In this document: positions 1 to 64,000 of the stretch, in pieces | Layout: every line of letters begins with the position of its first letter | Numbering within the stretch: position 1 is the first letter of the stretch | Assembly (NCBI GenBank): GCA_012031145.1 | Contig: JAAUUH010000004.1 | Coordinates: 182 to 64,181, forward strand | From: Oscillatoriales cyanobacterium SM2_2_1 | GTDB taxonomy: Bacteria; Cyanobacteriota; Cyanobacteriia; Pseudanabaenales; Pseudanabaenaceae | Direction of reading: 5' to 3' | DNA length: 64,000 nucleotides | Position numbers and translations under genes: made by a program | The notes under the pieces: generated by a model | Told to the model about the DNA's origin: nothing | Seen by the model: only the letters and a program-made list of their open reading frames with translations | Databases searched by the model: none

Positions 1-503
1 ACGCCAACAATAAAATTTTGGTACAGGTTACGGGGATTAAACAAATAAAACTGATTGATGCTGTCTTTGGTGATGGTGGTATCAAAGCCTGCTCGGGGGT
101 AGCAGTCGTTGGGGGCTCCGATCGCCCTTAGGGACAGGGACTTACCAGCAATCAAATCGGCGATCGCATGGCCGCCGCCGCGTAAGGCAGCATTTTCTTC
201 CCCCAACTCCGGCTCTTGGGCCGCACCGAGATAGAGATCCACCGCACCAAAACCGCTGTGGGCCGGAATTCCGTCAATCCAGCATTGCCTGATGCGTAGC
301 GGCGGATCGGTTTGGCCCAAATTAAGAACCGCCCCACTGCCCTCCATCGGCTCAAAGGTACCCGTAGTAACCACATCCACTTGGGCAAAGGTGTCAGCGA
401 CGCCCTGGCGGTGGATAAGATGTTTTACTTCCTGGGCAGTAACCACGCCTACGGTGCCAGCGGCGATTTTTTGGTTGATTTGGGTCAGGGTGCGTTGGCG
501 CAT
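1..503 (-). CDS. DUF39/COG1900-type (homocysteine biosynthesis family) protein, N-terminal part; gene runs off the left edge
   Basis: Absent from the ORF track because it has no stop in the window. The reverse-strand ATG at 503..501 opens a frame that stays open to base 1 (MRQRTLTQINQKIAAGTVGVVTAQEVKHLIHRQGVADTFAQVDVVTTGTFEPMEGSGAVLNLG...). This ATG directly abuts the stop (504-506) of the upstream usp gene. Confidence 0.6.
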   Translation of the reverse strand, partial: MRQRTLTQINQKIAAGTVGVVTAQEVKHLIHRQGVADTFAQVDVVTTGTFEPMEGSGAVLNLGQTDPPLRIRQCWIDGIPAHSGFGAVDLYLGAAQEPELGEENAALRGGGHAIADLIAGKSLSLRAIGAPNDCYPRAGFDTTITKDSINQFYLFNPRNLYQNFIVG

Positions 504-1340
504 CTAGGCGACAGGGGAACGGGTGAGTAGCACTGGACAAGGGGCATTAACCCTGACATAGTCGGATACGGAGCCCCCCAACAGGCGATCAAGATCGGGA
601 AGGCTGCGGGCAATTTCGGGACGGCGATCGGGAGAGCCAAGTAACAATAGGGAGGCATTGGCTTCCGTAGCAGCAGCGCAAATTTCTCGACCCGATTCGC
701 CTACGCGCCAAAAAATGCGGTGTTTGATGCCCAATCGCGTTAGGGTGCCACGGGCTTCTAGGAGGGCGGGGTCGGTGGTCGGTTCACCTTCCTCGGCCTT
801 GCGAACCACCCGCACTAGTAAAATTTCGATCTCACTGCTGCCCTGGAGTAGCTGAACAGCAAAATTGAGGCAATCTTTAGCAGCACTCGAGCCATCGATC
901 GCCACCATCAGTGAGCGGATGCTCTTGATGTAAATATCGTCCTTGACCAACAGCATGGGCACAGAGGCAATTTGGAACACATACTGGCTGACGGAATTGG
1001 CCAAGATCGCCTGCAGCCGTCCCATACCCCGTGAACCCATGATCAGGAGATTGGGTTTAAGTTCCTCAGCGACGCGGCAGACCACGTCTTTGGGATCCCC
1101 TTCCTTGAGCAGGGTCACGGCTCGGTTCTCCGGTTGCAGCCGCAGGTTCTTAGCTTCCTTGTCTAAAATCCGCTCTCCGGCGAGACGATATTCCGTCAAG
1201 CCTTCCGCACTGGCCGCCAACGGCACCACATGCAGAACCGTAACTTGGGCGCGGGCAAAGCTGGGTAGTGGCAAAAGCATATTTAATTGTTCCCGCGATC
1301 GCCCAGAGCCATCCACCGCCAACAGTATGTGGTCAATCAT
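504..1340 (-). CDS. universal stress protein, tandem UspA domains
   Basis: 278-aa ORF with two Usp-like halves (MIDHILLAVDGSGRS... and IRSLMVAIDGSSAAK...), each ending in a G-x2-G-x9-GSV-type motif (GSRGMGRLQAILANSVS; GSPDRR...LGGSVS). Confidence 0.85.
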   Translation of the reverse strand: MIDHILLAVDGSGRSREQLNMLLPLPSFARAQVTVLHVVPLAASAEGLTEYRLAGERILDKEAKNLRLQPENRAVTLLKEGDPKDVVCRVAEELKPNLLIMGSRGMGRLQAILANSVSQYVFQIASVPMLLVKDDIYIKSIRSLMVAIDGSSAAKDCLNFAVQLLQGSSEIEILLVRVVRKAEEGEPTTDPALLEARGTLTRLGIKHRIFWRVGESGREICAAATEANASLLLLGSPDRRPEIARSLPDLDRLLGGSVSDYVRVNAPCPVLLTRSPVA

Positions 1341-1534
1341 AGAATTTAAGGAATTTTGATTAAAGGGACTAAAATTCCAGTAAAGCCCAAGGACAGCAAC
1401 ACTTTAGGGAACTTCAAAATTCTTAAAGGGTCGAGGCATTGCCAACCAAACTTCGACGGGTTCTGCGTGACCCTAGGGGAAGGAATCGATCCCTCCCCCG
1501 TTCAGCCGCCTAACGGGAGTATTGCAGGGGCAGA

Positions 1535-2236
1535 CTAACCCATGTCAAATAGGAGAAATTCGGACTCTGCCGCACCACCAATAACTTCGAGGTGGGACGT
1601 CTCGGCGATCGCCACGCCATCTCCCGTACCTACCTGCTGACCACACACGGATAGGCCACCGCGCACCACCTGCAACCACAGCTTGCGATCTAGGCTTGTC
1701 CCATGGGACAAGCGCTCTCCCGGCGGCACAATAGCACAATAGAGGTCTACATCCTGCTGAATGGTAACGGAGCCGTGGCGACCATCGGAGGAACCCACTA
1801 GGCACAGTTGCCCATATTTTTGCTCACGGGGAAAGTGGGTCTGTTCATAGCTCGGTTGGGTGCCCTGTTGGGCGGGCAAAATCCAGATTTGCAACAGGTG
1901 TCCCCAATTGCTACTTGACGGATTGTATTCACTATGGCGAATTCCTGTACCGGCAGACATCCGCTGCACATCACCAGGATGGATTACGGAGCCATTGCCA
2001 AGGCTGTCCCGATGCTCTAGGGCCCCATCCAGGACGTAGGTGATGATTTCCATGTCACTGTGACCGTGGGGCGCAAACCCGGCGGATGGGGCAATGCGGT
2101 CTTCGTTGATCACGCGCAGCGTACCAAACCCCATGTGTTGCGGGTCATAGTAGGAAGCAAAGGAAAAGGTGTGGTAACTGTCTAGCCAATCAATGCGGGC
2201 GTGACCACGTTTTTGGCTGGGGCGAAGGGTAATCAT
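1535..2236 (-). CDS. pirin family protein
   Basis: Pirin/cupin signature ([23 protein letters not shown]...[28 protein letters not shown]). The start is moved to ATG 2236 (MITLRPSQ), which is preceded by AGGAG. The track ORF extends to 2290. Confidence 0.9.
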
Positions 2237-2453
2237 GGCAAAACTCCTAATAAAAGCAACCAACTTAACCCTATTATGATTCCGCTTCATTCAAGAGACA
2301 ATTACCTGATTTGGAAGCAGTTTGTCTCTATTTAGAATACAATTTTGCCAAGGTACTAGCGTCATTACCCCTGAATATCACGCCTTGGATTAGGGTTTGC
2401 GCCCCCAAGTTCTGGGAGGGGAAGGCGTTATTCCAGGGAAATGGAGGAAACAG

Positions 2454-3347
2454 GTGGATCGTTTGACCCAGATTAGGGCATTTACCCAGGTGGTGATGGC
2501 GGGTGGATTTGCGGCGGCGGCCCGGCAGATGGGAGTTTCGCGATCGGTGGTGAATAAGCTGGTGCTCGCCCTAGAGCAGGATCTAGGGGTGCAACTGCTG
2601 CATCGCAGTACGCGAGTTGTGACGCCAACGGAACTTGGGTTGACGTTTTATGACCATGGACTTGAGGTATTGGAGCGGTGGACAGTGGCGGAGCAACAGA
2701 TGCGACGGTTGCAGGATCGCCCCAGTGGTCGTTTGCGGGTGAATGGGCCTATGACCTTCGGTACGATGTTCCTAGCTCCGGCGATCGCCGAATTTTTAAC
2801 GCAGTACCCCGACCTCCAGATTCAGTTGACCCTCAATGATCGTCTGATTGATCCCATTGAGGAGGGCTTTGATATCACCCTGCGGATTGCGGCTCCGTTG
2901 CCGACCGGAAGCCTCTACGTGCAGCCCCTGCGGTCAATGCCCCTATGGGTTTGTGCGGCCCCCACCTATCTGGAGCGCCATGGCACCCCCCGGCAACCCC
3001 AGGATCTACGATCGCACCCCTGTTTGCATTATGGACATCTCAGTACTCCTAGCCGCTGGACCTTGGCAGGAGAAACGGTGTCGGTGCAAGGGGGGATCTG
3101 TTCTAACAATGGGGAGGTGTTGTTGGCGGCGTGCCTTCGGGGGCTCGGCATTGCTTTGCTGCCAGAATTTTTGGTGGGCGGGGCGATCGCCAGCGGGGAA
3201 CTGCAACGCATTCTTACGACCTACCCAGCCCAGCCCCTAGCCATGGAGTTGCTCTATTCCGCCAATCCTTACATTTCCCAAAAAACCCGCCTCCTGTTGC
3301 ACTTTCTCAGCGAGCGGTTTGGGGAACAGGGGCCGGATTTTCGGTAA
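2454..3347 (+). CDS. LysR family transcriptional regulator, divergent from the pirin gene
   Basis: N-terminal HTH (DRLTQIRAFTQVVMAGGFAAAARQMGVSRSVVNKLVLALEQDLGVQLLHR) plus a LysR substrate-binding domain. The likely start is GTG 2454, 6 nt after GGAGG. The track ORF starts at 2397. Confidence 0.9.
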   Translation: MDRLTQIRAFTQVVMAGGFAAAARQMGVSRSVVNKLVLALEQDLGVQLLHRSTRVVTPTELGLTFYDHGLEVLERWTVAEQQMRRLQDRPSGRLRVNGPMTFGTMFLAPAIAEFLTQYPDLQIQLTLNDRLIDPIEEGFDITLRIAAPLPTGSLYVQPLRSMPLWVCAAPTYLERHGTPRQPQDLRSHPCLHYGHLSTPSRWTLAGETVSVQGGICSNNGEVLLAACLRGLGIALLPEFLVGGAIASGELQRILTTYPAQPLAMELLYSANPYISQKTRLLLHFLSERFGEQGPDFR

Positions 3348-3419
3348 TCACGCCATTTTGCTTTGGGCGATCGCCAACACAATAGTAACAAGAACTTTAC
3401 ACAGCTTGAAGAGGTCACC

Positions 3420-3749
3420 GTGTTCGACTTTCGCGACATGCAGAGTAACGATAATCCCCTGCTTTCCTACTTGCAGAAGCAATCCCCCGACACCCTAGCC
3501 CAAATTACGCAGTCGGTCAGCCCCGAAGTGAAGCAAATTGTGAGCCAAAATATTCAAAATCTCTTGGGGATGTTACCGCCTAGCCATTTCAACGTCCAGA
3601 TCGCCACGGATCGCGAAAACCTGGCCGGATTGCTTGGCTCAGCTATGATGACGGGATATTTTCTGAGCCAAGTCGAGATGCGCATGCAACTCGATCAACG
3701 CTTAGCAGCTATAGGCTCCTTGGAGTCAGACTCTGAACTCTTGCCATGA
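3420..3749 (+). CDS. DUF760-like conserved cyanobacterial protein
   Basis: NPLLSYLQKQSPDTLAQITQSVSPEVKQIVSQNIQNLLGMLPPSHFNVQIATDRENLAGLLGSAMMTGYFL matches the family as I remember it. The start is uncertain (GTG 3420, ATG 3438 or TTG 3363). Confidence 0.7.
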   Translation: MFDFRDMQSNDNPLLSYLQKQSPDTLAQITQSVSPEVKQIVSQNIQNLLGMLPPSHFNVQIATDRENLAGLLGSAMMTGYFLSQVEMRMQLDQRLAAIGSLESDSELLP

Positions 3750-4624
3750 CCATGCCCGTGGAGGCGAATGCCTAGGAACACGTCATACAAAAAGCTGCCG
3801 AAGTCAGGAAACTGCCAAATCCCTAAACTTTGGGGGGAGTCGTTTTGGTCGAGCAGGGGCTTCATCTGATGGTAGGCAGCTCGGTAGGCATACCAGGGTA
3901 CATTGGGCCAAAGGTGATGAATCAGATGGTAGTTCTGACCTAACAGGAGAATATTGAGCAACCAACTGGGGTAAACGCGGGCATTTTTCCAGCGCGATCG
4001 CTCCACAAAGGGGCGATGGGGCAAATAGTCAAAAAACAACCCCAACAGCATCCCCATAATCGCCGTGGGTACAAACCAAAAGTTGAGAATATACCCTAGG
4101 AAGCCGTGATAGTAGCCGGCCACCAAAACCGCCACCAAAATGCCCCGGCTAATCGTCCATTCAAGGAGTTCATAGTTGCGCCACAGCCGCCGCTGAAAGA
4201 AAAAGACCTCGTGGTAGAAAAAACGCACCGCAATCAGCCAGAGGGGGCCGCCGGTGGAAACAAAGTGGTCGGGATCATTCTCGGGGTCATTGACGTTGGC
4301 GTGGTGCTGCATGTGCACCCGCGTAAAAACCGGATAGACAAAGCCCTGCAAAACTGCCGAAATATGACCGATGGCCGCATTGATTGCCCGATTGCGATGG
4401 GCGACCCCATGGGAAGCATCATGGATCACAGTGCCCAAAACGTACAACGATAAAAAGTTGCATACAAAAACCAGACCATGGGCCCATTGCCAATACCAGT
4501 AACCCGTTGTCGAGACGGTGGCTAACACGATAGAACCAACCAGCAACAACAATGTGGGATTAAAGCCTTTAGGTGCACCCATCAGATCGCGGGGCACCGT
4601 TAGGGTATTCCCTGCCTGCTGCAT
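3695..4624 (-). CDS. crtR: beta-carotene hydroxylase CrtR (desaturase-type di-iron enzyme)
   Basis: Three His boxes (HDASHG; HMQHHANVNDPENDPDH; HLIHHLWPNVPWY) and strong overall resemblance to Synechocystis CrtR. The start is moved to ATG 4624, which is preceded by AAGGAG. Confidence 0.8.
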   Translation of the reverse strand: MQQAGNTLTVPRDLMGAPKGFNPTLLLLVGSIVLATVSTTGYWYWQWAHGLVFVCNFLSLYVLGTVIHDASHGVAHRNRAINAAIGHISAVLQGFVYPVFTRVHMQHHANVNDPENDPDHFVSTGGPLWLIAVRFFYHEVFFFQRRLWRNYELLEWTISRGILVAVLVAGYYHGFLGYILNFWFVPTAIMGMLLGLFFDYLPHRPFVERSRWKNARVYPSWLLNILLLGQNYHLIHHLWPNVPWYAYRAAYHQMKPLLDQNDSPQSLGIWQFPDFGSFLYDVFLGIRLHGHGHGKSSESDSKEPIAAKR

Positions 4625-4915
4625 TTTGAAACTCCTTTGACACTGCAATCGAATTAAGGCGGTTCGGTCGCCATTGTGGCATGACTCGCAATCCCTCTGT
4701 AGTATATCCTCAGAGGGAAACAATATGTAGTTTTGTTACACTGGCGCAACACCACCCGGAAAACCCTCCAAATCTCAACCTTTGTCTGCTTGGGGAGGGA
4801 AGCATTCTTTAGTAGTAGGGGTACTTTTGGCTCCCGGGCGAAGGGAAGCCCATGGTTCCCTAGGCGGATGGTTTTGGGCAAACTGGGCAGCGCTGCGGCC
4901 CAAAATCTCAGGTGT

Positions 4916-5149
4916 CTAGGAGGCGGTGGCTGCAAAATCGCGACAGGCGATCGCGGCGGGGGTGAGGGAACTGCCCGGGTGAACGGGACACTTAAGATAG
5001 GGTTTGTGGGTGAAGTAGCGACAGCGGGGGCAGGGGATGCGAACCATTTGCTGGCGCGTGGCGATCGCCATTTGTAACCCGCGAATAATCACGCTAGCCG
5101 TTAAGGTGATAAACAACCAAGCGGCGACTGCCTGTAAAAACGTTGCCAT
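4916..5149 (-). CDS. small membrane protein with a Cys-x2-Cys ... Cys-P motif, hypothetical
   Basis: 77 aa (MATFLQAVAAWLFITLTASVIIRGLQ...CPRCRYFTHKPYLKCPVHP). The ATG at 5149 is preceded by GGGAGG and lies 12 nt after the upstream stop. The long track ORF 4916..5512 is an artefactual extension. Confidence 0.55.
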   Translation of the reverse strand: MATFLQAVAAWLFITLTASVIIRGLQMAIATRQQMVRIPCPRCRYFTHKPYLKCPVHPGSSLTPAAIACRDFAATAS

Positions 5150-5160
5150 TTTTTTCCTCC

Positions 5161-5630
5161 CTAGGAACGCTGAGCAATCACCATGACCCAGTGACAGGGC
5201 TGGGACAGGGTGTTGCGATGTCCTTGCCAGAATAACTGCCAAGCCGCCCGGGTGGTGATGTAGTTTCGTGACAGATAAAAGCCCGGTGGTGGGGACTCGT
5301 TCTCCCAAGTGCCTAAGTCTGAGGTGCGATCGCCCATAAAAAATTCCCCACTGCCGGTTACCCGCAGCAGCAGGTGCACCCGAGGGTTGTGCTGCAAAGA
5401 TTGGGGTAGGACAAACACGGCAAAATTCTGATGCTGTTGCCAGAAATTGAATGTTGCCCACCGAGCCGCGATTTGGTTTTGAGCCAATAGGGGGCAACTC
5501 TGCCCCGGGCAAACCACAGGCTGAGGCAAAAGGCTAGCCCGACGCCCAAAAGCCCCAGCAAGAATTTAATCCATGGATTTCTACCATGGAAGAATCGGAT
5601 AGGGGGGATCTGGGGCAACCGGCGGTTCAT
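5161..5630 (-). pseudogene. signal-anchored hypothetical protein (about 156 aa), frame broken by a 1-nt indel
   Basis: ORF 5358..5660 supplies only the start and a signal anchor (MNRRLPQIPPIRFFHGRNPWIKFLLGLLGVGLAFCLSLWFARG), then degenerates. ORF 5161..5529 in another frame has the protein-like body but only a TTG start. Adding one G to the G5 run at 5490-5494 joins the two. Confidence 0.5.
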
Positions 5631-5735
5631 GGTGCGGCCAAAATGACGCGGTGAACACAAATATAGCGAAGTCTTGAGGTTGATGTGAGGCTAAAGCCGC
5701 TACGCGCTAAAATTATGCCAATCCAATGTAAGTCA

Positions 5736-7076
5736 ATGACAGCGCCCTACAGTCAATCGCTTCATACTTCCTTGAGTCAGCTGCCCCATGAGCAGTTATT
5801 GCAACTGATATGGAATTTGGCAATGCAGCAGCCGCCCCTCTACGAGGCCCTTGCTCGCCATTGTGCCGGGCAACCGATGGAGCGCGAGCCAGTGGCCGCT
5901 GCCCAACTTAGGCAACAGATTGATCAGGTCTTTGCCTACTTAGCTACGGTTTCTGCCTACGACTATGAAGATGATTATGACGATGAATATGAATACGAAG
6001 AAATTACAGCACTATTGCAGCAGGTAGGGGCCAAAGAGCGACGGGAGCGGCCGGAGTTGCTGTGGTACCTAATTGAGCGCGCTAACCTGGCCTTTGCCGA
6101 AGCCACCCTGGCTACCGTGCAGATTGAATTGGCGATCGCCCAGTATGTACAGTTGGTTTCTGAGCTGTGTCCGAGTTTGCCAGAGCGCAAACCCCACATT
6201 GAAAAGCTCGTAAGTAGTTTGGACTGGGAGCTGATGGGGCATGGCCGCATTTTAGTGACCACTCGCCGGGGCTTGGAAACCCTGGCCGGCTATCCGCTTT
6301 TGATTGACCTGCTCAAGGGGCACCCGGCGCAGTCGATCCGCGAGTGGGTTGCCCATTATTACCGTCAACTGGGGCGGGATGACGCCTACTTAACCTATCG
6401 ACGGGCGCACCTCCACCATGAATTCCAATACTTGGATTTGGCTCAGTTTTGGCAACAGCGGGGGGATACACGGCAATATTTAGCTACCCTTGAATCTTGG
6501 CTAACCCTTGGGGTGCCGCCGGAACCGCCTTCGGTGGTGTTGCAGATGCTGGAAGCACACTATGCCCAGCAGCAAAATCAAGTCGAACTACTGCGGATTT
6601 TGCTCTGCGAAGCCCAGTGGTATGGCGTCACCTTGGCCCTATATCAGAGAATTAAGCCCCTAGCGATCGCCCAGGAGCAGTGGCAGGAGGTGCGCCACCA
6701 ATTGCTGAGCCTTGCCAAGGGAGGGGCAGAAATTGAGACCCTATCCCGCATTTACATCTATGAAGCCCAGGAGGAGGATGCGATCGCCCTTTTAGACCAT
6801 CCCCAATGCTATGAATCGACAACGGTGTTTATCGCCGACGGTATCAAGCAAAAATATCCCCAGCAGGCAATTGTAATTTACAAAAAATTGATTCAAGCCT
6901 ACTTAGATCGCAAAAATCGGGAAGGTTATGCCATTGCCGCCGAATATGCCCAAGCACTCAAACACATTTACCTAAACATTCTCAATAGCCCCGAGCCATG
7001 GCGGGACTACCTGCTCCAACTTAAGGAACGCTACGGACAAAAACGCTCCTTCTGTGATGAATTTAAGGATCTCTAG
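5736..7076 (+). CDS. hypothetical all-helical protein with an acidic Tyr/Asp/Glu tract
   Basis: Long ORF with ordinary codon usage. The acidic stretch is YDYEDDYDDEYEYEE, and the C-terminus (REGYAIAAEYAQALKHIY...WRDYLLQLKERYGQKRSFCDEFKDL) resembles the tail of SWIM-associated helical proteins. The start is uncertain (5685, 5715 or 5736). Confidence 0.6.
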   Translation: MTAPYSQSLHTSLSQLPHEQLLQLIWNLAMQQPPLYEALARHCAGQPMEREPVAAAQLRQQIDQVFAYLATVSAYDYEDDYDDEYEYEEITALLQQVGAKERRERPELLWYLIERANLAFAEATLATVQIELAIAQYVQLVSELCPSLPERKPHIEKLVSSLDWELMGHGRILVTTRRGLETLAGYPLLIDLLKGHPAQSIREWVAHYYRQLGRDDAYLTYRRAHLHHEFQYLDLAQFWQQRGDTRQYLATLESWLTLGVPPEPPSVVLQMLEAHYAQQQNQVELLRILLCEAQWYGVTLALYQRIKPLAIAQEQWQEVRHQLLSLAKGGAEIETLSRIYIYEAQEEDAIALLDHPQCYESTTVFIADGIKQKYPQQAIVIYKKLIQAYLDRKNREGYAIAAEYAQALKHIYLNILNSPEPWRDYLLQLKERYGQKRSFCDEFKDL

Positions 7077-7986
7077 ATTGGGGCGGCTGCGATTGGATGG
7101 GGCAGTAGCCGCCCAGGTCATCTTCTTAGCGGGTTTGGGGATCCTGCTGTTTTTGGGTTGGCGTAATCTTCAGTCCAACCTTCAGCGGGCAGGGTTGGGA
7201 TTGCAGTTTGACTTTCTTACCAGTCAGGCGTCCTTTGCAATTCGGGAGCGCACAATTCCCTACGAGCCGACGGATAGCTACCTCCTAGCCTTAGCAGTGG
7301 GAGTACTCAACTCCCTGAAAGTGATCGCCATTGCCATAGTCTCCGCAACGGGGATCGGAGCGGCGGTGGGTATGGCCCGTCTCACACCCCATTGGCTGGT
7401 GCAACAGATGGCCCGGGTCTATACCGAACTCTTTCTAAACACGCCATTGCTGCTGCAGTTATTTTTTTGGTACGTGGCGATTTTTCTGCCCTTGCCCACT
7501 GTACCCCAAGGGGCATTCGGTGGGTTATGGCAATACTCCAACCAAGGGATCGCAATTCCATGGCTGGGGGTTGCATTTTCCTCAGAATTTTTGGCCCTGT
7601 CCCTAGGGCTAAGCACATTTTCGTCAGTGTTTGTGGCGGAGTTGGTGCGGGGCAGCGTGTTGGCGATTTCTCAGGGACAGTGGGAAGCGGGATTGTCCCT
7701 GGGGTTGAACCGTTGGCAAGTGCTGCGGCTGGTGGTGTTGCCCCAAGCATGGCGAATTCTCATCCCCCCACTCACCAATCAGTATTTGAATATTATTAAA
7801 AACTCTAGTTTGGCGATCGCCGTTGGTTATGAAGATGTTTACGCGATCGCCAGTACAACCATCAATCAAACTGGTCGCCCCGTAAATGTGATTGTGATCC
7901 TCATGGGAATCTATCTTGTTCTTTGCTTGACCGTGGCTTGGGGGATGGGGGAACTCAATCGCCGCGTGCAGCTAGTGGAGCGCTAG
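7057..7986 (+). CDS. amino-acid ABC transporter permease (AapQ/NatG-like, His/Glu/Gln/Arg/opine family)
   Basis: Multi-TM protein with a long N-terminal region (LQSNLQRAGLGLQFDFLTSQASFAI) and an EAA-type loop (GQWEAGLSLGLNRWQVLRLVVLPQA). Its start overlaps the end of the previous gene. Confidence 0.8.
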   Translation: MNLRISRLGRLRLDGAVAAQVIFLAGLGILLFLGWRNLQSNLQRAGLGLQFDFLTSQASFAIRERTIPYEPTDSYLLALAVGVLNSLKVIAIAIVSATGIGAAVGMARLTPHWLVQQMARVYTELFLNTPLLLQLFFWYVAIFLPLPTVPQGAFGGLWQYSNQGIAIPWLGVAFSSEFLALSLGLSTFSSVFVAELVRGSVLAISQGQWEAGLSLGLNRWQVLRLVVLPQAWRILIPPLTNQYLNIIKNSSLAIAVGYEDVYAIASTTINQTGRPVNVIVILMGIYLVLCLTVAWGMGELNRRVQLVER

Positions 7987-8001
7987 GCTGCTTCATGCCA
8001 T

Positions 8002-8036
8002 AAAAAAGTCTCCGAAATCTGGGCGATCGCGGAGAC
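8002..8036 (-). terminator. candidate intrinsic terminator downstream of glnA
   Basis: On the minus strand, GTCTCCG-15 nt-CGGAGAC is followed by U6. It lies 77 nt after the glnA stop. Confidence 0.45.
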
Positions 8037-8112
8037 AGGTAATTAGTTGAATGAACCTAATGAATAAACTGAAACAAATCTGACAAATTACACTACCTGG
8101 CAGGAGATCGGG

Positions 8113-9533
8113 TTAGCAATCATAGTAGAGTCCAAACTCGTAGGGGTGGGGACGAATACTCACCGGCACCACCTCGTTGTTGAGCTTGTAGGAAATCCAC
8201 GTCTTCAGGAAATCTTCGGTAAATACACCACCCTTGAGCAAAAACTCATGGTCGTTTTCCAGATTTTCCAGCGCCTGCTGTAAAGAGCCTGGCGTCGAAG
8301 GTACATTGGCCAACTCCTCGGGGGATAACTCGTAGATGTCCTTATCTAGGGGGGCACCGGGATCAATTTGGTTTTCAATCCCATCAATCCCAGCCATTAA
8401 CATGGCCGCAAAGGCCAAGTAGGGATTACAGGTGGCATCGGGACAACGGAACTCTAGTCGCTTGGCCTTAGGATTGCTACCCGTCAAGGGAATCCGAATC
8501 GACGCCGAGCGGTTACCCTGGGAATAGGCCAAGTTCACCGGAGCCTCAAAACCAGGTACCAGCCGCTTGTAGGAATTTGTGGTTGGGTTGGTGAGCGCCA
8601 GCAACGCCGGAGCATGCTTCAGCAGTCCACCGATATACCACAACGCCAACTGACTGAGATCTGCATAACCGTCCCCATAGAAGGTAGGCTTGCCATCATT
8701 CCAAATCGACTGGTGGGTGTGCATCCCCGAGCCATTGTCGCCAAAGAGCGGCTTGGGCATAAAGGTGACTGTCTTGCCATAGCGCTTGGCCACATTCTTG
8801 ATGACATACTTGTAGGTCATCAGATAGTCAGCGCACTGCACCAAGCTGGCAAAGCGGAAGCCTAGCTCCGCCTGACCACCGGTCGCCACCTCGTGGTGAT
8901 GCTTCTCAATGGGCACACCGCAATCCGCCATGGTCAAGAGCATTTCTGTGCGAATGTCTTGGAAGTTATCCGACGGCGAGACCGGAAAGTAGCCCTGTTT
9001 GTTGCGGATCTTATAGCCCAAGTTTCCGCCCGGTTCGTCCCGTCCCGTGTTCCATAAACCTTCCACCGAGTCTACTTTGTAGTAGCCAGTGTGCATCTCG
9101 TTGCCGTAGGAAACACTGTCAAAAATAAAAAATTCAGGCTCTGGCCCAAAAAAGGCCTCATTTCCAAAGCCAGTTTGCTTGAGGTAGTCAATCGCCTTTT
9201 GCCCAATGACGCGGGGGCATCGGCTGTAGGGCTGACCGGTGCGCGGCTCCTGAATACTGCACACCATACTGAGCGTCGGCACTTCCATGAATGGGTCGAT
9301 CCATGCGGTTGCCGGATCCGCACCATGGCCATGTCAGAGTCGTTAATTGCCTTCCAACCCCGAATACTAGAACCATCAAACGGAACGCCATCGACAAAAG
9401 AGCCTTCGTCAATCTGATTATGGAAGAATGTGCAGTGTTGCCACATGCCGGGCATGTCGATGAACTTAAGGTCGATCATCTTGATATTTTGCTCTGCAAT
9501 CATCTGCAGAATTTCCTGGGGAGTCTGAGCCAT
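8113..9533 (-). pseudogene. glnA: glutamine synthetase type I, split by a single-base frameshift at 9319/9320
   Basis: ORF 9072..9551 gives the N-terminus ([37 protein letters not shown]...[18 protein letters not shown]). ORF 8113..9288 gives the remainder. Its frame is open upstream and reads ...[31 protein letters not shown]. Only 2 nt separate the Val codon (9321-9323) from the Asp codon (9316-9318). Confidence 0.9.
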
Positions 9534-9576
9534 GGGCGTTCCTAGATCCAAATAGAGTGCTGTATTCTGACTTCCA

Positions 9577-9619
9577 AGTGTAAAGAACGATGGTTGCGCC
9601 TATTTGTAACTTTTTATAC
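9577..9619 (-). promoter_or_regulatory. NtcA-activated promoter of glnA (GTA-N8-TAC box plus -10)
   Basis: GTAACTTTTTATAC at 9606..9619 is an exact GTA-N8-TAC. TACACT (TAN3T) lies at 9582..9577, 23 nt downstream on the minus strand. The box is about 75 nt upstream of the glnA ATG. Confidence 0.7.
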
Positions 9620-9644
9620 TTTATCGGGCGATCATCCCCCAAGT

Positions 9645-10235
9645 TTAGTCTCGGCTGGCGATTCGGCCATACTTCGGGAGGCCAAACATCAAAAAGACCC
9701 CAAAATAGAGGGCATAAACGATCACCAAAACCACACCCCAAAACAAAATATTCTCTGCCGCAAAGCCACTGAGTAGGAGATCCTTGAATAGGAGGGGAGG
9801 CTCAAACCAAATCGGACAGATCGTCCCCAGTTGCTCCGCTGGCACTACGCCGCAGTTGGAGAACACGATATTCACTCCCGTTCCCACAATGCAATAGGCT
9901 GTGATTGCCCAACGCCAGCTTTCATAGATCGGTCGCAGGCGACTGCGTTCTAAAGCCAGATCTTCATTGATATCCCGCCAGAACCATAGGGATATTGGAA
10001 TCAACACCCGCGCAAGCAGTCCCGTCAGGAAGCTCAACGGCAGCCCCCCAATCATCAGCAACACTGTAATCGCTAGCAAGCTCGCCACCCGCCAATAGAT
10101 TGTCAGTCCCTGCACGACCGGTTGCGATCGCGCTCTAGCCCCCCATAGCAGTAGCCCCATGGGCAAAAGAATAGTTAAAACCACCGCCAATCGGAAGTCC
10201 AGCCACACCACACGGCGTACCCAATCTGCATCCAT
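9645..10235 (-). CDS. conserved multi-pass membrane protein, hypothetical
   Basis: About 5 hydrophobic helices (VVWLDFRLAVVLTILLPMGLLLW..., LFWGVVLVIVYALYFGVFLMFGL). ATG 10235 (MDADWVRR) is preferred over the 10280 start in the track. Confidence 0.65.
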   Translation of the reverse strand: MDADWVRRVVWLDFRLAVVLTILLPMGLLLWGARARSQPVVQGLTIYWRVASLLAITVLLMIGGLPLSFLTGLLARVLIPISLWFWRDINEDLALERSRLRPIYESWRWAITAYCIVGTGVNIVFSNCGVVPAEQLGTICPIWFEPPLLFKDLLLSGFAAENILFWGVVLVIVYALYFGVFLMFGLPKYGRIASRD

Positions 10236-10441
10236 AATCCCTGATCCCTGTCTGTCACTGCATGCGCTGTTCCATAACATACGCGATCGCCCGCACCAAT
10301 GGGTAAAGTAACGTTAAGAAGGCTTGAGATGGCTCCCATAGCCAGTGGTATCTTTGCTTTAATTGGCTTCACTGCCACCCTGTGGGAGTGGAGCGAGCCA
10401 TGAATGATTTTTTACCTAATTTTTTTGGGAGAACCCTACTG

Positions 10442-10882
10442 ATGTCTGAACAAACCCAAGAAGCGCTGGCGAAACCCACGGGGAAAACCCCCCTCTGGGG
10501 CGGCAGCACCGGCGGACTCCTCTCGGCCGCCTATACAGAAGAAAAATATCTAATCACTTGGAACAGCCCTAAGGAGCAAGTGTTCGAAATGCCGACGGGT
10601 GGCGCTGCCACTATGGTAGAAGGCGATAACCTCCTCTATTTGGCTAAAAAAGAACAAGCCCTGGCCCTGGGCACCCAATTGCGGAAATTCAAGATCAGCA
10701 ATTACAAGATTTGGCGTGAATTCCCCAATGGTGACCAAGTATACTTGCACCCCAAGGATGGCGTGTTTCCCGAAAAGGTCAATGCCGGTCGTGTGGCGAT
10801 CAACAGCGTCTCCCGCAAAATTGGCGACAACCCCAACCCTGTGGCGGTAAAGTTCACTGGCAAAAATACCTTTGATGTCTAG
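10442..10882 (+). CDS. psaD: photosystem I subunit II PsaD
   Basis: [42 protein letters not shown]...[28 protein letters not shown] is near-identical in pattern to known PsaD. The start is at ATG 10442 (MSEQTQ). Confidence 0.95.
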
Positions 10883-10955
10883 CTGATGCTTTGTGCGCGA
10901 TCGCCCAGTCTATGGGACTATCCTCGAATTTCATTGCATCACAAATATCCACCGA

Positions 10956-10982
10956 CCCAAGATTTACACTCTTGGGTTTTTT
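10956..10982 (+). terminator. intrinsic terminator after psaD
   Basis: CCCAAG-9 nt loop-CTTGGG followed by T6, 74 nt after the psaD stop. Confidence 0.7.
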
Positions 10983-11139
10983 AGTTCAAAAATTAGGCGT
11001 TGGTGTCGGGTTTGGTTCCGTATTATTAGTAATCAGCAGCAAATTCCCGTGCTTGATTGGTAAAAGAAGAACTGGCGAAGAGCAAGGCTGCCTATTGTAT
11101 TAGCGCCCTGGACGTAGCGGCTCCCCCGATGCCTGGCGA

Positions 11140-11289
11140 TCATTTGGAATCGCGGCGCTTGCCCCAAAGACCAAGACCTACCAATAGCAATAGGGGAAGC
11201 CAAGAGCCAAGGGCCAGCCCCGAATGATTGGGCTGCACCGCCAGCCACAGGGCCGAAGCCCATGCCAGAAACCACGCCATCCAGCCCAT
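11140..11289 (-). CDS. possible 49-aa two-helix membrane peptide (below the ORF-track cutoff)
   Basis: MGWMAWFLAWASALWLAVQPNHSGLALGSWLPLLLLVGLGLWGKRRDSK. A purine-rich stretch (GGGAATAGGG) precedes the ATG, and the ORF is divergent from lepA. No family recognised. Confidence 0.25.
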   Translation of the reverse strand: MGWMAWFLAWASALWLAVQPNHSGLALGSWLPLLLLVGLGLWGKRRDSK

Positions 11290-11400
11290 CCCTATTCCCT
11301 CGCTGCTTTTAATGTACCCTTAAGTGACTGTCCGTAGAGTCGGCGTCCCCCACTAGAGTAGTTAACCTATACTGGTGCATAGTTCTCCAGCTCCGCCGCT

Positions 11401-13212
11401 ATGACCAGCGTTCCTGTCTCGCGCATTCGCAATTTTTGCATCATTGCCCATATTGATCATGGCAAATCAACCCTAGCCGATCGCCTATTGGAGTTCACGG
11501 GCACCGTATCCAAGCGCGATATGAAGCAGCAGTTTCTCGACAATATGGATTTGGAGCGGGAGCGGGGGATTACGATTAAACTCCAAGCGGCGCGGATGAA
11601 CTATCGGGCGGCCGATGGTGAGGAATACATTCTCAATTTGATTGATACGCCAGGACATGTGGACTTTTCCTATGAGGTATCTCGCAGTTTGGCGGCCTGC
11701 GAAGGGGCGCTGCTGGTAGTGGATGCGTCCCAAGGCGTAGAGGCCCAGACGCTAGCTAATGTCTACTTAGCCCTGGAAAATAATTTGGAAATTATTCCGG
11801 TGCTTAACAAGATCGACCTGCCGGGGGCGGAGCCTGATCGGGTGGCCGCAGAAATTGAGGAGTTGATTGGCTTAGATTGCAGTCAGGCGGTACGGGCGTC
11901 GGCTAAGGAGGGCATCGGGATTCCGGAGATTTTGGAGGCGATCGTGCAGTTGGTGCCGCCGCCACGGGATACAACGCATGAGCCGTTCCGAGCACTAATT
12001 TTCGATAGCTACTACGATGCCTATCGCGGGGTGATTGTGTATTTCCGAGTCCTAGATGGTGCGGTGAAGAAGGGCGATCGCATCAAGTTTATGGCTTCAG
12101 GGCAAGAGTATGAACTCGATGATCTGGGCATTTTGGCTCCCACCCAAATTCCCGTAGAGGATCTCCATGCTGGGGAGGTGGGTTATCTGTCGGCGGCAAT
12201 CAAGACGGTGGAACATGCCCGGGTGGGGGATACGGTGACTTCGGCGGTGCAGGGGGCAACGGAGCCACTACCGGGCTATGAAGAAGCGAAGCCCATGGTG
12301 TTCTGCGGCATGTTTCCTACCGATGCCGACCAGTTTGAGGATTTGCGAGAAGCCCTGGTGAAGCTCAAGCTCAATGATGCTGCCCTGCAGTATGAGCCGG
12401 AAACCTCTAACGCCATGGGATTTGGTTTCCGCTGCGGTTTCTTGGGGCTGTTGCACATGGAAATTGTGCAGGAGCGTCTGGAACGGGAATATAACTTGGA
12501 CTTGATCATTACAGCCCCGTCGGTGGTCTACCGGGTGACGACGATCAAAGGTACGGTGCTGTTCATTGACAACCCCAGCGAGTTACCGGAGCCCCACGAG
12601 CGGGAGCAAATCGAGGAGCCCTATGTGCAATTGGACATCATGACGCCCCAAACCTACATCGGCACCCTAATGGAGCTATGCGAGGGGCGGCGGGGGATTT
12701 TTAAGGACATGAAGTTTATTACCAAGGAGCGGGCGACGCTGATCTATGAGGTGCCGCTTGCGGAAATTGTGACTGATTTCTTTGACCAGATGAAGTCGCG
12801 GACTAAGGGCTATGCCAGCATGGAATATCAGATCATTGGCTATCGCCCCAATGAGTTGGTGAAGCTGGATATTTTGGTGAACAACGATCCTGTGGATTCG
12901 CTGGCTTGTATTGTCCATCGCGATAAGGCCTACAACATCGGGCGGGCATTGGCATCGAAGCTCAAGGATTTGATTCCCCGGCATCAGTTCCAAATTCCCA
13001 TCCAGGCGGCGATCGGCTCTAAGGTGTTAGCTCGGGAAAACATTTCGGCCCTGCGGAAGAATGTGCTTAGCAAGTGCTACGGGGGCGATATTTCCCGCAA
13101 GCGGAAACTTTTGGAAAAGCAAAAGGAAGGAAAGAAGCGGATGAAGTCCATCGGTACGGTGGATGTGCCCCAAGAGGCATTTATGGCGATTCTGAAGTTG
13201 GATCAAGATTAG
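11401..13212 (+). CDS. lepA: translation elongation factor 4 (LepA)
   Basis: 603 aa with GTPase motifs ([25 protein letters not shown]) and the LepA-specific C-terminal domain. Confidence 0.97.
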
Positions 13213-13584
13213 ATGAATTATCGGGTTAGGGTGCACGATCGCCGCACGGGACAGATCCATGAAACCCAAGTTTCGGGCGATCGCTATCTGCTGGAGTCAT
13301 TGGAGGATCTGGGTTTGGATCTGCCGTCGGCCTGTCGCCATGGCTGCTGTACTACCTGTGCGATGCGGGTGCGATCGGGCGCATTAGACCAGCGAGAGGT
13401 GATGGGACTATCCCCGGCCCTACAGGCGGAGGGCTATGCCCTAATTTGTTCTAGCTATGCCTGCTCGGATTTGGAGCTGGAAACCCAAGATGAAGACGAA
13501 GTGTACCAATTGCAGTTTGGGCGCTATTTTGCCCGGGCCCAGCGCCGCTGGTGGCAGTGGCGATTGCCCCTAGATCATGATTGA
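13213..13584 (+). CDS. plant-type [2Fe-2S] ferredoxin-like protein
   Basis: C-x4-C-x2-C motif (CRHGCCTTC) plus a distal Cys (LICSSYA). The ATG directly follows the lepA TAG. Confidence 0.8.
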   Translation: MNYRVRVHDRRTGQIHETQVSGDRYLLESLEDLGLDLPSACRHGCCTTCAMRVRSGALDQREVMGLSPALQAEGYALICSSYACSDLELETQDEDEVYQLQFGRYFARAQRRWWQWRLPLDHD

Positions 13585-13702
13585 CGCATTAATGGATTGG
13601 GGTTGGTTGGGAACCATGGCAAAGTGTTTGCTGATAACCATAACTGCCCATGCTCAGTGATTTAATGGGGCATGGGGGAAAATTGATGGGATACGATGCG
13701 CC

Positions 13703-14689
13703 ATGAATGACACAGCGGCCTATATTCTCAAGCGATCGGGACAAGCGGTTTTGGTGGTTTTTTTGGTGACGGTGCTGAGTTTTTTAGCGCTGAAATTGTC
13801 CCCGGGAGACTGTTTTACGGATCTCACCCAAAATCCCAGCACACCGAAGGATGTGGTGGAGCAACTGCGGGAGCGAATGGGATTGGATCGGCCGGTGCAG
13901 GAGCAGTACTTCCTCTGGCTAGGGAATGCGTTGCGGGGGAACTTAGGCGATCGCTGTCAGGGATTTGTGCCCGTGTCCCAGGTGATTTTTGAGCGGGCGG
14001 GGAATACGCTGCTGATGTCGCTGGTGTCTCTGGTGTTTACGTGGTCGGTGGCGTTGCCCCTCGGGATCTATGGCGCAGTGCATGTGGGTCGGCGGGGCGA
14101 TCGCCTAGTGCAAACCATCAGCTATACATTGCAGGGATTTCCCAGTTTTGTGCTGGCAATTTTGTTTTTGCTACTGGCGCAGGCTACGGGTTGGTTTCCC
14201 ATCGGCGGCATGACCAGCATCGAACACGATGACCTGTCGTGGTTGGGCAAAGTATTGGATGTGGGGTATCACATGGTTTTGCCGACCCTGACGCTGACGG
14301 TGCTGGGGTTTGCGGGATTGCAGCGGCTAATGCGGGGAAATTTATTGGACGTGTTGCGAGAAAATTACATCAAAACGGCACGGGCGAAGGGGTTGGCGGA
14401 GGAGCGGGTGATCTATGTCCATGCGCTGCGCAATGCGATTAATCCCCTAGTAACGCTCTTGGGTTTTGAGTTTGCCAGTTTGCTGAGTGGGGCATTCATT
14501 ACGGAATACTTTTTTAATTGGCCGGGGTTGGGACGACTGCTGTTGCAAGCAAGTCAGGAAAAGGATGTGAATCTGGTAATGGCGGGATTGACGCTCGGAA
14601 CCATCATGTTGGTGCTGGGGAATCTTTTGGCAGATATTTTGCTGAAGTTGGTGGATCCGCGCATTAAGCTCGATGCCATGGAGCCCTAG
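13703..14689 (+). CDS. ABC transporter permease, oligopeptide/dipeptide DppB/OppB type
   Basis: 328 aa with 6 TM. N-terminus YILKRSGQAVLVVFLVTVLSF, EAA loop YIKTARAKGLAEERVIYVHALRNA. Confidence 0.85.
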   Translation: MNDTAAYILKRSGQAVLVVFLVTVLSFLALKLSPGDCFTDLTQNPSTPKDVVEQLRERMGLDRPVQEQYFLWLGNALRGNLGDRCQGFVPVSQVIFERAGNTLLMSLVSLVFTWSVALPLGIYGAVHVGRRGDRLVQTISYTLQGFPSFVLAILFLLLAQATGWFPIGGMTSIEHDDLSWLGKVLDVGYHMVLPTLTLTVLGFAGLQRLMRGNLLDVLRENYIKTARAKGLAEERVIYVHALRNAINPLVTLLGFEFASLLSGAFITEYFFNWPGLGRLLLQASQEKDVNLVMAGLTLGTIMLVLGNLLADILLKLVDPRIKLDAMEP

Positions 14690-14791
14690 GAATCCCAAAA
14701 AAATCTGAAGCTTTGGCTGGCGCGACTGGCTGTCTTTTGACAGACGTTGCGTCGCCCTTTTATGAATGAAAAATGATTTCTACTGGGTCTT

Positions 14792-15145
14792 GTGCATAAC
14801 CTTGTCCTGCGTTTTGTAGTTTGTGTTTTGGTGAGTGTAGCGGTGCTGTGGCAACTCTGGTTTGCGCCAGTGGCGATCGCCGCTGACTTGGAGAATGGGG
14901 CGAGGCTATTTGGGGCTAATTGTGCTGCCTGTCATGCGGGCGGCTCTAATCGGGTGGTGGCAGCCAAAAACCTGAGGAAACCAGCCCTGGAACAGTATGG
15001 GATGTATTCTTTGGATGCGATTTCCTATCAGGTACGGAATGGCAAAAACGCGATGCCGAAATTTAAGAAGCTGAGCGATGACCAAATCGCGGATGTGGCC
15101 AGTTACGTGTTATCCCAGGCTGACAGCAACTGGGGTAAGTCCTAA
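14792..15145 (+). CDS. petJ: cytochrome c6 (or c6-like) precursor
   Basis: A signal peptide ends in AIA|[10 protein letters not shown]. Heme site CAACH, and [11 protein letters not shown] with the axial Met. GTG start. Confidence 0.85.
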
Positions 15146-15672
15146 TGTCGGGGCTGCTGGCATTGAGCTTGGCAGTATGGGTGGCGACCCTGCCATCGTC
15201 CTATTTTCAACTGGGTCTGGAGCATTTTGCCCGGGGTGAATTTCATTTGGCAATCGCCCAATTTACGGAGTCCATTCGCTGGCAGCAGCACCTGACCAGT
15301 TCCCATACCAACCGTTGTTTTGCCTACATTCAAGTGGAGCAATACGACCGGGCGATCGCTGATTGCTCGATCTCAGTTCGACTCCAGCCCAAGGCGGATG
15401 CTGCCTACCTCAACCGTGGCATTGCCTCCTACCGCCTAGGCCATTACCAACGGGCCATTGGCGATTTTAGTCAGGCGATCGCCATCAATCCCCAGAATCC
15501 GGAAGCCTTTCTCAATCGTGGCGTCACCTATGCCGATCTCGGTGACCTGCTCCGTGCCCGTAACGATCTTGAGCAGGCACTGGGTTGGTATCAACGCGCT
15601 GGGCAATGGGAGGAGTCCCTATTGGTTCAGGGAATGCTGCACCAATTGGCCCCGGCTTCGCAGCTCAGCTAA
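15145..15672 (+). CDS. TPR repeat protein
   Basis: Repeated A-x3-Y/F-x-RG-x-A-Y-x2-LG motifs. The ATG overlaps the petJ stop (TAATG). Confidence 0.75.
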   Translation: MSGLLALSLAVWVATLPSSYFQLGLEHFARGEFHLAIAQFTESIRWQQHLTSSHTNRCFAYIQVEQYDRAIADCSISVRLQPKADAAYLNRGIASYRLGHYQRAIGDFSQAIAINPQNPEAFLNRGVTYADLGDLLRARNDLEQALGWYQRAGQWEESLLVQGMLHQLAPASQLS

Positions 15673-15694
15673 TTGTTTGACATTGATTTTTTTT

Positions 15695-15790
15695 ATAGCT
15701 GTAAATAACTTGGCTAGGACGGGGTGCAGGGGCGCAGCCCCCAAACCTTCTTTTCCTTCGATGTCCGAACCTACTCGAATATAGCTATAG
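15695..15790. repeat. MITE-like intergenic repeat, copy A (inverted copy at 62985..63095)
   Basis: It aligns with the reverse complement of 62985..63095 over its whole length at about 85-90 percent identity, apart from a 16-17 bp internal indel. Shared ends are ...GCTGTAA(A/G)TAACTTGG and GAATATAGCTATA. Confidence 0.7.
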
Positions 15791-16034
15791 TTTTATGCTT
15801 TTTTACGACGTTCCCATGAAACAGTTCCTCACCTGCGGTGTGCGGATGGCACTCCCGCCCCCGCATTTTATTGGATAGCCCATAAAAACCACGGCAGTGA
15901 CCACACAATCATAATCATGGAAATAGCCACAGCAAAACCCGAGCGGTTCCCGCCAACGCTCCTCGCCCAGTCGGCGGATCGGAGTACTTGGCTGATTACG
16001 ATCGCCCCCCCCAAAAAAAATTCGCTTTATCCCC

Positions 16035-16247
16035 ATGACCAAAAATATTCCCAGTTCGGTGCAGGAAGGTCATGCCCATGTGTACCTCAACGGACAGAAA
16101 CTAGGGCGCACCCACACCATCACCTATAGGCTTAAGTCCATTCCCCAGGGAACCCATCAAGTCCGTGTGGTGTTGAGCACCAATGGCTATGAAGAGATTA
16201 CGGTTCAAGGGCAGCCCGTTTCAGGGACAGTGACCATCACCCGTTAA
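16035..16247 (+). CDS. hypothetical small beta-rich protein (possibly the 3' part of a longer gene)
   Basis: 70 aa (EGHAHVYLNGQKLGRTHTITYRLKSIPQGTHQVRVVLSTNGYEEITVQG). ORF 15917.. upstream can be fused to it through the C8A8 tract at 16005-16020. Confidence 0.45.
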   Translation: MTKNIPSSVQEGHAHVYLNGQKLGRTHTITYRLKSIPQGTHQVRVVLSTNGYEEITVQGQPVSGTVTITR

Positions 16248-16296
16248 AAAAACATCCCAATTTGCGTGTCAATGGGGATGGGCGGTCGCAATGGCA

Positions 16297-17474
16297 TTAG
16301 GGGTTTTGGTGGAGAAATTCGTCTATCGCTTTAGCGGCGGCGACTAGCACTTCGGGTGGCTGCACGAGGGCGATCCGCACATAGCCTTCGCCGCCGCCGC
16401 CAAAGCCAGAGCCCGGCGACAGGGCAATGCCGGTGGCTTCCAGGAGAGCCAGGCAAAAGCGAACCGAATCCTGCTGCCAAGGCGGAGGCAGGGGCACCCA
16501 CAGGTAGAGGGTGGCTTGGGGGCAGGGGATCGACCAGCCCTGGTTCCTAAAGGCTTCTACCATGCATCACGGCGATCTCTAAAGGTTTGCACCGTGGGTC
16601 GGATGATGGCATCTCCTGACCGCAGCGCGGCGATCGCCCCCCGGGTGATGCCCTGATATTGGTTAAAGTCAACGACGGACTTAACCGCCCTGAGGGCTTG
16701 GATCAGGTCGGGGTTACCCACGGCAAAGCCAATCCGAAAGCCGCCCATGTTATAGGATTTGGAACAGGTGTAAAACTCAATGCAGATGGATTTGGTAGGG
16801 TCAGCTTGGAGCACCGAGGGGGGGCGATCGCCCGTAAACACCAGATCGGCGTAGGGAAAGTCATGGACGAGGGCAATGGAATGTCGCCGGCAGAATGCAA
16901 CGGCCCTCTGAAAAAAATCTAGGGGTGCCACCGCCGCCGTGGGGTTGTGGGGGTAGCTCAGCACCATCATGCGGGCCCGCGCCACTGTCTCCGCCGGAAT
17001 TTGATCTAGTTGGGGTAAAAAACCATGCTCCGGCAGCAGGGGCATCGCATACAGTTCGCCACCAGCCAAGGTCACGCCGCCATAGTGGGAGGGATAGCCG
17101 GGATCGGTCAGCAAAGCCACATCCCCAGGATTGAGCAGAGCCAGGGGCAAATGGGCAGTGCCTTCCTGAGAGCCAATCAGGGGTAAAACTTCCGTCTCTG
17201 GGTCAAGGGAAACGCCATAGCGCTCGGTCATCCACTGGGCGATCACCCCTCGGAACTCAGCGGTGCTGCCAAACAGGGTATACCCGTGGGTGCTGGGATC
17301 TTCTAGGGACTGGGCAATGACCTGGCAGATCAGCGGTGCCGTGGGCAAATCCGAAGAGCCGAGGGACAGATCAATTAGATCTAAGCCCCGGGACTTCCGG
17401 GCAGTCTTGGCCCGATCCATATCGGCAAAAACATTCCGCCCCAAGGCAGCCAGGCGATCGGCGAACTGGATCAC
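16297..17474 (-). pseudogene. class I/II pyridoxal-phosphate aminotransferase (AspC/AlaA-like), split by a 1-nt frameshift at 16563/16564
   Basis: ORF 16557..17474 ends ...TVQTFRDRRDAW*. ORF 16297..16563 continues MVEAFRNQGWSIPCPQATLYLWVPLP.... The observed GATGCATGG should read GAT GCN ATG G. PLP-Lys context SKSYNMGGFRIG. The GTG start overlaps the leuD stop. Confidence 0.85.
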
Positions 17475-18019
17475 GGCCGGCTGGGGATCATCCCCGTGGC
17501 TCGAGCGTAGGCAAACAGTCCACCGGCATCAATCACCGGACGCACCTCTCCTAGGGATTTAAGGGCATAGATACCCCCGGTGCGATGGTTGGTCAGGGTG
17601 AGGGCATCCATATCAAGGGTAGCTTCATCACCGGTTTGGAACACCCCACAGAGGCGATCGCCCGTTTCCCAGGGGTAAAGTTCACCGGTGGCGGCACAGT
17701 TGCGGAAAAAGATCCGCGCGTAGGACTGGGCCACAACCGCCTTGACGCCGGAGGCCCCGAGGGCAATGGGGGCATGTTCGCGGGAGGAACCACAGCCAAA
17801 ATTCTCCCCGGCAATGATGATGGGGTATTGGGTTTTAGTAGCACCCTCGGTGATGAATCTGCCGTAGCGATCGGGCAGCCCAATCAGGGCATAGCTACCG
17901 AGTTTTTCGTACTCATCGGGTTTGGACGGGACGAGGGTGAGAAATTCGGCGGGAATAATTTGGTCGGTGTCGATATTGTCATCGACCACGAAAACTGGGC
18001 CCCGAAGGATTTGGGTCAT
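17471..18019 (-). CDS. leuD: 3-isopropylmalate dehydratase small subunit
   Basis: VVDDNIDTDQIIPAEFL...GENFGCGSSREHAPIAL...IFFRNC. The start is at ATG 18019 (MTQILRGP). Confidence 0.9.
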   Translation of the reverse strand: MTQILRGPVFVVDDNIDTDQIIPAEFLTLVPSKPDEYEKLGSYALIGLPDRYGRFITEGATKTQYPIIIAGENFGCGSSREHAPIALGASGVKAVVAQSYARIFFRNCAATGELYPWETGDRLCGVFQTGDEATLDMDALTLTNHRTGGIYALKSLGEVRPVIDAGGLFAYARATGMIPSRP

Positions 18020-18219
18020 GGGTTTGTCGAGTGGGAAAGAGCGCAAGGTTGACTGGTCATCTAGTCTACCCTAGCCCAGCCCAATGGTCAGCCCCGGGGG
18101 GTAGGGGGTGCTTGCCTAGCTAGCCCGAAGCCGGATGCCAAGTCCCGGTTGAGCCCAAAGCAGGGGGGCAATCGGCAACGGGAATCGGTGCCGTCTGCGG
18201 TTGAGCGCTTCCGGCGTGC

Positions 18220-18359
18220 GGTTCCATAACACCAGCCTATGGTTTTGTGGTTCCAGGGTAAGATTTGCTGATCGATGAGTGGGGTTCCATCGTTCCCGCC
18301 CAGGGTTTTGCGGTTCCGGACTGGAATTCCCCGGTTCATGAATCGGGTTCCGTGGTTCC
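18220..18359. repeat. degenerate tandem repeat (period 63 bp) carrying GGTTCC hexamers
   Basis: Exact GGTTCC at 18220, 18249, 18283, 18312, 18346 and 18354, plus GTTCC at 18292 and GGTTC at 18333. The spacings 29/34/29/34 give 2.2 units of 63 bp. Confidence 0.75.
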
Positions 18360-18550
18360 CGAGTGCCATTCTGTGATGCCCCGTCTCAAAATTGCTTAAC
18401 AAAATTGCCCAAACTGTCAACCGGCTGTGGTGTTGCCAGGGTTTGGGACACCGCTCGGGACTTGACCCAATTTCTCAGCGGAAAGCGATAGCAGTACTGA
18501 ACCTGGGTCGATGAACTAAATATGCTCTTAAGTTCATGTTCCTTGGCACT

Positions 18551-18580
18551 AAAAACCGCCTCCCAAACTTTGGGAAGCGG
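18551..18580 (-). terminator. intrinsic terminator after the OCP gene
   Basis: On the minus strand, CCGCUUCCC-AAAGUU-UGGGAGGCGG is followed by U5, 59 nt after the stop. Confidence 0.65.
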
Positions 18581-18638
18581 TCGTGATAAACCTAGAGTTT
18601 GCTTTGGGGCTAGCCCGGATGTAAAGCCTCGGTGTCGC

Positions 18639-19601
18639 CTAGCCGCGGGTGAGGTTGAGCAACTCCTTGGGGGAAGCTAACAGGTCGATCGCCACAAAGA
18701 AAATCTTATTGCCGGGGCTGATCAAAAAGCGCCAAGCTATATTCATGCCCACATTAGCCCCAAACCAGGGGGTTTGCACCTTGCCGGTGACCTTCACTTG
18801 GGTGTAGCCCCCTTCGGCGGGTTCCGTGACGCCACGCTCGGGCAGCAGGCGCAGGTTTTGGCATTCCTCCCTAAAGAAGCGGAGGATGGCATCCTTGCCA
18901 ATGATCGGGCGTTGGAAGGGGGGTTGGAGGGCTCCATCGGGGGCGAATAGCTCGATGAGCGCCTCAAAGTCGTTGGCGTTGAGATTATTCATGTAGTCGA
19001 ATACGGTGACATTGGTGACACCTTCGATCGCCACTTTGGTACGCTTGGAGGCTTCTGTCGGGGGAACCACTGGCTCTGCGACCCGGGTGTAGGTGCCCAT
19101 TTTGTTGGGATCAAAGCCCATATCCAGCACCATGTTGCGCAAAACGGTGATCTGCTGTCCCGATTCTAGGTCTTGCACGGCTTTGAGCACCGCGGCGGCA
19201 TTGGCCGAAAGTTCGTAGCCAGCGGGGATGGGGGCGACAATTTTTTGATCCATCCATTCGCCCAACTGATACCAGAAGCCGAGTTTGATATTGGGAGACC
19301 AAATGGCATAGGTGCGGCAGATGGGGGTGTCGGCGCGGTTGGCCAAGTCGCACATGAGTTGGGTTTGTTCCTTAAAGGACATCTGCCGGATTTGGTTAAG
19401 GGTAGGTTCGGCAAGAACCATGCTGGCGGCTCCGGGGGCGGCAACGGTGATGGTTTTACCCATTTCTAAATAGGCGAACCAGATCAGGGCCAGTTGATCT
19501 TCAGTATTGAGTTGGTTGAAACGGGCGATCGTGGCGGGTACGGTGTCGGCGGTCAGGGTAGAGGGGAAAATCGAACGGGCTGTATCTACGGTGAAGGTCA
19601 T
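18639..19601 (-). CDS. orange carotenoid protein (full length, NTD plus NTF2-like CTD)
   Basis: 320 aa, about 80 percent similar by eye to Synechocystis OCP (TIARFNQLNTEDQLALIWFAYLEMGKTITVAAPGAASM...GMNIAWRFLISPGNKIFFVAIDLLASPKELLN). Confidence 0.95.
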   Translation of the reverse strand: MTFTVDTARSIFPSTLTADTVPATIARFNQLNTEDQLALIWFAYLEMGKTITVAAPGAASMVLAEPTLNQIRQMSFKEQTQLMCDLANRADTPICRTYAIWSPNIKLGFWYQLGEWMDQKIVAPIPAGYELSANAAAVLKAVQDLESGQQITVLRNMVLDMGFDPNKMGTYTRVAEPVVPPTEASKRTKVAIEGVTNVTVFDYMNNLNANDFEALIELFAPDGALQPPFQRPIIGKDAILRFFREECQNLRLLPERGVTEPAEGGYTQVKVTGKVQTPWFGANVGMNIAWRFLISPGNKIFFVAIDLLASPKELLNLTRG

Positions 19602-19828
19602 AGGGCATTGTGTCTAAGTTATTTTACTTATAGGTCAAAGTGTGTCACCAGATCATCACCAAAGGGAATATTTTCTAAAGAATCGCCAAGGGGGATGGTC
19701 ACGGGCTTTCCCTGGGATTCTAGGGCACCCGAGGGGTCTAAGTTGCCTAGGGAACTGCGGGTTAATTGGGTTTTGGGGAGACCTTGGTTTTATGATGGGA
19801 GCACCCACGATTATCCCGCCTAGATCCT

Positions 19829-22432
19829 ATGCTCGCTGAATATCGCACCCATGCTGCCGATCGCCAGTCCCAAGGCATTCCCCCCCTGCCCCTTAGTGCG
19901 GCTCAAACCGCGGCCCTGTGTGAGCTATTGCAAAATCCCCCCGCAGGTGAAGAGGAATTTTTACTAGCGTTACTACGCGATCGCATTCCCCCTGGTGTGG
20001 ATCAAGCTGCCTATGTCAAAGCAGGATGGCTAACAGCGATCGCCCGGGGAACCAGTCACAGTCCTCTCCTTACTCCAATCTTGGCGGTGGAATTGCTGGG
20101 CACCATGGTGGGGGGCTATAACGTGCAGGCGTTAATTGAATTTTTGTCCATTCCCCAGCTGGCGACCACGGCGGCAGCGGCATTAAGTAAGACGCTGCTG
20201 GTATTTGATGCCTTTCACCAGGTTTGGGAACTGTCCCAGGGGAATGGGGCGGCGCAGCAGGTGATCGCAGCTTGGCGAGATGCCATTTGGTTTACCGATC
20301 GCCCGCCCCTGCCGGAGGTGATGGCGGTGACGGTGTTTAAGGTGTCTGGGGAGATTAATACCGATGATCTATCGCCAGCCCAGCAGGCGGCTACCCGTCC
20401 CGACATTCCGCTCCATGCCCTGGCGATGTTGGAAAGTCGCGCCCCAGGTGCCCTAGAGATGATCGCCCAACTGCGGCAATCGGGGAAAATAGTGGCCTTT
20501 GTGGGCGATGTGGTGGGCACGGGTTCGTCGCGCAAGTCGGCAATCAATTCTCTGCTGTGGCACATTGGCCGAGATATTCCCTTTATTCCCAACAAGCGAT
20601 CGGGCGGGGTGATTCTGGGCGGGGCGATCGCCCCGATTTTCTTTAACACCGCCGAGGATGCGGGAGCCTTACCCATTCAATGCGATGTTAGCCAACTGGA
20701 AACGGGACAAGAACTATTGATCTATCCCCGCGCCGGGCGGATCACCGATCTTGCTGGTACCGAGCTTGCTTCCTTCACCCTTGCCCCCGATACCCTTAGT
20801 GATGAGGTGCGGGCCGGCGGGCGGATTCCGTTAATCATTGGTCGCAGCTTGACCGATCGCACCCGTCAGACCCTAGGTTTGCCGCCCAGTGAGGTTTTCC
20901 TCCGTCCGTTCCCGCCCACCGATGATGGCTCTGGTTTCACCTTAGCCCAAAAAATGGTCGGTCGGGCCTGCGGACTATCCGGCGTTCGCCCCGGCACCGC
21001 CTGTGAACCGCTCATGACCACCGTTGGCTCCCAGGACACGACGGGGCCCATGACCCGGGATGAATTACAGGAGTTGGCCTGTTTGGGTTTCAGTGCCGAT
21101 CTGGTGCTGCAAAGCTTTTGCCACACCGCCGCCTATCCTAAGCCGACGGATATAAAGACCCACCATGAACTGCCCGACTTTTTTGCCACTCGCGGCGGCG
21201 TGGCCCTCAGGGTGGGAGATGGCATCATTCATTCTTGGCTGAACCGGATGTTGCTACCGGACACAGTGGGCACAGGGGGGGATTCCCACACCCGCTTCCC
21301 CCTAGGAATTTCGTTTCCTGCGGGCTCCGGTCTGGTGGCCTTTGCCGCGGCCTTGGGTGTGATGCCCCTAAACATGCCAGAGTCGGTGTTGGTGCGCTTT
21401 ACGGGCACCCTCCAGCCCGGAATCACCCTGCGGGATGTGGTGAATGCCATTCCCTATGTGGCGATTCAAAAGGGACTGCTGACAGTGGACAAGAAAAATA
21501 AAAAGAACGTGTTTGCCGGTCGGATTATGGAGATAGAAGGGCTGCCTGACCTGAAGCTGGAGCAGGCCTTTGAACTTACCGATGCCACGGCGGAGCGCTC
21601 CTGCGCTGGCTGCACGATCGCCCTTAGTGAAGCAACCGTAGCCGAATATCTCCGTTCCAACGTCGCCCTGATCAAAAACATGGTGGCGCGGGGCTATCAG
21701 GATGCCCGCACCCTATTGCGCCGGGCGGACCAGATGGAGGGATGGCTGACCGATCCGGTGCTGTTGCGGGCCGATGCCAAGTATGCCGAGATTCTGGAAA
21801 TCAACCTCCATGAAATCACAGAGCCCATCGTCGCGGCCCCCAATGACCCCGACAATGTGAAACTGCTGTCCGAGGTGGCGGGCGATCGCGTGGATGAAGT
21901 CTTCGTTGGTTCGTGCATGACCAACATTGGTCACTATCGCGCCACGGCTAAAGTTCTGGAGGGGGCGGGCAGTGTCAAAACCCGCCTCTGGATCGTGCCC
22001 CCCACCCGCATGGATGAAACCCAGCTTAAGGAGGAGGGCATTTACAGCATCTTTGGCGTTGCGGGGGCCCGCACCGAAGTGCCTGGCTGCTCCCTGTGCA
22101 TGGGTAATCAAGCCCGGGTCGGCGATGGAACCACGGTCTTCTCCACTTCCACCCGGAACTTCAACAACCGCATGGGGAAAGACGCCCGAGTTTATCTGGG
22201 CTCTGCCGAACTAGCGGCCGTTTGCGCCCTGCTTGGACGCATTCCCACCCTTGAAGAATATCGGGCGATCGCCGCCGAAAAAATCGACCCCAATGCCGGT
22301 GAACTCTACCGCTATCTCAACTTTGACCAGATCCCCGGCTTCATCGACCAAGGCCGGGTGGTTCCCCTGGAGGAGGTTGCGGGCATGATTAGGGGCTCGG
22401 GAGATGTCTTGCCAACTGCTCCAAAAAGTTAG
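19829..22432 (+). CDS. acnB: aconitate hydratase B (bifunctional aconitase 2 / 2-methylisocitrate dehydratase)
   Basis: 867 aa. AcnB-type N-terminus (MLAEYRTHAADRQSQGIPPLPL...), GGDSHTRFP, and Cys ligands in VGSCMTN and GCSLCMGNQARV. Confidence 0.95.
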   Translation: MLAEYRTHAADRQSQGIPPLPLSAAQTAALCELLQNPPAGEEEFLLALLRDRIPPGVDQAAYVKAGWLTAIARGTSHSPLLTPILAVELLGTMVGGYNVQALIEFLSIPQLATTAAAALSKTLLVFDAFHQVWELSQGNGAAQQVIAAWRDAIWFTDRPPLPEVMAVTVFKVSGEINTDDLSPAQQAATRPDIPLHALAMLESRAPGALEMIAQLRQSGKIVAFVGDVVGTGSSRKSAINSLLWHIGRDIPFIPNKRSGGVILGGAIAPIFFNTAEDAGALPIQCDVSQLETGQELLIYPRAGRITDLAGTELASFTLAPDTLSDEVRAGGRIPLIIGRSLTDRTRQTLGLPPSEVFLRPFPPTDDGSGFTLAQKMVGRACGLSGVRPGTACEPLMTTVGSQDTTGPMTRDELQELACLGFSADLVLQSFCHTAAYPKPTDIKTHHELPDFFATRGGVALRVGDGIIHSWLNRMLLPDTVGTGGDSHTRFPLGISFPAGSGLVAFAAALGVMPLNMPESVLVRFTGTLQPGITLRDVVNAIPYVAIQKGLLTVDKKNKKNVFAGRIMEIEGLPDLKLEQAFELTDATAERSCAGCTIALSEATVAEYLRSNVALIKNMVARGYQDARTLLRRADQMEGWLTDPVLLRADAKYAEILEINLHEITEPIVAAPNDPDNVKLLSEVAGDRVDEVFVGSCMTNIGHYRATAKVLEGAGSVKTRLWIVPPTRMDETQLKEEGIYSIFGVAGARTEVPGCSLCMGNQARVGDGTTVFSTSTRNFNNRMGKDARVYLGSAELAAVCALLGRIPTLEEYRAIAAEKIDPNAGELYRYLNFDQIPGFIDQGRVVPLEEVAGMIRGSGDVLPTAPKS

Positions 22433-22482
22433 TTCGGAATCCAGTAAATTAGCTCTGCTCACCGGACACTAAAAAGTCGGTC

Positions 22483-23021
22483 ATGAAAGAGTCAACTGCT
22501 GAAACCATCGGCTCTCTGGGATATTTCGGAATTGGTTTTCCCATGGTTTTAGAAAATTTGTTCCCCCCATTCCCTCGGAGTTGATCATGCCCTGGCCGGC
22601 TTTACCGCATCCCAGGGCCAACTAACTATGGATGGGGCCATCCCTGCTGGTGTCATTGGCACAGTTTTAGGAGCCTATCCTTGGCATTACATCGGCAAAC
22701 TTTTCGGTGAAGAACAAAAGAACATCTAAGCCGCTGGCTCGAACGCATGGAAAATGGTTGGGCACTTAGGGCACAGAAATTGACAAATCCAGCCTGTGGT
22801 TCCAAAGGTACGGCATTGCGGTCTTTTTCTTTGGTCGTCTTGTGCCAGGAATTCGCACCCTTATTTCTATTCCGGCGGGGTTTAGCGCCATTCCCCTGCT
22901 TTCATTTACGCTCCCGCTGGTAGCCTGGGCTAGCCACTTGGTCTTTGCTGGCTCATTTTTAGCGGAAAATCGCGAAATCGTAGAGCGCTATATTGATCCT
23001 ATTGCTAAAGTCGTGAGGTGA
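22483..23021 (+). pseudogene. DedA/SNARE-associated family membrane protein, multiply disrupted
   Basis: DedA-like segments appear in three frames (VLENLFPP / IPSELIMP / AGFTASQGQLTMDGAIPAGVIGTVLGAYPWHYIGKLFGEE / RWLER / GKWLG-stop-GTEIDKSSLWFQRYGIAVFFFGRLVPGIRTLISIPAGFSAIPLL...). That is at least 3 frameshifts plus one in-frame TAG, and no ORF of 60 aa or more survives. Confidence 0.8.
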
Positions 23022-23104
23022 AGCCAACCCTCCTAGTCGTGGGCTTTGGTCTTTGGCTTGGCATTCGGTTTTGGCGCAATCGCGCAGCTTTTTAGGTCTG
23101 GGGG

Positions 23105-24109
23105 CTAGGCCACCACGGAGACGCGCTCGCGGCTAAGGGCCTGCTCCACCAAATCACCGAGGGCGTGGATAAAAATGGGATGGCAGTCGAGGGCTGGCAC
23201 CCGCTCAAAGTGAGTGATTCCGACTTGGTGGGCCACTTCCCGGTATTCCATATCTACTTCTTGGAGGGTCTCAATGTGCTCGGAAACAAAGCTGATCGGC
23301 ACCACCAGCAGGTTGCGAATCCCCCGTGCCGCCAGATGGGCGATCGCCTCTTCGGTGTAGGGCTTGAGCCATTCCACCGGCCCGACCCGACTCTGATAGG
23401 CCAGGGTGTGGGCACAATACACGTGATGGTGTTGACGCAAATATTCCATGATCAGATCGACGCAATTTTCCATCTCGATTTGGTAGGGATCGCCGTATTG
23501 GGTGACGTACTTAACGGGCACCCCATGGGCACTAAAGAAAATATGGGCCGGGGATTCAAAAGCCGCTAACTTTGTCACAATCAGATCGGCCATCGCTTGG
23601 ATGTAGCCCGGATGGTGATACCAAGAGGGGATCGTCAGCCGCTCAATTTGCTCTAACGCCCGATCCTTTTGCCAGAGTTGATCAAGGAGCTTCAAGCTGG
23701 AACCACTAGTACTGATGGAATACTGGGGATAGAGGGGCAAAACAACCAATTTGGTAATGCCATCCTTTTGGATCTGGGCGATCGCCTCGTTGGTGAAGGG
23801 GTGCCAGTAGCGCATAGCCACATAGACATTGGCCGCAATTCCCCGGCGCTGCAAGTCGTTTTCCACTGACTCCGCCTGTTCTTGGGTAATGCGTCGCAGG
23901 GGAGAACCGCCCCCAATCATACGATAATTTTCCTGAGTTACTGGGGCTCGACTAGCAGCAATCAGGGCCGCCAGGGGCTTCTGCAAAAAAGGAATGGGAA
24001 TGCGAATGATCTCCGGATCGGAGAATAGGTTGTACAGAAAGAGGTAAACGTCCTCAAGCCGTTCTGGCCCCCCAAGGTTAAGAAACAAAACACCAATTTT
24101 ATCTGCCAT
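23105..24109 (-). CDS. hemH: ferrochelatase, catalytic domain only (no C-terminal CAB helix)
   Basis: 334 aa ([34 protein letters not shown]...MRYWHPF...[15 protein letters not shown]...[13 protein letters not shown]). It ends ...[15 protein letters not shown]. Confidence 0.9.
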
Positions 24110-24252
24110 GATCTTAAAAGTTAATTAAAAATTATTGTCACAACTATTGTTAAACCTGTTGCAAAAACGATTGTTGCCTAACATCGAATCCCTTACTTAG
24201 CATGAGTTCGTGTAACTATTAGGAATAATTCGCAAACTAGCTTTACTATAGC

Positions 24253-24642
24253 CTAGTCCTCGGGGCAATGGGTTAGCCAAAAGCGAACCCGCTCCTCAAG
24301 TAGATCAATATCTAGAGGTTTGCTGAGGTAATCATTGCAGCCGGCGCTGAGGGCCGCCTCCCGATCGCCCTTCATGGCATGGGCAGTAACGGCCAAGATG
24401 GGAATGTGGGCCGTGCGCCCATCGGACTTTAGCCGTGTAGCCACCTCCCAACCATCAATTTCCGGCAAGGATAAATCCAGCAAAATCAGGTCGGGCTGGT
24501 GACCAGCAAGCCACAGTAGGGCTTCCGCGCCATTGGTAACACAGGTGAGGTTAAACTCTGGCGGGGCAAAGACCTGTTCAATGAGGGCGCGATTGTCAGG
24601 AGCATCTTCGACCACCAAAATCGAGGGACTAGCTGCGGGCAT
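24253..24642 (-). CDS. single-domain response regulator (CheY-like receiver)
   Basis: ILVVEDAPDNRALI...PDLILLDLSLPEIDGWEV...ILAVTAHAMKGD...YLSKP. ATG 24642 overlaps the upstream gene by 14 nt. Confidence 0.85.
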   Translation of the reverse strand: MPAASPSILVVEDAPDNRALIEQVFAPPEFNLTCVTNGAEALLWLAGHQPDLILLDLSLPEIDGWEVATRLKSDGRTAHIPILAVTAHAMKGDREAALSAGCNDYLSKPLDIDLLEERVRFWLTHCPED

Positions 24643-25585
24643 AGGCTGCCAGGGGCTCTTTGATGAACTTGATGTACAAGTGCTTGAAGGTCGATTTGAC
24701 CACGCGGGGGAACCCAAAATCGATGGGAATCAGGTGATCGGGTAACTTCCAATCCGAAATTTGCAGATCGGCAAGGTCTGCTCCGGCGATCGCAATGTCC
24801 CCCAAGTCCGGCCCATAGCCCAATTCCATGCCTAGGGCCACCGTAGGAACTCGCTCCGGTGGCACACCCAAAAGTTCCACCAATACCCGATCTAGGGCAA
24901 ATACATCGGCTGAAGCCGCGAGAACTCCCAAAAAGCGGGGCTCTCCGCCACTGGGGCCGTTGCCCTCATGCCCCACAATGCCATCGGCGATCGTCAGTTG
25001 GGGGTTAATGGCCTGGGCTGTCTCCAGCAACATCTGGGCAAATAACGGCGGATTTTTTCCCAGTTCCATATGCCACCACGCCTTCATTTTGCCCGGCACA
25101 CAGCCAAAGAGATTTTTGACCCCCAGCGTTAGGGTGAGCTGCATATGGGACTTTACCTTGGGCAAGTTAATCACCACATCAGCGCCCATAGCCTCCTTAC
25201 TCAGCCGCAAGTTGGCGATCGCCCCTCCATTGGCATAGCGATCGCCACTGAATTCCACCAGTGGTAGGTGCAACTCTTCTGCCACCGCCAAGAGACCATT
25301 GGCCTTGGCCACGCCCCGGGCCGAGCCAAAAGCTGGGCTATCTCCCAAAAATGGGTTTCCCCCCACAGCCAGAACCTGCTGTGCCACTGCACGCACCAAT
25401 GCGGGACGGGTGGTGCATTCCTTGGTCGGTCGCGCCCCCGTCAGTAGATTGGGCTTCAAGAGCACCCGATCGCCCGGACGCACAAAGGTCGCCATGCCGC
25501 CCATTGGTGCCAAAAGCTGGGTGAGGGCATCATCAAGATAGGCTGGGTCATAATTAGTGCTGCGGTGCAGGCTAACAAGGGACAT
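24629..25585 (-). CDS. DUF362 domain protein
   Basis: FVRPGDRVLLKPNLLTGARP...VINLPKVKSHMQLTLTLGVKNLFGCVPG matches the DUF362 pattern as I remember it. Confidence 0.7.
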   Translation of the reverse strand: MSLVSLHRSTNYDPAYLDDALTQLLAPMGGMATFVRPGDRVLLKPNLLTGARPTKECTTRPALVRAVAQQVLAVGGNPFLGDSPAFGSARGVAKANGLLAVAEELHLPLVEFSGDRYANGGAIANLRLSKEAMGADVVINLPKVKSHMQLTLTLGVKNLFGCVPGKMKAWWHMELGKNPPLFAQMLLETAQAINPQLTIADGIVGHEGNGPSGGEPRFLGVLAASADVFALDRVLVELLGVPPERVPTVALGMELGYGPDLGDIAIAGADLADLQISDWKLPDHLIPIDFGFPRVVKSTFKHLYIKFIKEPLAAYARS

Positions 25586-25868
25586 AGGCTTAAATGTTGC
25601 AAGAATCTTCAGCCACTATACTGTGATTTTTCGGCGACGAAGCTTGCCCGCTTCCCAGGAGGCAGTCGTGATCGCGAAGATTTGGCGTCTTCTGGGAATG
25701 CCGATGCTAGGGCGCGATGTGGTGGGGATGAAAAGAAAAAGTTGCATCGGCGTTGCCGATCGCCCTAGAAATCCCCCTCCCTACTAGGGCAGAGCTTGGA
25801 GATGGGGGTATTGACCGTGGCTTAATGGCGCGGCAGGAGCCGAGCCCCATTAAGGAGCTGTTATCCTT

Positions 25869-25901
25869 AGCAGTCAAATAGCAGTCAAATAGCAGTCAAA
25901 T
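25869..25901. repeat. perfect 3 x 11-bp tandem repeat (AGCAGTCAAAT)
   Basis: Read directly from the sequence. It is intergenic, between the DUF362 gene start and the argJ end. Confidence 0.9.
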
Positions 25902-26026
25902 GTTTGTGGGGCGAGAGATCCAGCCCCTAGCCTAAAAAATTTGACAGGCGCAGCACCGCTTATCCCACAAGGCTTCTAGCTTGAATTGAGGATGCGCGCC
26001 CTAGGGATCCGGACTGCTGGAGAGGG

Positions 26027-27202
26027 TCAGGTGGTGTATTCAGCATTAATGCGCACGTAGTCGTAGCTGAGGTCGCAGCCCCAAGCAATGCCCTGCCCCA
26101 TACCGGAGCCCACGCTGACGTGAATCTCTACCTCCGTTCCCCTAAGGTAGTCGCTGGCCGCCGTGCGGTCAAAGGTTAGGGGTGTACCCATCCGCATCAG
26201 TTCGAAGGGGCCCAGATGAATCCCCAGGGACTGCGGTTCAAAGGAAACTCCTGCGCGGCCGGCCGCCGCCGCAATGCGCCCCCAGTTGGGGTCACGCCCA
26301 AAAACAGCAGACTTCACCAACGCAGAACCAGCAATGGTGCGGGCAATTTGGCGAGCGTCAGTGGCATCTTCTGTTCCCGATACTTTAATGGTGACCAAGC
26401 AGGTGGCCCCCTCTCCATCCCGGGCGATCGCCTTGGCTAGCGCCACGCAGACTTCGGTGACCATAGCCTCGAGTTGGGCCGGGGGAACCATAACACCCGT
26501 AGCGCCATTGGCTAGGGCTAAAACCATATCGTTGGTGCTGGTATCGCCATCGACGGTGATCTGATTGAAACTGGCATCGGCGGCCCGTCGCAGAAGCGAT
26601 CGCCAAGCTTCTAGCTCCACCGCGGCATCGGTAGTAATAAATGCCAGCATCGTGGCCATGTTGGGATGAATCATGCCTGAACCCTTAGCCATACCACCGA
26701 CGGTGACAATCTGCCCCTGGATCTCAGCGGAGACAGTATGCACCTTAGGGATAAGGTCGGTGGTCATAATCGCCCGGGCAGCGGCTTCCCCCCCCTGTTC
26801 TGAAAGGGCAGCGATCGCCCCTTGAATGCCGATCTCCATTTTGGGCATATCCAGTTGCTTCCCAATGACGCCAGTGGAAGCCACCAGCACCCGGTCATCA
26901 CTCCCGAGGGCGGCGGACACCCAATTGGCACAGGTGACAGCATTTTGCCAACCCTGGGCACCGGTACAGGCGTTGGCTTGACCGGCATTGCAGAGAATAG
27001 CCCCCACGGGTTGATGGGTCGATAGCACCTCTAGGTTGTAATCGACGCAGGCGGCGCGGGTTACGGAGGTGGTGAACACTCCAGCCGCGATCGCCGCTGG
27101 TTCCGACACAATCAAAGCCATATCAGGGGTTTGGGAGGGCTTTAGTCCGGCAGTAATCCCAGCAGCACGAAATCCCTGGGGAGCGGTCACACCTGTGGTC
27201 AT
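26027..27202 (-). CDS. argJ: bifunctional ornithine acetyltransferase / N-acetylglutamate synthase
   Basis: VTAPQGFRAAGITAGLK...GMAKGSGMIHPNMATMLAFITTDA (autoprocessing ATML site)...SYDYVRINAEYTT. Confidence 0.92.
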   Translation of the reverse strand: MTTGVTAPQGFRAAGITAGLKPSQTPDMALIVSEPAAIAAGVFTTSVTRAACVDYNLEVLSTHQPVGAILCNAGQANACTGAQGWQNAVTCANWVSAALGSDDRVLVASTGVIGKQLDMPKMEIGIQGAIAALSEQGGEAAARAIMTTDLIPKVHTVSAEIQGQIVTVGGMAKGSGMIHPNMATMLAFITTDAAVELEAWRSLLRRAADASFNQITVDGDTSTNDMVLALANGATGVMVPPAQLEAMVTEVCVALAKAIARDGEGATCLVTIKVSGTEDATDARQIARTIAGSALVKSAVFGRDPNWGRIAAAAGRAGVSFEPQSLGIHLGPFELMRMGTPLTFDRTAASDYLRGTEVEIHVSVGSGMGQGIAWGCDLSYDYVRINAEYTT

Positions 27203-27253
27203 GGATTCGACTCGAGCAACAGAATTAGGTCATTGTACCAAGTCCCATGGCCC

Positions 27254-28375
27254 CTACTGCCGCAGAACCAAGTAATACAATTCCCCGTCATGGTTCATTA
27301 CTCCAGAACGCCGCTTGGCTTCATTACCCGTGCCCATAAACACATCCACCCGCCCAGCTCCGCGGATGGCACTTCCCGTATCTTGATCCAGCACAAATCG
27401 ACTGATGCTGCGAAATTCCTGGCCCATGGGCAGTTGGGTGCGAATCAGAGCCAACCCTCCCGGAGGCATCAGGGATTTATCCGTGGCAATGGAGCGCTCG
27501 GCGGTTACTGGCACCCCAATGCTCCCCGTGGCGGGGCTACCGTTGGTTTCCCGAAAGAAGATAAAGCTTTCGTTCCGCATTAAATAGGTGCTTAGCTCTT
27601 GGGGACGGCGTTCAAAGTAGGCAATCAGGGCGGGCAGGGTCACCTCTTCTAGGCGCATCTTGCCATCTTTGACCAGTTCGCGACCAATGGAGGTATAGGT
27701 GCGATCGGTTTTGCCGCCAAAACCCACGGTCATCACCGTGCCATCGGTGAGTTGCAGGCGCGCCGAGCCTTGGATGTGGATTAAAAAGGCTTGGAGTTGA
27801 TCGCGCAACCAGACTAGCTCTAGCCCAGACAGGAGGTTGGATTGCTCCAGCATGGCCCGAGGAGGGTGGGGCGATCGCCACTGGGCAAAATTTGGCGGCA
27901 AACGATACAGGGGAAACCGATATTCCGCGGTTCGCACCCGACTTCCTGGATATACGGCTTCGTAATAGCCCGTAAACTGCACCGTCCCCTTGCCATCTAA
28001 CCCAATGGACTGGTAAGCCACAAACTCCCGCGCCACAGCCCGTTGCAGATCCGCTGCTGTGCGGGAAACTTCCACCAAGCGCCGAAACCGCACCAGCGAT
28101 CGCTCCATCCGCTCCCGGGTGATCCCAGCCACGGGATAGCGCCGCGCCGCCGATGGGGTTCTGATAAACCTCAGACTGTGATCGACGGCCCCGAGCAATG
28201 CGGACCGATCACCCTCAAACCGATCATCAGTTAATCCAGCTAGAAATGCCGAAGAAGGCACGGGCATTAGGGCAGGCATGGTCTGCAGCGATACCCACTG
28301 GGGATGGGCGATCGCCACATCGGGAGGCAGCGACATGGGCACCGCTGCAATCAAAGACCACCACAAACCAATCAA
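27254..28375 (-). CDS. murein transglycosylase A (MltA)-like protein with 3D domain
   Basis: FTGYYEAVYPGSR...HIQGSARLQLTDG...SIATDKSLMPPGGLA...RFVLDQDTGSAIRGAGRVDVFMG. TTG start at 28375; ATG 28336 is the alternative. Confidence 0.8.
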   Translation of the reverse strand: MIGLWWSLIAAVPMSLPPDVAIAHPQWVSLQTMPALMPVPSSAFLAGLTDDRFEGDRSALLGAVDHSLRFIRTPSAARRYPVAGITRERMERSLVRFRRLVEVSRTAADLQRAVAREFVAYQSIGLDGKGTVQFTGYYEAVYPGSRVRTAEYRFPLYRLPPNFAQWRSPHPPRAMLEQSNLLSGLELVWLRDQLQAFLIHIQGSARLQLTDGTVMTVGFGGKTDRTYTSIGRELVKDGKMRLEEVTLPALIAYFERRPQELSTYLMRNESFIFFRETNGSPATGSIGVPVTAERSIATDKSLMPPGGLALIRTQLPMGQEFRSISRFVLDQDTGSAIRGAGRVDVFMGTGNEAKRRSGVMNHDGELYYLVLRQ

Positions 28376-28737
28376 GACTGAATCCGCCGCAACTCTTCCT
28401 GCAACTCCGCTACGCGCTGCCGCATGGCTTCTAGGTGATCCGAGTCATCGGATTTGGAGGTGGGGTGATCATCCTCAATGCTGATGGTTCTTGGGGCATT
28501 GGCGGTAGAGGCATTGGTCTGATCGGGCATCGGTTTTTGTTGCCGCATAAGGTCATCTACAAAGCGCCTTGCTTCCTCCGTGGTCATCTCCCCGCGTTCC
28601 ACCAATTCTTCCGCTAGCTTGGTGGCTTGGGTACGGAGTTCGGCTAGGGTCTCCCCTGCCTTTTCCCCCGCCATGGAGGCTAACCCCATCCCCAAATAAA
28701 ATGCCTTTTGCACGATGCCTTGGAACGGACTACTCAT
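28372..28737 (-). CDS. phasin-like (COG3937-type) helical protein
   Basis: MSSPFQGIVQKAFYLGMGLASMAGEKAGETLAELRTQATKLAEELVERGEMTTEEARRFVDDLM. The start is at ATG 28737, preceded by AGGTGG. Confidence 0.5.
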   Translation of the reverse strand: MSSPFQGIVQKAFYLGMGLASMAGEKAGETLAELRTQATKLAEELVERGEMTTEEARRFVDDLMRQQKPMPDQTNASTANAPRTISIEDDHPTSKSDDSDHLEAMRQRVAELQEELRRIQS

Positions 28738-28747
28738 GGGTGGCCAC

Positions 28748-28927
28748 CTAAATAACACAATCGGGAAAGGTGCGCTTAAACTCGGACAACAAATCGTCCA
28801 TTTCTTCGATCGCCTGAATCACATCGACTGCCAAAGTTCCTAGGTTAGGCAACTTAGATAGCCGGATCAGGACTTCCCGCTGTTGGGCGATCGCCACTAC
28901 CTGCTCTTTAATCCGTTCCGCTGCCAT
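28748..28927 (-). CDS. 59-aa conserved-looking helical protein (below the ORF-track cutoff)
   Basis: MAAERIKEQVVAIAQQREVLIRLSKLPNLGTLAVDVIQAIEEMDDLLSEFKRTFPDCVI. AAGGA precedes the ATG, and the stop lies 10 nt before the next gene start. Confidence 0.45.
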   Translation of the reverse strand: MAAERIKEQVVAIAQQREVLIRLSKLPNLGTLAVDVIQAIEEMDDLLSEFKRTFPDCVI

Positions 28928-29283
28928 AGTGATCCTTACTCAGCTCCTCCACTCTACACCGAAATTTTAAGCCAACCACTGACAATGACGATAAGGTTGC
29001 ATCATCCCTTGCTAGGAGCTACTGACCGGGGGCAGATAGGACCCCCTAGGTCTGGGCGGTCACAAATTTGGTTTGCTGTCGGAGTGGATATCCAAGTTGG
29101 CAGACCCCATCCCTGGGCAAGGGGTAAATGTTGACGATGGAGTTGCGACTTCGCAATAAAATGCTTTGAAAACTAAAGGATTCCGCAAAGTTCCCGCTGA
29201 TCATGATTCCCAGACTTATGCTAAAACCTACCTAGTATGAGTGCATTTGTGTCGGCAGGAGATGTGTTTTGAGGATTAGGCCA

Positions 29284-30186
29284 ATGGGTCAACGCATTTG
29301 GATGAATCTGGTCGTGATTCTGGCGGCATCAATGGTGCCCACATTGGCTCCCCAAGCGGTGTCTGCCCAGGCGGTGCTGCCCCGTACGGTGCGGATAAAT
29401 TTTGGTAACACCAATGAGCAGGCCCTGATGTTGGCCCGGGAAGCGGCCCAACTGGCCCAGTTCCAGCAATTTGATTTGGCCCTGCCCCGGGCCCAACTGG
29501 CGGCCCAACTGGCACCTAAGGCCTTCCAAACCCAGGGGATTCTCGGCAGTATTTACCTCCAGCGAGAGCAATACAGTAAGGCGATCGATGCGTTGCTGAT
29601 TGCCCATAACCTCAAAAAAGACGAGCCTTCAATTTTGTTCACCCTTGGCTCAGCCTACCTCCGAAATAAAGATTATCAAGCTTCGATTCAAACCCTCCAG
29701 AAGGGGCTGAGCCTCTCACCGCGATCGCCCTCGGCAGTCTTTGACCTCGGCAATGCCTTCTTTTTGACCAAAAAATACGACCAAGCCGTGGTTGAGTACG
29801 AGCGGGTTTTGAGTCTTGATCAGCGCTTTTGGGCGGCCACCAATAATATTGGACTGGTCGAGTACGAGCGGGGTAATGTCCTCCAGTCCATCGCCCGTTG
29901 GCAGGAGTCCCTCAAACAGGCCCAGGAAATTGAATTCCGTGCCGCCGAGCCAACCCTAGCCTTGGCGACAGCCTTCTATCGTCAGGGGCAGCGAGAAAAA
30001 GCCATTGATTTGGCGGTTGAGGCTATGAAAATCGATCCCGAGTATGGCAAAGCGAGCCACTTGGTGGAAAACCTCTGGGGAGAGCGCCTCATGGCTGATG
30101 TGCAGCCGTTGCTCTCCCATCCCCGCGTCAGAAAGATCATTGAAGAGAGTGAGGCGGCGTTCCGTAACCAAAACCGACGCCCCTAG
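29284..30186 (+). CDS. secreted TPR repeat protein
   Basis: Signal peptide MGQRIWMNLVVILAASMVPTLAPQAVSAQA followed by several TPR units (LGSAYLRNKDYQASIQTLQKGLSLSP...). Confidence 0.75.
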   Translation: MGQRIWMNLVVILAASMVPTLAPQAVSAQAVLPRTVRINFGNTNEQALMLAREAAQLAQFQQFDLALPRAQLAAQLAPKAFQTQGILGSIYLQREQYSKAIDALLIAHNLKKDEPSILFTLGSAYLRNKDYQASIQTLQKGLSLSPRSPSAVFDLGNAFFLTKKYDQAVVEYERVLSLDQRFWAATNNIGLVEYERGNVLQSIARWQESLKQAQEIEFRAAEPTLALATAFYRQGQREKAIDLAVEAMKIDPEYGKASHLVENLWGERLMADVQPLLSHPRVRKIIEESEAAFRNQNRRP

Positions 30187-30191
30187 GTGCC

Positions 30192-31325
30192 ATGCAGGTC
30201 TATCTGGATCACAGTGCCACCACCCCTCTGCATCGGGAAGTCAGAGCCGCGATGGAGGAGGTTGCCTCCCGATGGGGCAATTCCTCTAGTCTCCATATTT
30301 GGGGAGAGCGCTCCTTAAATGTGATCGAGCGATCGCGCCAGATGGTGATGAACCTCTTGGGGGCTGTGGGTGGTCGGGTTGTTTTTACCTCCGGGGGCAC
30401 TGAGTCCAATAATTTGGCGATTTTTGGGATTACCCGCCAATATTTAACCCCCCAGCACCTGATTACCTCCACCGTTGAACACGCTGCCGTTGCTGAACCA
30501 ATCTGCTGGCTGGAACAGCATGGCTGGGCGGTGACGCGACTGCCGGTTGATGCCCGGGGGCAGATCGCACCCCAGGATTTGCAGTTGTCCCTGCGTCCCA
30601 ATACCGTTTTGGTATCCCTGATCTATGCCCACAATGAGGTGGGAACGGTGCAGAATCTCACCAAGCTGGGGCAGATTTGTCGGGCGGCGGGGGTATGCTT
30701 CCACACGGATGCTGTGCAGGCGGTGGGGCGAATGCCGGTGGATGTCTCCCGATGTCCGGTAGATTTGCTGTCCTTTTCGGCCCATAAGTTCTATGGCCCC
30801 CAGGGCATTGGCGGACTTTATGTGGCGGAGGGGGTGTCCCTGGTGCCCCTGCACTTTGGTGGTGGGCAGGAGGATGGATTGCGGTCGGGAACGCCGGCAG
30901 TGCCTTTGATTGCTGGGCTGGGGCAGGCGGCTAGTCTCGCCAAGGATATGATGCTTCAGGAGGGCGATCGCCTGCGGGCGTTACGGGATCATTTGCGGCA
31001 GCAGTTGGCTGACCTGCCCGAATTGCAACCGACCGGCGATTGGCAGGATCGGCTTCCCCATCACCTCAGTTTTTGCCATCGCACCTTGGCAGGGCGACGC
31101 CTGGTTTGGGCTATGAACCTAGCCGGGATCGCCATTAGTTCTGGCTCCGCCTGTAGCAGCGGACGAACCAAACCCAGTCCCACCCTCCTGGCTATGGGAT
31201 ATCCTCCAGAGATTGCTTCTGGGGGTATTCGGTTGAGCTTGGGCTATGACACGACTGCTGCCGATGTCGATTGGGCGGCCCTGGCCCTAAAACAGGCGAT
31301 CGCCCGCTTGCAGTTGGGGGATTAG
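30192..31325 (+). CDS. cysteine desulfurase (NifS/IscS class V aminotransferase)
   Basis: FTSGGTESNN, PLP-Lys SAHKFYGPQGIG, and active-site loop SSGSACSS. Confidence 0.9.
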   Translation: MQVYLDHSATTPLHREVRAAMEEVASRWGNSSSLHIWGERSLNVIERSRQMVMNLLGAVGGRVVFTSGGTESNNLAIFGITRQYLTPQHLITSTVEHAAVAEPICWLEQHGWAVTRLPVDARGQIAPQDLQLSLRPNTVLVSLIYAHNEVGTVQNLTKLGQICRAAGVCFHTDAVQAVGRMPVDVSRCPVDLLSFSAHKFYGPQGIGGLYVAEGVSLVPLHFGGGQEDGLRSGTPAVPLIAGLGQAASLAKDMMLQEGDRLRALRDHLRQQLADLPELQPTGDWQDRLPHHLSFCHRTLAGRRLVWAMNLAGIAISSGSACSSGRTKPSPTLLAMGYPPEIASGGIRLSLGYDTTAADVDWAALALKQAIARLQLGD

Positions 31326-31328
31326 GGG

Positions 31329-31796
31329 ATGAACTATGACCTGCGCACCGCAACCGACATCTACGCCATGGCTAAGGTGCAGCAGTGGTTTGCCGCCATC
31401 CCCAACATCCCCCCCAAGGTTCGCATGCAGTGCAATCTGGTCTTGGTTGAGATTTTTACCAATGTGGTGTGCTACGCCCATGCCGACCTGCCGGAAGACA
31501 CCCCTATCGACCTGCTGGTGATAACCGATAACCAGGGGTTAGAACTGCACATCTGGGACTTCGGGGCCCCTTTCGACCTGCGGCGGGAGGTGGAGCACCA
31601 GCGCGATCGCCACGAAAAAGCCCTCGAAAACCTTGATGACTTGCCCACGGGAGGGCGGGGACTCATGATCACCGATTCTATTGCCGATCAGTTGGAATAC
31701 ATGCGCTTACCCGACGGCCGGAATCACTTTCGGATGCGTAAAAACTTTTCCCCTAGCTTAGATGCCGATGCTGCACAGCCAACTGAGCATACTTAA
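31329..31796 (+). CDS. anti-sigma regulatory factor-type Ser/Thr kinase (HATPase_c_2, RsbW/SpoIIAB-like)
   Basis: LVLVEIFTNVVCYAH...GGRGLMITDSIADQLEY. It starts 3 nt after the desulfurase stop. Confidence 0.7.
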   Translation: MNYDLRTATDIYAMAKVQQWFAAIPNIPPKVRMQCNLVLVEIFTNVVCYAHADLPEDTPIDLLVITDNQGLELHIWDFGAPFDLRREVEHQRDRHEKALENLDDLPTGGRGLMITDSIADQLEYMRLPDGRNHFRMRKNFSPSLDADAAQPTEHT

Positions 31797-32271
31797 GGGC
31801 GTGCTGCCGTAGGTATAACTGCTCGGCGTTGGTGGTTAGTCGTCGCACTTGGGCCGGAATTCCAGCCGCGATCGCCCCATCGGGTACATCCTTAGTTACA
31901 ACGGCCCCGGCTCCGATCATGCAGCCCGAACCCACGGTGACCCCCTCCATGAGCACGGATCCCATGCCGATGAGGCTGCCTTCCCCAATGGCGCGGTTGT
32001 GAATCACAGCCCGGTGCCCAATGGTAACGTAGTCGGCGATCGCCAAATCCTGCTCCGGATCGCCATGGAGGATCGCCCCATCCTGAACATTCACCCAGCG
32101 TCCAATCACAATTCGATGGAGGTCGGCACGCACCACTGCCTGATACCAGATGCTCGAACCCTCACCCAAGATCACCTGACCAATGACTGTGGCATTGCCT
32201 GCTACAAATGCCGCCGCTGTCAATTCGGGCAGCATTGGCCCAACAAACTCTGGCCAAGCTCTATCATCCAT
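31753..32271 (-). CDS. gamma-class carbonic anhydrase-like / hexapeptide-repeat protein
   Basis: Left-handed beta-helix repeats with His ligands (VNVQDGAILHGD...IGHRAVIHN). Confidence 0.8.
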   Translation of the reverse strand: MDDRAWPEFVGPMLPELTAAAFVAGNATVIGQVILGEGSSIWYQAVVRADLHRIVIGRWVNVQDGAILHGDPEQDLAIADYVTIGHRAVIHNRAIGEGSLIGMGSVLMEGVTVGSGCMIGAGAVVTKDVPDGAIAAGIPAQVRRLTTNAEQLYLRQHALKYAQLAVQHRHLS

Positions 32272-32289
32272 AGTTACTGTTAACTGTCG

Positions 32290-32982
32290 TTACTTTGACA
32301 CCAACGGAACTTCCGGGAGGGGCGATCGGCGGCAGAGATATATAAGACCTCCCACTAAGGGCAGCAATCCGGTCACGGCAACCCAATAATCCCCATCCAT
32401 GGTTCGCCGCGATAAGTCATCACCAACTAACCAGGGCAGTAACAAGGTTAGTAAACCAAAATCTAGGGACATCACATGGACAAACCGATTGGTCTGCCAC
32501 AGGGCAATGAAGGTCTGCAGGTCACCGTTGCTGATTCCATAGGCACCAAAAAACAGGGCGATCGCCAGTAAAACCACTCCCGTTGCCGGATGTTCCCAAA
32601 CTCCTATCCAGCGCGATCGCACGCCAGAAAAAGTTGGTTGCGGGTCGCGCAACACCATGTAGGGCAAAATTGCAAACGCCCCCACCAAAAAAGACGCCGT
32701 CACAAACGGCCAGGCGGGCACCCGTTGACGCTCGCCATCGGTTGCTAGCACCGCCGCAAACACCGCCGGATAGACCCCCATCCAGTTAAACAGCGCCACC
32801 ACCCAGCCATCCACCGCCTGCCAGTTCCCAGAAATCAGCTTTTGCAGCAATTCCCCAGTCTGCGGCGAATCGGGCGGCGCAAAACCAAACGTATAAACCA
32901 CAAACGCTAGCCAAACCGCACCCAAACCAATACGAGCAGCCACAAGCCTATTCCCAATTCCTAAGCTAGAGTTTTCTTGCAA
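32290..32982 (-). CDS. multi-pass membrane protein, hypothetical
   Basis: 230 aa with 5-6 hydrophobic helices. TTG start, 21 nt downstream of the last pseudopilin gene, so possibly co-transcribed. Confidence 0.55.
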   Translation of the reverse strand: MQENSSLGIGNRLVAARIGLGAVWLAFVVYTFGFAPPDSPQTGELLQKLISGNWQAVDGWVVALFNWMGVYPAVFAAVLATDGERQRVPAWPFVTASFLVGAFAILPYMVLRDPQPTFSGVRSRWIGVWEHPATGVVLLAIALFFGAYGISNGDLQTFIALWQTNRFVHVMSLDFGLLTLLLPWLVGDDLSRRTMDGDYWVAVTGLLPLVGGLIYLCRRSPLPEVPLVSK

Positions 32983-33003
32983 ATACTAGCATTTGTAACC
33001 AGG

Positions 33004-33633
33004 CTAGTTATTAATACAACCTTGTTCCCCCTGAGACCTCACGCGCAGAGCACCCAAGATAGTTTGTCTTGCGATGCAGCGCCTCCGCCCGCTTTCAGGT
33101 TGATGCCTTAAAACAAGTCGTTCTCCATCCCCATCTCCATCTGCGGTAGTTCCAACATCTACTCCGCCATTGTTAAATTCCGCCTCTCTGACTCCTCGGC
33201 TATCATATTTTGATACAAAAACACCGCCACCACCATCTATCAAGTTCTTAGTAGAGGGAACTCCCGTATCTGCAATTAGCACGTTGGCAGGTAAATCTTG
33301 CCAAGGCACATTGGCATAGCGCGCATCGTCATCGGGCACCCCAGGTAGAGTACTAACAACTGCAAACTGAGCATTGCGCCCATCGGGACGATTACGAAAC
33401 CGCACCTGCCAACTGCGTTTCTCTTTTTTGGCATTGCTCTGGGCAGTGCTTAGACTCCGTACAACCGTGATTTGGGCATCGCTCAATCTTTGATTGATCT
33501 GAAAACCAATAAAGTTGGGAGCCACGATCGCCGTTAGCACCCCCACAATGATCAACACCACCAAAGCTTCTAGCAGCGTAAAGCCAGAGTTACGCCGCCG
33601 GTTTCGACTAAACAACCTAAAATTCATCCGCAT
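33004..33633 (-). CDS. prepilin-type pseudopilin (GspH/FimT-like; HpsD position)
   Basis: Class III signal RRRNSG|FTLLEALVVLIIVGVLTAIVAPNF with Glu+5. GGAG lies upstream of the ATG. Confidence 0.8.
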   Translation of the reverse strand: MRMNFRLFSRNRRRNSGFTLLEALVVLIIVGVLTAIVAPNFIGFQINQRLSDAQITVVRSLSTAQSNAKKEKRSWQVRFRNRPDGRNAQFAVVSTLPGVPDDDARYANVPWQDLPANVLIADTGVPSTKNLIDGGGGVFVSKYDSRGVREAEFNNGGVDVGTTADGDGDGERLVLRHQPESGRRRCIARQTILGALRVRSQGEQGCINN

Positions 33634-33653
33634 AATTTCAGCTCCGGTGCTTC

Positions 33654-35036
33654 CTAGCTATCAATGTTAAACAATCCCCGCCCAAGAACCGTCGTGCTGC
33701 CCGTCACCAACTCCGCCGAATTTTGTCCGCTTTGCCTAAAGTTAATGTTTGGCTGCAACCGCACCCGATAATTAGCACGAATCCAAATCCGCGCCGAGGT
33801 TTGGTTGGGCCTCCCGGCATTTGCTATACAGACATAGAAACTTGTATAGGTGCCTCGGGCAGCGCCGCCACTGATGACCCTTGCAAACCTTGGGTCAGCG
33901 TTTTGCTCAAACTGCCCCGGAATCCTTTGAGCGATGTGAGTTGAAGGATCGGCAGGGTTGTAGTCTTCCACCCCAACCCCTCGGTTGGGATCGGAGCAAT
34001 CTTGATTAACAGTAATAATGTTGGGAGCACTGCCAGTCGTCGTGTTTGGCCCCACATCAACGCGCACAGCATTGTTGGTTGCACCCCCAGTATCCTGACC
34101 ATTGACGTAGGGTGAGTCGTCAACGAAGTCGAGGAGAACCTCAGCTGGATTGCCAGTGCCATAGCTCCCAGAGGGTCGCCATCTGTTGAATTTTTCCTTG
34201 AGGGTTCCGGCAGAAGCGAGATCGAAAGGGGCAAATCCGTCATCAGAATTCACGATAAACCCACTCCTGCGAAAAATCTCATTCTGCAGGAGGGTTGCCC
34301 CAGAACCAGGTGGAAGGACAGCACTAGGTGGGGTGGGACAGCCTGGCGCTGCTCCACTCCGCGCAGCGTCGATGGATGAACCGTTAAAGCAAGACCATGG
34401 AACTCCATCCCTGAGTTCAAAACGAATGATGCGTGCAGCGTTGGACCATACGCCAGGTGTATCAAAATCTGCGGGGTTATCGCTATCCTTTTGCAAATAA
34501 TAGGACACTAATGAATACCTGAACTTTCCTCTCCCCTTAGGAACCCCATCTGGGGTGCGGCAATCCGAGTCATTGGCACCAGCGTTTTGGTTGTTGTACT
34601 CCAAGCAGCCAGCCAGCCATGAGGTTCCGTCAATACGTCTTACCCGAGTCGTAGGCGACAAAAAAGATCGCTTCCAGAACACCAATATGGGGATGCGATT
34701 TACTCTGTCAAAGAACCGCAACTCGTCAAGAATTCCGCCATTCGCAGCATTTCTCGATACAGCATCTGCATCGTAGATGTAAACTGCTTCCTGAAGATCA
34801 TCGGCAATGAATCGCAGAGCCGACTGCACTTCATCCTGAGTGGCAGCTTTGGCTTCCTCTATTCGGTTTGACTCCAAAATACTGGTTAAAAAAGTCAGGA
34901 GCACTGCCACCAGCAAAGATGCAATTAATGCCGAGACCAGTAGTTCCAACAGAGTGAACCCTCGGCTTCCGCGTCTGCCAAACCATACCCTCCGGCGACC
35001 GAGCCATCCCGCAAATTGCCTTACCGATGACATCAT
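33654..35036 (-). CDS. large prepilin-type pseudopilin (PilW/GspJ-like size; HpsC position)
   Basis: GRRGSRG|FTLLELLVSALIASLLVAVLLTFL. 460 aa. GGAGG lies 8 nt before the ATG. Confidence 0.8.
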   Translation of the reverse strand: MMSSVRQFAGWLGRRRVWFGRRGSRGFTLLELLVSALIASLLVAVLLTFLTSILESNRIEEAKAATQDEVQSALRFIADDLQEAVYIYDADAVSRNAANGGILDELRFFDRVNRIPILVFWKRSFLSPTTRVRRIDGTSWLAGCLEYNNQNAGANDSDCRTPDGVPKGRGKFRYSLVSYYLQKDSDNPADFDTPGVWSNAARIIRFELRDGVPWSCFNGSSIDAARSGAAPGCPTPPSAVLPPGSGATLLQNEIFRRSGFIVNSDDGFAPFDLASAGTLKEKFNRWRPSGSYGTGNPAEVLLDFVDDSPYVNGQDTGGATNNAVRVDVGPNTTTGSAPNIITVNQDCSDPNRGVGVEDYNPADPSTHIAQRIPGQFEQNADPRFARVISGGAARGTYTSFYVCIANAGRPNQTSARIWIRANYRVRLQPNINFRQSGQNSAELVTGSTTVLGRGLFNIDS

Positions 35037-35051
35037 ACTTTTTCCTCCCTA

Positions 35052-35741
35052 TTACCTGAGAACCACATCACGGGACACTTCACCACGGATAATTACCAAC
35101 GGGCAATTGCGATTGCCGAGTCTAGCGCCAAAGGTGGTGCCACTTTGTCCGCAAGCGCCACCAGATTCACCGCGTTGCAATGGCACAACCGTGCCCGTAA
35201 TGTTTGCGCCACCTGTAAAAGCATCGGCTCGATAGACCCGTGCCGCGACCTCAAAGGGATCACTATCAGTTCCGGTCGGACGAAAGCTGGGATCGGGAAA
35301 CACAGAATCGTTATACATGGGTTGAATCACAAGATCCTGCGGATCGTCGGTGCTGAACCCATTGCCATTGGTGTCAACACGAACGCCGGGCAAATTATTG
35401 AGTGCCGCAGGGGCAATGCCACCACCTCCCCCCGGTGCTGGCACTTGATCAAAAAAGTAGGAGTTCGTTGCTGAAGTCACACGAATTGTTGGTTGGGTAC
35501 GCAACTGTGACAGGGTAATCGCGCGGCTGGTCACCCGGTCAATAAAGCCACGCCCGGCACTGGTAGCCAAATCTACCCGTCGTGCTTGCACTCGAGCGCT
35601 GACAGAAATCGCCACTAGGGGCGTAATTGCCACCAAGAGCACACTAACCACTACCGAGGCCACCAACGATTCAAGAATTGTAAAACCGTCAGTCGGTCTA
35701 CAGCACTTCAACATCAGCAACAGGAATTTTTTTCGATCCAT
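35052..35741 (-). CDS. prepilin-type pseudopilin (HpsB position)
   Basis: CCRPTDG|FTILESLVASVVVSVLLVAITPLV with Glu+5. 229 aa. Confidence 0.8.
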   Translation of the reverse strand: MDRKKFLLLMLKCCRPTDGFTILESLVASVVVSVLLVAITPLVAISVSARVQARRVDLATSAGRGFIDRVTSRAITLSQLRTQPTIRVTSATNSYFFDQVPAPGGGGGIAPAALNNLPGVRVDTNGNGFSTDDPQDLVIQPMYNDSVFPDPSFRPTGTDSDPFEVAARVYRADAFTGGANITGTVVPLQRGESGGACGQSGTTFGARLGNRNCPLVIIRGEVSRDVVLR

Positions 35742-35836
35742 AGAACAACACCGTACTCAGGTTATGCGTTATTAAACCACTGGGATTTCCCTAGGCAAAG
35801 GGAAGAGTCGTAAACAACTCCTTCCCTCGCCGCCAG

Positions 35837-38800
35837 CTAGTTGACGTAAGTGGTTGGGAAACAATTATTAGGTAGATCCCGCTGACCTGCGAGCGCCCGC
35901 CTTGTGTAGTTGGTGAACTTGGTTAGGGTGCGCTGGGGTCGGGTAAGGTTGACTTCGGCATTGACGCCCGTTCCTGAGGCTGTCCCGGGGTTGGCAGCGT
36001 TGGGATTGACCGGCTCTGCCGCACAGAGCAAGGTGGCTATGTAGGGGTCGTTGCGGTCAGTTTCCCTAAAGAAATCACTGAAGTTAGGCAAGTCCCTAGA
36101 GAACCGTTCTGCAAAGCGATCTGGTGCCTGGGTCAGCAAGCCGACATCGAAGCCCCAGTTCCGTTGTGGCGGGTTGTAATACGGCAACCGCAATAGGGCG
36201 AAGGATCGATAAATGGCATCGGGAGTTGCATCATCGTTATCAAAGTCGCCGAGACGGTCGTTAAACGTGTTGTTGTCAAGGGCATTGACGAATAATGACT
36301 CTGGCACGACGGTGTTTTCTGGTGCATTGGGATCGCGATAGGGACCAGTTTGGGCAAAGGGAGCTGTGTCGAATTGGCTACGGGTGTTCTGCAGGAAGCC
36401 CCCCGCAATGTTCAGCGGTACCTCTGTCCAGTTTTCCATGAGACGAACAAAGTTCGGTAAGCCACCTCCAGTTTCACCGGTGATATTCCCTGTGGCACCA
36501 ATACCCGTAACCGTAGCGAACGATCTGGAGGGCGTTGTACCAGCCACAGTATAGATATTGATCTCACTGGCAACAGCTCGCTGGTTCCACAGACCATTAG
36601 TTGCCGAGGGCAATCCACTAATTGTCCGGGCATCATTATTAATAATTGGAGCAAGGTTCTGAGTGCCGGTATTGGTAGTGTCACCTGGACTAGACGGCAC
36701 ATGGAAATGAACCACTGGCACAGTGAGCGGCTCGTTGGTCGTGGTCATAGCCACAGCCACCGTATTTTCGTTCACATCGCTAGAACGGTAGCCTAGGAAT
36801 CGCACACCGCGCAGAGCAACTCTGTCCGTAATGGTGAGGGTTGTGGTTTCTGCAATTGTGTTGCCACCGGCGAGTGTGGTGCGACCAATGAAGTTGCCAG
36901 CCAAGATGGATGGCGTTGCAGGAACTGAGTTGAACTCCTCGTAGGTAAGCTCGGTGGTTCCGAGGGTCACGGTTGGGTTAGTGAGCTTGTAGAGGTTAAT
37001 ACTTCCCGGAGACAGGACAGGGATGACTCTATTGGCAGTGAGTTCTGCAGCGTCATCGAAGTCTGTAACCCGTGTTAACGGACTACCAGGGCCAGGGTAA
37101 GTATAAACCCCGTTTTGTGTGCGGTTATTCTGTCCCGTCAGCAGAATGCGGATACCGCCACTAGGAGCAGTTGCTCCTGTACCATCGGCAAGGTTGACGT
37201 CTGCAGTCTCTACTGCTGCCACAGGCTCAGGCAGAAGGGTGAAGTTTTTAGGCGCGCCGGGAACGGCGGGAGAGCCGAAGGGGAAGGGGTCGTTACTGAG
37301 CTTAAAGAAGCGGTTGGCACTGCTCCCCTCGAAGACACGCACAGTCACACCCTGAACCGCATTGGTGGCACTCTCATCGAAGTCAGCAGCAGGAACTGCG
37401 GCAGACCCAGCACTTTCGAAAATGTAGATGCCGTTTTCAGCCGGAGCGGACTGGTCTTTCACCAAAAAGCGATCGCCCGAAGTCAGTGGTACGCCATCGA
37501 CCGTTGCTGGCATTAGGGCCAAGTTGACATTGACCGTTGTCGCCACACGAACATCCCGCAGGGTTGGCTGGGCAGGAATGCTTTCTAAAGCAACGGCATC
37601 GGTACTATTCAGGCGCGGAGTAAACCAAAATACATTGTTGGGTTCTACTCCCTCTAACTTCAGGCGCACCCCCGAAAGCTCGAGGTCTTCTGTGGGACTG
37701 CCTTGGAGGATAAATACCGGACTTGGGCCACCATTGGGATTTGCCCGCAGAATGATGGTAACTCCACGGAACTGGTCATTGGAGCCGCCCGTATCTGGGT
37801 CGCCGGAGTTGTAACGGGTAGGAACCGTCGTATTGGCATCAATTGTCGTGTTGTTGAGCACGCCGCCAATAGTGCGAGTACCAGTGGAAACAACACCTAA
37901 CCCGTCACGGCTGAAATTATAGACATTGACGCGATTATTGCTGAAGGTATTGGCAGCGGTGAGGATAATCTCCCTTGGTTGGGCAGAATCGCCTTCAATT
38001 TGCACGTTCGCCGCGCGGTTCAGGGGCTCGGTGATAGGTACCGTTGGGCGAACGAGTTCAATACCTTGGAACGTGCCAGCGGGTTGGGCTGGGTCAAACG
38101 CTGGGGTGCTTAGGGTGCTAAAGAACTGAACAATCGCCGCCCGGGGATTACCCACATTAGTCGGGCACGAGTTAGTAGTAAAGTCTTGCCGCGCGACATT
38201 ACCACCCAAGGTTGTCTGGCGAGATTGATACTTCTGGGATCTGCCCGTTGCACCGCAGATGGCAAAGGCCGAAGCAGGACGAATGCTGACATCAGCAGGA
38301 TATAGGGGGTTGGCAGGTAAGTTGAGGTTGGCGATTACCGCGCCGGGCGTCGAACCCACAGGTTCGGGACGCTCACAGGTGGCATCCACAAATCCATCCC
38401 GGCTGTCGATACACACCGTGTCGGGCAGCACAAGGCGATCGGGGTGCAAGGGGTTGTTGGAATTATTGCTACCCGTTTGGGGCCAGGCACTCTGGAACAG
38501 ATACAGAGCACGGCCGCCATCCCAATTGAATCCCGCGGTGTCGCTTTCTCCGGGGTAGTTGCTTCGACTAGTGGTGCGGAACCAGAGGGCGCGATCGCTG
38601 AATTCAGGATAGGTATTCGTCATCCCCGGCAGCATGGGCAAGCGACCTGAATCATTGTTAGAGACAATCACCGGCGAGTTGGGCGGTGGCAGTTGGGAGT
38701 TATAAACCGCTTGGCTAGTGGTATCGAAGTCGTTGAATGATCGACCAAAGAGCGATCGAATGGGGAACAGAGGTGTGGTGCCGTCCGCAGGAACCGGGCT

Positions 38801-41800
38801 GGTACTGCCCACCGCGCATCGTGTGGTGCCGCTGTTGGGCGCACCTTGGTAATTGATCTGCGTTTCTGCCGCCCCATCACAGTTGGGGTAGCGGCTGGGC
38901 ACCGCTGAACGCTCAGCAAAGGGATAGGCCGCTGCGGGCTGGGGCAACAGGGTGCCAAAGGGCAGCCCAAGCACACCAATCCGGGGTGGTGCAGTCATCC
39001 CAAACACCGGCGGTGTAATGGAACCAGTAAAAATGGGCCCAGGCGTCGGCGAGGGCGACGGGGAGGGCGACGGGCTGGGGCTAGGGCTGGGTGACGGGCC
39101 AGGGGGGCAGGGCGGATAGGTCGCCGTAATCGTCTGAACGGTGTTGAAGTTTGCCACTGGTGCCGCTGGAGGTGGCTGCAACCCGTCATCGCTGTTTGAA
39201 CCAGGATTGCTGAACGGAACGGCTGACCCAACTGGCGTGAAAATATCTGGGGCACCAGGAATATCATTGACCGTGCCTGGGCAATTTCTACCTGGGAAGC
39301 GATTACGTCTCCGGGGTGTGTTCGTTCCTGACTGGGCGGCCGTGCCGTTTGCCTGGGTGATTCGCGCATCCCGGCGGGTTTCCGCTTCCACTGGAGTAAT
39401 TTCGGCATCGGCGTTGGGCACAACCCCCACTAGGCGCAGCCGGAAGTCTTCGTTGTTTTCCTGGAAGCTATCCCGCACCACCAGCACATCCACCTCGGCA
39501 GAGGTGGCTCCAACGGGAATTTCTAGGAGTTGACAGCCATTCGCGGGCGTCAGAGTCGGGCAAATCCTCGTGCCGGGGGTGCCCGTACTATTGGTGGCAT
39601 AGACCGCTGGCAGGTAGTCTACGCCCACACCGCCGGGCGTGGTGTCATTGGAGGGGGTACCGTCGGCATTGACCGGTTGATTGGTGCCTGTGAGTGCTCC
39701 AGATTCGAGATTTTGGTTTGCTGGCTTAGCGCGGTTACCCGTGGTTAAAGACTCTGTCCGCACGGCAACGGGAATGGGCACGGTGCGGGTCACAGGGGGA
39801 GCGCCCGCAGGGAGGAAGGTCTCAATCCTGAACCGGAACCGGCGATAGGTAGCAGTGTTGTCTTGTCCGGGAGCATTATTGGTGCCATCCCCAGTCCCAG
39901 TCCCACCGACGACATTACGTGCGCCTCCGGTGAAATTCGGAGCGGGCAGGGCACCACTCAGCAGCGAAGGTACATTGCGCACGCGACCCTCTCTTTCCTC
40001 GAGACGGCTGCCAAAGTTATTTACCCTCACCTGTAACTTCACTGGCTCCACATCCTTGGCGCAGGGAACATCGCCATAGGCGCTGAAATTGTCGGTGGCA
40101 CTGACGGCGCGTCCCCTAAAGGGAGTTACTTGGCCGGCCCCAAAAATGTGGGGGTAGGTGTAGGCATTGGTTTGGTTGCCAGCATTGCCGTTATTCGCTT
40201 GGTTTCGTATGCCAATGGGAATAGGCCAGGCTCCTGGAAGGGCAGTACCTTCATCTTCCATGGGGCAACGGGCCGACATCACCAGGGCCTTGTTGCCATC
40301 CCCATAGATGTCATCAAAGCGCAGGAAGGCCAACCGCCGGGCATAGCGGTAGTCCGCTGGGGCAATGTAGCGGGGGCGGCTTCTCTGATCGGCTAAGGTT
40401 CCCCCATAGGTGACCGCATCGGGCAGGGCCGTGGTGCCCGCGCCTTCGGCTTTCCAATCATCAATTCGGCATTCGGAAACCGGGAGCTTGCTGCAAATTT
40501 CCATGCTGTACTCCCGGGTGAGAATGCGCCGCTGAATCGGCGTCACACCATTAGACAGGAAGGAAGACCGATTGCCTTGGGGGTAAAGGGTGCTTGTGCT
40601 GCCCGCGCCGCCATCGGAGTTGATGGTGGTGAGGAAGTTGGCGCTAGTGACAAAGCTATTGTCATAGAATCCTTTCCTGCGACGCTCAATCACATAGCTG
40701 CTGTCTTTGATTTTTTGAACTTGGTCATTGCGGCGATCATTCCATTGCAGGCTCGTGGAAGTGTCGGCATTGTTCCTGAGGTCATAATCCCCATCGCTGC
40801 GGTAACCTTCGCGATATTCGGCGGATTGGATGGAGAAGGCATCGGCTAAAACCGTTGCCGCCCGCCAGTTGTCTCCCTCAGTACATCCAGCAAACTGTCC
40901 AGGACGGCAGGCAAAGTTGGTATCGCGCGCCGCACGGCTATAGAAGTTTGACCAGTTGGCAGCCAAAACTTCGGTGAACTCTTCGTGGGTGTGGACGTTA
41001 AAGCCGGAGGCAGGCAAGACTGCTGCCTTACCGGTGTTGGTGGGGTTGGGCAAACCAACCGGACGGCGTTGGGCTTTGAGGTAGGTGGGAATGTTGCTGA
41101 CCAGAATCAGTCCCTTCTCCCCACGGGTGGTTTGGGTAAAAGCAGGCTGGGCATTGACACCGGTGCCATTGCGCCGCCAGAGGCTATAGCCATTGATCAT
41201 CCGAACGGCGCTGGGGCGACGGGTAGGGTCAAGCACAAAATCCGTGGCGCTCAACTCGGCGGTGCTGCTGGTGGTATCGGCTAGGGCATCTTCGCGGGTG
41301 GCATAGACAACGCCGCTGTAGGGCAGCATGTATTCAGTGGCAACACCATTACCACCGACAACAGCGTTGTTGGCCCCGGTGATAGTGGAGCTGCGTAATT
41401 TGTCGAGGTCGAGGTCGGTAGCCCGAATTTCCAGGGGTTCCCGTTGCTCGATCTGTAAATCATAAACATCTGCTCCATTGCTGGCTAGTCCTGAGCCAGT
41501 GCGAATCAAGGAGTTGCGATTGTCGCTGACGGTTCGGAGTTCCGGCCCATCCTGCACTGAGTAAGGGTACATATACTCATTGCGATTCAAGGCTTTTACC
41601 TCCCGTCCATCGAGAAAAGCAGACTCTTTAACTAGTCCATGGGGGAGCTCAGCGCTGTTGAGCACCGGCACAGCACCGGACTGGGGAGCAATGGTGCCGT
41701 CGGCGATTTGCAGGGCGCACAGGTTGGCATCAATGGTGGCTTGCTCGACGATGGTAAGGTTGGCATTGGCGAAGTTGCCGCCGTCGTCAAAAACTTTACG

Positions 41801-44800
41801 CAGAACCGCACGAAGGGGCTCGTTGGCAAAGCGACCATTGGGGAAGATGAGGTTGGCTTGATAGGCCAGGCGATCGGCGACACTTACGCCAGCGTTGGCG
41901 GGGTTTTCAGCGCCCGCAACGACACTGAATTGCCCCGTAGTTGCATTGAAAGTAGATGTAAGCGGGGGAAGGGCACCAGCAGTTAGTCCGACGTTGTAAA
42001 CAATGCCATTGTTGGATCGTCCGGTGGTGCGATCGACAATAGTTTCATCGTTATTGAGCACATCAGGTAAGTTGGGCCAGGGCAAACCCTGGCGGTTGAG
42101 TGCGGATGCTCTCAGTTGATTGGTGGCACTAATTGGCGTGAAGGGATTAGCAACATAGGAGTAGGAGGGATCGTAATAACTGCTGACACAAGCCAAAGGA
42201 CGTTGGTAGTCCGTGGGATTGGTGGGGTCAAAGGCATCAAACTTGTAGTGATAGATAGCCGATGCGCGCATTTGGAGGTCACCCTTGAGGGGTTCAGTTT
42301 CCGATGCTGTCATGGGCATATTATCGGGCCAAACGACAAAGTTGACCCGTGCCCGCTCGGCTTCAGTGGCGGTGACAGGAGCAATACCGGCAAATCGCGC
42401 CTCATTAAAGGGAGTATTGGGGTTGTCCTTAGGTGCGGCTGATTCGTCAATGTCGTTTGTTGCGGGGCTGTCAAGCAGATTGGTGTGATAGCGCGGCAGA
42501 AAGGTGCCCGGAGCATCTACAGTGGTAACGCCGGGTGCACGCAAGCGGGTATAGATCCCAGCGTTGGTGATGACCCTCAAGCCGCCAAAGGTGGGGGTGG
42601 TGTTAGGGGCAGAGTTGCGGGGTTCAGCAGGATCAAGGGGATCCGCAGGGTTAGAGGCTGCCGAAATTTCCCAGAAGCCGCCGCGAGAGACTTCCCCAAG
42701 AACGTTACCCGGCTCAGCTTGGGTGACACGGTACCGGGGGACAGGCAAAGGATTGGCGGGGTTGGTGGGATCATTCCAGAAAACGTTGTTGGCCGTGGAG
42801 ACGGGGGCGCGGTTGTCTTCAATTTCGGAGCGGTTGGTGGCGAAGAAGATGCGTCCGCCATTGTTGCGGAGCCATCGGGCAGGAAGATTGTTGCCCACAT
42901 TAACGCGATCGCCCAAAAGACGCTCTTGATCGGTGCGCAGACGGGTGGGATCGTTGGCCGGCAAATCGAGCAAAGCTCCGGAAACATTAACTTGCAGCGC
43001 CGGGTTGCCAGCGACCAAGCCAGCCCCATCAAGGGCTGCCCCAAAGGCTGCGGCAGCGCGGGTAAGGGAGCCGCCATTTTCATCGAAAGGAAAGGCCCAC
43101 TGAATCGGGGGACGCAGTTCAGTGCCCCCATCAATAGTGAGCACCGTCAGAAGGGGGGCGGGGTCGGTGGGGCAGATCAAATCTAGACCGGTGGCGGCAT
43201 TCCCATCCGCATCGCAGGTGCTTAGGTTGGTTTGGGCTTGGGTAAAGGAAACCTCACGACTAGGAACTTTGCGGGTGCGCTCTCGGAAGTAGGCTTGGAG
43301 GGCACGCCTACGGGCTTGATCAAAGCCCGATTGGGTGGTTAAACCTTCATCGAAGACGGCATCGGCGATAAATTTGCGAACGGATTCTGGGTCGGGATAA
43401 GTAACATCGGTGGTTCGTGGGCGGGCTCCTCCACCAGGAAGGTTCACGGTTCCACCCCCCCGGGCGATCGCCGCTCGCACAAGCACTTCAATCCGCCGAC
43501 TAAATTCAGCATCGTTGCTCAGTACATCCCGACCGCGGTTGGTGTTATTGTCAACAACACTCTGTCTGGCAGCGGTAAAGGGTTGACGTCCACCGCCTGT
43601 GGTCTCAGGATTGGCGTTATCTCTCAAAAACAGGTCAAATCGAATCGCGCCCGTGTCACCGGTTGCCGATGTCGCATCCCCAATAACCGCATTGCCAGCT
43701 ACTAGCACCTTGGCATTTTCAGGACGGTAATAACAGGAGCCTGCTGCGGTACCTGTGGTGGTGGGGTTATCGCTAGCGCTAACTTGGTAGAATGTGACTT
43801 CGTTGCCAGCGCCTGTATTGGCGCGAACCAGCAAGTTACCTGAAGTGTACACCCGACCATTGAGGCGGAAGGCAGGAGTACGAGTGATTTCAAGGTCGCT
43901 TTCAAAGAATACGGCGTTGTTGTTAAGGGGGAACCGTTCCCGGTCTTGCTGCAATTCAAGGGCGCTGATGGAAGAAATGCCCCGGTACTGCTCGTAGTTG
44001 TTGGCATCAGCGGCGCGGCGTCCAGCAATAGAAGTGGGATCGTTGTTGCCCGAGGGGATGATGGATCCGGGGTCAGTAATGGGTACAGTGACCGCATAGG
44101 CAAAAAATGCTTTTTTCAGCCGGCCGTTGGAGTCGATCCAGCCCTCGGTGGTAGCAACGTTGGCGCTAGCGCCAACACAACCGTCCGTAAGCGCCCCCTG
44201 ATCCTGGGGCAGCCCCCGGGCTTCCATGATCGATGTGGCGCGGGAGGAAGCTGTGGCAATGGGTCGGGCACGGTAGATGATGCTGTACAGACCGAAGGAG
44301 TCGAAGCGGCCGTTACCATCGGTGTCGATGGGGAACTTCCAAGCGGTGGTTAGGGCTTCGGTGTTGGCGACATTATTGGGGTCAACACGGACACTTGCAG
44401 CGTTGCCATCAACATTAGGATCGGCAATGACGAGGCGAATCTCATCATCGTAGGTATAGCGGGCATCTTGAAGGACATCATTAAGGACGAGGTCGCTGGG
44501 GGTAGTCCGAGGGAGCCGGTCATCGGCTAGCAGTTGGGCAATCTTGGCCCGGGCCCGGTCAATCAGGGGTGTATTGGTGGAGCGGAGCACCTGCTCAATT
44601 CGGGAATTGGCAGCGGTCTCGGCGCGTTGGGCGGAGTTGGAAACAACGGTGACCACGGCCAGGGTTGTGACGGCAGTTACCAAAACCACGACGGGCAACA
44701 CAAACCCAGCTTGATTGGCATTCTTACGGCGGGAGGAACTCTGGAGGTCGCGGACAAGGCGGCGGCTAATCCGGAAGGGGCTGCCCGTCCTAATTAACCA

Positions 44801-44866
44801 TTTGCGCAACTTAGCGACAAAGTCAGCTAAAAATTGGAGGAGATTGCGATTTTGACGAGATGACAT
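35837..44866 (-). CDS. hpsA: giant (3009 aa) extracellular protein with pilin-like N-terminal segment; HpsA-like by gene order
   Basis: One uninterrupted 9030-nt ORF. N-terminus ...RRKNANQAG|FVLPVVVLVTAVTTLAVVTVVSN. Rich in N/T/G/P/A, with a (PS)n linker, one Calx-beta-like segment and two repeated modules. It is followed by three pseudopilin genes, as in the Nostoc punctiforme hps locus. The family call is from synteny and memory, not from a search. Confidence 0.55.
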   Translation of the reverse strand: MSSRQNRNLLQFLADFVAKLRKWLIRTGSPFRISRRLVRDLQSSSRRKNANQAGFVLPVVVLVTAVTTLAVVTVVSNSAQRAETAANSRIEQVLRSTNTPLIDRARAKIAQLLADDRLPRTTPSDLVLNDVLQDARYTYDDEIRLVIADPNVDGNAASVRVDPNNVANTEALTTAWKFPIDTDGNGRFDSFGLYSIIYRARPIATASSRATSIMEARGLPQDQGALTDGCVGASANVATTEGWIDSNGRLKKAFFAYAVTVPITDPGSIIPSGNNDPTSIAGRRAADANNYEQYRGISSISALELQQDRERFPLNNNAVFFESDLEITRTPAFRLNGRVYTSGNLLVRANTGAGNEVTFYQVSASDNPTTTGTAAGSCYYRPENAKVLVAGNAVIGDATSATGDTGAIRFDLFLRDNANPETTGGGRQPFTAARQSVVDNNTNRGRDVLSNDAEFSRRIEVLVRAAIARGGGTVNLPGGGARPRTTDVTYPDPESVRKFIADAVFDEGLTTQSGFDQARRRALQAYFRERTRKVPSREVSFTQAQTNLSTCDADGNAATGLDLICPTDPAPLLTVLTIDGGTELRPPIQWAFPFDENGGSLTRAAAAFGAALDGAGLVAGNPALQVNVSGALLDLPANDPTRLRTDQERLLGDRVNVGNNLPARWLRNNGGRIFFATNRSEIEDNRAPVSTANNVFWNDPTNPANPLPVPRYRVTQAEPGNVLGEVSRGGFWEISAASNPADPLDPAEPRNSAPNTTPTFGGLRVITNAGIYTRLRAPGVTTVDAPGTFLPRYHTNLLDSPATNDIDESAAPKDNPNTPFNEARFAGIAPVTATEAERARVNFVVWPDNMPMTASETEPLKGDLQMRASAIYHYKFDAFDPTNPTDYQRPLACVSSYYDPSYSYVANPFTPISATNQLRASALNRQGLPWPNLPDVLNNDETIVDRTTGRSNNGIVYNVGLTAGALPPLTSTFNATTGQFSVVAGAENPANAGVSVADRLAYQANLIFPNGRFANEPLRAVLRKVFDDGGNFANANLTIVEQATIDANLCALQIADGTIAPQSGAVPVLNSAELPHGLVKESAFLDGREVKALNRNEYMYPYSVQDGPELRTVSDNRNSLIRTGSGLASNGADVYDLQIEQREPLEIRATDLDLDKLRSSTITGANNAVVGGNGVATEYMLPYSGVVYATREDALADTTSSTAELSATDFVLDPTRRPSAVRMINGYSLWRRNGTGVNAQPAFTQTTRGEKGLILVSNIPTYLKAQRRPVGLPNPTNTGKAAVLPASGFNVHTHEEFTEVLAANWSNFYSRAARDTNFACRPGQFAGCTEGDNWRAATVLADAFSIQSAEYREGYRSDGDYDLRNNADTSTSLQWNDRRNDQVQKIKDSSYVIERRRKGFYDNSFVTSANFLTTINSDGGAGSTSTLYPQGNRSSFLSNGVTPIQRRILTREYSMEICSKLPVSECRIDDWKAEGAGTTALPDAVTYGGTLADQRSRPRYIAPADYRYARRLAFLRFDDIYGDGNKALVMSARCPMEDEGTALPGAWPIPIGIRNQANNGNAGNQTNAYTYPHIFGAGQVTPFRGRAVSATDNFSAYGDVPCAKDVEPVKLQVRVNNFGSRLEEREGRVRNVPSLLSGALPAPNFTGGARNVVGGTGTGDGTNNAPGQDNTATYRRFRFRIETFLPAGAPPVTRTVPIPVAVRTESLTTGNRAKPANQNLESGALTGTNQPVNADGTPSNDTTPGGVGVDYLPAVYATNSTGTPGTRICPTLTPANGCQLLEIPVGATSAEVDVLVVRDSFQENNEDFRLRLVGVVPNADAEITPVEAETRRDARITQANGTAAQSGTNTPRRRNRFPGRNCPGTVNDIPGAPDIFTPVGSAVPFSNPGSNSDDGLQPPPAAPVANFNTVQTITATYPPCPPGPSPSPSPSPSPSPSPSPTPGPIFTGSITPPVFGMTAPPRIGVLGLPFGTLLPQPAAAYPFAERSAVPSRYPNCDGAAETQINYQGAPNSGTTRCAVGSTSPVPADGTTPLFPIRSLFGRSFNDFDTTSQAVYNSQLPPPNSPVIVSNNDSGRLPMLPGMTNTYPEFSDRALWFRTTSRSNYPGESDTAGFNWDGGRALYLFQSAWPQTGSNNSNNPLHPDRLVLPDTVCIDSRDGFVDATCERPEPVGSTPGAVIANLNLPANPLYPADVSIRPASAFAICGATGRSQKYQSRQTTLGGNVARQDFTTNSCPTNVGNPRAAIVQFFSTLSTPAFDPAQPAGTFQGIELVRPTVPITEPLNRAANVQIEGDSAQPREIILTAANTFSNNRVNVYNFSRDGLGVVSTGTRTIGGVLNNTTIDANTTVPTRYNSGDPDTGGSNDQFRGVTIILRANPNGGPSPVFILQGSPTEDLELSGVRLKLEGVEPNNVFWFTPRLNSTDAVALESIPAQPTLRDVRVATTVNVNLALMPATVDGVPLTSGDRFLVKDQSAPAENGIYIFESAGSAAVPAADFDESATNAVQGVTVRVFEGSSANRFFKLSNDPFPFGSPAVPGAPKNFTLLPEPVAAVETADVNLADGTGATAPSGGIRILLTGQNNRTQNGVYTYPGPGSPLTRVTDFDDAAELTANRVIPVLSPGSINLYKLTNPTVTLGTTELTYEEFNSVPATPSILAGNFIGRTTLAGGNTIAETTTLTITDRVALRGVRFLGYRSSDVNENTVAVAMTTTNEPLTVPVVHFHVPSSPGDTTNTGTQNLAPIINNDARTISGLPSATNGLWNQRAVASEINIYTVAGTTPSRSFATVTGIGATGNITGETGGGLPNFVRLMENWTEVPLNIAGGFLQNTRSQFDTAPFAQTGPYRDPNAPENTVVPESLFVNALDNNTFNDRLGDFDNDDATPDAIYRSFALLRLPYYNPPQRNWGFDVGLLTQAPDRFAERFSRDLPNFSDFFRETDRNDPYIATLLCAAEPVNPNAANPGTASGTGVNAEVNLTRPQRTLTKFTNYTRRALAGQRDLPNNCFPTTYVN

Positions 44867-44975
44867 AGAGTTCCCCTAGTTCCTACCTGAGATCTGGTTT
44901 GATACTACCCACGACTGACAAGAAATTATCACGAATTAAAATTTTGACTCGGTGCTGGCGATAACTTTGGTTGGG

Positions 44976-45569
44976 CTAGGCAAAAAAGCGGGGTTGGAAG
45001 GATTGGGCGATCGCCCCGCAGAGCAGACCAATCACCATACTGAGGGCAAGGGAGCCGTAGGCGAGTTTGGGTGGCAGCTCATGGGACTGGGTTTGGGGGC
45101 CAAGGATGGCGATCGCCCCTAGCACCAGACCGAGGATCATTCCCGAACCCCAGTCGGAAAGGCGCTGAAACAGGGCAATGGTCATCACCATGGATAGGGA
45201 TATCGTGCCGGCCAACCCCAGCCATTCCCACCAGCGTAGGGACGGTTCTGCATTGACCTTGTAGTCGGCCTGCCGCACGCCAAACCAGGTAATGGCAACA
45301 CCAACGCCTAGGGTGATCAACGCACCGAGCCACCCCAGCACAAACCCGGCGGCGATCGCCCCCAAAATAACGGCAAACAGCCCGCCGATGCTGGCGGGAA
45401 TAGCCCACACATTCAGCAGACTCACTCCGGCAATTAGCCATAGCCATGGGGACTGACCCCGCAGATGCAGTTCATAGATCATCTGCCCGATGAAGTAATG
45501 GCCAACACCTAGCCCCAGGAGGGGAAGGCAAAAACCAAGACCTAATGTGTAGGTTCCGATACGCACCAT
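44976..45569 (-). CDS. multi-pass membrane protein, hypothetical
   Basis: 197 aa with about 6 Gly/Ala/Ile/Leu-rich helices, 109 nt upstream of the giant gene on the same strand. Confidence 0.55.
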   Translation of the reverse strand: MVRIGTYTLGLGFCLPLLGLGVGHYFIGQMIYELHLRGQSPWLWLIAGVSLLNVWAIPASIGGLFAVILGAIAAGFVLGWLGALITLGVGVAITWFGVRQADYKVNAEPSLRWWEWLGLAGTISLSMVMTIALFQRLSDWGSGMILGLVLGAIAILGPQTQSHELPPKLAYGSLALSMVIGLLCGAIAQSFQPRFFA

Positions 45570-45651
45570 AAAGTTCTGTCGCCGTGATGAGAATCTGGAG
45601 GATTAGGGGGAATACTAAAAGAAATTACCGAAGGTCGCAATCGTGGGGGCT

Positions 45652-46410
45652 ATGTATTTGTCGGTGGTCATCCCGGCCTATAACGAAGAAAAAAGGATAG
45701 CCGCCACTCTGGAGGCTTTGGCGGTGGGGATTCCCAGCCAGTTTTATCCCTACGAGGTGATCGTGGTTAACGATGGCAGTGGCGATCGCACGGCGGCGGA
45801 AGTGACCCGGTTGCAGCGGGATATGCCCAACTTGTCGCTGATCAACTTAGAGCAGAACTGCGGCAAGGGACGGGCGGTGGCGGTGGGGATGCTGGCGGCC
45901 CAGGGTGCCTATCTTTTATTTATGGATGCCGATCTGTCTACCCCGCTAACGGAGGTGCCTCGGATCATGCACTGGCTAGAGTCGGGTTGGGATCTGGCGA
46001 TCGGCTCTCGGGCCCTGCCCCAGTCGGTGATTGAGATACACCAACCCCTATTTCGGGAATGGATGGGCAAAATCTTTAACCGGCTGGTGCGATGGTTAGT
46101 TATTCCCGGCATTCTGGATACCCAGTGCGGCTTTAAAGGGTTTCGACGCGAGGCGGCCGAGGTGATTTTTAGCCATTTGGCCACGGCGCGGTTTGGCTTT
46201 GATGTGGAAGTTTTACTGTGGGCGCGCCATTGGGGATTTAGGGTCAAGGAGGTTCCGATTCGGTGGCGCAATGCCCCCTACTCCCGGGTGTCGCCCTTAA
46301 CTGATTCTTGGGAGATGTTTTGGGCGTTGGTGCGCCTAAAGCGAGGATTTCAGCGTCGAGTGGCAACCTATCGCGGCAACCTGCCCCTATTTGAATTAGC
46401 CCGTAAGTAG
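45652..46410 (+). CDS. family 2 glycosyltransferase (dolichyl-phosphate glucosyltransferase-like)
   Basis: MYLSVVIPAYNEEKRI...VIVVNDGSGDRT...LFMDADLSTP...GFKGFRR. Divergent from the hpsA-side genes. Confidence 0.85.
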   Translation: MYLSVVIPAYNEEKRIAATLEALAVGIPSQFYPYEVIVVNDGSGDRTAAEVTRLQRDMPNLSLINLEQNCGKGRAVAVGMLAAQGAYLLFMDADLSTPLTEVPRIMHWLESGWDLAIGSRALPQSVIEIHQPLFREWMGKIFNRLVRWLVIPGILDTQCGFKGFRREAAEVIFSHLATARFGFDVEVLLWARHWGFRVKEVPIRWRNAPYSRVSPLTDSWEMFWALVRLKRGFQRRVATYRGNLPLFELARK

Positions 46411-46643
46411 CTGAGGGTCGGCTCCCCTCCCCTGGGGTGGGGCTTCCGGCTGATGGGTCGCCAATGCGATCTGGGGGTGGCATGATAGAATGTCTCCCAG
46501 CCATGGGAATCGCCCCCTTAGGAGAGGGTTGTGCTGCCCCGATCTCGCTTCTTTTGCTCTTGGACAAGACGGGAATTGGCATTGGTTATCGTTGGTTATC
46601 GTTGCCAATAGCGGTGCCCCAAAAAAGCAGCCTAATCTAGATC

Positions 46644-46771
46644 ATAGCTATTTCAGCTTTATTTGAGACAATCTCGCCCTCACCCCCAGCCCTTCTCCCA
46701 TGAAGGGCGAGGGGAGTAATAGTACTCAATACAACTATAAATTGTTTCGCTCTTAATTAAACTTGACTATA
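46644..46771. repeat. MITE-like element with GC-rich hairpin
   Basis: It starts ATAGCTATTTCAG (like 62985..) and ends GACTATAT (like the 62978..62985 terminus). The internal inverted repeat is CTCGCCCT (46673-46680) / AGGGCGAG (46704-46711). Boundaries are approximate. Confidence 0.4.
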
Positions 46772-46916
46772 TCAATCCATTAACCAACCCACTAACCTGT
46801 CCGAGGGGCGTTACCGCCGCAGAATTCGGTTGCTTGATCCCGCCTAGGGGGCAGGGGATGCTGCACCACAAAAGATCCACGGGATCCATTGCGTTAGATG
46901 GTGACTCACCCTACTT

Positions 46917-47849
46917 CTACTTATTGAGGGTAAGTTCGGCTTTTTTACCCAAGAGTCCCTGGGGTCGCCAAATCATCACGGCAATCAGGGTTAGCCCAAT
47001 CAGCATGATTTGAATGGCTTCGGTGCGACCGGGGCCAATCTCTGGCAGAAAGCGGGGCAGGCTGTTGTATAGCTGGAAGACAGCGGCCCCCACGAGGACG
47101 CCCCAATGGCTCCCCGCACCGCCGATCGCCACAATCATCCAGGCTTGGAAGGTGACTTCGGGCATAAAGTTACTCGGGTATACGGCGCGGAGGTGCCAGG
47201 CATAGAAGGCTCCCGACAGCCCGGCGAACGCCCCCCCTAGGACAAAGGCCTGCAACTTGAAGGCAAATACGTTTTTGCCAAGGGCGGTGACCACGGCTTC
47301 ATCTTCACGAATAGCCCGCAGCACCCGACCCCAGGGCGATCGGGTCAGCCGTTGGAGGAGGGCCAGGGTGCCTAGCAGAACGCCTAAAACCACCGCCAGC
47401 AAAACCCAAGGGTACTGATCGGGCGTGAGCCAACCAAAAAGGGGATTGGTTTGGGGGTTGGGCCAAAAGGGTTTGGGAAAGTTCTGAATTCCAAAATCTC
47501 CCCGGGTCAGCCAACCGAGGGGGCGCTCATTTTTAATCACCAGTCGGAGCAGCTCAGCGACCCCAATGGTGACAATTCCCAGATAATCTTCCCGCAACCG
47601 CAGGGTAGCCAGACCAATGAGCAGTCCGAGAGCAGCAGCGACCGTGGCTCCGATAGGGGCAGCAACGTACCAAACGACGCCCGACAGGGTCAATAAAACT
47701 GTGGTGTAGGACCCTAGGGCCATAAAGGACACATGGCCAAAGTTGACTAGTCCAGCCATGCCCCATTGCAGGTTCAGCCCCAGGCTGAACAGAGCCAGGG
47801 TGGCAGCCAAGGTGATGAGGGTAGCGCTGTAGTTGAGAATACCGAGCAT
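46917..47849 (-). CDS. branched-chain/neutral amino-acid ABC transporter permease (LivM-type)
   Basis: LGLNLQWGMAGLVNFGHVSFMALGSYTTVLL...GGAFAGLSGAFYA. 310 aa. Confidence 0.85.
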   Translation of the reverse strand: MLGILNYSATLITLAATLALFSLGLNLQWGMAGLVNFGHVSFMALGSYTTVLLTLSGVVWYVAAPIGATVAAALGLLIGLATLRLREDYLGIVTIGVAELLRLVIKNERPLGWLTRGDFGIQNFPKPFWPNPQTNPLFGWLTPDQYPWVLLAVVLGVLLGTLALLQRLTRSPWGRVLRAIREDEAVVTALGKNVFAFKLQAFVLGGAFAGLSGAFYAWHLRAVYPSNFMPEVTFQAWMIVAIGGAGSHWGVLVGAAVFQLYNSLPRFLPEIGPGRTEAIQIMLIGLTLIAVMIWRPQGLLGKKAELTLNK

Positions 47850-47925
47850 GGGAGCGAAGGTTCAGGGTTTTGCTCTCAGCATAATGGAGAACATCGGCAA
47901 CGGAATAGGTGCAGCGATGGTGGCG

Positions 47926-50900
47926 CTACATCGCGGCGCTGGGGCGTAGCTCTAAACCCAAAACTTGGGTGTGGGCACCCCGGGCTTGGGTGACGCCAAT
48001 GGTGCGATCGGCCGCTTCGATCATCGGGCGGCGCAAACTGACAACAATAAATTGAGCTAGGGTGGCTTGCTGTTGCACCATGCGGGATAGGCGCTCGACG
48101 TTGGCTCCGTCGAGGAACATATCCACTTCATCGAAGGCATAGAAGGGAGACGGGCGATAGCGCTGCAAAGCAAAGATAAAGCTGAGGGCGGTGAGGGACT
48201 TTTCGCCTCCGGACATGGAACTTAGGTGCTGGACGGGTTTGCCCTTGGGGTGGGCAACGAGGTTGAGACCTCCGCTGAGGGGGGCTTGGGGATATTCCAG
48301 TTGTAGGTAGCCATCACCGTCGGACAGTTCGGCAAAGATGGTCTTAAAGTTTTGATTGACGGCCTCAAAGGCTTGCAGAAAGGCCCGCTGACGCAGGGTG
48401 GTGAAGTTTTCGATGCGGATCAGCAGTTCGGTGCGCTCTTGGTTGAGGGTTTCAAGGCGATCGCTCAGTTCGGTGAGGCGATCGGTGACGGCGTCATATT
48501 CGGCGATCGCCATCATGTTAACAGGTTCAAGGGCTTGAAGCCGTCGTTGCAGGCGGCGCTGCTCGTTTTGCAGTTGCTCTAGGGTGAAATGCTCGGGAAT
48601 GGGTGGGCAGGGGTCAGGAAGGACGATTTGGGACAGTTGGTGCTGAATTTGGGAAAGTTGGTTGGTAAGTTCAGCGACGGTTTCGATGTGTTTTTGCAGT
48701 TGCCATTGGTATTGCTGCTGGTTGCGTTGCTGTTGTTGGAGCAGACGATGGGCTGCGTCCCGCTCTTCGCGGGTGTTGCTCAGGGTGAGCTCTAGTTCGC
48801 TGAGGCGCTGCTGATAGTGCTGAATTTGGCTGGTGAACTGTTTTTCCTGGGACTGGGACTGGGCAGTGAGGTTAATCAGTTCGGTTTGTTTGGTGCGAAG
48901 TTCTTGGATCCGCAAGTGGCGTTGCTGGATTTTTTCGTGGGTGCGCTGCTCTTGATGACTGAGTTCGACTAAGTTTTGCTGGCGCGATCGCAGGTCTTGG
49001 TCGAGGGACTGCCATACGGCTTCCTGTTGGTTGAGGGCTTCCTGGGCCTGTTGCCAGCGGGTGTGGGTGCTGGACTGCTCCAGCTCAGCTAGGGCAGTTT
49101 TGTGTTGTTGCAGGCGGTGCTCGTGGGCGATGAGTTGGTCTTCGAGGTGCTTAAGCTGGGCTTGGCCGATCTCAATGCCCCCGCTATGTTGCTGAATTTG
49201 CTGCTGCAGGCGCTGCCGTTCCTGTTGGTGAAAAGACTGCTGGGCATGAATGCTTTCGGCCCGCAGTTGGATGGCATGGTGTTGTTGGCGCAGCTTGATT
49301 AATTCTGCTTCGAGGGTTTGGATGGTGTTCTGTAGCGATCGCGATTTTGGCTGCAATTGATTGAGCATTTGGTCGATGGCTTGGAGCGATCGCGCAGGGT
49401 TTTGGCTTCCTGGGACTCCCGTAGGTCTGTAGTTCCAAAATGTAAGCTTTGGCTGGGGGGCTGACTGCCGCCGGTCATGGCCCCAGTTGATTCCAATAGA
49501 TCGCCTTCCAATGTCACCATCCGGTAGCGACCAATGTGACGGCGGGCCTCCTCTAGGTGCTCATAGACGAGGGTCTGCCCAAATATAAAACCGAACACAT
49601 CTTGATATTCCGACGCAAACTGCACCAAGTTCACCGCGTAGTCGATCGCCCCTAAATCCCTCGCTTGGTGGGACCAGGGCAGACTAAAGGACTTAAGCTT
49701 GTTCAGGGGTAAAAATGTCGCCCGCCCCGCCCGCTCCAGCTTCAATAAATTGATTGCTTCGGCGGCTACCTCATCGTCTTCGACCACCAAAAAACCCAGA
49801 CGGCTACCCGCTGCGATCTCTAGGGCCAACTGTGCCCGGGGCTCCACCGTTCCCAACTGAGCCACCAGTCCGTGGATGCCACGCAGGGATGCCGAGCGAA
49901 TCACCTGAATGGCCTTAGTGCCGAAGGTCTCTCGCTGGGCTTGAACTTGGGCATCAAGACGATCCAGTTGCCGTGTTTTTTGTTGCTGCTCGGCTTGGAG
50001 GCGATCGGTGGTCTCCCGAATCACCTGCACCTCCATTTGGGCATCGCTGAGGGCCCGGGACACTCCCTGGATCTGGGTTTCGATCGCCCCAAGTTCTATT
50101 TGGGGAGCCGTTGGCGTGGTGGGTGGATGGCTCGGGCCGAGGGCTTCGAGGTCATTTTCCGCTTGGGTGCGTTGCAACCACCATTGGCGCACCGATTCCT
50201 GCAAGCGAATTTGCTCTTGGCGCAGGGGATCCACTTGGGTTTGCAGGTCATCAATTAATTGATACAGCTTGGCCTGCTGCTTTAACCACTCCGCCGAAGC
50301 CGTGGCAATGTCGCTGAGTTCTTGTCGCTGCTGCTGGACTAGGGCCTGCTGGCGATCGCTCAATTCCTGGACCGGCCTAATCTCAACCTGTTGGTGCTGT
50401 TGTTGTTGGATGACCTGTTCGAGGAGCCGTTGCAGGTCGCCAATTTCGGTTTGCGTCTGACCCAACTGCTGTTGTGCCCGATCATAGGATTGCATTAGTT
50501 CCTGCTGTTGTTTTTGCAGAGACTTTAATTCCGCCTGTTTGGCTGCCAGATGCCCCGCTTGCTGCACGTATTCCGATTCACCCAAGTCATGGACACGGGC
50601 ATTAAGTTCGTTATATTGCACGGTTGTCAGGTCAATCTGGCTTTGCAACTCGCCCAGCTCCTGCTGCAATTCCCCCGCGGCCTGCTGCGTCGTGCGCAAG
50701 GACTCTTCCTTCAAAGTCCGCTGGTATAGCCAGTGGCGCTGGGCCAAGACCAACTCCGCCGCATCCAATTGGGACAGTTCATGGCGAAGGGCCTGATATT
50801 TTTCAGCCTTAGCCCGATCGCCTTGGAGCTTCTCCTGGGCTAACTTGAGCTCCTGCTCGACGATCCGAAAGCGATCCTCCTGGGCCTTGACATCATCGAG

Positions 50901-51443
50901 TTTTTCCTTAGCGGTTTCGATCTTGCGGTCAAACTCTCCCACCCCTGCCAGTTCATCTATAATTTCCCGCCGCTCTCGGGCATTCATGGAGATAATTCCT
51001 GTCACGTCCCCCTGCAAAACCACGTTATAGCCTTCGGGGTAAACATGGAACTTGGCTAGTTGTTCGTGCAGCTCACTGAGGGTGCAGGGGGAACCATTGA
51101 CATAATAAGTTGAGGTGTAGGTGCCCTGACTGGTCACCCGCAACTTGCGCGAAATCGTCCAATCTCCCATCGGCACCTCGCCATCCACGGCAAAGGTGAC
51201 TGACACACTCGCTTCCACCGTTCGCCCCTTTTGGCTATGGCTTTGATTGACCAAATCCGGCAGCCGATCCGCCCGCATGCCCTTAGACGACGATAGGCCC
51301 AAAGCAAAGAGCAATGCATCCAAAATATTTGACTTGCCCGAACCATTGGGCCCCGAAATCACCGTGAAACCCGGAAGCAGGGGGATGGTGGTTGAAGCGC
51401 CAAAAGATTTGAAGCGAGTTAGCTCAATCTGCTTTACATACAT
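47926..51443 (-). pseudogene. smc: chromosome segregation protein SMC, split by a frameshift near 49300-49400
   Basis: The N-terminal ORF (49299..51443) has Walker A FTVISGPNGSGKSN and the hinge. The C-terminal ORF (47926..49368) has [17 protein letters not shown] and Walker [13 protein letters not shown]. The frames join cleanly as ...KTLRDR|[12 protein letters not shown] if one base is added at 49385/49386. Confidence 0.9.
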
Positions 51444-51629
51444 AGGAAAAGCATAGGGGCGGCAAAAAAGTGCCTATACCTTAACATGGGTGCTTTATTT
51501 TGCACGGCGATCGCCAAGAATTCTAGGAGTGGGTCGATCTCCCTATTTCTGTGCTTTTAGGATCAGTGAATCCAGCCCTTAAATGGCACACTTACACGCA
51601 ATAATGTTCTTGCAATGCAGAGGAATTGA

Positions 51630-52910
<1,281 letters not shown>

Positions 52911-53517
52911 TCCCGAGGTTGCCCCGGGTGCTCCTACTTCCAAACCTAGACCCTACCTGGGATGCGGCTGCTTCAGCTTCTAGCCGGAACTATGGAATCC
53001 CCATGTGACCGATCTGACTGACCGAAAAGAAACGATACCCCTTTACTTGAGTGAGGGCGGAGACAGGCGGTCAGAATATCTAGGATCGTCGGGATGAGCC
53101 GCTGTGGGGTTCATCTCACAGACCATGCATTGGTGCGGCCCATGTCCCAGGAATACCAGGGAACTTCAAAGGGGTGCCGAATAGGAGTTTCCCCTAAATC
53201 AATTCAAACAATGATCGACTAATAAGCCTATTCGTAAACCTATTCAATGGTTGTCCTGTCCGCGCAATCCTAGAAACTGGAATCCTAGAAACTCAGCTGC
53301 TCAACAGATTGGCAGCCCAGTTAGGAAAGGGTGAGATGACTGCTAAAAACCTAAATGACTGCTAACAATAAAGTCATATCACAGGGGAGTACTTGGCTGA
53401 AAACGACTTCGTTTTGAGGCGTCAAAATTTCGATGCGCCAAAACCTAATTGCAAATCAGCTTCTGCAAGCCAACTTCTTTTACCAATTAGCTTCTTTTAC
53501 GAATCAACCTAAAGCTA

Positions 53518-53601
53518 TGGGCAGAGAGAGAATCGAACTCTCATGATGTCACCATCGTCAGATTTTGAGTCTGATGCGTCTACCAATTTCGCCATCCGCC
53601 C
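53518..53601 (-). tRNA. tRNA-Leu (anticodon CAA)
   Basis: Minus-strand GGGCGGA-UG-GCGAAAUUGGUAGACGC-A-UCAGA CUCAAAA UCUGA-long variable arm-GAGAG UUCGAUU CUCUC-UCUGCCC-A. The 7-bp acceptor stem has one G-U pair, and CCA is not encoded. Confidence 0.9.
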
Positions 53602-53770
53602 GCTTTTTTAGCCCCTAGCCGATCTATTTCGAGATTTAGCCAAAGACAATTCATATCCGGAATACAAAAATAGCAGATCTACCCTAGAACCGCACAATAA
53701 TTTTTAACCCTTTTTTAGGCTGCATCAAAGCGATACACTGTCAAAAAACAGCCTAGGCAACAACAGGACT

Positions 53771-54589
53771 ATGACAACTCGGGAAACGCAGCAAAACTTT
53801 CTGGTAGCGATCGCCTTTATCGTGGCACTCGTTGTCCTATTCATCGCCGCCGGTCCCCTCGTGATCGTAGGGGCGGGGTATCGCGGGGTGGTGATGAATT
53901 TTGGCAAAGTTCAAGACAGCATTCTCGATGAAGGCTTACACTGGCGAGTTCCGGTGATGACCGAGGTGCGGCAGCTCAGTGTGCGCGTCCAAAAAACCGA
54001 CATTATCGCCCAAGTAGGTTCTAAGGATCTCCAGGATGTCCGTCTTGATGTTGCCATCAACTGGCACATCGATCCCAAGCGTGTCAATGGCGTTTACCAG
54101 AGCATCGGTGATGAAATCCAAGTTGTCAATCGCATCCTGAATCCCGCTGTCGGTGAAGTTGTCAAAGCTGCTGCCGCCAAAAAGAACGCCGAAGAAATCC
54201 TAACCAAACGCCCCGAACTGAAGGGTGAAATTGATGCCGTTCTCGATGAGCGCCTCTCCACCTATGGCATCGTCCTCGATAGTGTCTCGCTTCTGGATGT
54301 GCAGTTCACCAAAGAGTTTGCCGAGGCGATCGAGCAAAAACAAATTGCTGAGCAGGAAGCCCAGCGAGCCGTCTACATTGCCCAAAAAGCCGAACGGGAA
54401 GCCGAAGCCGAAGTTAACCGCGCCCGTGGTCGCGCTGAAGCCCAGAACATCCTGCAAAAAACCCTGACACCGGAAGTCCTCCAAAATAAGGCCCTTGAAG
54501 TGTGGGATGGCAAGTTCCCCCTGATTTATGGTGGCAATGCTCTGCCCTTAATTGACAGCACCATCCTGGGGCTACCCTCTCAAAAGTGA
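53771..54589 (+). CDS. SPFH/band-7 (prohibitin family) membrane protein
   Basis: N-terminal TM helix followed by GYRGVVMNFGKVQD...LQDVRLDVAINWHIDP...AEQEAQRAVYIAQKAEREAEAE. Confidence 0.85.
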   Translation: MTTRETQQNFLVAIAFIVALVVLFIAAGPLVIVGAGYRGVVMNFGKVQDSILDEGLHWRVPVMTEVRQLSVRVQKTDIIAQVGSKDLQDVRLDVAINWHIDPKRVNGVYQSIGDEIQVVNRILNPAVGEVVKAAAAKKNAEEILTKRPELKGEIDAVLDERLSTYGIVLDSVSLLDVQFTKEFAEAIEQKQIAEQEAQRAVYIAQKAEREAEAEVNRARGRAEAQNILQKTLTPEVLQNKALEVWDGKFPLIYGGNALPLIDSTILGLPSQK

Positions 54590-54717
54590 AGGGTGCTGGC
54601 AGTTGTCCTTAGGATCGCTGCCGTCCTCCGTTGGCTCATCAAGGGTTGCTGTCAAAGGTGGCGCGGCAAATCAGCCCCCATCCCGTAAGATAGAGCTGTT
54701 GCATTGGGTGTGTTCCT

Positions 54718-54909
54718 ATGCCAATTGGCACCATTATCCTATGGTCCTTACTCGTGATCTATATCTTGGGAATCTGGCGATTTTTAGCGGGGTTCAAAAA
54801 CACCAACTATTCCCAAAGCGCTATCTTTTTGGCGGTGATTTGGCCCATCGCCATCTTTGCCAACGGGCGCTACCGGCAAAATTTTTTTAAAGCACTGACG
54901 GGTTCCTAG
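54718..54909 (+). CDS. 63-aa two-helix membrane protein, hypothetical
   Basis: MPIGTIILWSLLVIYILGIWRFLAG...AIFLAVIWPIAIFANG. It ends 4 nt before the next gene. Confidence 0.4.
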   Translation: MPIGTIILWSLLVIYILGIWRFLAGFKNTNYSQSAIFLAVIWPIAIFANGRYRQNFFKALTGS

Positions 54910-54913
54910 TCCG

Positions 54914-55939
54914 ATGGGGTGGTGGTCTCGTCTACGGCGTAATCCGCTGGCTGTTCTCAGCATGGGTGTCCTGATCCTGTTCTACCTGGTGGCGGTTTTG
55001 GCTCCCTGGGTTGCCCCCTACGGAGCCAATCAGTCCTTCGAGAATGGGGCGCTTTTGCCGCCTTCGTCTATCTATTGGTGGAACCCCCAAGGAGAATTTA
55101 TTGGGGCCCATGTCTATCCCGCTACCTTGGGTAGCGTAGACCTGGAAACGGGGCAACGGACGCTTCGACTTGACCGATCCCGCCCTAGTCCCATCCGGTT
55201 GTTCCACGCCGGACATTTGTTTGATACGTTTGGCGATGGTCATATCCATTTACTAGGAACCGATGAGCAGGGACGGGATGAGTTTTCTCGCTTACTCTAT
55301 GGCGCACGGTTCAGCTTATTTATCGGCATTGTGTCTACCACCATCTCGTTTTCTATCGGCACTGCCATTGGGGCGATCGCTGGGTATGTGGGTGGGTTGC
55401 TCGATAACATATTAATGCGCCTTTCTGAGGTGCTCATGTCCGTGCCCTACATCTACCTCCTCGTTGCCCTTGCCGCCGTTCTTCCCGCCCAGCTCAGCAA
55501 CACCGACCGTTTTGTTTTGATCACTGTCATTATCTCTACGGTTTCTTGGGCAGGTTTGGCCCGGGTGATCCGAGGCCAGGTTTTGTCGATTAAGGAATCG
55601 ACCTTTGTACTGGCTGCCAGGGCGATTGGCACTCCAGTGCAGCAGATTCTGTGGCGTCATATCCTCCCCCAAACTACCACCTACCTGATCATTGCTGCTA
55701 CCCTGGCCGTTCCCGGCTTCATTGTTGCCGAAGCAGTGCTTAGTCTAGTTGGGCTCGGCATTCAGCAACCCGATCCTTCCTGGGGGAATATGCTCTCTCT
55801 ATCCACCAATGCGGCTATTTTGTTGCTGCACCCTTGGCTGGTTTGGTCACCGGCGATCGCCATCATCACCACCGTTCTATGCTTCAATCTTCTTGGCGAC
55901 GGACTGCGAGATGCCTTCGACCCAAAGCGTATCCCCTAA
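54914..55939 (+). CDS. ABC transporter permease, oligopeptide/dipeptide DppC/OppC type
   Basis: RRNPLAVLSMGVLILFYLVAVLAPWVAPY...LLGTDEQGRDEFSRLLYGARFSL...SWGNML. Confidence 0.85.
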   Translation: MGWWSRLRRNPLAVLSMGVLILFYLVAVLAPWVAPYGANQSFENGALLPPSSIYWWNPQGEFIGAHVYPATLGSVDLETGQRTLRLDRSRPSPIRLFHAGHLFDTFGDGHIHLLGTDEQGRDEFSRLLYGARFSLFIGIVSTTISFSIGTAIGAIAGYVGGLLDNILMRLSEVLMSVPYIYLLVALAAVLPAQLSNTDRFVLITVIISTVSWAGLARVIRGQVLSIKESTFVLAARAIGTPVQQILWRHILPQTTTYLIIAATLAVPGFIVAEAVLSLVGLGIQQPDPSWGNMLSLSTNAAILLLHPWLVWSPAIAIITTVLCFNLLGDGLRDAFDPKRIP

Positions 55940-56046
55940 TTGGTGTTACCCCACAAACAAGCAAACAGTAACTCTGCATGGCATACTATGGGGAAGGGTA
56001 TTTCGTTGACTCACCGCGTCACATGTAGCAGAGGAGAGTAGGTAGC

Positions 56047-57684
56047 GTGCAATACTTGGCAGAAATCCAGAAAACTCAAGCTGCTTTTGGGTTGGGGGGA
56101 AAAGTTCAGGTTCGTCTACTCGCCAGAAATGCCGGGGAGAACAACTGGCAGCCCATTGGCAATGATCAGCTAATTCAAATACAGGATCCTAGCCAAGTAC
56201 AGGATCTCAAAGACGGGCAACTTGTCATTACTGACATTACGGGCAGTAATGTTGTCCAGAATGTGACCGAAGCCTCCAAGCGTATCGTCGGCATCCTGCA
56301 GAATTTTTCCCGCGCCCAAGAGCGCTTTCGGGCTGCGGAAGAAGAGGTTGAGCAATGGAAGCAGTCCTTAAACTACCAAAGCCAAGAATTGCATCGCCGT
56401 GAGCAGGAACTGGAAAATCGCGAGATTGAGTTAGAAACCCTTGAAGCTAAACGCCAAGAAGCCGAGGAGATCCTGGCGCGCCTAGAAACCGAACGGGGCT
56501 CCTATGAGTCTATGAGAGCTGCCGCCGCAGGGCTAAGTGCCGATCAGGCCAACCAATTGATGGGGATCGTCAATGATCTTTCTGAAAGCCTCGGCTCCAA
56601 CGGCTCTGCGCCTATGGATGTGGGTGAAATCCTCCAGGTTATTTATGAGCGGCAAAACATCCTCAACGGTTTTTGGCAGCAGCTTGACTCAATGCGGCAA
56701 GAGGTTGAACAGCGCCGTCGCGAGTTGGACCAGTCCCAGGAGTCCTATCAGCAGCGGTTGCAGCAGTGGCAACAGGCTCAGAGTGTCTTGGCAGATGCCC
56801 AAGCCGAACTCAAGGCTCAACGCAATATCCTTAAACTGCAAGAGAATAATCTTGCCCTTGGTAAAAATCAGCTTGCTGTTCAAGACCAACTCCACCAAAA
56901 GGCCGTGGCTGTAATTGAAGCCCTTGGCGGCACTCCCAATGAAGTCCTGTCCCCAGAAGAAGTGCAGCGCCTAGAGGAGTTGCCCATTGAAGAGTTGGAG
57001 TCGGCGGTTCATAACCTCCAAGCGGAATTTGACAAACTGGCGAACTACGTCAGTGCCCAAGAAGATGAGCTGGCGTCCCTAGAGGGCGAAATTGCCGATA
57101 TTCAGAGCCAAATAGCTAAAATCAACGAATTTGAGTGCCTTGAGCTGGAGAGTAGCAAAGAGTTTGCTGAGGAGCAGTACAAGCTTCTCGAGGATAGTGT
57201 TTCTGGAATGCGCCGCAGTATGCAGGAGCGTCAGGCCGCACTTAGTCAGCGCCGTGCCATTCTTGACCGCCGCAAAGGTAATGGCTCTGGCGATGATCCC
57301 TTTCAAAATCTACTCCCCCTATTGCAGCAAATCGATGCCCAGCGATCGCATCAGCGTCAAGAGCTAGAAAAGATGGAGCAGCAAATTGATGCCGTTCGCA
57401 ACTACATTCAGCAGCAACAAGATTCCCTTAATCGTCAAATCCAGGATCACCAAGCCCAGCATCAAGAGCTGCAGAGCACAGAACTGAGCGTGCGGGATTT
57501 GCAGGCATTCGTCGCTGAACTTAGCGGTAAGGTTGCCATTCAGGAGCAACTCCTGCGCCCCGTCCAAGATATTGTTGATGTGATTAGACCGAAACTAGAA
57601 TTCCTTTCCAACGGCTCCTCAACCAGCAGTAGCCATGACCACCTCGTTCAAGAACTGCGTTCCATAATTTCCGCCATGGTCTAG
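56047..57684 (+). CDS. hmpF: HmpF-like coiled-coil protein (type IV pilus motility/taxis)
   Basis: GTG start. The N-terminus VQYLAEIQKTQ...VRLLARNAGENNWQPI...ILQNFSRAQERFRAAEEEVEQWKQSLNYQSQEL matches my memory of HmpF and its Synechocystis homologue. The remaining ~430 aa are Q/E/L/R-rich heptad coiled coil. Confidence 0.55.
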   Translation: MQYLAEIQKTQAAFGLGGKVQVRLLARNAGENNWQPIGNDQLIQIQDPSQVQDLKDGQLVITDITGSNVVQNVTEASKRIVGILQNFSRAQERFRAAEEEVEQWKQSLNYQSQELHRREQELENREIELETLEAKRQEAEEILARLETERGSYESMRAAAAGLSADQANQLMGIVNDLSESLGSNGSAPMDVGEILQVIYERQNILNGFWQQLDSMRQEVEQRRRELDQSQESYQQRLQQWQQAQSVLADAQAELKAQRNILKLQENNLALGKNQLAVQDQLHQKAVAVIEALGGTPNEVLSPEEVQRLEELPIEELESAVHNLQAEFDKLANYVSAQEDELASLEGEIADIQSQIAKINEFECLELESSKEFAEEQYKLLEDSVSGMRRSMQERQAALSQRRAILDRRKGNGSGDDPFQNLLPLLQQIDAQRSHQRQELEKMEQQIDAVRNYIQQQQDSLNRQIQDHQAQHQELQSTELSVRDLQAFVAELSGKVAIQEQLLRPVQDIVDVIRPKLEFLSNGSSTSSSHDHLVQELRSIISAMV

Positions 57685-57722
57685 GCCTAGTATGGCCTAG
57701 GCATACAAAGAGCGTTCGTCCC

Positions 57723-57750
57723 TTGACAATGCTTGTGATCGCTCTATAAT
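57723..57750 (+). promoter_or_regulatory. near-consensus sigma-70 promoter upstream of pilM
   Basis: TTGACA (57723-57728), a 16-nt spacer, then TATAAT (57745-57750). It is about 50 nt upstream of the pilM ATG. Confidence 0.5.
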
Positions 57751-57800
57751 CCGAGGCATTAACAGGCTGACCCCTAGCCCAGCAACTATCTGGAAAAAAT

Positions 57801-58916
57801 ATGTTTGGATTAAAACTCGGCGGTGGTTCCAAAAACGGCATCGGACTCGAAATTAATTCAGAGCGTGTCAACATTGTCCAATTGCGCCGCAAGGGGCAAT
57901 CCTCCTATAAGCTAGCAGCCTACGCGAGCGCCGAGCTCCCCGAAGGAGCAGTTCAAGAAGGTCGCATCAACGACCCTGTTGCCGTCGGTGAAACCATCCG
58001 TAGCCTGATGACCGAAAAGAAAATTAAAGCCAAAAATGTGGCCACTTCCGTTCCGGGGCGGGAAACCGTCAGCCGTTTAATTCGCCTGCCCTCAGAGATT
58101 CCCGATGCTGAGTTGAGGGAAATGGTGCTCAACCAAGAAGCCAGTCTCTATCTTCCCTTTCCCCGGGAAGATGCCGATGTCACTTACCAAAAACTGGGCA
58201 CAAACCTAGATGAGGATGGCATTGAGCGCACCGAAATTTTAATGGTAGCTACCCCCAAGGAAGTTACCGACAACTACCTGCAAGTTCTTGAGTATGCCCA
58301 GTTGAAACCCGATGTTATTGAAGTCAGCAGCTTCTCCCTGATTCGTTCCCTTCATAACGAACTCGTGCGTTTTAGTGGTGCTTCTGAAGCTGTTGCCGTG
58401 GTCGATATCGAGTGTGAAATGACCGAGGTCAATGTTACGGTTGATGGGGTACCCCAGTTTTCTCGCAGTATCCCCACGGGCACAGTGCAGATTCAAAATG
58501 CCCAACTGCGCGCCATGAACTTGCCGCCGAGACGCACCACCGATGCTGAATTACTTGGTAATATCTCTGTGCCTGTGCAAACCATGGACACCGCCGGACT
58601 GGCAGGAGGCATGTCAGGCAGCAGCCCCGGGGATGCCGCGGTGTTGAGGGTCGTTGGCGACCTTGCGGATGAATTGCGCCGTTCCATTGACTTTTACACC
58701 AACCAATCTTCTGGTTCGGATGTGGTGCAAATGTTCTTGGTTGGCCCCGGTGCATGTATTGATCAACTGGATGAATATCTCAGCCAAAGGCTAGGTATAG
58801 TGGCTCAGCCCATTGATCCCTTGGCAGCGCTTTCTGTCTCCGTTGATCGCGAACTTTCCAATGAGGAGCGATATGGCATGTCCATCGCCCTTGGTTTAGG
58901 TGTGAGAGAGGTGTAG
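57801..58916 (+). CDS. pilM: type IV pilus assembly protein PilM
   Basis: 371 aa with an actin-like ATPase fold pattern (IGLEINSERVNIVQLR...VVDIECEMTEVNV...LVGPGACI). First gene of the pilMNOQ order. Confidence 0.9.
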   Translation: MFGLKLGGGSKNGIGLEINSERVNIVQLRRKGQSSYKLAAYASAELPEGAVQEGRINDPVAVGETIRSLMTEKKIKAKNVATSVPGRETVSRLIRLPSEIPDAELREMVLNQEASLYLPFPREDADVTYQKLGTNLDEDGIERTEILMVATPKEVTDNYLQVLEYAQLKPDVIEVSSFSLIRSLHNELVRFSGASEAVAVVDIECEMTEVNVTVDGVPQFSRSIPTGTVQIQNAQLRAMNLPPRRTTDAELLGNISVPVQTMDTAGLAGGMSGSSPGDAAVLRVVGDLADELRRSIDFYTNQSSGSDVVQMFLVGPGACIDQLDEYLSQRLGIVAQPIDPLAALSVSVDRELSNEERYGMSIALGLGVREV

Positions 58917-58919
58917 TCC

Positions 58920-59651
58920 ATGTATACGATTGATGTTAATTTTCTAGACGACCGTATTGTGGTCGGTGGCGACGGAGACCCCGCTGCGCCCATTGCTGAC
59001 CAACAGTTTTTATGGATTGGCGTAGGTGTTGCTGTTGTGGCTCTCGCCATAGTAGGTGGCTACTACACTTTCCTGACCATCCGGGATCAGGCTTTGCAAC
59101 AGGAATTGGCTACCCTAACCAGCGAGGAGAGCAAGCTCAAGTCCGAGCTTGAAGCAATTACTAGAAAGCGAGATGAGGTCAAGCAGATTGAGCAGCGAAC
59201 GGGGCAACTCCTGACTCTGTTTGTCGGGCAATTGCCAACGAATGCAGTTATGGCGGACATTCGTGATCGCACCCCTGCTAAGGTGCAAATTCGGGCTTTT
59301 GATATCGGTGCACCCGCTGCTGTGCCTGGTGTTGCGGCTGTAGCTCCCGTTGTGCGGCTGACCGGCGTGGCTGACAGTGCCGATGATGTGCAATCGTTCC
59401 TCCTGTTGCTTCAAGACTCAAAATTTTTGGATGGCACAAAAACACGTATTAATAGTGTCAGACCCATTGCCCAAGCTGCTGCTGCTGCGGTAGTTGGCGG
59501 TCGGGGTGTTAATCCCCTGTTTGAGTTCACCATTGAGGCATCACTCACGTCTCAAAATGCAGCGCAGTTGCTTCCTGAACTTCAAAAGGCAGGGGCAACA
59601 GGTCTTGTGGAACGGGTACTTTTACTGAAAGAAAAGCAGGTGGTGCAATGA
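58920..59651 (+). CDS. pilN: type IV pilus assembly protein PilN
   Basis: It begins MYTIDVNFLDDR, then one TM helix and a coiled coil. It starts 3 nt after pilM, and its stop overlaps the pilO ATG (ATGA). Confidence 0.85.
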   Translation: MYTIDVNFLDDRIVVGGDGDPAAPIADQQFLWIGVGVAVVALAIVGGYYTFLTIRDQALQQELATLTSEESKLKSELEAITRKRDEVKQIEQRTGQLLTLFVGQLPTNAVMADIRDRTPAKVQIRAFDIGAPAAVPGVAAVAPVVRLTGVADSADDVQSFLLLLQDSKFLDGTKTRINSVRPIAQAAAAAVVGGRGVNPLFEFTIEASLTSQNAAQLLPELQKAGATGLVERVLLLKEKQVVQ

Positions 59652-60397
59652 CAAACGCAGGAGCGATCGCCCAAGAGGGCGGAGGAATTTCCCTGTTTGG
59701 GATCAGTATGACCTCTCGGGTACTTGGTATTCTAATTGGGGTCGCTGGAGTTGGGGTGGCGGGGTTTGGGTATGTTTCCCTCGTTGACCCACTTAAAACA
59801 CAAGTCGATGGCAATGAGGCTTCTATTGCGCAGAAGAAGACTGCAGTCGACCAGCTTAGGGCCGATGTGGCAAGGGGCGCAACCGTTGACACGGAGCTTA
59901 AGGCAGCCCAGGAAAAGAATGCCTTTGTTTTGACTCTGCTACCCAGCGTCGATAACGTTGATACCCTCCTCAAGGACATCACCGATCAGCTTCCTAAATC
60001 TATAGAAGTGACGCTGCCACCCTTTTCCTACCGAATCCCCAATAGCTTGCAGTCTTTCACCCTAGCGCCCCCAGCGACCATTCTTCCGGCTGGCCAGCAA
60101 TTCCGGACTATTTCTGTGAATATCGCCATGGATGCGCCTTTTCCTGATATCCTTACATCGCTGCAAAAGATTGAGCGGCTGCAACCTTTGTTAGCTATTA
60201 AAAATTTCAAGCTAGCTAAAAAAGCCATCCCTCCAGAAGCATTTCAACTTCCCGAAGGATTTGGTTTAGAGGAATCGCAGAAGGCAGCACTTCTTGAAAG
60301 TTTACCGCCACTGTTGACTGCTACTTTTGTAATTGAGGCCTATGTACCTCTCAGTGCAGAGGAAATAGCGGCGCAGGCAGCGGCAAGTACGCCATAG
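59648..60397 (+). CDS. pilO: type IV pilus assembly protein PilO
   Basis: One TM helix (VLGILIGVAGVGVAGFGYV) followed by a coiled coil and an alpha/beta domain. Assigned by its position between pilN and pilQ. Confidence 0.8.
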   Translation: MTNAGAIAQEGGGISLFGISMTSRVLGILIGVAGVGVAGFGYVSLVDPLKTQVDGNEASIAQKKTAVDQLRADVARGATVDTELKAAQEKNAFVLTLLPSVDNVDTLLKDITDQLPKSIEVTLPPFSYRIPNSLQSFTLAPPATILPAGQQFRTISVNIAMDAPFPDILTSLQKIERLQPLLAIKNFKLAKKAIPPEAFQLPEGFGLEESQKAALLESLPPLLTATFVIEAYVPLSAEEIAAQAAASTP

Positions 60398-60510
60398 GGC
60401 GAATTGGGCATTTTTGTGTTGAAAAAACCCGACAGTGGTACAATCTGTGGCCAGATTACGCCATGTTCGGGTATTCACATTGGTAGAGTCGAGTGAGGAG
60501 TTTATTGACG

Positions 60511-62817
60511 ATGAAAACGAAGTCTCTCGCGTGCTGGCTGATGGTTGCCACGATTTGCCCCCAAATCTTCGCGCTGCCCCAAAGCCATGCCGAAACGTCC
60601 CAAATGCCCGTAGAAACCGCTAGTCGGATCACAGGAATTGCCACTCAAGTTGCGGGCGATCGCTTGAATGTAGTGCTTAACTTTGCTAGTAACGACCGTC
60701 CGCAGATTTCCTACAAGCGTCAAGGTGATGCCTGGGTAGCTGAGTTGAATGGTGCGGAGCTGAAGTTGGAAAACGGTAGTCAAACCTTTGCTAAATCCAA
60801 CCCAATTCCTGGTATTCGAGCCGTTGAGGCCAAGCAGGACGGTAACAAAGTGCAACTGCGCGTTACCGCCCCGGATTCCGGATCGGGTAGCGTTATCCAG
60901 AGGAATACACCCAATGGAATCGTGGTGAGTGTCCCGGCACCTAAGACGGAGCCTAGCCAAGTGGTGTCCCAACCGGCCCAAGCCAATCGGCAAGCGACCG
61001 CAACTCCGAAGCCCCTCTTCGATGCTCGAGTGCGGGTGACAGGGGGTAACAAGCCCCAGACAACTGCCCAAACAAATCCCCAGACAATCGCTCAATTTGT
61101 CCCCCCCACGGGTGAGGCAACCCCCCGCAATGTTCCTGATCAACCCGTTCCCGGGCAGCGCTCGATCCCTGGAATCACACCGCCCGTCACACCTCAGGTG
61201 CCGGGTCGGGTTCCTGGACAGGTACCACCCTTCCGTCGGCTGACAGTTCCTCCCACGGGTGATATTGCTGTGAGTGCTGTTAACCTCAGACCTGAGCTGA
61301 TTAACCTGGGAACGGCGGAACGAGTCACCCGTTTGACATTACGGAGTGCCCCAGCGATTGAAGTTCTCACCTTAATTGGCCGTGTTGCTGGACTGAGCGT
61401 GGTTTCGGCAGAGGGTGCCGCCCAAGCCGGCCAGCAGGCAGGGCAGCAGGCCCAGCCCGGTGCCCCGGGAACCGGGATCAGCCAATCGGTCAACCTAGAT
61501 ATTGAGAATGAATCAGCCCAAGATGCCTTTAATAGCATCCTGCGGATTACGGGTTTGCAGGCAAGTCGAATCGGGAACACGATTTTTGTGGCGACCCGAC
61601 TACCCGTCAGTCTCCGCAACGTAGTGAGCCGCAGCTACCGTTTAAATCAGATTTCGGCTGGAGAAGCTTCCGCATTTCTTGTGGGTCTGGGCGCAGAGCG
61701 GGTAATCACCCGCCAACGTCCGATTCCTGGGGTACAGACGGCTCAGTTGGGTACGGCTTCCCAGGCGATCGTGAATGTGCAAACTGAAGCGGTGCCAGTT
61801 TTGGAGCGAGTTCAAGAAACTCCTGATTCTTTGCTCGTGCTCAAGGGTTTGCAAGTGGTGGCAGAGGAGCGTACCAATTCGGTGACCTTGCTGGGTACCC
61901 CGGAACTGGTGAAGTATGCCGAAGCCCAATTGGCTAGAATTGACTTGCGTCGGCGCCAAGTCGCGGTGAATGTGCGGATTGTGGAAGTGGAACTACGCGG
62001 GGATCAGACCTTTGGTAGTTCACTCGCGTTGCAAATTCCTGGGGCGACGACGATCAACTCCACCCTTGGTGTTTTAGGTTTGAGCTTCAATACCAATTCT
62101 GCTGTTGTAAATCCCAATGCGGTCCAATTGGCGGGTTTAATCAATGCCCAAATTGCCAGCGGCAATGCCAAGGTTTTGACTGACCCAACGCTAACCGTCC
62201 AGGAGGGAGAGCAGGCCACGGTGGAGCTCATTGAAGAAGTTCTCACACGGGTTGAGGAAACGACAACACCAGGAAGCGGAGGATCTCCGCCTACTATCAC
62301 CCGAACTGCAACGTTTGAAGACTCAGGGTTGGTTTTGAATGTTCGGGTTGCTCGGGTTGATGACAATGGGTTTGTAAGCCTCTCTATTTCACCAGTGGTA
62401 GCCGTTCCCCTAGGCATCGAACAGATCGGCATCCCAAATTCAACGTCATTTATTCAAGCACGACCAATTTCCCGCCGCACTCTCAACTCTGGGCAAATCC
62501 GTCTTCGTGACAACCAGACCCTGATCCTGTCCGGTGTCATTCGCGATGATGACCGGCAAATTCAGACCAAGGTGCCGATTTTGGGCGACTTGCCTATCAT
62601 CGGAGCCCTATTCCGAGGTGAGCAGAACATTAATCGTCGTAGTGAGGTGTTGATTATTGTCACGCCTAAGATTATTGACGATAGCGAACGTTCTACGTTT
62701 GGATATACCTACCAGCCTGGCTCAGAGGTGCAGAAGGTGCTGGATAGCAATCGCATTTTGGCTCCTGAACAACAGACACCGGATGTGCCCCGGCTCAGCC
62801 CGACGCCGCAGCGCTAA
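60511..62817 (+). CDS. pilQ: type IV pilus secretin PilQ (AMIN domain plus secretin domain)
   Basis: Signal peptide MKTKSLACWLMVATICPQIFALPQSHA, AMIN-like N-domain, Pro-rich linker, and secretin C-domain (...VLTDPTLTVQEGEQA...VPILGDLPIIGALFR...VLIIVTPKII). The ATG lies 10 nt after GAGGAG. Confidence 0.92.
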   Translation: MKTKSLACWLMVATICPQIFALPQSHAETSQMPVETASRITGIATQVAGDRLNVVLNFASNDRPQISYKRQGDAWVAELNGAELKLENGSQTFAKSNPIPGIRAVEAKQDGNKVQLRVTAPDSGSGSVIQRNTPNGIVVSVPAPKTEPSQVVSQPAQANRQATATPKPLFDARVRVTGGNKPQTTAQTNPQTIAQFVPPTGEATPRNVPDQPVPGQRSIPGITPPVTPQVPGRVPGQVPPFRRLTVPPTGDIAVSAVNLRPELINLGTAERVTRLTLRSAPAIEVLTLIGRVAGLSVVSAEGAAQAGQQAGQQAQPGAPGTGISQSVNLDIENESAQDAFNSILRITGLQASRIGNTIFVATRLPVSLRNVVSRSYRLNQISAGEASAFLVGLGAERVITRQRPIPGVQTAQLGTASQAIVNVQTEAVPVLERVQETPDSLLVLKGLQVVAEERTNSVTLLGTPELVKYAEAQLARIDLRRRQVAVNVRIVEVELRGDQTFGSSLALQIPGATTINSTLGVLGLSFNTNSAVVNPNAVQLAGLINAQIASGNAKVLTDPTLTVQEGEQATVELIEEVLTRVEETTTPGSGGSPPTITRTATFEDSGLVLNVRVARVDDNGFVSLSISPVVAVPLGIEQIGIPNSTSFIQARPISRRTLNSGQIRLRDNQTLILSGVIRDDDRQIQTKVPILGDLPIIGALFRGEQNINRRSEVLIIVTPKIIDDSERSTFGYTYQPGSEVQKVLDSNRILAPEQQTPDVPRLSPTPQR

Positions 62818-62855
62818 TCTGTTCAGGCAGTTCTAGTTTTCTCGACTCTATGAAG

Positions 62856-62881
62856 CCCAATCATTACGATTGGGTTTTTTT
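62856..62881 (+). terminator. intrinsic terminator after pilQ
   Basis: CCCAATC-ATTAC-GATTGGG followed by T7, 39 nt after the stop. Confidence 0.75.
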
Positions 62882-62890
62882 ATTCCGATT

Positions 62891-62985
62891 TATAGTCATT
62901 CTAAATAGCTATGAGACAGTTTGAATCCTTGGAAATATCACCTGAAGCAAGTTGGATTGTCTCGTTTTTATTTGAAATGACTATA
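62891..62985. repeat. 95-bp MITE-like element with terminal inverted repeats
   Basis: The left arm is TATAGTCATTCTAAATAGCTATGAGACA. The reverse complement of the right arm is TATAGTCATTTCAAATAAAAACGAGACA. The first 10 nt are identical and about 20 of 28 positions match overall. Confidence 0.6.
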
Positions 62986-63095
62986 TAGCTATATTCAGGT
63001 AGGTTTGGACATCAAAGGAAAAGGGGGTTTGGGGGCAGCGCCCAGCCAGGGGTTTCACCCCTGCGCCCTGTCCTAACCAAGTTACTTACAGCCAC
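62985..63095. repeat. MITE-like intergenic repeat, copy B (inverted relative to 15695..15790)
   Basis: See copy A. It carries an extra internal hairpin, CAGGGGTGAAACCCCTG on the reverse strand. It abuts the 62891..62985 element. Confidence 0.7.
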
Positions 63096-63152
63096 ACTTT
63101 CAAAGCTCCAATATATATTTTTTGACACTTTGATTTTGGTGATTCTGGCGTT

Positions 63153-63926
63153 CTAAAATTGCCGCCTACCAAAAATTAACATGGCTAAAGCTAAAACCAA
63201 CAGGGCATAGGAAAGGATATATACGCCGTTTTGAAATAGTTCCATCGCGCTCGGTAGGACACTATGGACAGCTTCATTTTTGAAATTAGCGCGGGATAGG
63301 TCAGGAAGGAGGAGATAGAGGGTGCGGGTGATTTGCTGTACAGCTTCATTGCGGGAAACTTCGCCGAGGGATAAAAGATCGCGACTGAAATTGCCGACAA
63401 AGTAGGAGGCTAGGGTTAACAGAGCGGCGATGAGCGAACTGGTAAAACTGCCGAATAAAATGGCGATCGCCCCTAGCAGCATCAGTTGCCAAAAAATAAA
63501 AAAACAGGCAATCAGGACTTCTGTGACTGGAAATGTAATTCCGCGAATTGCTAAGACGAGGGCGTAAATGCAGGTCATGAGGGCAACTATGAGGGCGAGG
63601 ATGCCGGTGATGCCCAAGTGTTTACCGACCACAAATTCTGCCCGGCTCATGGGCTTAGCCACCAAAACAAAAATGGTGCGTTTTTCGATTTCTTTGTTGA
63701 TCAGGTTGGTGCCAACAAAAATGGCCACAATCAGAGCCACAATCTCGATCGCCGCAATGCCTGTATCAACGATCATTTTCCCGGATCCCTCTGACGAAAA
63801 TTCATGGAGGAAGAAACTGGCAGCTACCAAAATCAGGGAATAGAGCAGCGTCAGATAGAGCACTTGCTCCCGTAACGTTTCCCGAAATACATTGCCGGCG
63901 ATCGCCCAAATGCGTCCCATGTTCAT
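63153..63926 (-). CDS. ABC-2 type transporter permease
   Basis: 257 aa with 6 TM. The N-terminus IWAIAGNVFRETLREQVLYLTLLY is typical of NosY/ABC-2 permeases. It follows an upstream ORF that ends at 63937. Confidence 0.6.
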   Translation of the reverse strand: MNMGRIWAIAGNVFRETLREQVLYLTLLYSLILVAASFFLHEFSSEGSGKMIVDTGIAAIEIVALIVAIFVGTNLINKEIEKRTIFVLVAKPMSRAEFVVGKHLGITGILALIVALMTCIYALVLAIRGITFPVTEVLIACFFIFWQLMLLGAIAILFGSFTSSLIAALLTLASYFVGNFSRDLLSLGEVSRNEAVQQITRTLYLLLPDLSRANFKNEAVHSVLPSAMELFQNGVYILSYALLVLALAMLIFGRRQF

Positions 63927-63936
63927 CGCCCGTTAC

Positions 63937-64000
63937 CTATGCGCCCAAAATGCAATCAATGACTTGGGAGGGGGGAATCTCTGCCATGGTTTTACCGTCG
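63937..64000 (-). CDS. 3' end of an upstream gene (possibly the cognate ABC ATPase); runs off the right edge
   Basis: An open minus-strand frame reads ...DGKTMAEIPPSQVIDCILGA* and stops 10 nt before the permease ATG. It is too short for a family call. Confidence 0.3.
   Translation of the reverse strand, partial: DGKTMAEIPPSQVIDCILGA

Follow-up and report, generated by a model that had tools for sequence, protein, structure and literature searches.

The window, by which the whole stretch of 64,000 nucleotides analysed here is meant, carries four consecutive minus-strand genes, and the ORF check placed them exactly at the coordinates given in the preliminary description, with intergenic gaps of 95, 15 and 20 nt. 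They had been described there as an hpsA-D-like module, and the operon is indeed this known cyanobacterial system, which was thus correctly identified: the large protein passed the NCBIfam model NF038301, HpsB, HpsC and HpsD have Nostoc relatives position for position, and the gene order is found cyanobacteria-wide, hpsA being followed by three genes with class III signals in most of the approximately 64 cyanobacterial loci compared. The ribosome-binding sites noted earlier were also found, as GGAGG ahead of hpsC and GGAG ahead of hpsD. The features of the operon and its surroundings are as follows.

44902..44910, minus strand: candidate extended -10 element GGGTAGTAT, SigF / SigJ J-Box-like
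35837..44866, minus strand: hpsA, 3009 aa, giant PilX-type (EPS-class) minor-pilin candidate
35794..35831, minus strand: stable hairpin without a U-tract, within the 95 nt that separate hpsA and hpsB
35052..35741, minus strand: hpsB, 229 aa, pseudopilin, PilV(EPS)-type in the scheme of a 2026 preprint (10.64898/2026.02.12.705559)
33654..35036, minus strand: hpsC, 460 aa, pseudopilin, PilW/GspJ-type
33004..33633, minus strand: hpsD-type pseudopilin, 209 aa, FimT/GspH-type adapter candidate
56047..62817, plus strand: hmpF-pilM-pilN-pilO-pilQ, taxis gene and type IV pilus machinery, context outside the operon, presumed partners of the module

Pseudopilins HpsB, HpsC and HpsD

All three small proteins match N_methyl / TIGR02532 (PF07963), with Gly at -1, a hydrophobic alpha1N and Glu at +5, and their class III signal peptides read as previously quoted (TDG/FTILESLV, SRG/FTLLELLV and NSG/FTLLEALV). 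HpsB scored 113.6 bits with NF038303, which is under the cutoff of 150 and still makes this its best-scoring family by far; it was matched over its full length to HpsB of Nostoc sp. PCC 7524 by BLAST (E 5e-16), and in most loci hpsB leads the class III genes that follow hpsA. HpsC scored 197.2 bits with NF038304, marginally under the cutoff of 200, and matched HpsC of Nostoc sp. PCC 7524 at E 3e-26; like its counterparts in other Pseudanabaenaceae, it is about 140 aa longer than HpsC of the Nostocales. No dedicated NCBIfam model was matched by the fourth protein (209 aa), which gave BLAST E values of 1.4e-15 to HpsD and 1.4e-16 to HpsH of Nostoc sp. PCC 7524; its position in the operon supports the assignment as HpsD, and it has a C-terminal Cys186 / Cys206 pair. 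The best non-Hps matches were all weak, namely PilV for HpsB, GspJ for HpsC (at the N-terminal stretch) and GspH for the HpsD-type protein.

Family membership of HpsA

HpsA (3009 aa) scored 1117.5 bits in two stretches with NF038301 EPS_HpsA, an NCBIfam equivalog model with a curated cutoff of 400 bits as the whole-protein score, and the best stretch aligned aa 32-1530 with model positions 25-1222 of 1503. Relatives are encoded at 546 genome loci, and the closest ones are P0001 (79% identical) and the protein of MAG UBA999 (78%). The gene had been described as exceptionally long, which did not hold, since HpsA proteins of 2400-3900 aa are usual in Pseudanabaenaceae, to which the window is closest. 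It had also been described as lacking a recognisable catalytic motif, and no catalytic family was detected in the Pfam, NCBIfam and PDB sequence searches; no Pfam match at threshold was obtained for the window HpsA in the Pfam searches, and the C-terminal beta-propeller domain of PilY1/PilC was not found in any HpsA segment with Pfam at E up to 10. That the role of HpsA-type proteins is undefined in any organism is no longer wholly true, as the 2026 preprint assigns them to a PilX-type cap family (10.64898/2026.02.12.705559). HpsA is divided into the following segments, all encoded on the minus strand.

44708..44866, minus strand: aa 1-53, conserved basic leader of unusual length, presumably cytoplasmic
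44627..44707, minus strand: aa 54-80, class III-like G54/F55-V-L57-P58-V59 plus hydrophobic alpha1N
40217..44626, minus strand: aa 81-1550, conserved N-module with the putative head sheet, initial solenoid-like rungs and a very strongly conserved block at 1150-1520
37595..40216, minus strand: aa 1551-2424, variable, mosaic central region with low alignment occupancy
36791..37774, minus strand: aa ~2365-2692, putative ice-binding-like (DUF3494-type) beta-solenoid, interrupted by an insert
36917..37594, minus strand: aa 2425-2650, the insert, two tandem phage virion-type domains in a solenoid loop
35840..36916, minus strand: aa 2651-3009, conserved C-module, common to every HpsA

N-terminus and predicted fold of HpsA

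The sole hydrophobic segment of HpsA is aa 52-80. The leader ahead of it aligns family-wide (RKWL..GSP.RISRR) and is 100% identical to that of P0001 despite a divergence of 0.32 at 4-fold degenerate sites, the dN/dS of leader plus alpha1 being 0.01; helices 3-27 and 35-44 were predicted in it by AlphaFold. A conserved leader of 53 aa is atypical of a prepilin. G54, L57 and P58 are invariant (33-56 homologues), and the +5 position, at which the window protein has Val and no Glu, is T or V in 46 of the 46 aligned homologues.

The N- and C-termini were modelled separately. For aa 1-1200, AlphaFold gave a model (pLDDT 72) in which a helix at 57-113 is followed by four strands and then by short-strand runs, with the strands of the head within 143-262, and this predicted order fits that expected of a pilin head and then a solenoid; the C-terminal model was poor (pLDDT 53.7). 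Foldseek returned nothing significant from the PDB for the two models, so that for the window HpsA the solenoid lacks independent confirmation and the pilin fold is neither confirmed nor refuted. Nor were any PDB sequences matched by profiles of the N-terminus and of the most conserved block. Judged from sequence, G-1 and alpha1N without Glu5, together with a C-terminal Cys pair, fit the giant PilX-type capping minor pilin of the preprint.

Modular organization of HpsA

The N-module is common to every HpsA, Nostocales included, and is 87-94% identical to that of P0001. It carries a D181-x-D-x-N-G-x-x-D189 loop, which by its motif resembles a calcium-binding loop, and its block aa 1150-1520 is dense in invariant charged/aromatic residues (among them H1292, E1296, D1342, R1356 and R1446-R1447). 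The C-module is 84-92% identical to that of P0001 and ends in the pair Cys2948 / Cys3002, both invariant in the family.

The occupancy of the central region in the HpsA family alignment is 0.26-0.61. A Pro-Ser linker falls in this region at around aa 1880-1900. Its part aa 2061-2424 is a module found only in long-form HpsA and is 77% identical to P0001, as against 38-53% for aa 1551-2060. Divergence at 4-fold sites is 0.52-0.64 in the central region against 0.29-0.35 in the flanks, and the region var1 is 71% identical to that of UBA999 against 49% to that of locus L001. A Calx-beta match in the central region was sub-threshold (E 0.18). The central section (aa 1551-2424) is a mosaic and appears to have been swapped by recombination.

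The window HpsA was below the threshold of Pfam Ice_binding (PF11999). Three homologues (P0034, P0054 and P0057) were above it, with 37-38 bits against 28.7, and their ice-binding segments align to aa 2365-2692 of the window HpsA, including GVEPNNVFWF ... LAGNFIG; in the Foldseek search, the top rank for the solenoid was taken by ice-binding proteins at a non-significant level (E 2-4). The insert matched PHROG 2647 'head decoration' at E 1.5e-37 in two stretches, and also PHROG 24595 'virion structural protein' and PHROG 11518 'tail fiber protein', no PHROGs match being obtained anywhere in HpsA outside the insert. PDB 9efk orf22 was matched at E 0.01, and the relatives of the insert are proteins of 200-400 aa, some of them with YadA_stalk or phage Collar domains. 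Within HpsA, the insert is restricted to the window and the loci L001 and L005. An exposed adhesin at the tip would be in keeping with the fast-evolving, recombined centre and the phage virion-type domains.

Promoter candidate and spacer hairpin

The candidate GGGTAGTAT is separated from the hpsA ATG by 35 nt and is the only match within the 64-kb window. In most Pseudanabaenaceae loci, GGGTA[AG]TAT precedes hpsA by about 36-40 nt, and a loose form of the pattern occurs in 48 of the 76 loci, where 11.6 would be expected. Over the 85 nt ahead of hpsA, identity to L001 is about 98%, although that of the proteins is only 79%. In Nostoc, the J-Box is GGGaAtacT, and sigJ and sigF are needed for the expression of hpsA-D (PMC6495340), with which the -10-like motif of the window would agree. 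A SigF/SigJ-type promoter immediately ahead of the gene is the probable site from which hpsA is transcribed.

Folding of the hpsA-hpsB spacer gave -36.1 kcal/mol (z = -2.5). L001 and L005 have the 3' arm of the hairpin, GACTCTTCCCT, unchanged, and there the 5' arm keeps its complementarity via G-U pairs.

Genomic neighbourhood

A GT2 gene (45643..46410, plus strand) lies 777 nt from the start of hpsA, matching the divergent glycosyltransferase placed 0.8 kb upstream by the preliminary description; it is not HpsE, as it reached 40.9 bits where the HpsE model requires 300. Between the two genes there is an ORF for a 197-aa membrane protein (44976..45569, minus strand), which the earlier account had passed over. 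The GT2 gene is the only glycosyltransferase gene near the operon. The HpsE-G, HpsI and HpsK glycosyltransferases and HpsJ are not adjacent to it, and all other window ORFs scanned are housekeeping or pilus machinery; the missing hps genes may be located elsewhere in the genome.

The start of hmpF is 11.2 kb from hpsA and pilM is 12.9 kb away. HmpF (NF038350, 463 bits), PilM (TIGR01175, 309 bits), PilN (PF05137) and the secretin (pilQ) were matched to their families, and pilO was assigned by position only. In the same window, smc and apparently glnA look split, which points to frameshifts in either the assembly or the genome.

Interpretation of the operon

The best explanation, to which a probability of roughly 0.6 is given, is that the four genes encode EPS/motility-class core minor pilins of the cyanobacterial type IV pilus, with HpsA capping the tip. 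All four proteins would enter the inner membrane by the N-terminal hydrophobic helix and would be cut after the conserved Gly by the prepilin peptidase. HpsA would pair with HpsB (PilV-like) and HpsC (PilW-like) and, as its lack of Glu5 would allow no docking above it, would cap the filament as a PilX/GspK-type subunit, and HpsD (FimT/GspH-like) would bridge the tip complex and the major pilin. The complex is proposed to prime pilus polymerisation on the PilMNOQ platform and to remain at the distal pilus tip, where the extracellular part of HpsA (about 2900 aa), made up of beta-solenoid segments, a variable centre and, in this lineage, two phage-type domains, would serve as plug and adhesin, its target probably being the own motility polysaccharide of the cell, or a surface.

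HpsA was placed by the preprint in the PilX(EPS) family, which co-occurs with PilV(EPS), and HpsB-D as its PilV/PilW/FimT-type partners; the Synechocystis pilA9-12 set was shown by genetics to prime long motility pili, deletion of the Thermosynechococcus set abolished phototaxis, and HpsA proteins of more than 1280 aa were assigned by InterPro family, without modelling (10.64898/2026.02.12.705559). In favour of the tip model are the clear family membership of HpsA, its signal motif and Cys pair, the predicted order of helix and strands, the ice-binding domain of homologues, the three Glu5 pseudopilins that come after hpsA in most loci, the SigF/J-like motif, and hmpF and pilMNOQ at a distance of 11-13 kb. 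How a tip protein of about 300 kDa would pass the PilQ secretin is not obvious and is a difficulty for the tip model. According to some authors, permanently gliding filamentous cyanobacteria have kept the hps locus and show no visible pili (PMC12475490), and such gliders count against a tip-pilus model. Further points against it are the atypical leader, the HpsB and HpsC scores under their cutoffs, the sub-threshold Ice_binding result of the window HpsA, the poor C-terminal model and the outcome of the Foldseek and profile searches.

Alternatively, HpsB-D might form a short periplasmic T2S-like pseudopilus capped by HpsA, a piston exporting the motility polysaccharide via the PilQ secretin. 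The hps locus was first interpreted in this way, and the view still has its defenders (PMC12475490); hpsA-D of Nostoc is required for hormogonium polysaccharide secretion (PMC6495340; 10.64898/2026.02.12.705559), GspJ and GspH are among the weak best non-Hps matches, and a secretin gene lies near the operon. We nevertheless regard it as unlikely, as the operon has no GspG-type major pseudopilin, the best GspG score being 31.8 bits (HpsD) against a cutoff of 88.85, dedicated GspE/F/L/M genes were not found among the window ORFs scanned, hps glycosyltransferases are not adjacent, and the homologous Synechocystis set primes real external pili. A periplasmic piston is also hard to square with a variable, recombining ectodomain of about 2900 aa that bears phage surface domains. 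The pseudopilus-export and tip-pilus models are not mutually exclusive.

HpsA might also stay uncleaved as a bitopic inner-membrane protein, with its leader contacting the pilus motor or a chaperone and its periplasmic solenoid acting as a polysaccharide scaffold or a lyase-/hydrolase-like enzyme. The family-wide, very strongly constrained leader and the invariant charged/aromatic residues of the block aa 1150-1520 speak for this, and beta-solenoids are frequent in polysaccharide lyases and hydrolases. However, the invariant G-F-x-L-P stands exactly at the expected prepilin peptidase site, a pilin would better account for the tight, conserved linkage to three genuine pseudopilins and for the Cys pair at the C-terminus, and no catalytic family was detected, so that this alternative is considered improbable. 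A last alternative, to which the split look of smc and glnA would lend some colour, is that the long hpsA ORF results from misassembly or gene fusion, or is decaying and without function. This is effectively refuted by its full-length collinearity with an independent 2977-aa homologue, by purifying selection in every region (dN/dS 0.01-0.23 against the nearest relative) and by the wide occurrence of long HpsA forms in the clade; a chance origin of the 9-kb ORF is impossible.

Significance of the long-form HpsA

The hpsA-D module is part of cyanobacterial gliding and slime deposition, which underlie mat, biofilm and bloom behaviour, and the window offers a clean example of long-form HpsA from an uncultured lineage related to Pseudanabaenaceae. 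The 53-aa leader with its Glu5-less signal gives a handle on HpsA cleavage, the clade-conserved promoter motif on SigF/SigJ control outside Nostoc, and the phage-type domain pair with the recombining cassette on HpsA as an exposed adhesin. On a speculative and improbable view, HpsA of this lineage could be a modular specificity device evolving like a phage tail fibre, with captured glycan-binding virion domains and a cassette of about 870 aa exchanged between strains. If so, related filaments would differ in what their pili grip (the trail of their own slime, filaments of their kin or certain surfaces), and the module would encode strain-level adhesion or kin recognition, perhaps in an arms race over phage receptors, and would not be a generic pilus primer.

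Current thinking stands, and the results mostly support the hypothesis published in 2026. Pseudanabaena, the long leader and the phage-type domains are not mentioned in that preprint (10.64898/2026.02.12.705559). The tandem phage virion-type domains, the recombined centre and the clade-wide GGGTA[AG]TAT motif are new but incremental.

Comparison with known systems

In GspK-GspI-GspJ(-GspH) and in Pseudomonas PilX-PilV-PilW-FimU, a Glu5-less cap and three Glu5 minor (pseudo)pilins are encoded together. The window operon follows the same logic of one Glu5-less protein plus three with Glu5, but its cap is about 10 times larger than GspK or PilX, neither of which was matched to HpsA by sequence or fold in the Foldseek and PDB-profile searches. 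PilY1 / PilC have the same proposed role, as a large tip plug and adhesin encoded with minor pilins; they dock as non-pilin proteins, whereas HpsA has its own pilin-like N-terminus. The loop at aa 181-189, calcium-binding-like by its motif, may be a further likeness. ComZ of Thermus thermophilus, in which the pilin fold is interrupted by a large solenoid, is the architecture named in the preprint; it was not recovered for HpsA in the PDB sequence or fold searches, and it serves DNA uptake and not motility, unlike the HpsA module.

The Nostoc punctiforme hps locus begins with a gene of the same family, after which three Glu5 pseudopilins come in the order seen in the window, and its dependence on sigJ/sigF has a counterpart in the related -10-like motif found here. 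HpsA is twice as long in the window (3009 aa, against about 1500-1700 aa in the Nostoc locus), the conserved N- and C-modules being set apart by about 1100 additional residues; HpsB and HpsC of the window are under the NF038303/NF038304 cutoffs, the hpsE-K glycosyltransferase genes are not adjacent, and the organism, which is related to Pseudanabaenaceae, is no hormogonium former, unlike Nostoc.

The PilX(EPS)-PilV(EPS)-PilW-FimT set (Synechocystis pilA9-12, Thermosynechococcus tlr0680-82) is a four-gene set like that of the window. As to the solenoid of its PilX(EPS), PF11999 is above threshold in the three homologues and maps to aa 2365-2692 of the window HpsA, which itself is under the threshold, and the fold searches gave nothing significant for either the solenoid or the pilin fold. 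Its Glu5-less, solenoid-bearing cap is the one to which HpsA-like proteins have been assigned, and the same role in priming and at the tip is proposed for both.

Gene organization and family assignment

The large protein, taken for an HpsA-type protein in the preliminary description, was assigned to the HpsA family by HMM search as proposed there (NCBIfam NF038301, 1117.5 bits; cutoff 400). The four minus-strand ORFs were all found where they had been placed, with spacers of 95, 15 and 20 nt. The class III signals with Glu at +5 of the three small proteins were read as quoted, each as a match to the prepilin N-methylation motif, and the ribosome-binding sites ahead of hpsC and hpsD proved to be GGAGG and GGAG, respectively. 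The operon and its upstream neighbours are as follows (/ marks the putative cleavage position).

35837..44866, minus strand: hpsA, ORF of 3009 aa
35052..35741, minus strand: hpsB, ORF of 229 aa, TDG/FTILESLV
33654..35036, minus strand: hpsC, ORF of 460 aa, SRG/FTLLELLV
33004..33633, minus strand: hpsD, ORF of 209 aa, NSG/FTLLEALV
44976..45569, minus strand: multi-pass membrane ORF of 197 aa between hpsA and the divergent GT2 gene, absent from the preliminary description
45643..46410, divergent from hpsA: GT2 gene

A 9-kb ORF is impossible by chance, and hpsA was collinear with an independent 2977-aa homologue; as dN/dS values of 0.01-0.23 indicated purifying selection across all regions as well, an artefact or a pseudogene was effectively excluded.

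Genes 2 and 3 scored 113.6 and 197.2 bits on the NCBIfam HpsB and HpsC models, respectively, which are below the cutoffs of 150 and 200 but still by far the best families for both. Gene 4 was recognized by generic pseudopilin models only, with the GspH-like model as the best minor type. By pairwise BLAST against the locus of Nostoc sp. PCC 7524, E values of 5e-16, 3e-26 and 1.4e-15 were obtained for HpsB, HpsC and HpsD, respectively, and the fourth protein was equally close to HpsH (1.4e-16). In a scan with one genome per species, HpsA relatives were encoded at 546 loci, and all of the best 150 hits listed in a representative search were HpsA-like. In most of the approximately 64 loci with sufficient downstream DNA, hpsA was followed by three ORFs with G[FY][TS]xxE signals (about 230, 310-490 and 200-240 aa), so gene order is kept across cyanobacteria. 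The earlier reading as an hpsA-D-type module is thus supported by the HpsA family score, the BLAST relations and the conserved gene order, and membership is established. One full cyanobacterial hpsA-D locus (contig CALRKB020000015.1) was met under the MAG name 'Rhizobium sp. Q54' and is probably mis-binned or mislabelled.

The nearest HpsA relatives were encoded by a Logan metagenome contig (L001, 79% identity) and by the MAG 'Cyanobacteria bacterium UBA999' (L005, 78%), followed by Pseudanabaenaceae at 38-45%. When the C-terminal 1110 aa were used for a second word-indexed search, only 14 proteins were retrieved, and the alignment gained no depth. The length of HpsA, formerly regarded as exceptional, is not so, since Pseudanabaena, Tumidithrix and related MAGs as a rule encode HpsA of 2400-3900 aa; the Nostocales forms are of about 1500-1700 aa.

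A further membrane ORF of 230 aa, also absent from the preliminary description, begins 21 nt past hpsD. Synteny of the 197-aa and 230-aa membrane ORFs and of the GT2 gene was limited to the two closest relatives and was absent in a 45%-identical Pseudanabaenaceae MAG; on these grounds neither ORF was accepted as a conserved module component, and none of the three genes was counted in the module. The GT2 product was rejected as HpsE, since 40.9 bits against a cutoff of 300 do not make it an hps glycosyltransferase, and no further hps genes adjoining the operon were found by family scans of the window ORFs. In many Pseudanabaena loci (L008, L015, L020, L023, L028, L029, L034, L039, L041, L043, L049 and L051), a fourth class III-signal gene of 196-200 aa lies directly after hpsD, about 3 kb downstream of hpsA, with its GFTL[IL]E-type signal starting at residue 16-30 (most commonly 20); in the window and the closest relatives, a multi-pass membrane ORF of 219-230 aa stands in its place.

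Putative regulatory elements

Two elements were located on either side of hpsA.

44902-44910, minus strand: GGGTAGTAT, candidate SigF/SigJ-like extended -10 element, 35 nt between its end and the hpsA ATG, the unique such site in the window
35794..35831, minus strand: hairpin just past the hpsA stop codon

In most Pseudanabaenaceae loci, hpsA is preceded at a distance of about 36-40 nt by a GGGTA[AG]TAT motif, the loose pattern of which was matched at 48 of 76 loci (11.6 expected). Over the 85 nt that precede hpsA, the window was about 98% identical to L001. The window motif GGGTAGTAT resembles the SigJ J-Box of Nostoc (GGGaAtacT), in which hpsA-D depend on sigJ and sigF (PMC6495340). A generic scan for sigma-70 promoters and terminators performed no better than on shuffled sequence. 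With a folding energy of -36 kcal/mol (z = -2.5), the hpsA-hpsB spacer contains a stable hairpin without a U-tract, which is partly conserved, with its 3' arm invariant in two relatives, and is followed by a conserved GTGGTTTAAT box. The hairpin may act as attenuator, processing site or stability element in setting the ratio of HpsA to HpsB-D.

Modular structure and mosaicism of HpsA

As mapped by BLAST, every HpsA has an N-module, which extends from aa 1 to about aa 1550, and a C-module from about aa 2650 to aa 3009; aa 2061-2424 occur in long-form proteins only, aa 1551-2060 in few relatives and aa 2425-2650 in the two closest relatives only. Compared with the closest relative, the leader was 100% identical, alpha1 99%, the N-module 87-94% and the C-module 84-92%, and aa 1551-2060 only 38-53%. 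Divergence at 4-fold sites of identical amino acids was 0.29-0.35 in the flanks and the insert versus 0.52-0.64 over aa 1551-2424, where it may be partly inflated by misalignment. Residues 1551-1850 were 71% identical to UBA999 and only 49% to L001, both of which reach about 85% in the neighbouring module. This central pattern points to replacement of the cassette by recombination.

Pfam Ice_binding (PF11999) was above threshold in three HpsA homologues, in segments that align to window aa 2365-2692, including GVEPNNVFWF ... LAGNFIG. Searching Pfam at E values up to 10 with the whole window HpsA and eight sub-segments gave nothing but a sub-threshold Calx-beta match (E 0.18), and three other long-form HpsA proteins had no Pfam match. 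The ice-binding-like segment is broken up by an insert (aa 2425-2650) in which a phage virion domain occurs twice in tandem and which was seen only in the window, L001 and L005. The insert matched PHROG 2647 'head decoration' in two stretches (E 1.5e-37), PHROG 24595 'virion structural protein' and PHROG 11518 'tail fiber protein', and also PDB 9efk orf22 at E 0.01; other relatives were proteins of 200-400 aa, several of them carrying a YadA-stalk or a phage Collar domain. No PHROG matched HpsA outside the insert.

N-terminus and predicted fold

HpsA contains one hydrophobic segment (aa 52-80), preceded by a basic leader (aa 1-53; 44708..44866, minus strand) that is conserved family-wide (RKWL..GSP.RISRR) and was 100% identical to that of the nearest relative versus a divergence of 0.32 at 4-fold sites. 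The leader, predicted as two helices ahead of a prepilin-like cleavage site, is far longer than usual prepilin leaders and is not discussed by Schuergers et al. (2026, bioRxiv 10.64898/2026.02.12.705559). After it follows an invariant G54-F-x-L57-P58 motif, in which +5 is T or V and never Glu; Cys2948 and Cys3002 are likewise invariant.

The AlphaFold2 model of aa 1-1200 (mean pLDDT 72.4, 56-sequence alignment) showed a 57-residue helix (57-113), strands at 143-148, 171-180, 190-197 and 244-262, and, beyond about residue 300, series of short strands. This predicted order would suit a pilin head with a solenoid behind it. An invariant D181-x-D-x-N-G-x-x-D189 loop (WKFPxDTDNNGKFDS; 44300..44326, minus strand) lies in the predicted head domain and, judged by its motif, resembles calcium-binding loops such as the DxDxDG loop in PilY1 and some pseudopilins. 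For aa 1900-3009 the model was of poor quality (pLDDT 53.7), and the ice-binding proteins that ranked first with Foldseek were not significant (E 2-4). Neither model gave a significant Foldseek match against the PDB, both being whole multi-domain models and hence poor queries, and the pilin fold found no confirmation in these searches. Against the PDB, the HpsA N-terminus gave only chance matches by profile search, the central region only a match to a low-complexity stretch by sequence search, and aa 1150-1560 no match. The most conserved block of the family (aa 1150-1520; 40310..41420, minus strand) has dozens of invariant charged and aromatic residues and no Pfam, PHROG or PDB relative. Profiles of HpsB, HpsC and HpsD matched PDB entries in the shared N-terminal helix only, which does not suffice to assign them as PilV, PilW or FimT.

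Genomic context

The window is cyanobacterial chromosome encoding CrtR, AcnB, enolase and other housekeeping functions, with an orange carotenoid protein gene (18639..19601, minus strand) and an Npun_F2552-family protein (523 bits; 24629..25585, minus strand) as ordinary cyanobacterial markers. Pilus machinery genes lie 11.2-18 kb from hpsA.

56047..62817, plus strand: hmpF-pilM-pilN-pilO-pilQ, hmpF (463 bits) directly upstream of pilM, pilO without family match and assigned by position

An RsbW-like anti-sigma kinase (HATPase_c_2, 155 aa; 31329..31796, plus strand), 1.2 kb from the hpsD end and syntenic in L001, could act in a partner-switching system. The smc gene (47926..51443, minus strand) is split in two overlapping ORFs (49299..51443, SMC model 1-685; 47926..49368, model 691-1165), which points to a frameshift near 49300-49370 by sequencing error or in a pseudogene. 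The glnA region (8113..9551, minus strand) also looks disrupted, with a 391-aa ORF covering GlnA model 81-462 only and a separate 159-aa ORF (9072..9551) overlapping its 5' end; two frameshifts in 64 kb are likely.

Proposed function and comparison with known systems

In the preprint of Schuergers et al. (10.64898/2026.02.12.705559), HpsA-like proteins are PilX(EPS), a capping minor pilin without Glu5 that has a large solenoid inserted in its fold; PilX(EPS) together with PilV(EPS), PilW and FimT-type pilins primes and tips long adhesive motility pili. Applied to the window, HpsA would be the Glu5-less cap which, with HpsB-D, forms the priming and tip complex of motility pili. This is the best-supported reading (probability about 0.6). 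Its agreement with the window data extends to the signal motif and the lack of Glu5, the logic of the operon, the machinery encoded nearby and the ice-binding-like segment. The variable, recombining cassette and the phage surface domains are further traits that would be anticipated in an exposed tip adhesin.

An older model, in which a pseudopilus works as a piston to export polysaccharide, is the main rival; it still has its advocates (PMC12475490), is compatible with a tip complex and was considered rather unlikely here. That HpsA is instead an uncleaved inner-membrane scaffold or enzyme, as prompted by the constrained leader and the conserved block aa 1150-1520, was considered more doubtful still.

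For the priming and tip complex, the genetics of the preprint was done with Synechocystis pilA9-12 and Thermosynechococcus tlr0680-82, and HpsA proteins of >1280 aa were placed by their InterPro family rather than by modelling (10.64898/2026.02.12.705559). The phage-type insert, the mosaic cassette, the clade-wide promoter motif and the constrained long leader are incremental leads that leave this picture unchanged, and the window locus adds a new member, belonging to an uncultured lineage, to a system that is already known and can be annotated automatically.

What the first reader, a model, noticed from the sequence alone, without database searches (positions are those of the whole stretch)
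44627..44866. The giant protein begins with a pilin-like head lacking Glu+5 (GspK/PilX style)
Seen: residues 1-53 are basic and hydrophilic (...LQSSSRRKNANQA). Then comes G54|FVLPVVVLVTAVTTLAVVTVVSN, which is Gly-Phe followed by a hydrophobic helix of about 22 residues. That is the layout of a prepilin leader, except that position +5 is Val rather than Glu. Established: in type II secretion and type IV pili, the minor subunit that caps the tip complex (GspK, PilX-type) is the one lacking Glu+5. It assembles with three other minor pilins. Inference: the 3009-aa protein could be the fourth, capping subunit of a four-pseudopilin initiation complex. In that case a ~2900-aa passenger would be displayed at the fibre tip, combining the roles that PilX and PilY1 play separately elsewhere. 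The long 53-aa leader is atypical and weakens the idea. A plain signal-anchor is the alternative.
Basis: inference. Interest (0 to 1): 0.7.

Follow-up and report, generated by a model that had tools for sequence, protein, structure and literature searches.

The report
HpsA giant pilin-like cap protein
The 3009-residue protein is the cyanobacterial motility protein HpsA; its N-terminus looks like a prepilin signal lacking Glu+5, next to three ordinary minor pilins, and recent papers already propose that this family caps the pilus tip.

Summary
Residues 1-53 form a basic leader. They are followed by G54|FVLPV and the only hydrophobic helix in the protein, with Val at +5.

The protein is an HpsA orthologue (NCBIfam NF038301, 1117 bits against a cutoff of 400). 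Directly downstream lie three prepilins that carry Glu+5 (HpsB-, HpsC- and HpsD-like).

Across about 150 family representatives:
- G-F-[V/I]-L-P-T is almost invariant.
- Position +5 is never acidic.
- The leader of about 50 residues is a conserved family trait.
- The helix is the best-conserved part of the N-terminal 470 residues.

In 29 of 30 informative genomes, three Glu+5 prepilin genes follow hpsA.

Direct pilin membership is weak:
- The only hits are sub-threshold and in register (Pfam PilX_N and GspG).
- Foldseek found no match for two AlphaFold models.
- hhalign found no similarity to HpsB, HpsC or HpsD.

Slr2018/PilA12 was called PilX-like with a hydrophobic +5 in 2017 and 2020. HpsA-like proteins were classed as 'PilX_EPS' caps replacing PilY1 in a 2026 preprint.

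Cleavage by PilD and tip location remain untested. The conserved long leader is the one feature the papers read here do not discuss.

The parts
35837..44866 (-). hpsA, 3009 aa, giant HpsA / 'PilX_EPS'-type protein
   Evidence: NCBIfam NF038301 (equivalog) scores 1117.5 bits against a cutoff of 400. Residues 32-1530 match profile positions 25-1222. Residues 2698-2953 match profile positions 1283-1486. Pfam gives no hit.
44705..44866 (-). Residues 1-54: basic leader ending in Gly54, the putative -1 position of a prepilin peptidase site
   Evidence: 13 K/R against 2 D/E. The Gly is invariant in 139 aligned homologues and sits at a median position of 50. The leader pattern is conserved, for example R39 in 89%. 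AlphaFold predicts helices 3-27 and 30-45, with a low-confidence loop at 46-57.
44639..44704 (-). Residues 55-76: F+1 V L P V+5 followed by the hydrophobic helix; no Glu+5
   Evidence: This is the only hydrophobic segment in the protein. Conservation in 139 aligned homologues is F 100%, L 100% and P 99%; position +5 is T in 94% and never acidic. Mean column conservation over residues 54-81 is 0.77, against 0.53 for the sheet region. The family consensus aligns to Pfam PilX_N positions 1-46 at E 0.005-0.013, below threshold.
44528..44638 (-). Residues 77-113: rest of one long helix (56/57-113), as long as a pilin alpha-1
   Evidence: Both AlphaFold models show a single helix spanning 56/57-113. 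The R-S-F-D-R block is conserved in the family (R77 97%, S78 95%, R81 99%); this window has N77.
43913..44527 (-). Residues 114-318: antiparallel beta-strand region after the long helix (putative pilin-like sheet, last strand missing)
   Evidence: Strands 143-148, 171-180, 190-197, 244-262 and 301-311 appear in both models, with pLDDT of 75-89 in most of these strands. Foldseek against the PDB gave no significant hit.
36776..40276 (-). Residues 1531-2697: lineage-specific insert not covered by the HpsA profile
   Evidence: No NCBIfam match. It contains a (PS)n linker at about residues 1924-1945 and two tandem repeats of about 95 aa at about 2444-2640. Family length varies from about 1216 to 3904 aa.
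35840..36775 (-). Residues 2698-3009: conserved C-terminal module with an invariant Cys pair (C2948, C3002)
   Evidence: Matches HpsA profile positions 1283-1486. C2948 is 99% and C3002 98% conserved in 111 full-length homologues, and the two bracket a loop of variable length. The shortest family members, about 1220 aa, keep the module.
35052..35741 (-). HpsB-like prepilin, 229 aa, G19|FTILE (Glu+5)
   Evidence: NF038303 HpsB at 113.6 bits, below the cutoff of 150. TIGR02532 prepilin motif at 19 bits, above its cutoff. Weak PilV hit.
33654..35036 (-). HpsC-like prepilin, 460 aa, G26|FTLLE (Glu+5)
   Evidence: NF038304 HpsC at 197.2 bits against a cutoff of 200. Pfam N_methyl at 26.6 bits, above its cutoff. 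Weak GspJ and ComGF hits over the N-terminal helix.
33004..33633 (-). Third prepilin, in the HpsD position, 209 aa, G17|FTLLE (Glu+5)
   Evidence: Pfam N_methyl at 32.2 bits. Weak GspH, GspG and PilA hits over the N-terminal helix.
44902..44910 (-). J-box-like extended -10 element, GGGTAGTAT, 36-44 nt upstream of the hpsA ATG
   Evidence: It fits the conserved bases of the SigJ consensus GGGaAtacT. GGGNANNNT occurs upstream of hpsA in 52 of 73 loci, against 6 of 73 on the antisense control. The hits cluster 33-46 nt before the start codon.
56047..62817 (+). hmpF-pilM-pilN-pilO-pilQ, the type IV pilus machine, about 11 kb from hpsA
   Evidence: HmpF NF038350 at 463 bits, PilM TIGR01175 at 309 bits, and secretin-family hits below their cutoffs for the 774-aa protein. 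The PilN- and PilO-position ORFs have no hit or only a weak one.

Best explanation
The gene is hpsA, the first gene of a conserved hpsA-B-C-D module.

Proposed mechanism:
1. The protein is inserted in the inner membrane with its N-terminus in the cytoplasm, held by its single hydrophobic helix.
2. The prepilin peptidase PilD cuts after Gly54, leaving Phe55 as the new N-terminus.
3. Lacking Glu+5, the mature protein can only take the top position of a filament.
4. There it caps a four-subunit priming complex with the three Glu+5 minor pilins: HpsB (PilV/GspI-like), HpsC (PilW/GspJ-like) and HpsD (FimT/GspH-like).
5. That complex starts assembly on the PilMNOQ machine.
6. The bulk of the protein is probably an insertion inside a split pilin domain, closed by the conserved C-terminal module. 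It would be carried out at the tip as an adhesin or plug, linked to polysaccharide-dependent motility.

Shown here: family identity, the sequence features, their conservation, and the gene neighbourhood.

Inferred: cleavage, capping, tip display, the split-domain layout, and any role for the conserved leader of about 50 residues.
For: Family identity:
- HpsA equivalog at 1117 bits.

Site and helix:
- G-F-x-L-P is invariant, and no acidic +5 occurs in 153 sequences sampled from a family of 530 clusters at 50% identity.
- The helix is the most conserved part of the first 470 residues, 0.77 against 0.53 and 0.44. A plain anchor does not need that.

Gene context:
- Three Glu+5 prepilins lie directly downstream here.
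- The same is true in 29 of 30 genomes with enough downstream sequence.
- hmpF-pilMNOQ lies 11 kb away.

Sequence and structure hints:
- The only non-HpsA HMM hits of the family consensus are PilX_N (E 0.005-0.013) and GspG (E 0.03-0.07). Both align with the Gly at the cleavage position.
- PilX_N is the most frequent Pfam hit among members, 8 of 28.
- JGI names one homologue 'pseudopilin PulG'.
- AlphaFold gives a 57-residue helix followed by antiparallel strands, with a disordered stretch at the proposed cut site.
- The N-terminal head and a C-terminal module with a Cys pair are constant while the middle varies.

Literature:
- Slr2018/PilA12 has a PilX-N domain by HHsearch at over 95% probability and a hydrophobic +5.
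- Pilins with E5V are still cleaved and methylated.
- pilA12 mutants are non-motile.
- HpsA-like proteins are classed as PilX_EPS and proposed to replace PilY1.
- ComZ is a solved precedent: a tip pilin split by a beta-solenoid, and PilFind missed it.
Against: - No significant Foldseek match to any pilin, GspK or ComZ for either model. The best E-values were 0.3-1, and TTHA1219 pilin chains appear only at E 3-9.
- No sequence match to any PDB chain.
- hhalign against HpsB, HpsC and HpsD alignments gives a probability under 2%.
- The N-methylation motif models do not hit.
- PilX_N scores 16-17 bits against a gathering score of 25.5, and does not hit this window's own sequence.
- The leader is 53 residues, conserved, and predicted helical. 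From general knowledge, known prepilin leaders are about 5-30 residues.
- Pro at +4 is unusual.
- The 2026 preprint placed HpsA proteins over 1280 aa in PilX_EPS by annotation, not by structure.
- The AlphaFold models lack the presumed last strand, and no coordinates were available to check the packing.
Confidence: 0.6

Rival explanations
1. Plain signal-anchor. The helix is an uncleaved type II membrane anchor. HpsA stays in the inner membrane, with a conserved cytoplasmic N-terminal domain of about 50 residues and a huge periplasmic part. It acts as a scaffold or regulator of polysaccharide export beside the pseudopilins, not as a filament subunit.
For: - The region of about 50 residues is conserved across the family and predicted as two amphipathic helices. 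That looks more like a functional domain than a disposable leader.
- No fold or profile similarity to pilins was found.
- The prepilin motif models do not hit.
- HpsA was described as a 'hypothetical membrane protein' in 2019.
Against: - An anchor does not explain an invariant Gly-Phe at the cytoplasmic edge of the helix, nor the total absence of an acidic +5.
- It does not explain a helix more conserved than the domains after it.
- It does not explain strict linkage to three Glu+5 prepilins.
- It does not explain the in-register PilX_N and GspG hits.
- The proposed cut site is predicted to be disordered and accessible.
Confidence: 0.25
2. Short pseudopilus piston. HpsA is cleaved and caps a short, type II secretion-like pseudopilus built from HpsB, HpsC and HpsD. 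This pushes or guides hormogonium polysaccharide through PilQ. HpsA does not sit on long motility pili as an adhesin.
For: - hps genes are needed for polysaccharide secretion and motility in Nostoc. It is still unclear whether the polysaccharide leaves through PilQ.
- The weak hits of HpsC, HpsD and the HpsA consensus are to T2SS pseudopilins GspJ, GspH and GspG.
Against: - In Synechocystis, mutants that assemble pili only through the PilA9-12 ('EPS') set make fewer but longer pili. The pilA9-12 deletion mutant makes many short pili.
- A separate Wza-type exporter for the polysaccharide has been identified.
- Nothing in this window discriminates between the two models.
Confidence: 0.2
3. Released or surface-bound adhesin. 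PilD cuts the protein, but it is then released or attached to the cell surface as a giant adhesin. It uses the prepilin-like signal only for export and is not built into a filament.
For: The protein is very large, with variable, repeat-containing middle regions typical of adhesins. No Pfam or PDB relatives constrain the fold.
Against: - After cleavage the mature protein still carries a 22-residue hydrophobic N-terminus that must be buried in a membrane or a filament core.
- The conservation of that helix and the one-plus-three gene module point to co-assembly.
Confidence: 0.08

Closest known systems
HpsA of Nostoc punctiforme (hps locus; NCBIfam NF038301 'hormogonium polysaccharide biosynthesis protein HpsA')
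   Same: - The equivalog model is passed almost threefold.
- The N-terminal and C-terminal modules are the same.
- The gene order hpsA then three prepilins is the same.
- A similar J-box-like promoter element sits upstream.
   Different: - This protein is about twice as long, 3009 aa against about 1500-1650 aa in Nostocales.
- The extra length comes from an insert of about 1170 residues not covered by the profile. Such sizes are normal in the Pseudanabaena-like clade, 2500-3900 aa.
- Position +5 is Val rather than the family's usual Thr, and Asn77 replaces the family's Arg.
- No hpsE-G type glycosyltransferase above its cutoff lies next to it.
Synechocystis Slr2018/PilA12 and the 'PilX_EPS' subfamily (bioRxiv 10.1101/130278, 10.1101/2020.12.15.422378, 10.64898/2026.02.12.705559)
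   Same: - A large protein encoded with three minor pilins.
- A Gly-Phe site with a hydrophobic +5, and a PilX-N-like N-terminus.
- Proposed to cap the motility-pilus priming complex and to replace PilY1.
   Different: - Slr2018 is 773 aa. Gene order there is pilA9-10-11-12, whereas here the large gene comes first.
- Homology of this protein to Slr2018 was not tested here; it rests on the preprint.
- HpsA-like proteins over 1280 aa were placed in that cluster by annotation only.
ComZ of Thermus thermophilus (tip pilin with a beta-solenoid inserted in the pilin fold)
   Same: - It lacks the usual pilin motifs and was missed by PilFind.
- It is encoded next to a partner minor pilin.
[quoted passage not shown]
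- HpsA shows a constant head and tail with a variable middle.
   Different: - ComZ is several times smaller and serves DNA uptake.
- Foldseek did not retrieve ComZ or GspK with the HpsA models.
- The split-domain layout of HpsA is inferred, not shown.
GspK (T2SS) and PilX (Pseudomonas T4aP): cap subunits without Glu+5
   Same: - The only subunit of a four-member minor (pseudo)pilin set without Glu+5.
- Non-polar or Thr residue at +5.
- Encoded with GspH/I/J-like partners.
   Different: - No GspK model hit and no Foldseek hit to 3CI0.
- The leader is about 50 residues and conserved.
- Pro sits at +4.
- The protein is about ten times larger.
PilY1/PilC tip adhesins
   Same: A proposed functional analogue: a large tip-associated plug or adhesin encoded with the minor pilins.
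   Different: PilY1 has no pilin-type N-terminal helix and has its own C-terminal domain. No such domain was detected here.

Membership tests
HpsA (NCBIfam NF038301, equivalog) | Whole-protein HMM score above the curated cutoff of 400 bits | tested here: met
   1117.5 bits. N-terminal and C-terminal profile segments are both matched.
HpsA (NCBIfam NF038301, equivalog) | Encoded directly upstream of the pseudopilin genes hpsB, hpsC and hpsD | tested here: met
   Three prepilin ORFs follow on the same strand. HpsB-like and HpsC-like are the best hits, though slightly below their cutoffs (113.6/150 and 197.2/200). The same arrangement is seen in 29 of 30 loci.
HpsA (NCBIfam NF038301, equivalog) | Required for hormogonium polysaccharide secretion and motility | not testable with these tools
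   Known only from Nostoc genetics as cited.
Type IV pilin-like proteins (class III signal peptide) | Gly at -1 followed by about 20 hydrophobic residues at the N-terminus | tested here: met
   G54|F55 followed by 22 hydrophobic residues. The Gly and Phe are invariant in 139 aligned homologues.
Type IV pilin-like proteins (class III signal peptide) | Match to the N-terminal cleavage/methylation motif models (PF07963, TIGR02532) | tested here: not met
   No hit for HpsA. All three neighbouring prepilins hit these models.
Type IV pilin-like proteins (class III signal peptide) | Short leader (about 5-30 residues, from general knowledge) | tested here: not met
   The leader is 53 residues here. 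The family median Gly position is 50, interquartile range 49-53.
Type IV pilin-like proteins (class III signal peptide) | Cleavage and N-methylation by prepilin peptidase PilD | not testable with these tools
   Needs mass spectrometry of the mature N-terminus. E5V pilins are reported to be still processed.
Type IV pilin-like proteins (class III signal peptide) | Lollipop fold: a long N-terminal helix packed on an antiparallel beta-sheet | tested here: inconclusive
   AlphaFold gives helix 56/57-113 followed by 5-6 strands. Foldseek found no pilin at E<=0.001.
GspK / PilX-type cap minor pilin | No Glu (or other acidic residue) at +5 | tested here: met
   Val59 here. In the family, T in 141, V in 6, other non-acidic residues in 6, of 153.
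GspK / PilX-type cap minor pilin | Match to the PilX_N (PF14341) or GspK family models | tested here: inconclusive
   PilX_N hits 8 of 28 members (best E 0.012) and the family consensus (E 0.005, 17 bits against a gathering score of 25.5), in register. It does not hit the window sequence itself. No GspK model hit.
GspK / PilX-type cap minor pilin | Encoded with three Glu+5 minor (pseudo)pilins of GspH/I/J or FimU/PilV/PilW type | tested here: met
   Three Glu+5 prepilins are adjacent. Weak GspJ, GspH and PilV hits are limited to the N-terminal helix. Synteny holds in 29 of 30 loci.
GspK / PilX-type cap minor pilin | Forms the tip complex with its partner minor pilins | not testable with these tools
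   No multimer prediction is offered.
ComZ-like / cyanobacterial PilX (pilin fold split by a beta-solenoid) | [quoted passage not shown] | tested here: inconclusive
   Indirect only. The head and the C-terminal module with an invariant Cys pair are constant, while the middle is variable. No Foldseek hit to ComZ.
ComZ-like / cyanobacterial PilX (pilin fold split by a beta-solenoid) | Sequence homology to Slr2018/PilA12 | not tested
   Stated in the preprint. The Slr2018 sequence was not retrieved here.
PilY1/PilC tip adhesin | PilY1/PilC C-terminal domain | tested here: not met
   No Pfam family at E<=0.1 anywhere in the protein.

The most novel reading that the evidence does not exclude
The conserved, basic leader of about 50 residues, predicted as two helices, may be more than a disposable signal. 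It could be a working cytoplasmic module of the cap subunit. For example, it might dock the priming complex onto PilM, PilC, HmpF or the DnaK1-DnaJ3 system. PilD cleavage might then act as a checkpoint that releases the cap, and a peptide, only when the machine is ready. That would be a new kind of prepilin pro-peptide coupling pilus priming to polysaccharide-dependent motility.
Probability: 0.15. Interest if true: 0.6.

Novelty: new member of a known kind. Interest (0 to 1): 0.3.

Why it matters
It gives a likely job to the largest protein of a widely conserved cyanobacterial motility locus. A single subunit would both cap the minor-pilin priming complex and carry the tip adhesin or plug. In proteobacteria those roles fall to PilX and PilY1 separately.

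The idea is already in recent literature, so this window adds an example rather than a discovery.

What the analysis adds at family level:
- The cut site is invariant and position +5 is never acidic.
- The helix is the best-conserved N-terminal part.
- The one-plus-three gene module is near-universal.
- The head and tail are fixed around a middle that varies from about 1000 to 3700 residues.
- The leader of about 50 residues is conserved and unusually long.

Each of these can be tested directly.

Tried and rejected
- **Foldseek, first model.** Residues 1-600 (mean pLDDT 73.5) against the PDB gave nothing at E<=0.001.
- **Foldseek, second model.** Residues 1-1200 (mean pLDDT 67.8) again gave nothing. 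Only non-significant helix-on-sheet proteins and Thermus pilin TTHA1219 at E 3-9 appeared.
- **Profile search of PDB sequences.** Only chance hits.
- **Pfam.** No hit on the whole protein or on its N-terminus.
- **hhalign.** The HpsA N-domain alignment against HpsB, HpsC and HpsD alignments built from 38 loci gave a probability under 2%.
- **Chimeric model.** A construct joining residues 1-318 to 2690-3009, with matched homologue chimeras, would have tested whether the C-terminus completes the pilin sheet.
- **Deep alignment.** An 81-sequence alignment was too large for the structure tool and was cut to 42 sequences.
- **Exact-sequence look-up.** Not on record.
- **Word-indexed homologue searches.** Only 8 and 18 hits, none short enough to model whole.
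- **Alternative start codon.** A start that shortens the leader was rejected. Only TTG20 is available, M1 and S2 are conserved, and the promoter-like element lies just upstream of ATG1.
- **PilY1 homology.** Rejected: no such domain was found.

Full report
**What is there**

The ORF at 35837-44866 on the minus strand encodes 3009 residues. The finding's coordinates cover residues 1-80.

- That stretch is the only hydrophobic segment in the whole protein.
- No usable start codon lies between TTG20 and Gly54. An in-frame stop sits 12 nt upstream of ATG1.
- The leader is basic but partly amphipathic rather than simply hydrophilic.

**Identity**

The protein passes the NCBIfam equivalog model for HpsA at 1117 bits, against a cutoff of 400.

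- Residues 32-1530 match the front of the profile.
- Residues 2698-2953 match its end.
- Residues 1531-2697 are an unmatched insert.
- Pfam finds nothing.

Three prepilins with a canonical site and Glu+5 follow on the same strand:
- 35052-35741, G19|FTILE, best hit HpsB.
- 33654-35036, G26|FTLLE, best hit HpsC.
- 33004-33633, G17|FTLLE, in the HpsD position.

About 11 kb away lie hmpF and pilM, two ORFs in the pilN and pilO positions, and a secretin gene in the pilQ position. The window is therefore a cyanobacterial hpsA-D locus beside the type IV pilus machine. The closest genome is 'Cyanobacteria bacterium UBA999' at 90% identity. Pseudanabaenaceae come next at about 48%.

**Is the N-terminal pattern more than chance?**

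An exhaustive HMMER search with residues 1-472 found 530 clusters at 50% identity. In the best 150, plus the first hits:

- The motif is G-F-[V/I]-L-P-T. Phe is at +1 in 149 of 153.
- Position +5 is Thr in 141, Val in 6, and never acidic.
- The Gly sits at a median position of 50, interquartile range 49-53.
- In 139 aligned N-termini, Gly, Phe and Leu are 100% conserved and Pro is 99%.
- Mean column conservation is 0.77 for residues 54-81 and 0.68 for the rest of the helix. It is 0.53 for the strand region, 0.44 for the next domain and 0.38 for the leader.

A simple membrane anchor is not expected to be the best-conserved part of a protein, nor to keep an invariant Gly-Phe at its cytoplasmic edge.

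The leader is also under constraint. M1 is 99% conserved, S2 85% and R39 89%, with a repeating basic and hydrophobic pattern. The 53-residue leader is therefore a family trait and not a start-codon artefact.

**Gene context elsewhere**

A scan of one genome per species found 476 loci, all but one of the 80 listed in genomes labelled cyanobacterial.

- Of 30 loci with a complete hpsA and at least 3.5 kb downstream, 29 have three or more prepilin ORFs (G|F[T/S]xxE) directly after hpsA. The remaining locus has two.
- The module of one subunit without Glu+5 and three with it is thus conserved.
- HpsA length runs from about 1216 to 3904 residues. Nostocales have about 1500-1650 and the Pseudanabaena-like clade 2500-3900.

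**Direct tests of pilin membership were weak or negative**

- The N-methylation motif models do not hit HpsA.
- Pfam PilX_N is the most frequent hit among 28 members (8 of 28, best E 0.012).
- PilX_N is the only Pfam hit of the family consensus: E 0.005-0.013, 16-17 bits against a gathering score of 25.5. The Gly aligns at profile position 2.
- In NCBIfam the only pilin-type hit besides HpsA itself is GspG, E 0.03-0.07, also in register.
- PilX_N does not hit this window's own sequence.
- hhalign of the HpsA N-domain against HpsB, HpsC and HpsD alignments gave under 2% probability.

Two AlphaFold models agree on the N-terminal secondary structure. One covers residues 1-600 (pLDDT 73.5) and the other residues 1-1200 (pLDDT 67.8).

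- Leader helices lie at about 3-27 and 30-45.
- A low-confidence loop covers 46-57.
- One long helix spans 56/57-113.
- Strands follow at 143-148, 171-180, 190-197, 244-262 and 301-311, and then short strands.

That topology fits a pilin lollipop. However, Foldseek against the PDB found no significant match to any pilin, GspK or ComZ. The PDB sequence search also found nothing. Structural membership is therefore inconclusive.

**Layout of the giant protein**

The extreme C-terminus is conserved and carries two nearly invariant cysteines, C2948 (99%) and C3002 (98%). They bracket a loop of variable length. The shortest full-length members, 1216-1252 aa, keep the same leader, the same G|FVLPT site and the same C-terminal Cys module.

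A fixed head and tail around a variable middle is what a pilin domain split by an insertion would give. ComZ shows this layout in a solved structure, and it is reported for cyanobacterial PilX models.

**Comparison with the literature**

- In 2014 and 2019 HpsA was called functionally unknown or a hypothetical membrane protein.
- A 2017 preprint named Slr2018 'PilA12', noted an unconventional N-terminus, and found the mutant non-motile.
- The 2020 preprint on Synechocystis minor pilins reported a PilX-N domain in Slr2018 (HHsearch over 95%) and a hydrophobic +5. It also recalled that E5V pilins are still cleaved and methylated.
- A February 2026 preprint classifies cyanobacterial pilins by predicted structure. 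It defines a 'PilX_EPS' subfamily homologous to HpsA and assigns HpsA-like proteins over 1280 aa to it by annotation. It proposes that the PilX solenoid replaces the PilY1 plug and acts as an adhesin.

None of these texts, as searched, discusses the long leader.

**Most likely mechanism**

Confidence is about 0.6.

1. HpsA inserts with its N-terminus in the cytoplasm.
2. PilD cuts after Gly54.
3. The Glu+5-less mature protein takes the top of a four-subunit priming complex with HpsB, HpsC and HpsD on the PilMNOQ machine.
4. The protein's bulk is carried at the filament tip.

Shown here: identity, sequence features, conservation and synteny. Inferred: cleavage, capping, tip display and the split fold.

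The main rival (about 0.25) is an uncleaved anchor with a functional cytoplasmic N-domain. A functional variant (about 0.2) is a short secretion-type pseudopilus for polysaccharide export rather than long adhesive pili.

**Verdict**

The gene is a new member of a known kind, so interest is modest (0.3). The conserved leader of about 50 residues is the feature most worth an experiment.

**Side observation**

A J-box-like element, GGGTAGTAT, lies 36-44 nt upstream of the ATG at 44902-44910 on the minus strand. GGGNANNNT occurs upstream of hpsA in 52 of 73 loci, against 6 of 73 on the antisense control. The hits cluster 33-46 nt before the start. This supports ATG1 as the true start and suggests SigJ/SigF-type control, as in Nostoc.

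Noticed in passing
window 44902-44910 (-): J-box-like extended -10 element, GGGTAGTAT, 36-44 nt upstream of the hpsA start. GGGNANNNT is present upstream of hpsA in 52 of 73 related loci, against 6 of 73 on the antisense control, mostly 33-46 nt before the ATG. This suggests SigJ/SigF-type control as in Nostoc.
   Followed up: partly
window 44705-44866 (-), residues 1-54: The long basic leader is conserved across the family (median length about 49) and is predicted as two amphipathic helices followed by a disordered cut site. It is not discussed in the papers read, and its role is unknown.
   Followed up: partly
window 35861-35863 and 36023-36025 (-), Cys3002 and Cys2948: Two nearly invariant cysteines (98-99% of 111 homologues) bracket a loop of variable length at the extreme C-terminus. 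This recalls the disulfide loop of type IV pilins.
   Followed up: partly
window 36947-37537 (-), residues ~2444-2640: Two tandem repeats of about 95 aa inside the lineage-specific insert (32% identity, E 1e-7), each with a G(D/I)R.L(V/L)..Q....NG(I/V)Y motif. No family match.
   Followed up: no
window ~39032-39097 (-), residues ~1924-1945: A Pro-Ser dipeptide run (PSPSPSPSPSPSPSPSPTP), probably a flexible linker in the middle of the insert.
   Followed up: no
window 56047-62817 (+): hmpF (463 bits), pilM (309 bits), two ORFs in the pilN and pilO positions (no hit and a weak GspM hit), and a 774-aa secretin (pilQ position), about 11 kb from hpsA.
   Followed up: partly
window 47926-49368 and 49299-51443 (-): The SMC chromosome-segregation gene appears split into two overlapping ORFs of 714 aa and 480 aa that together make about one full SMC. 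This could be a frameshift, a sequencing error or a pseudogene.
   Followed up: no
window 44976-45569 (-): A 197-aa ORF with many hydrophobic segments lies directly upstream of hpsA on the same strand. It has no Pfam or NCBIfam match.
   Followed up: no
loci L002-L045 vs L046-L080: HpsA size is clade-specific: 2500-3900 aa in Pseudanabaena-like genomes and about 1500-1650 aa in Nostocales. The shortest full-length members are about 1216-1252 aa. JGI names one of them 'type II secretory pathway pseudopilin PulG'.
   Followed up: partly
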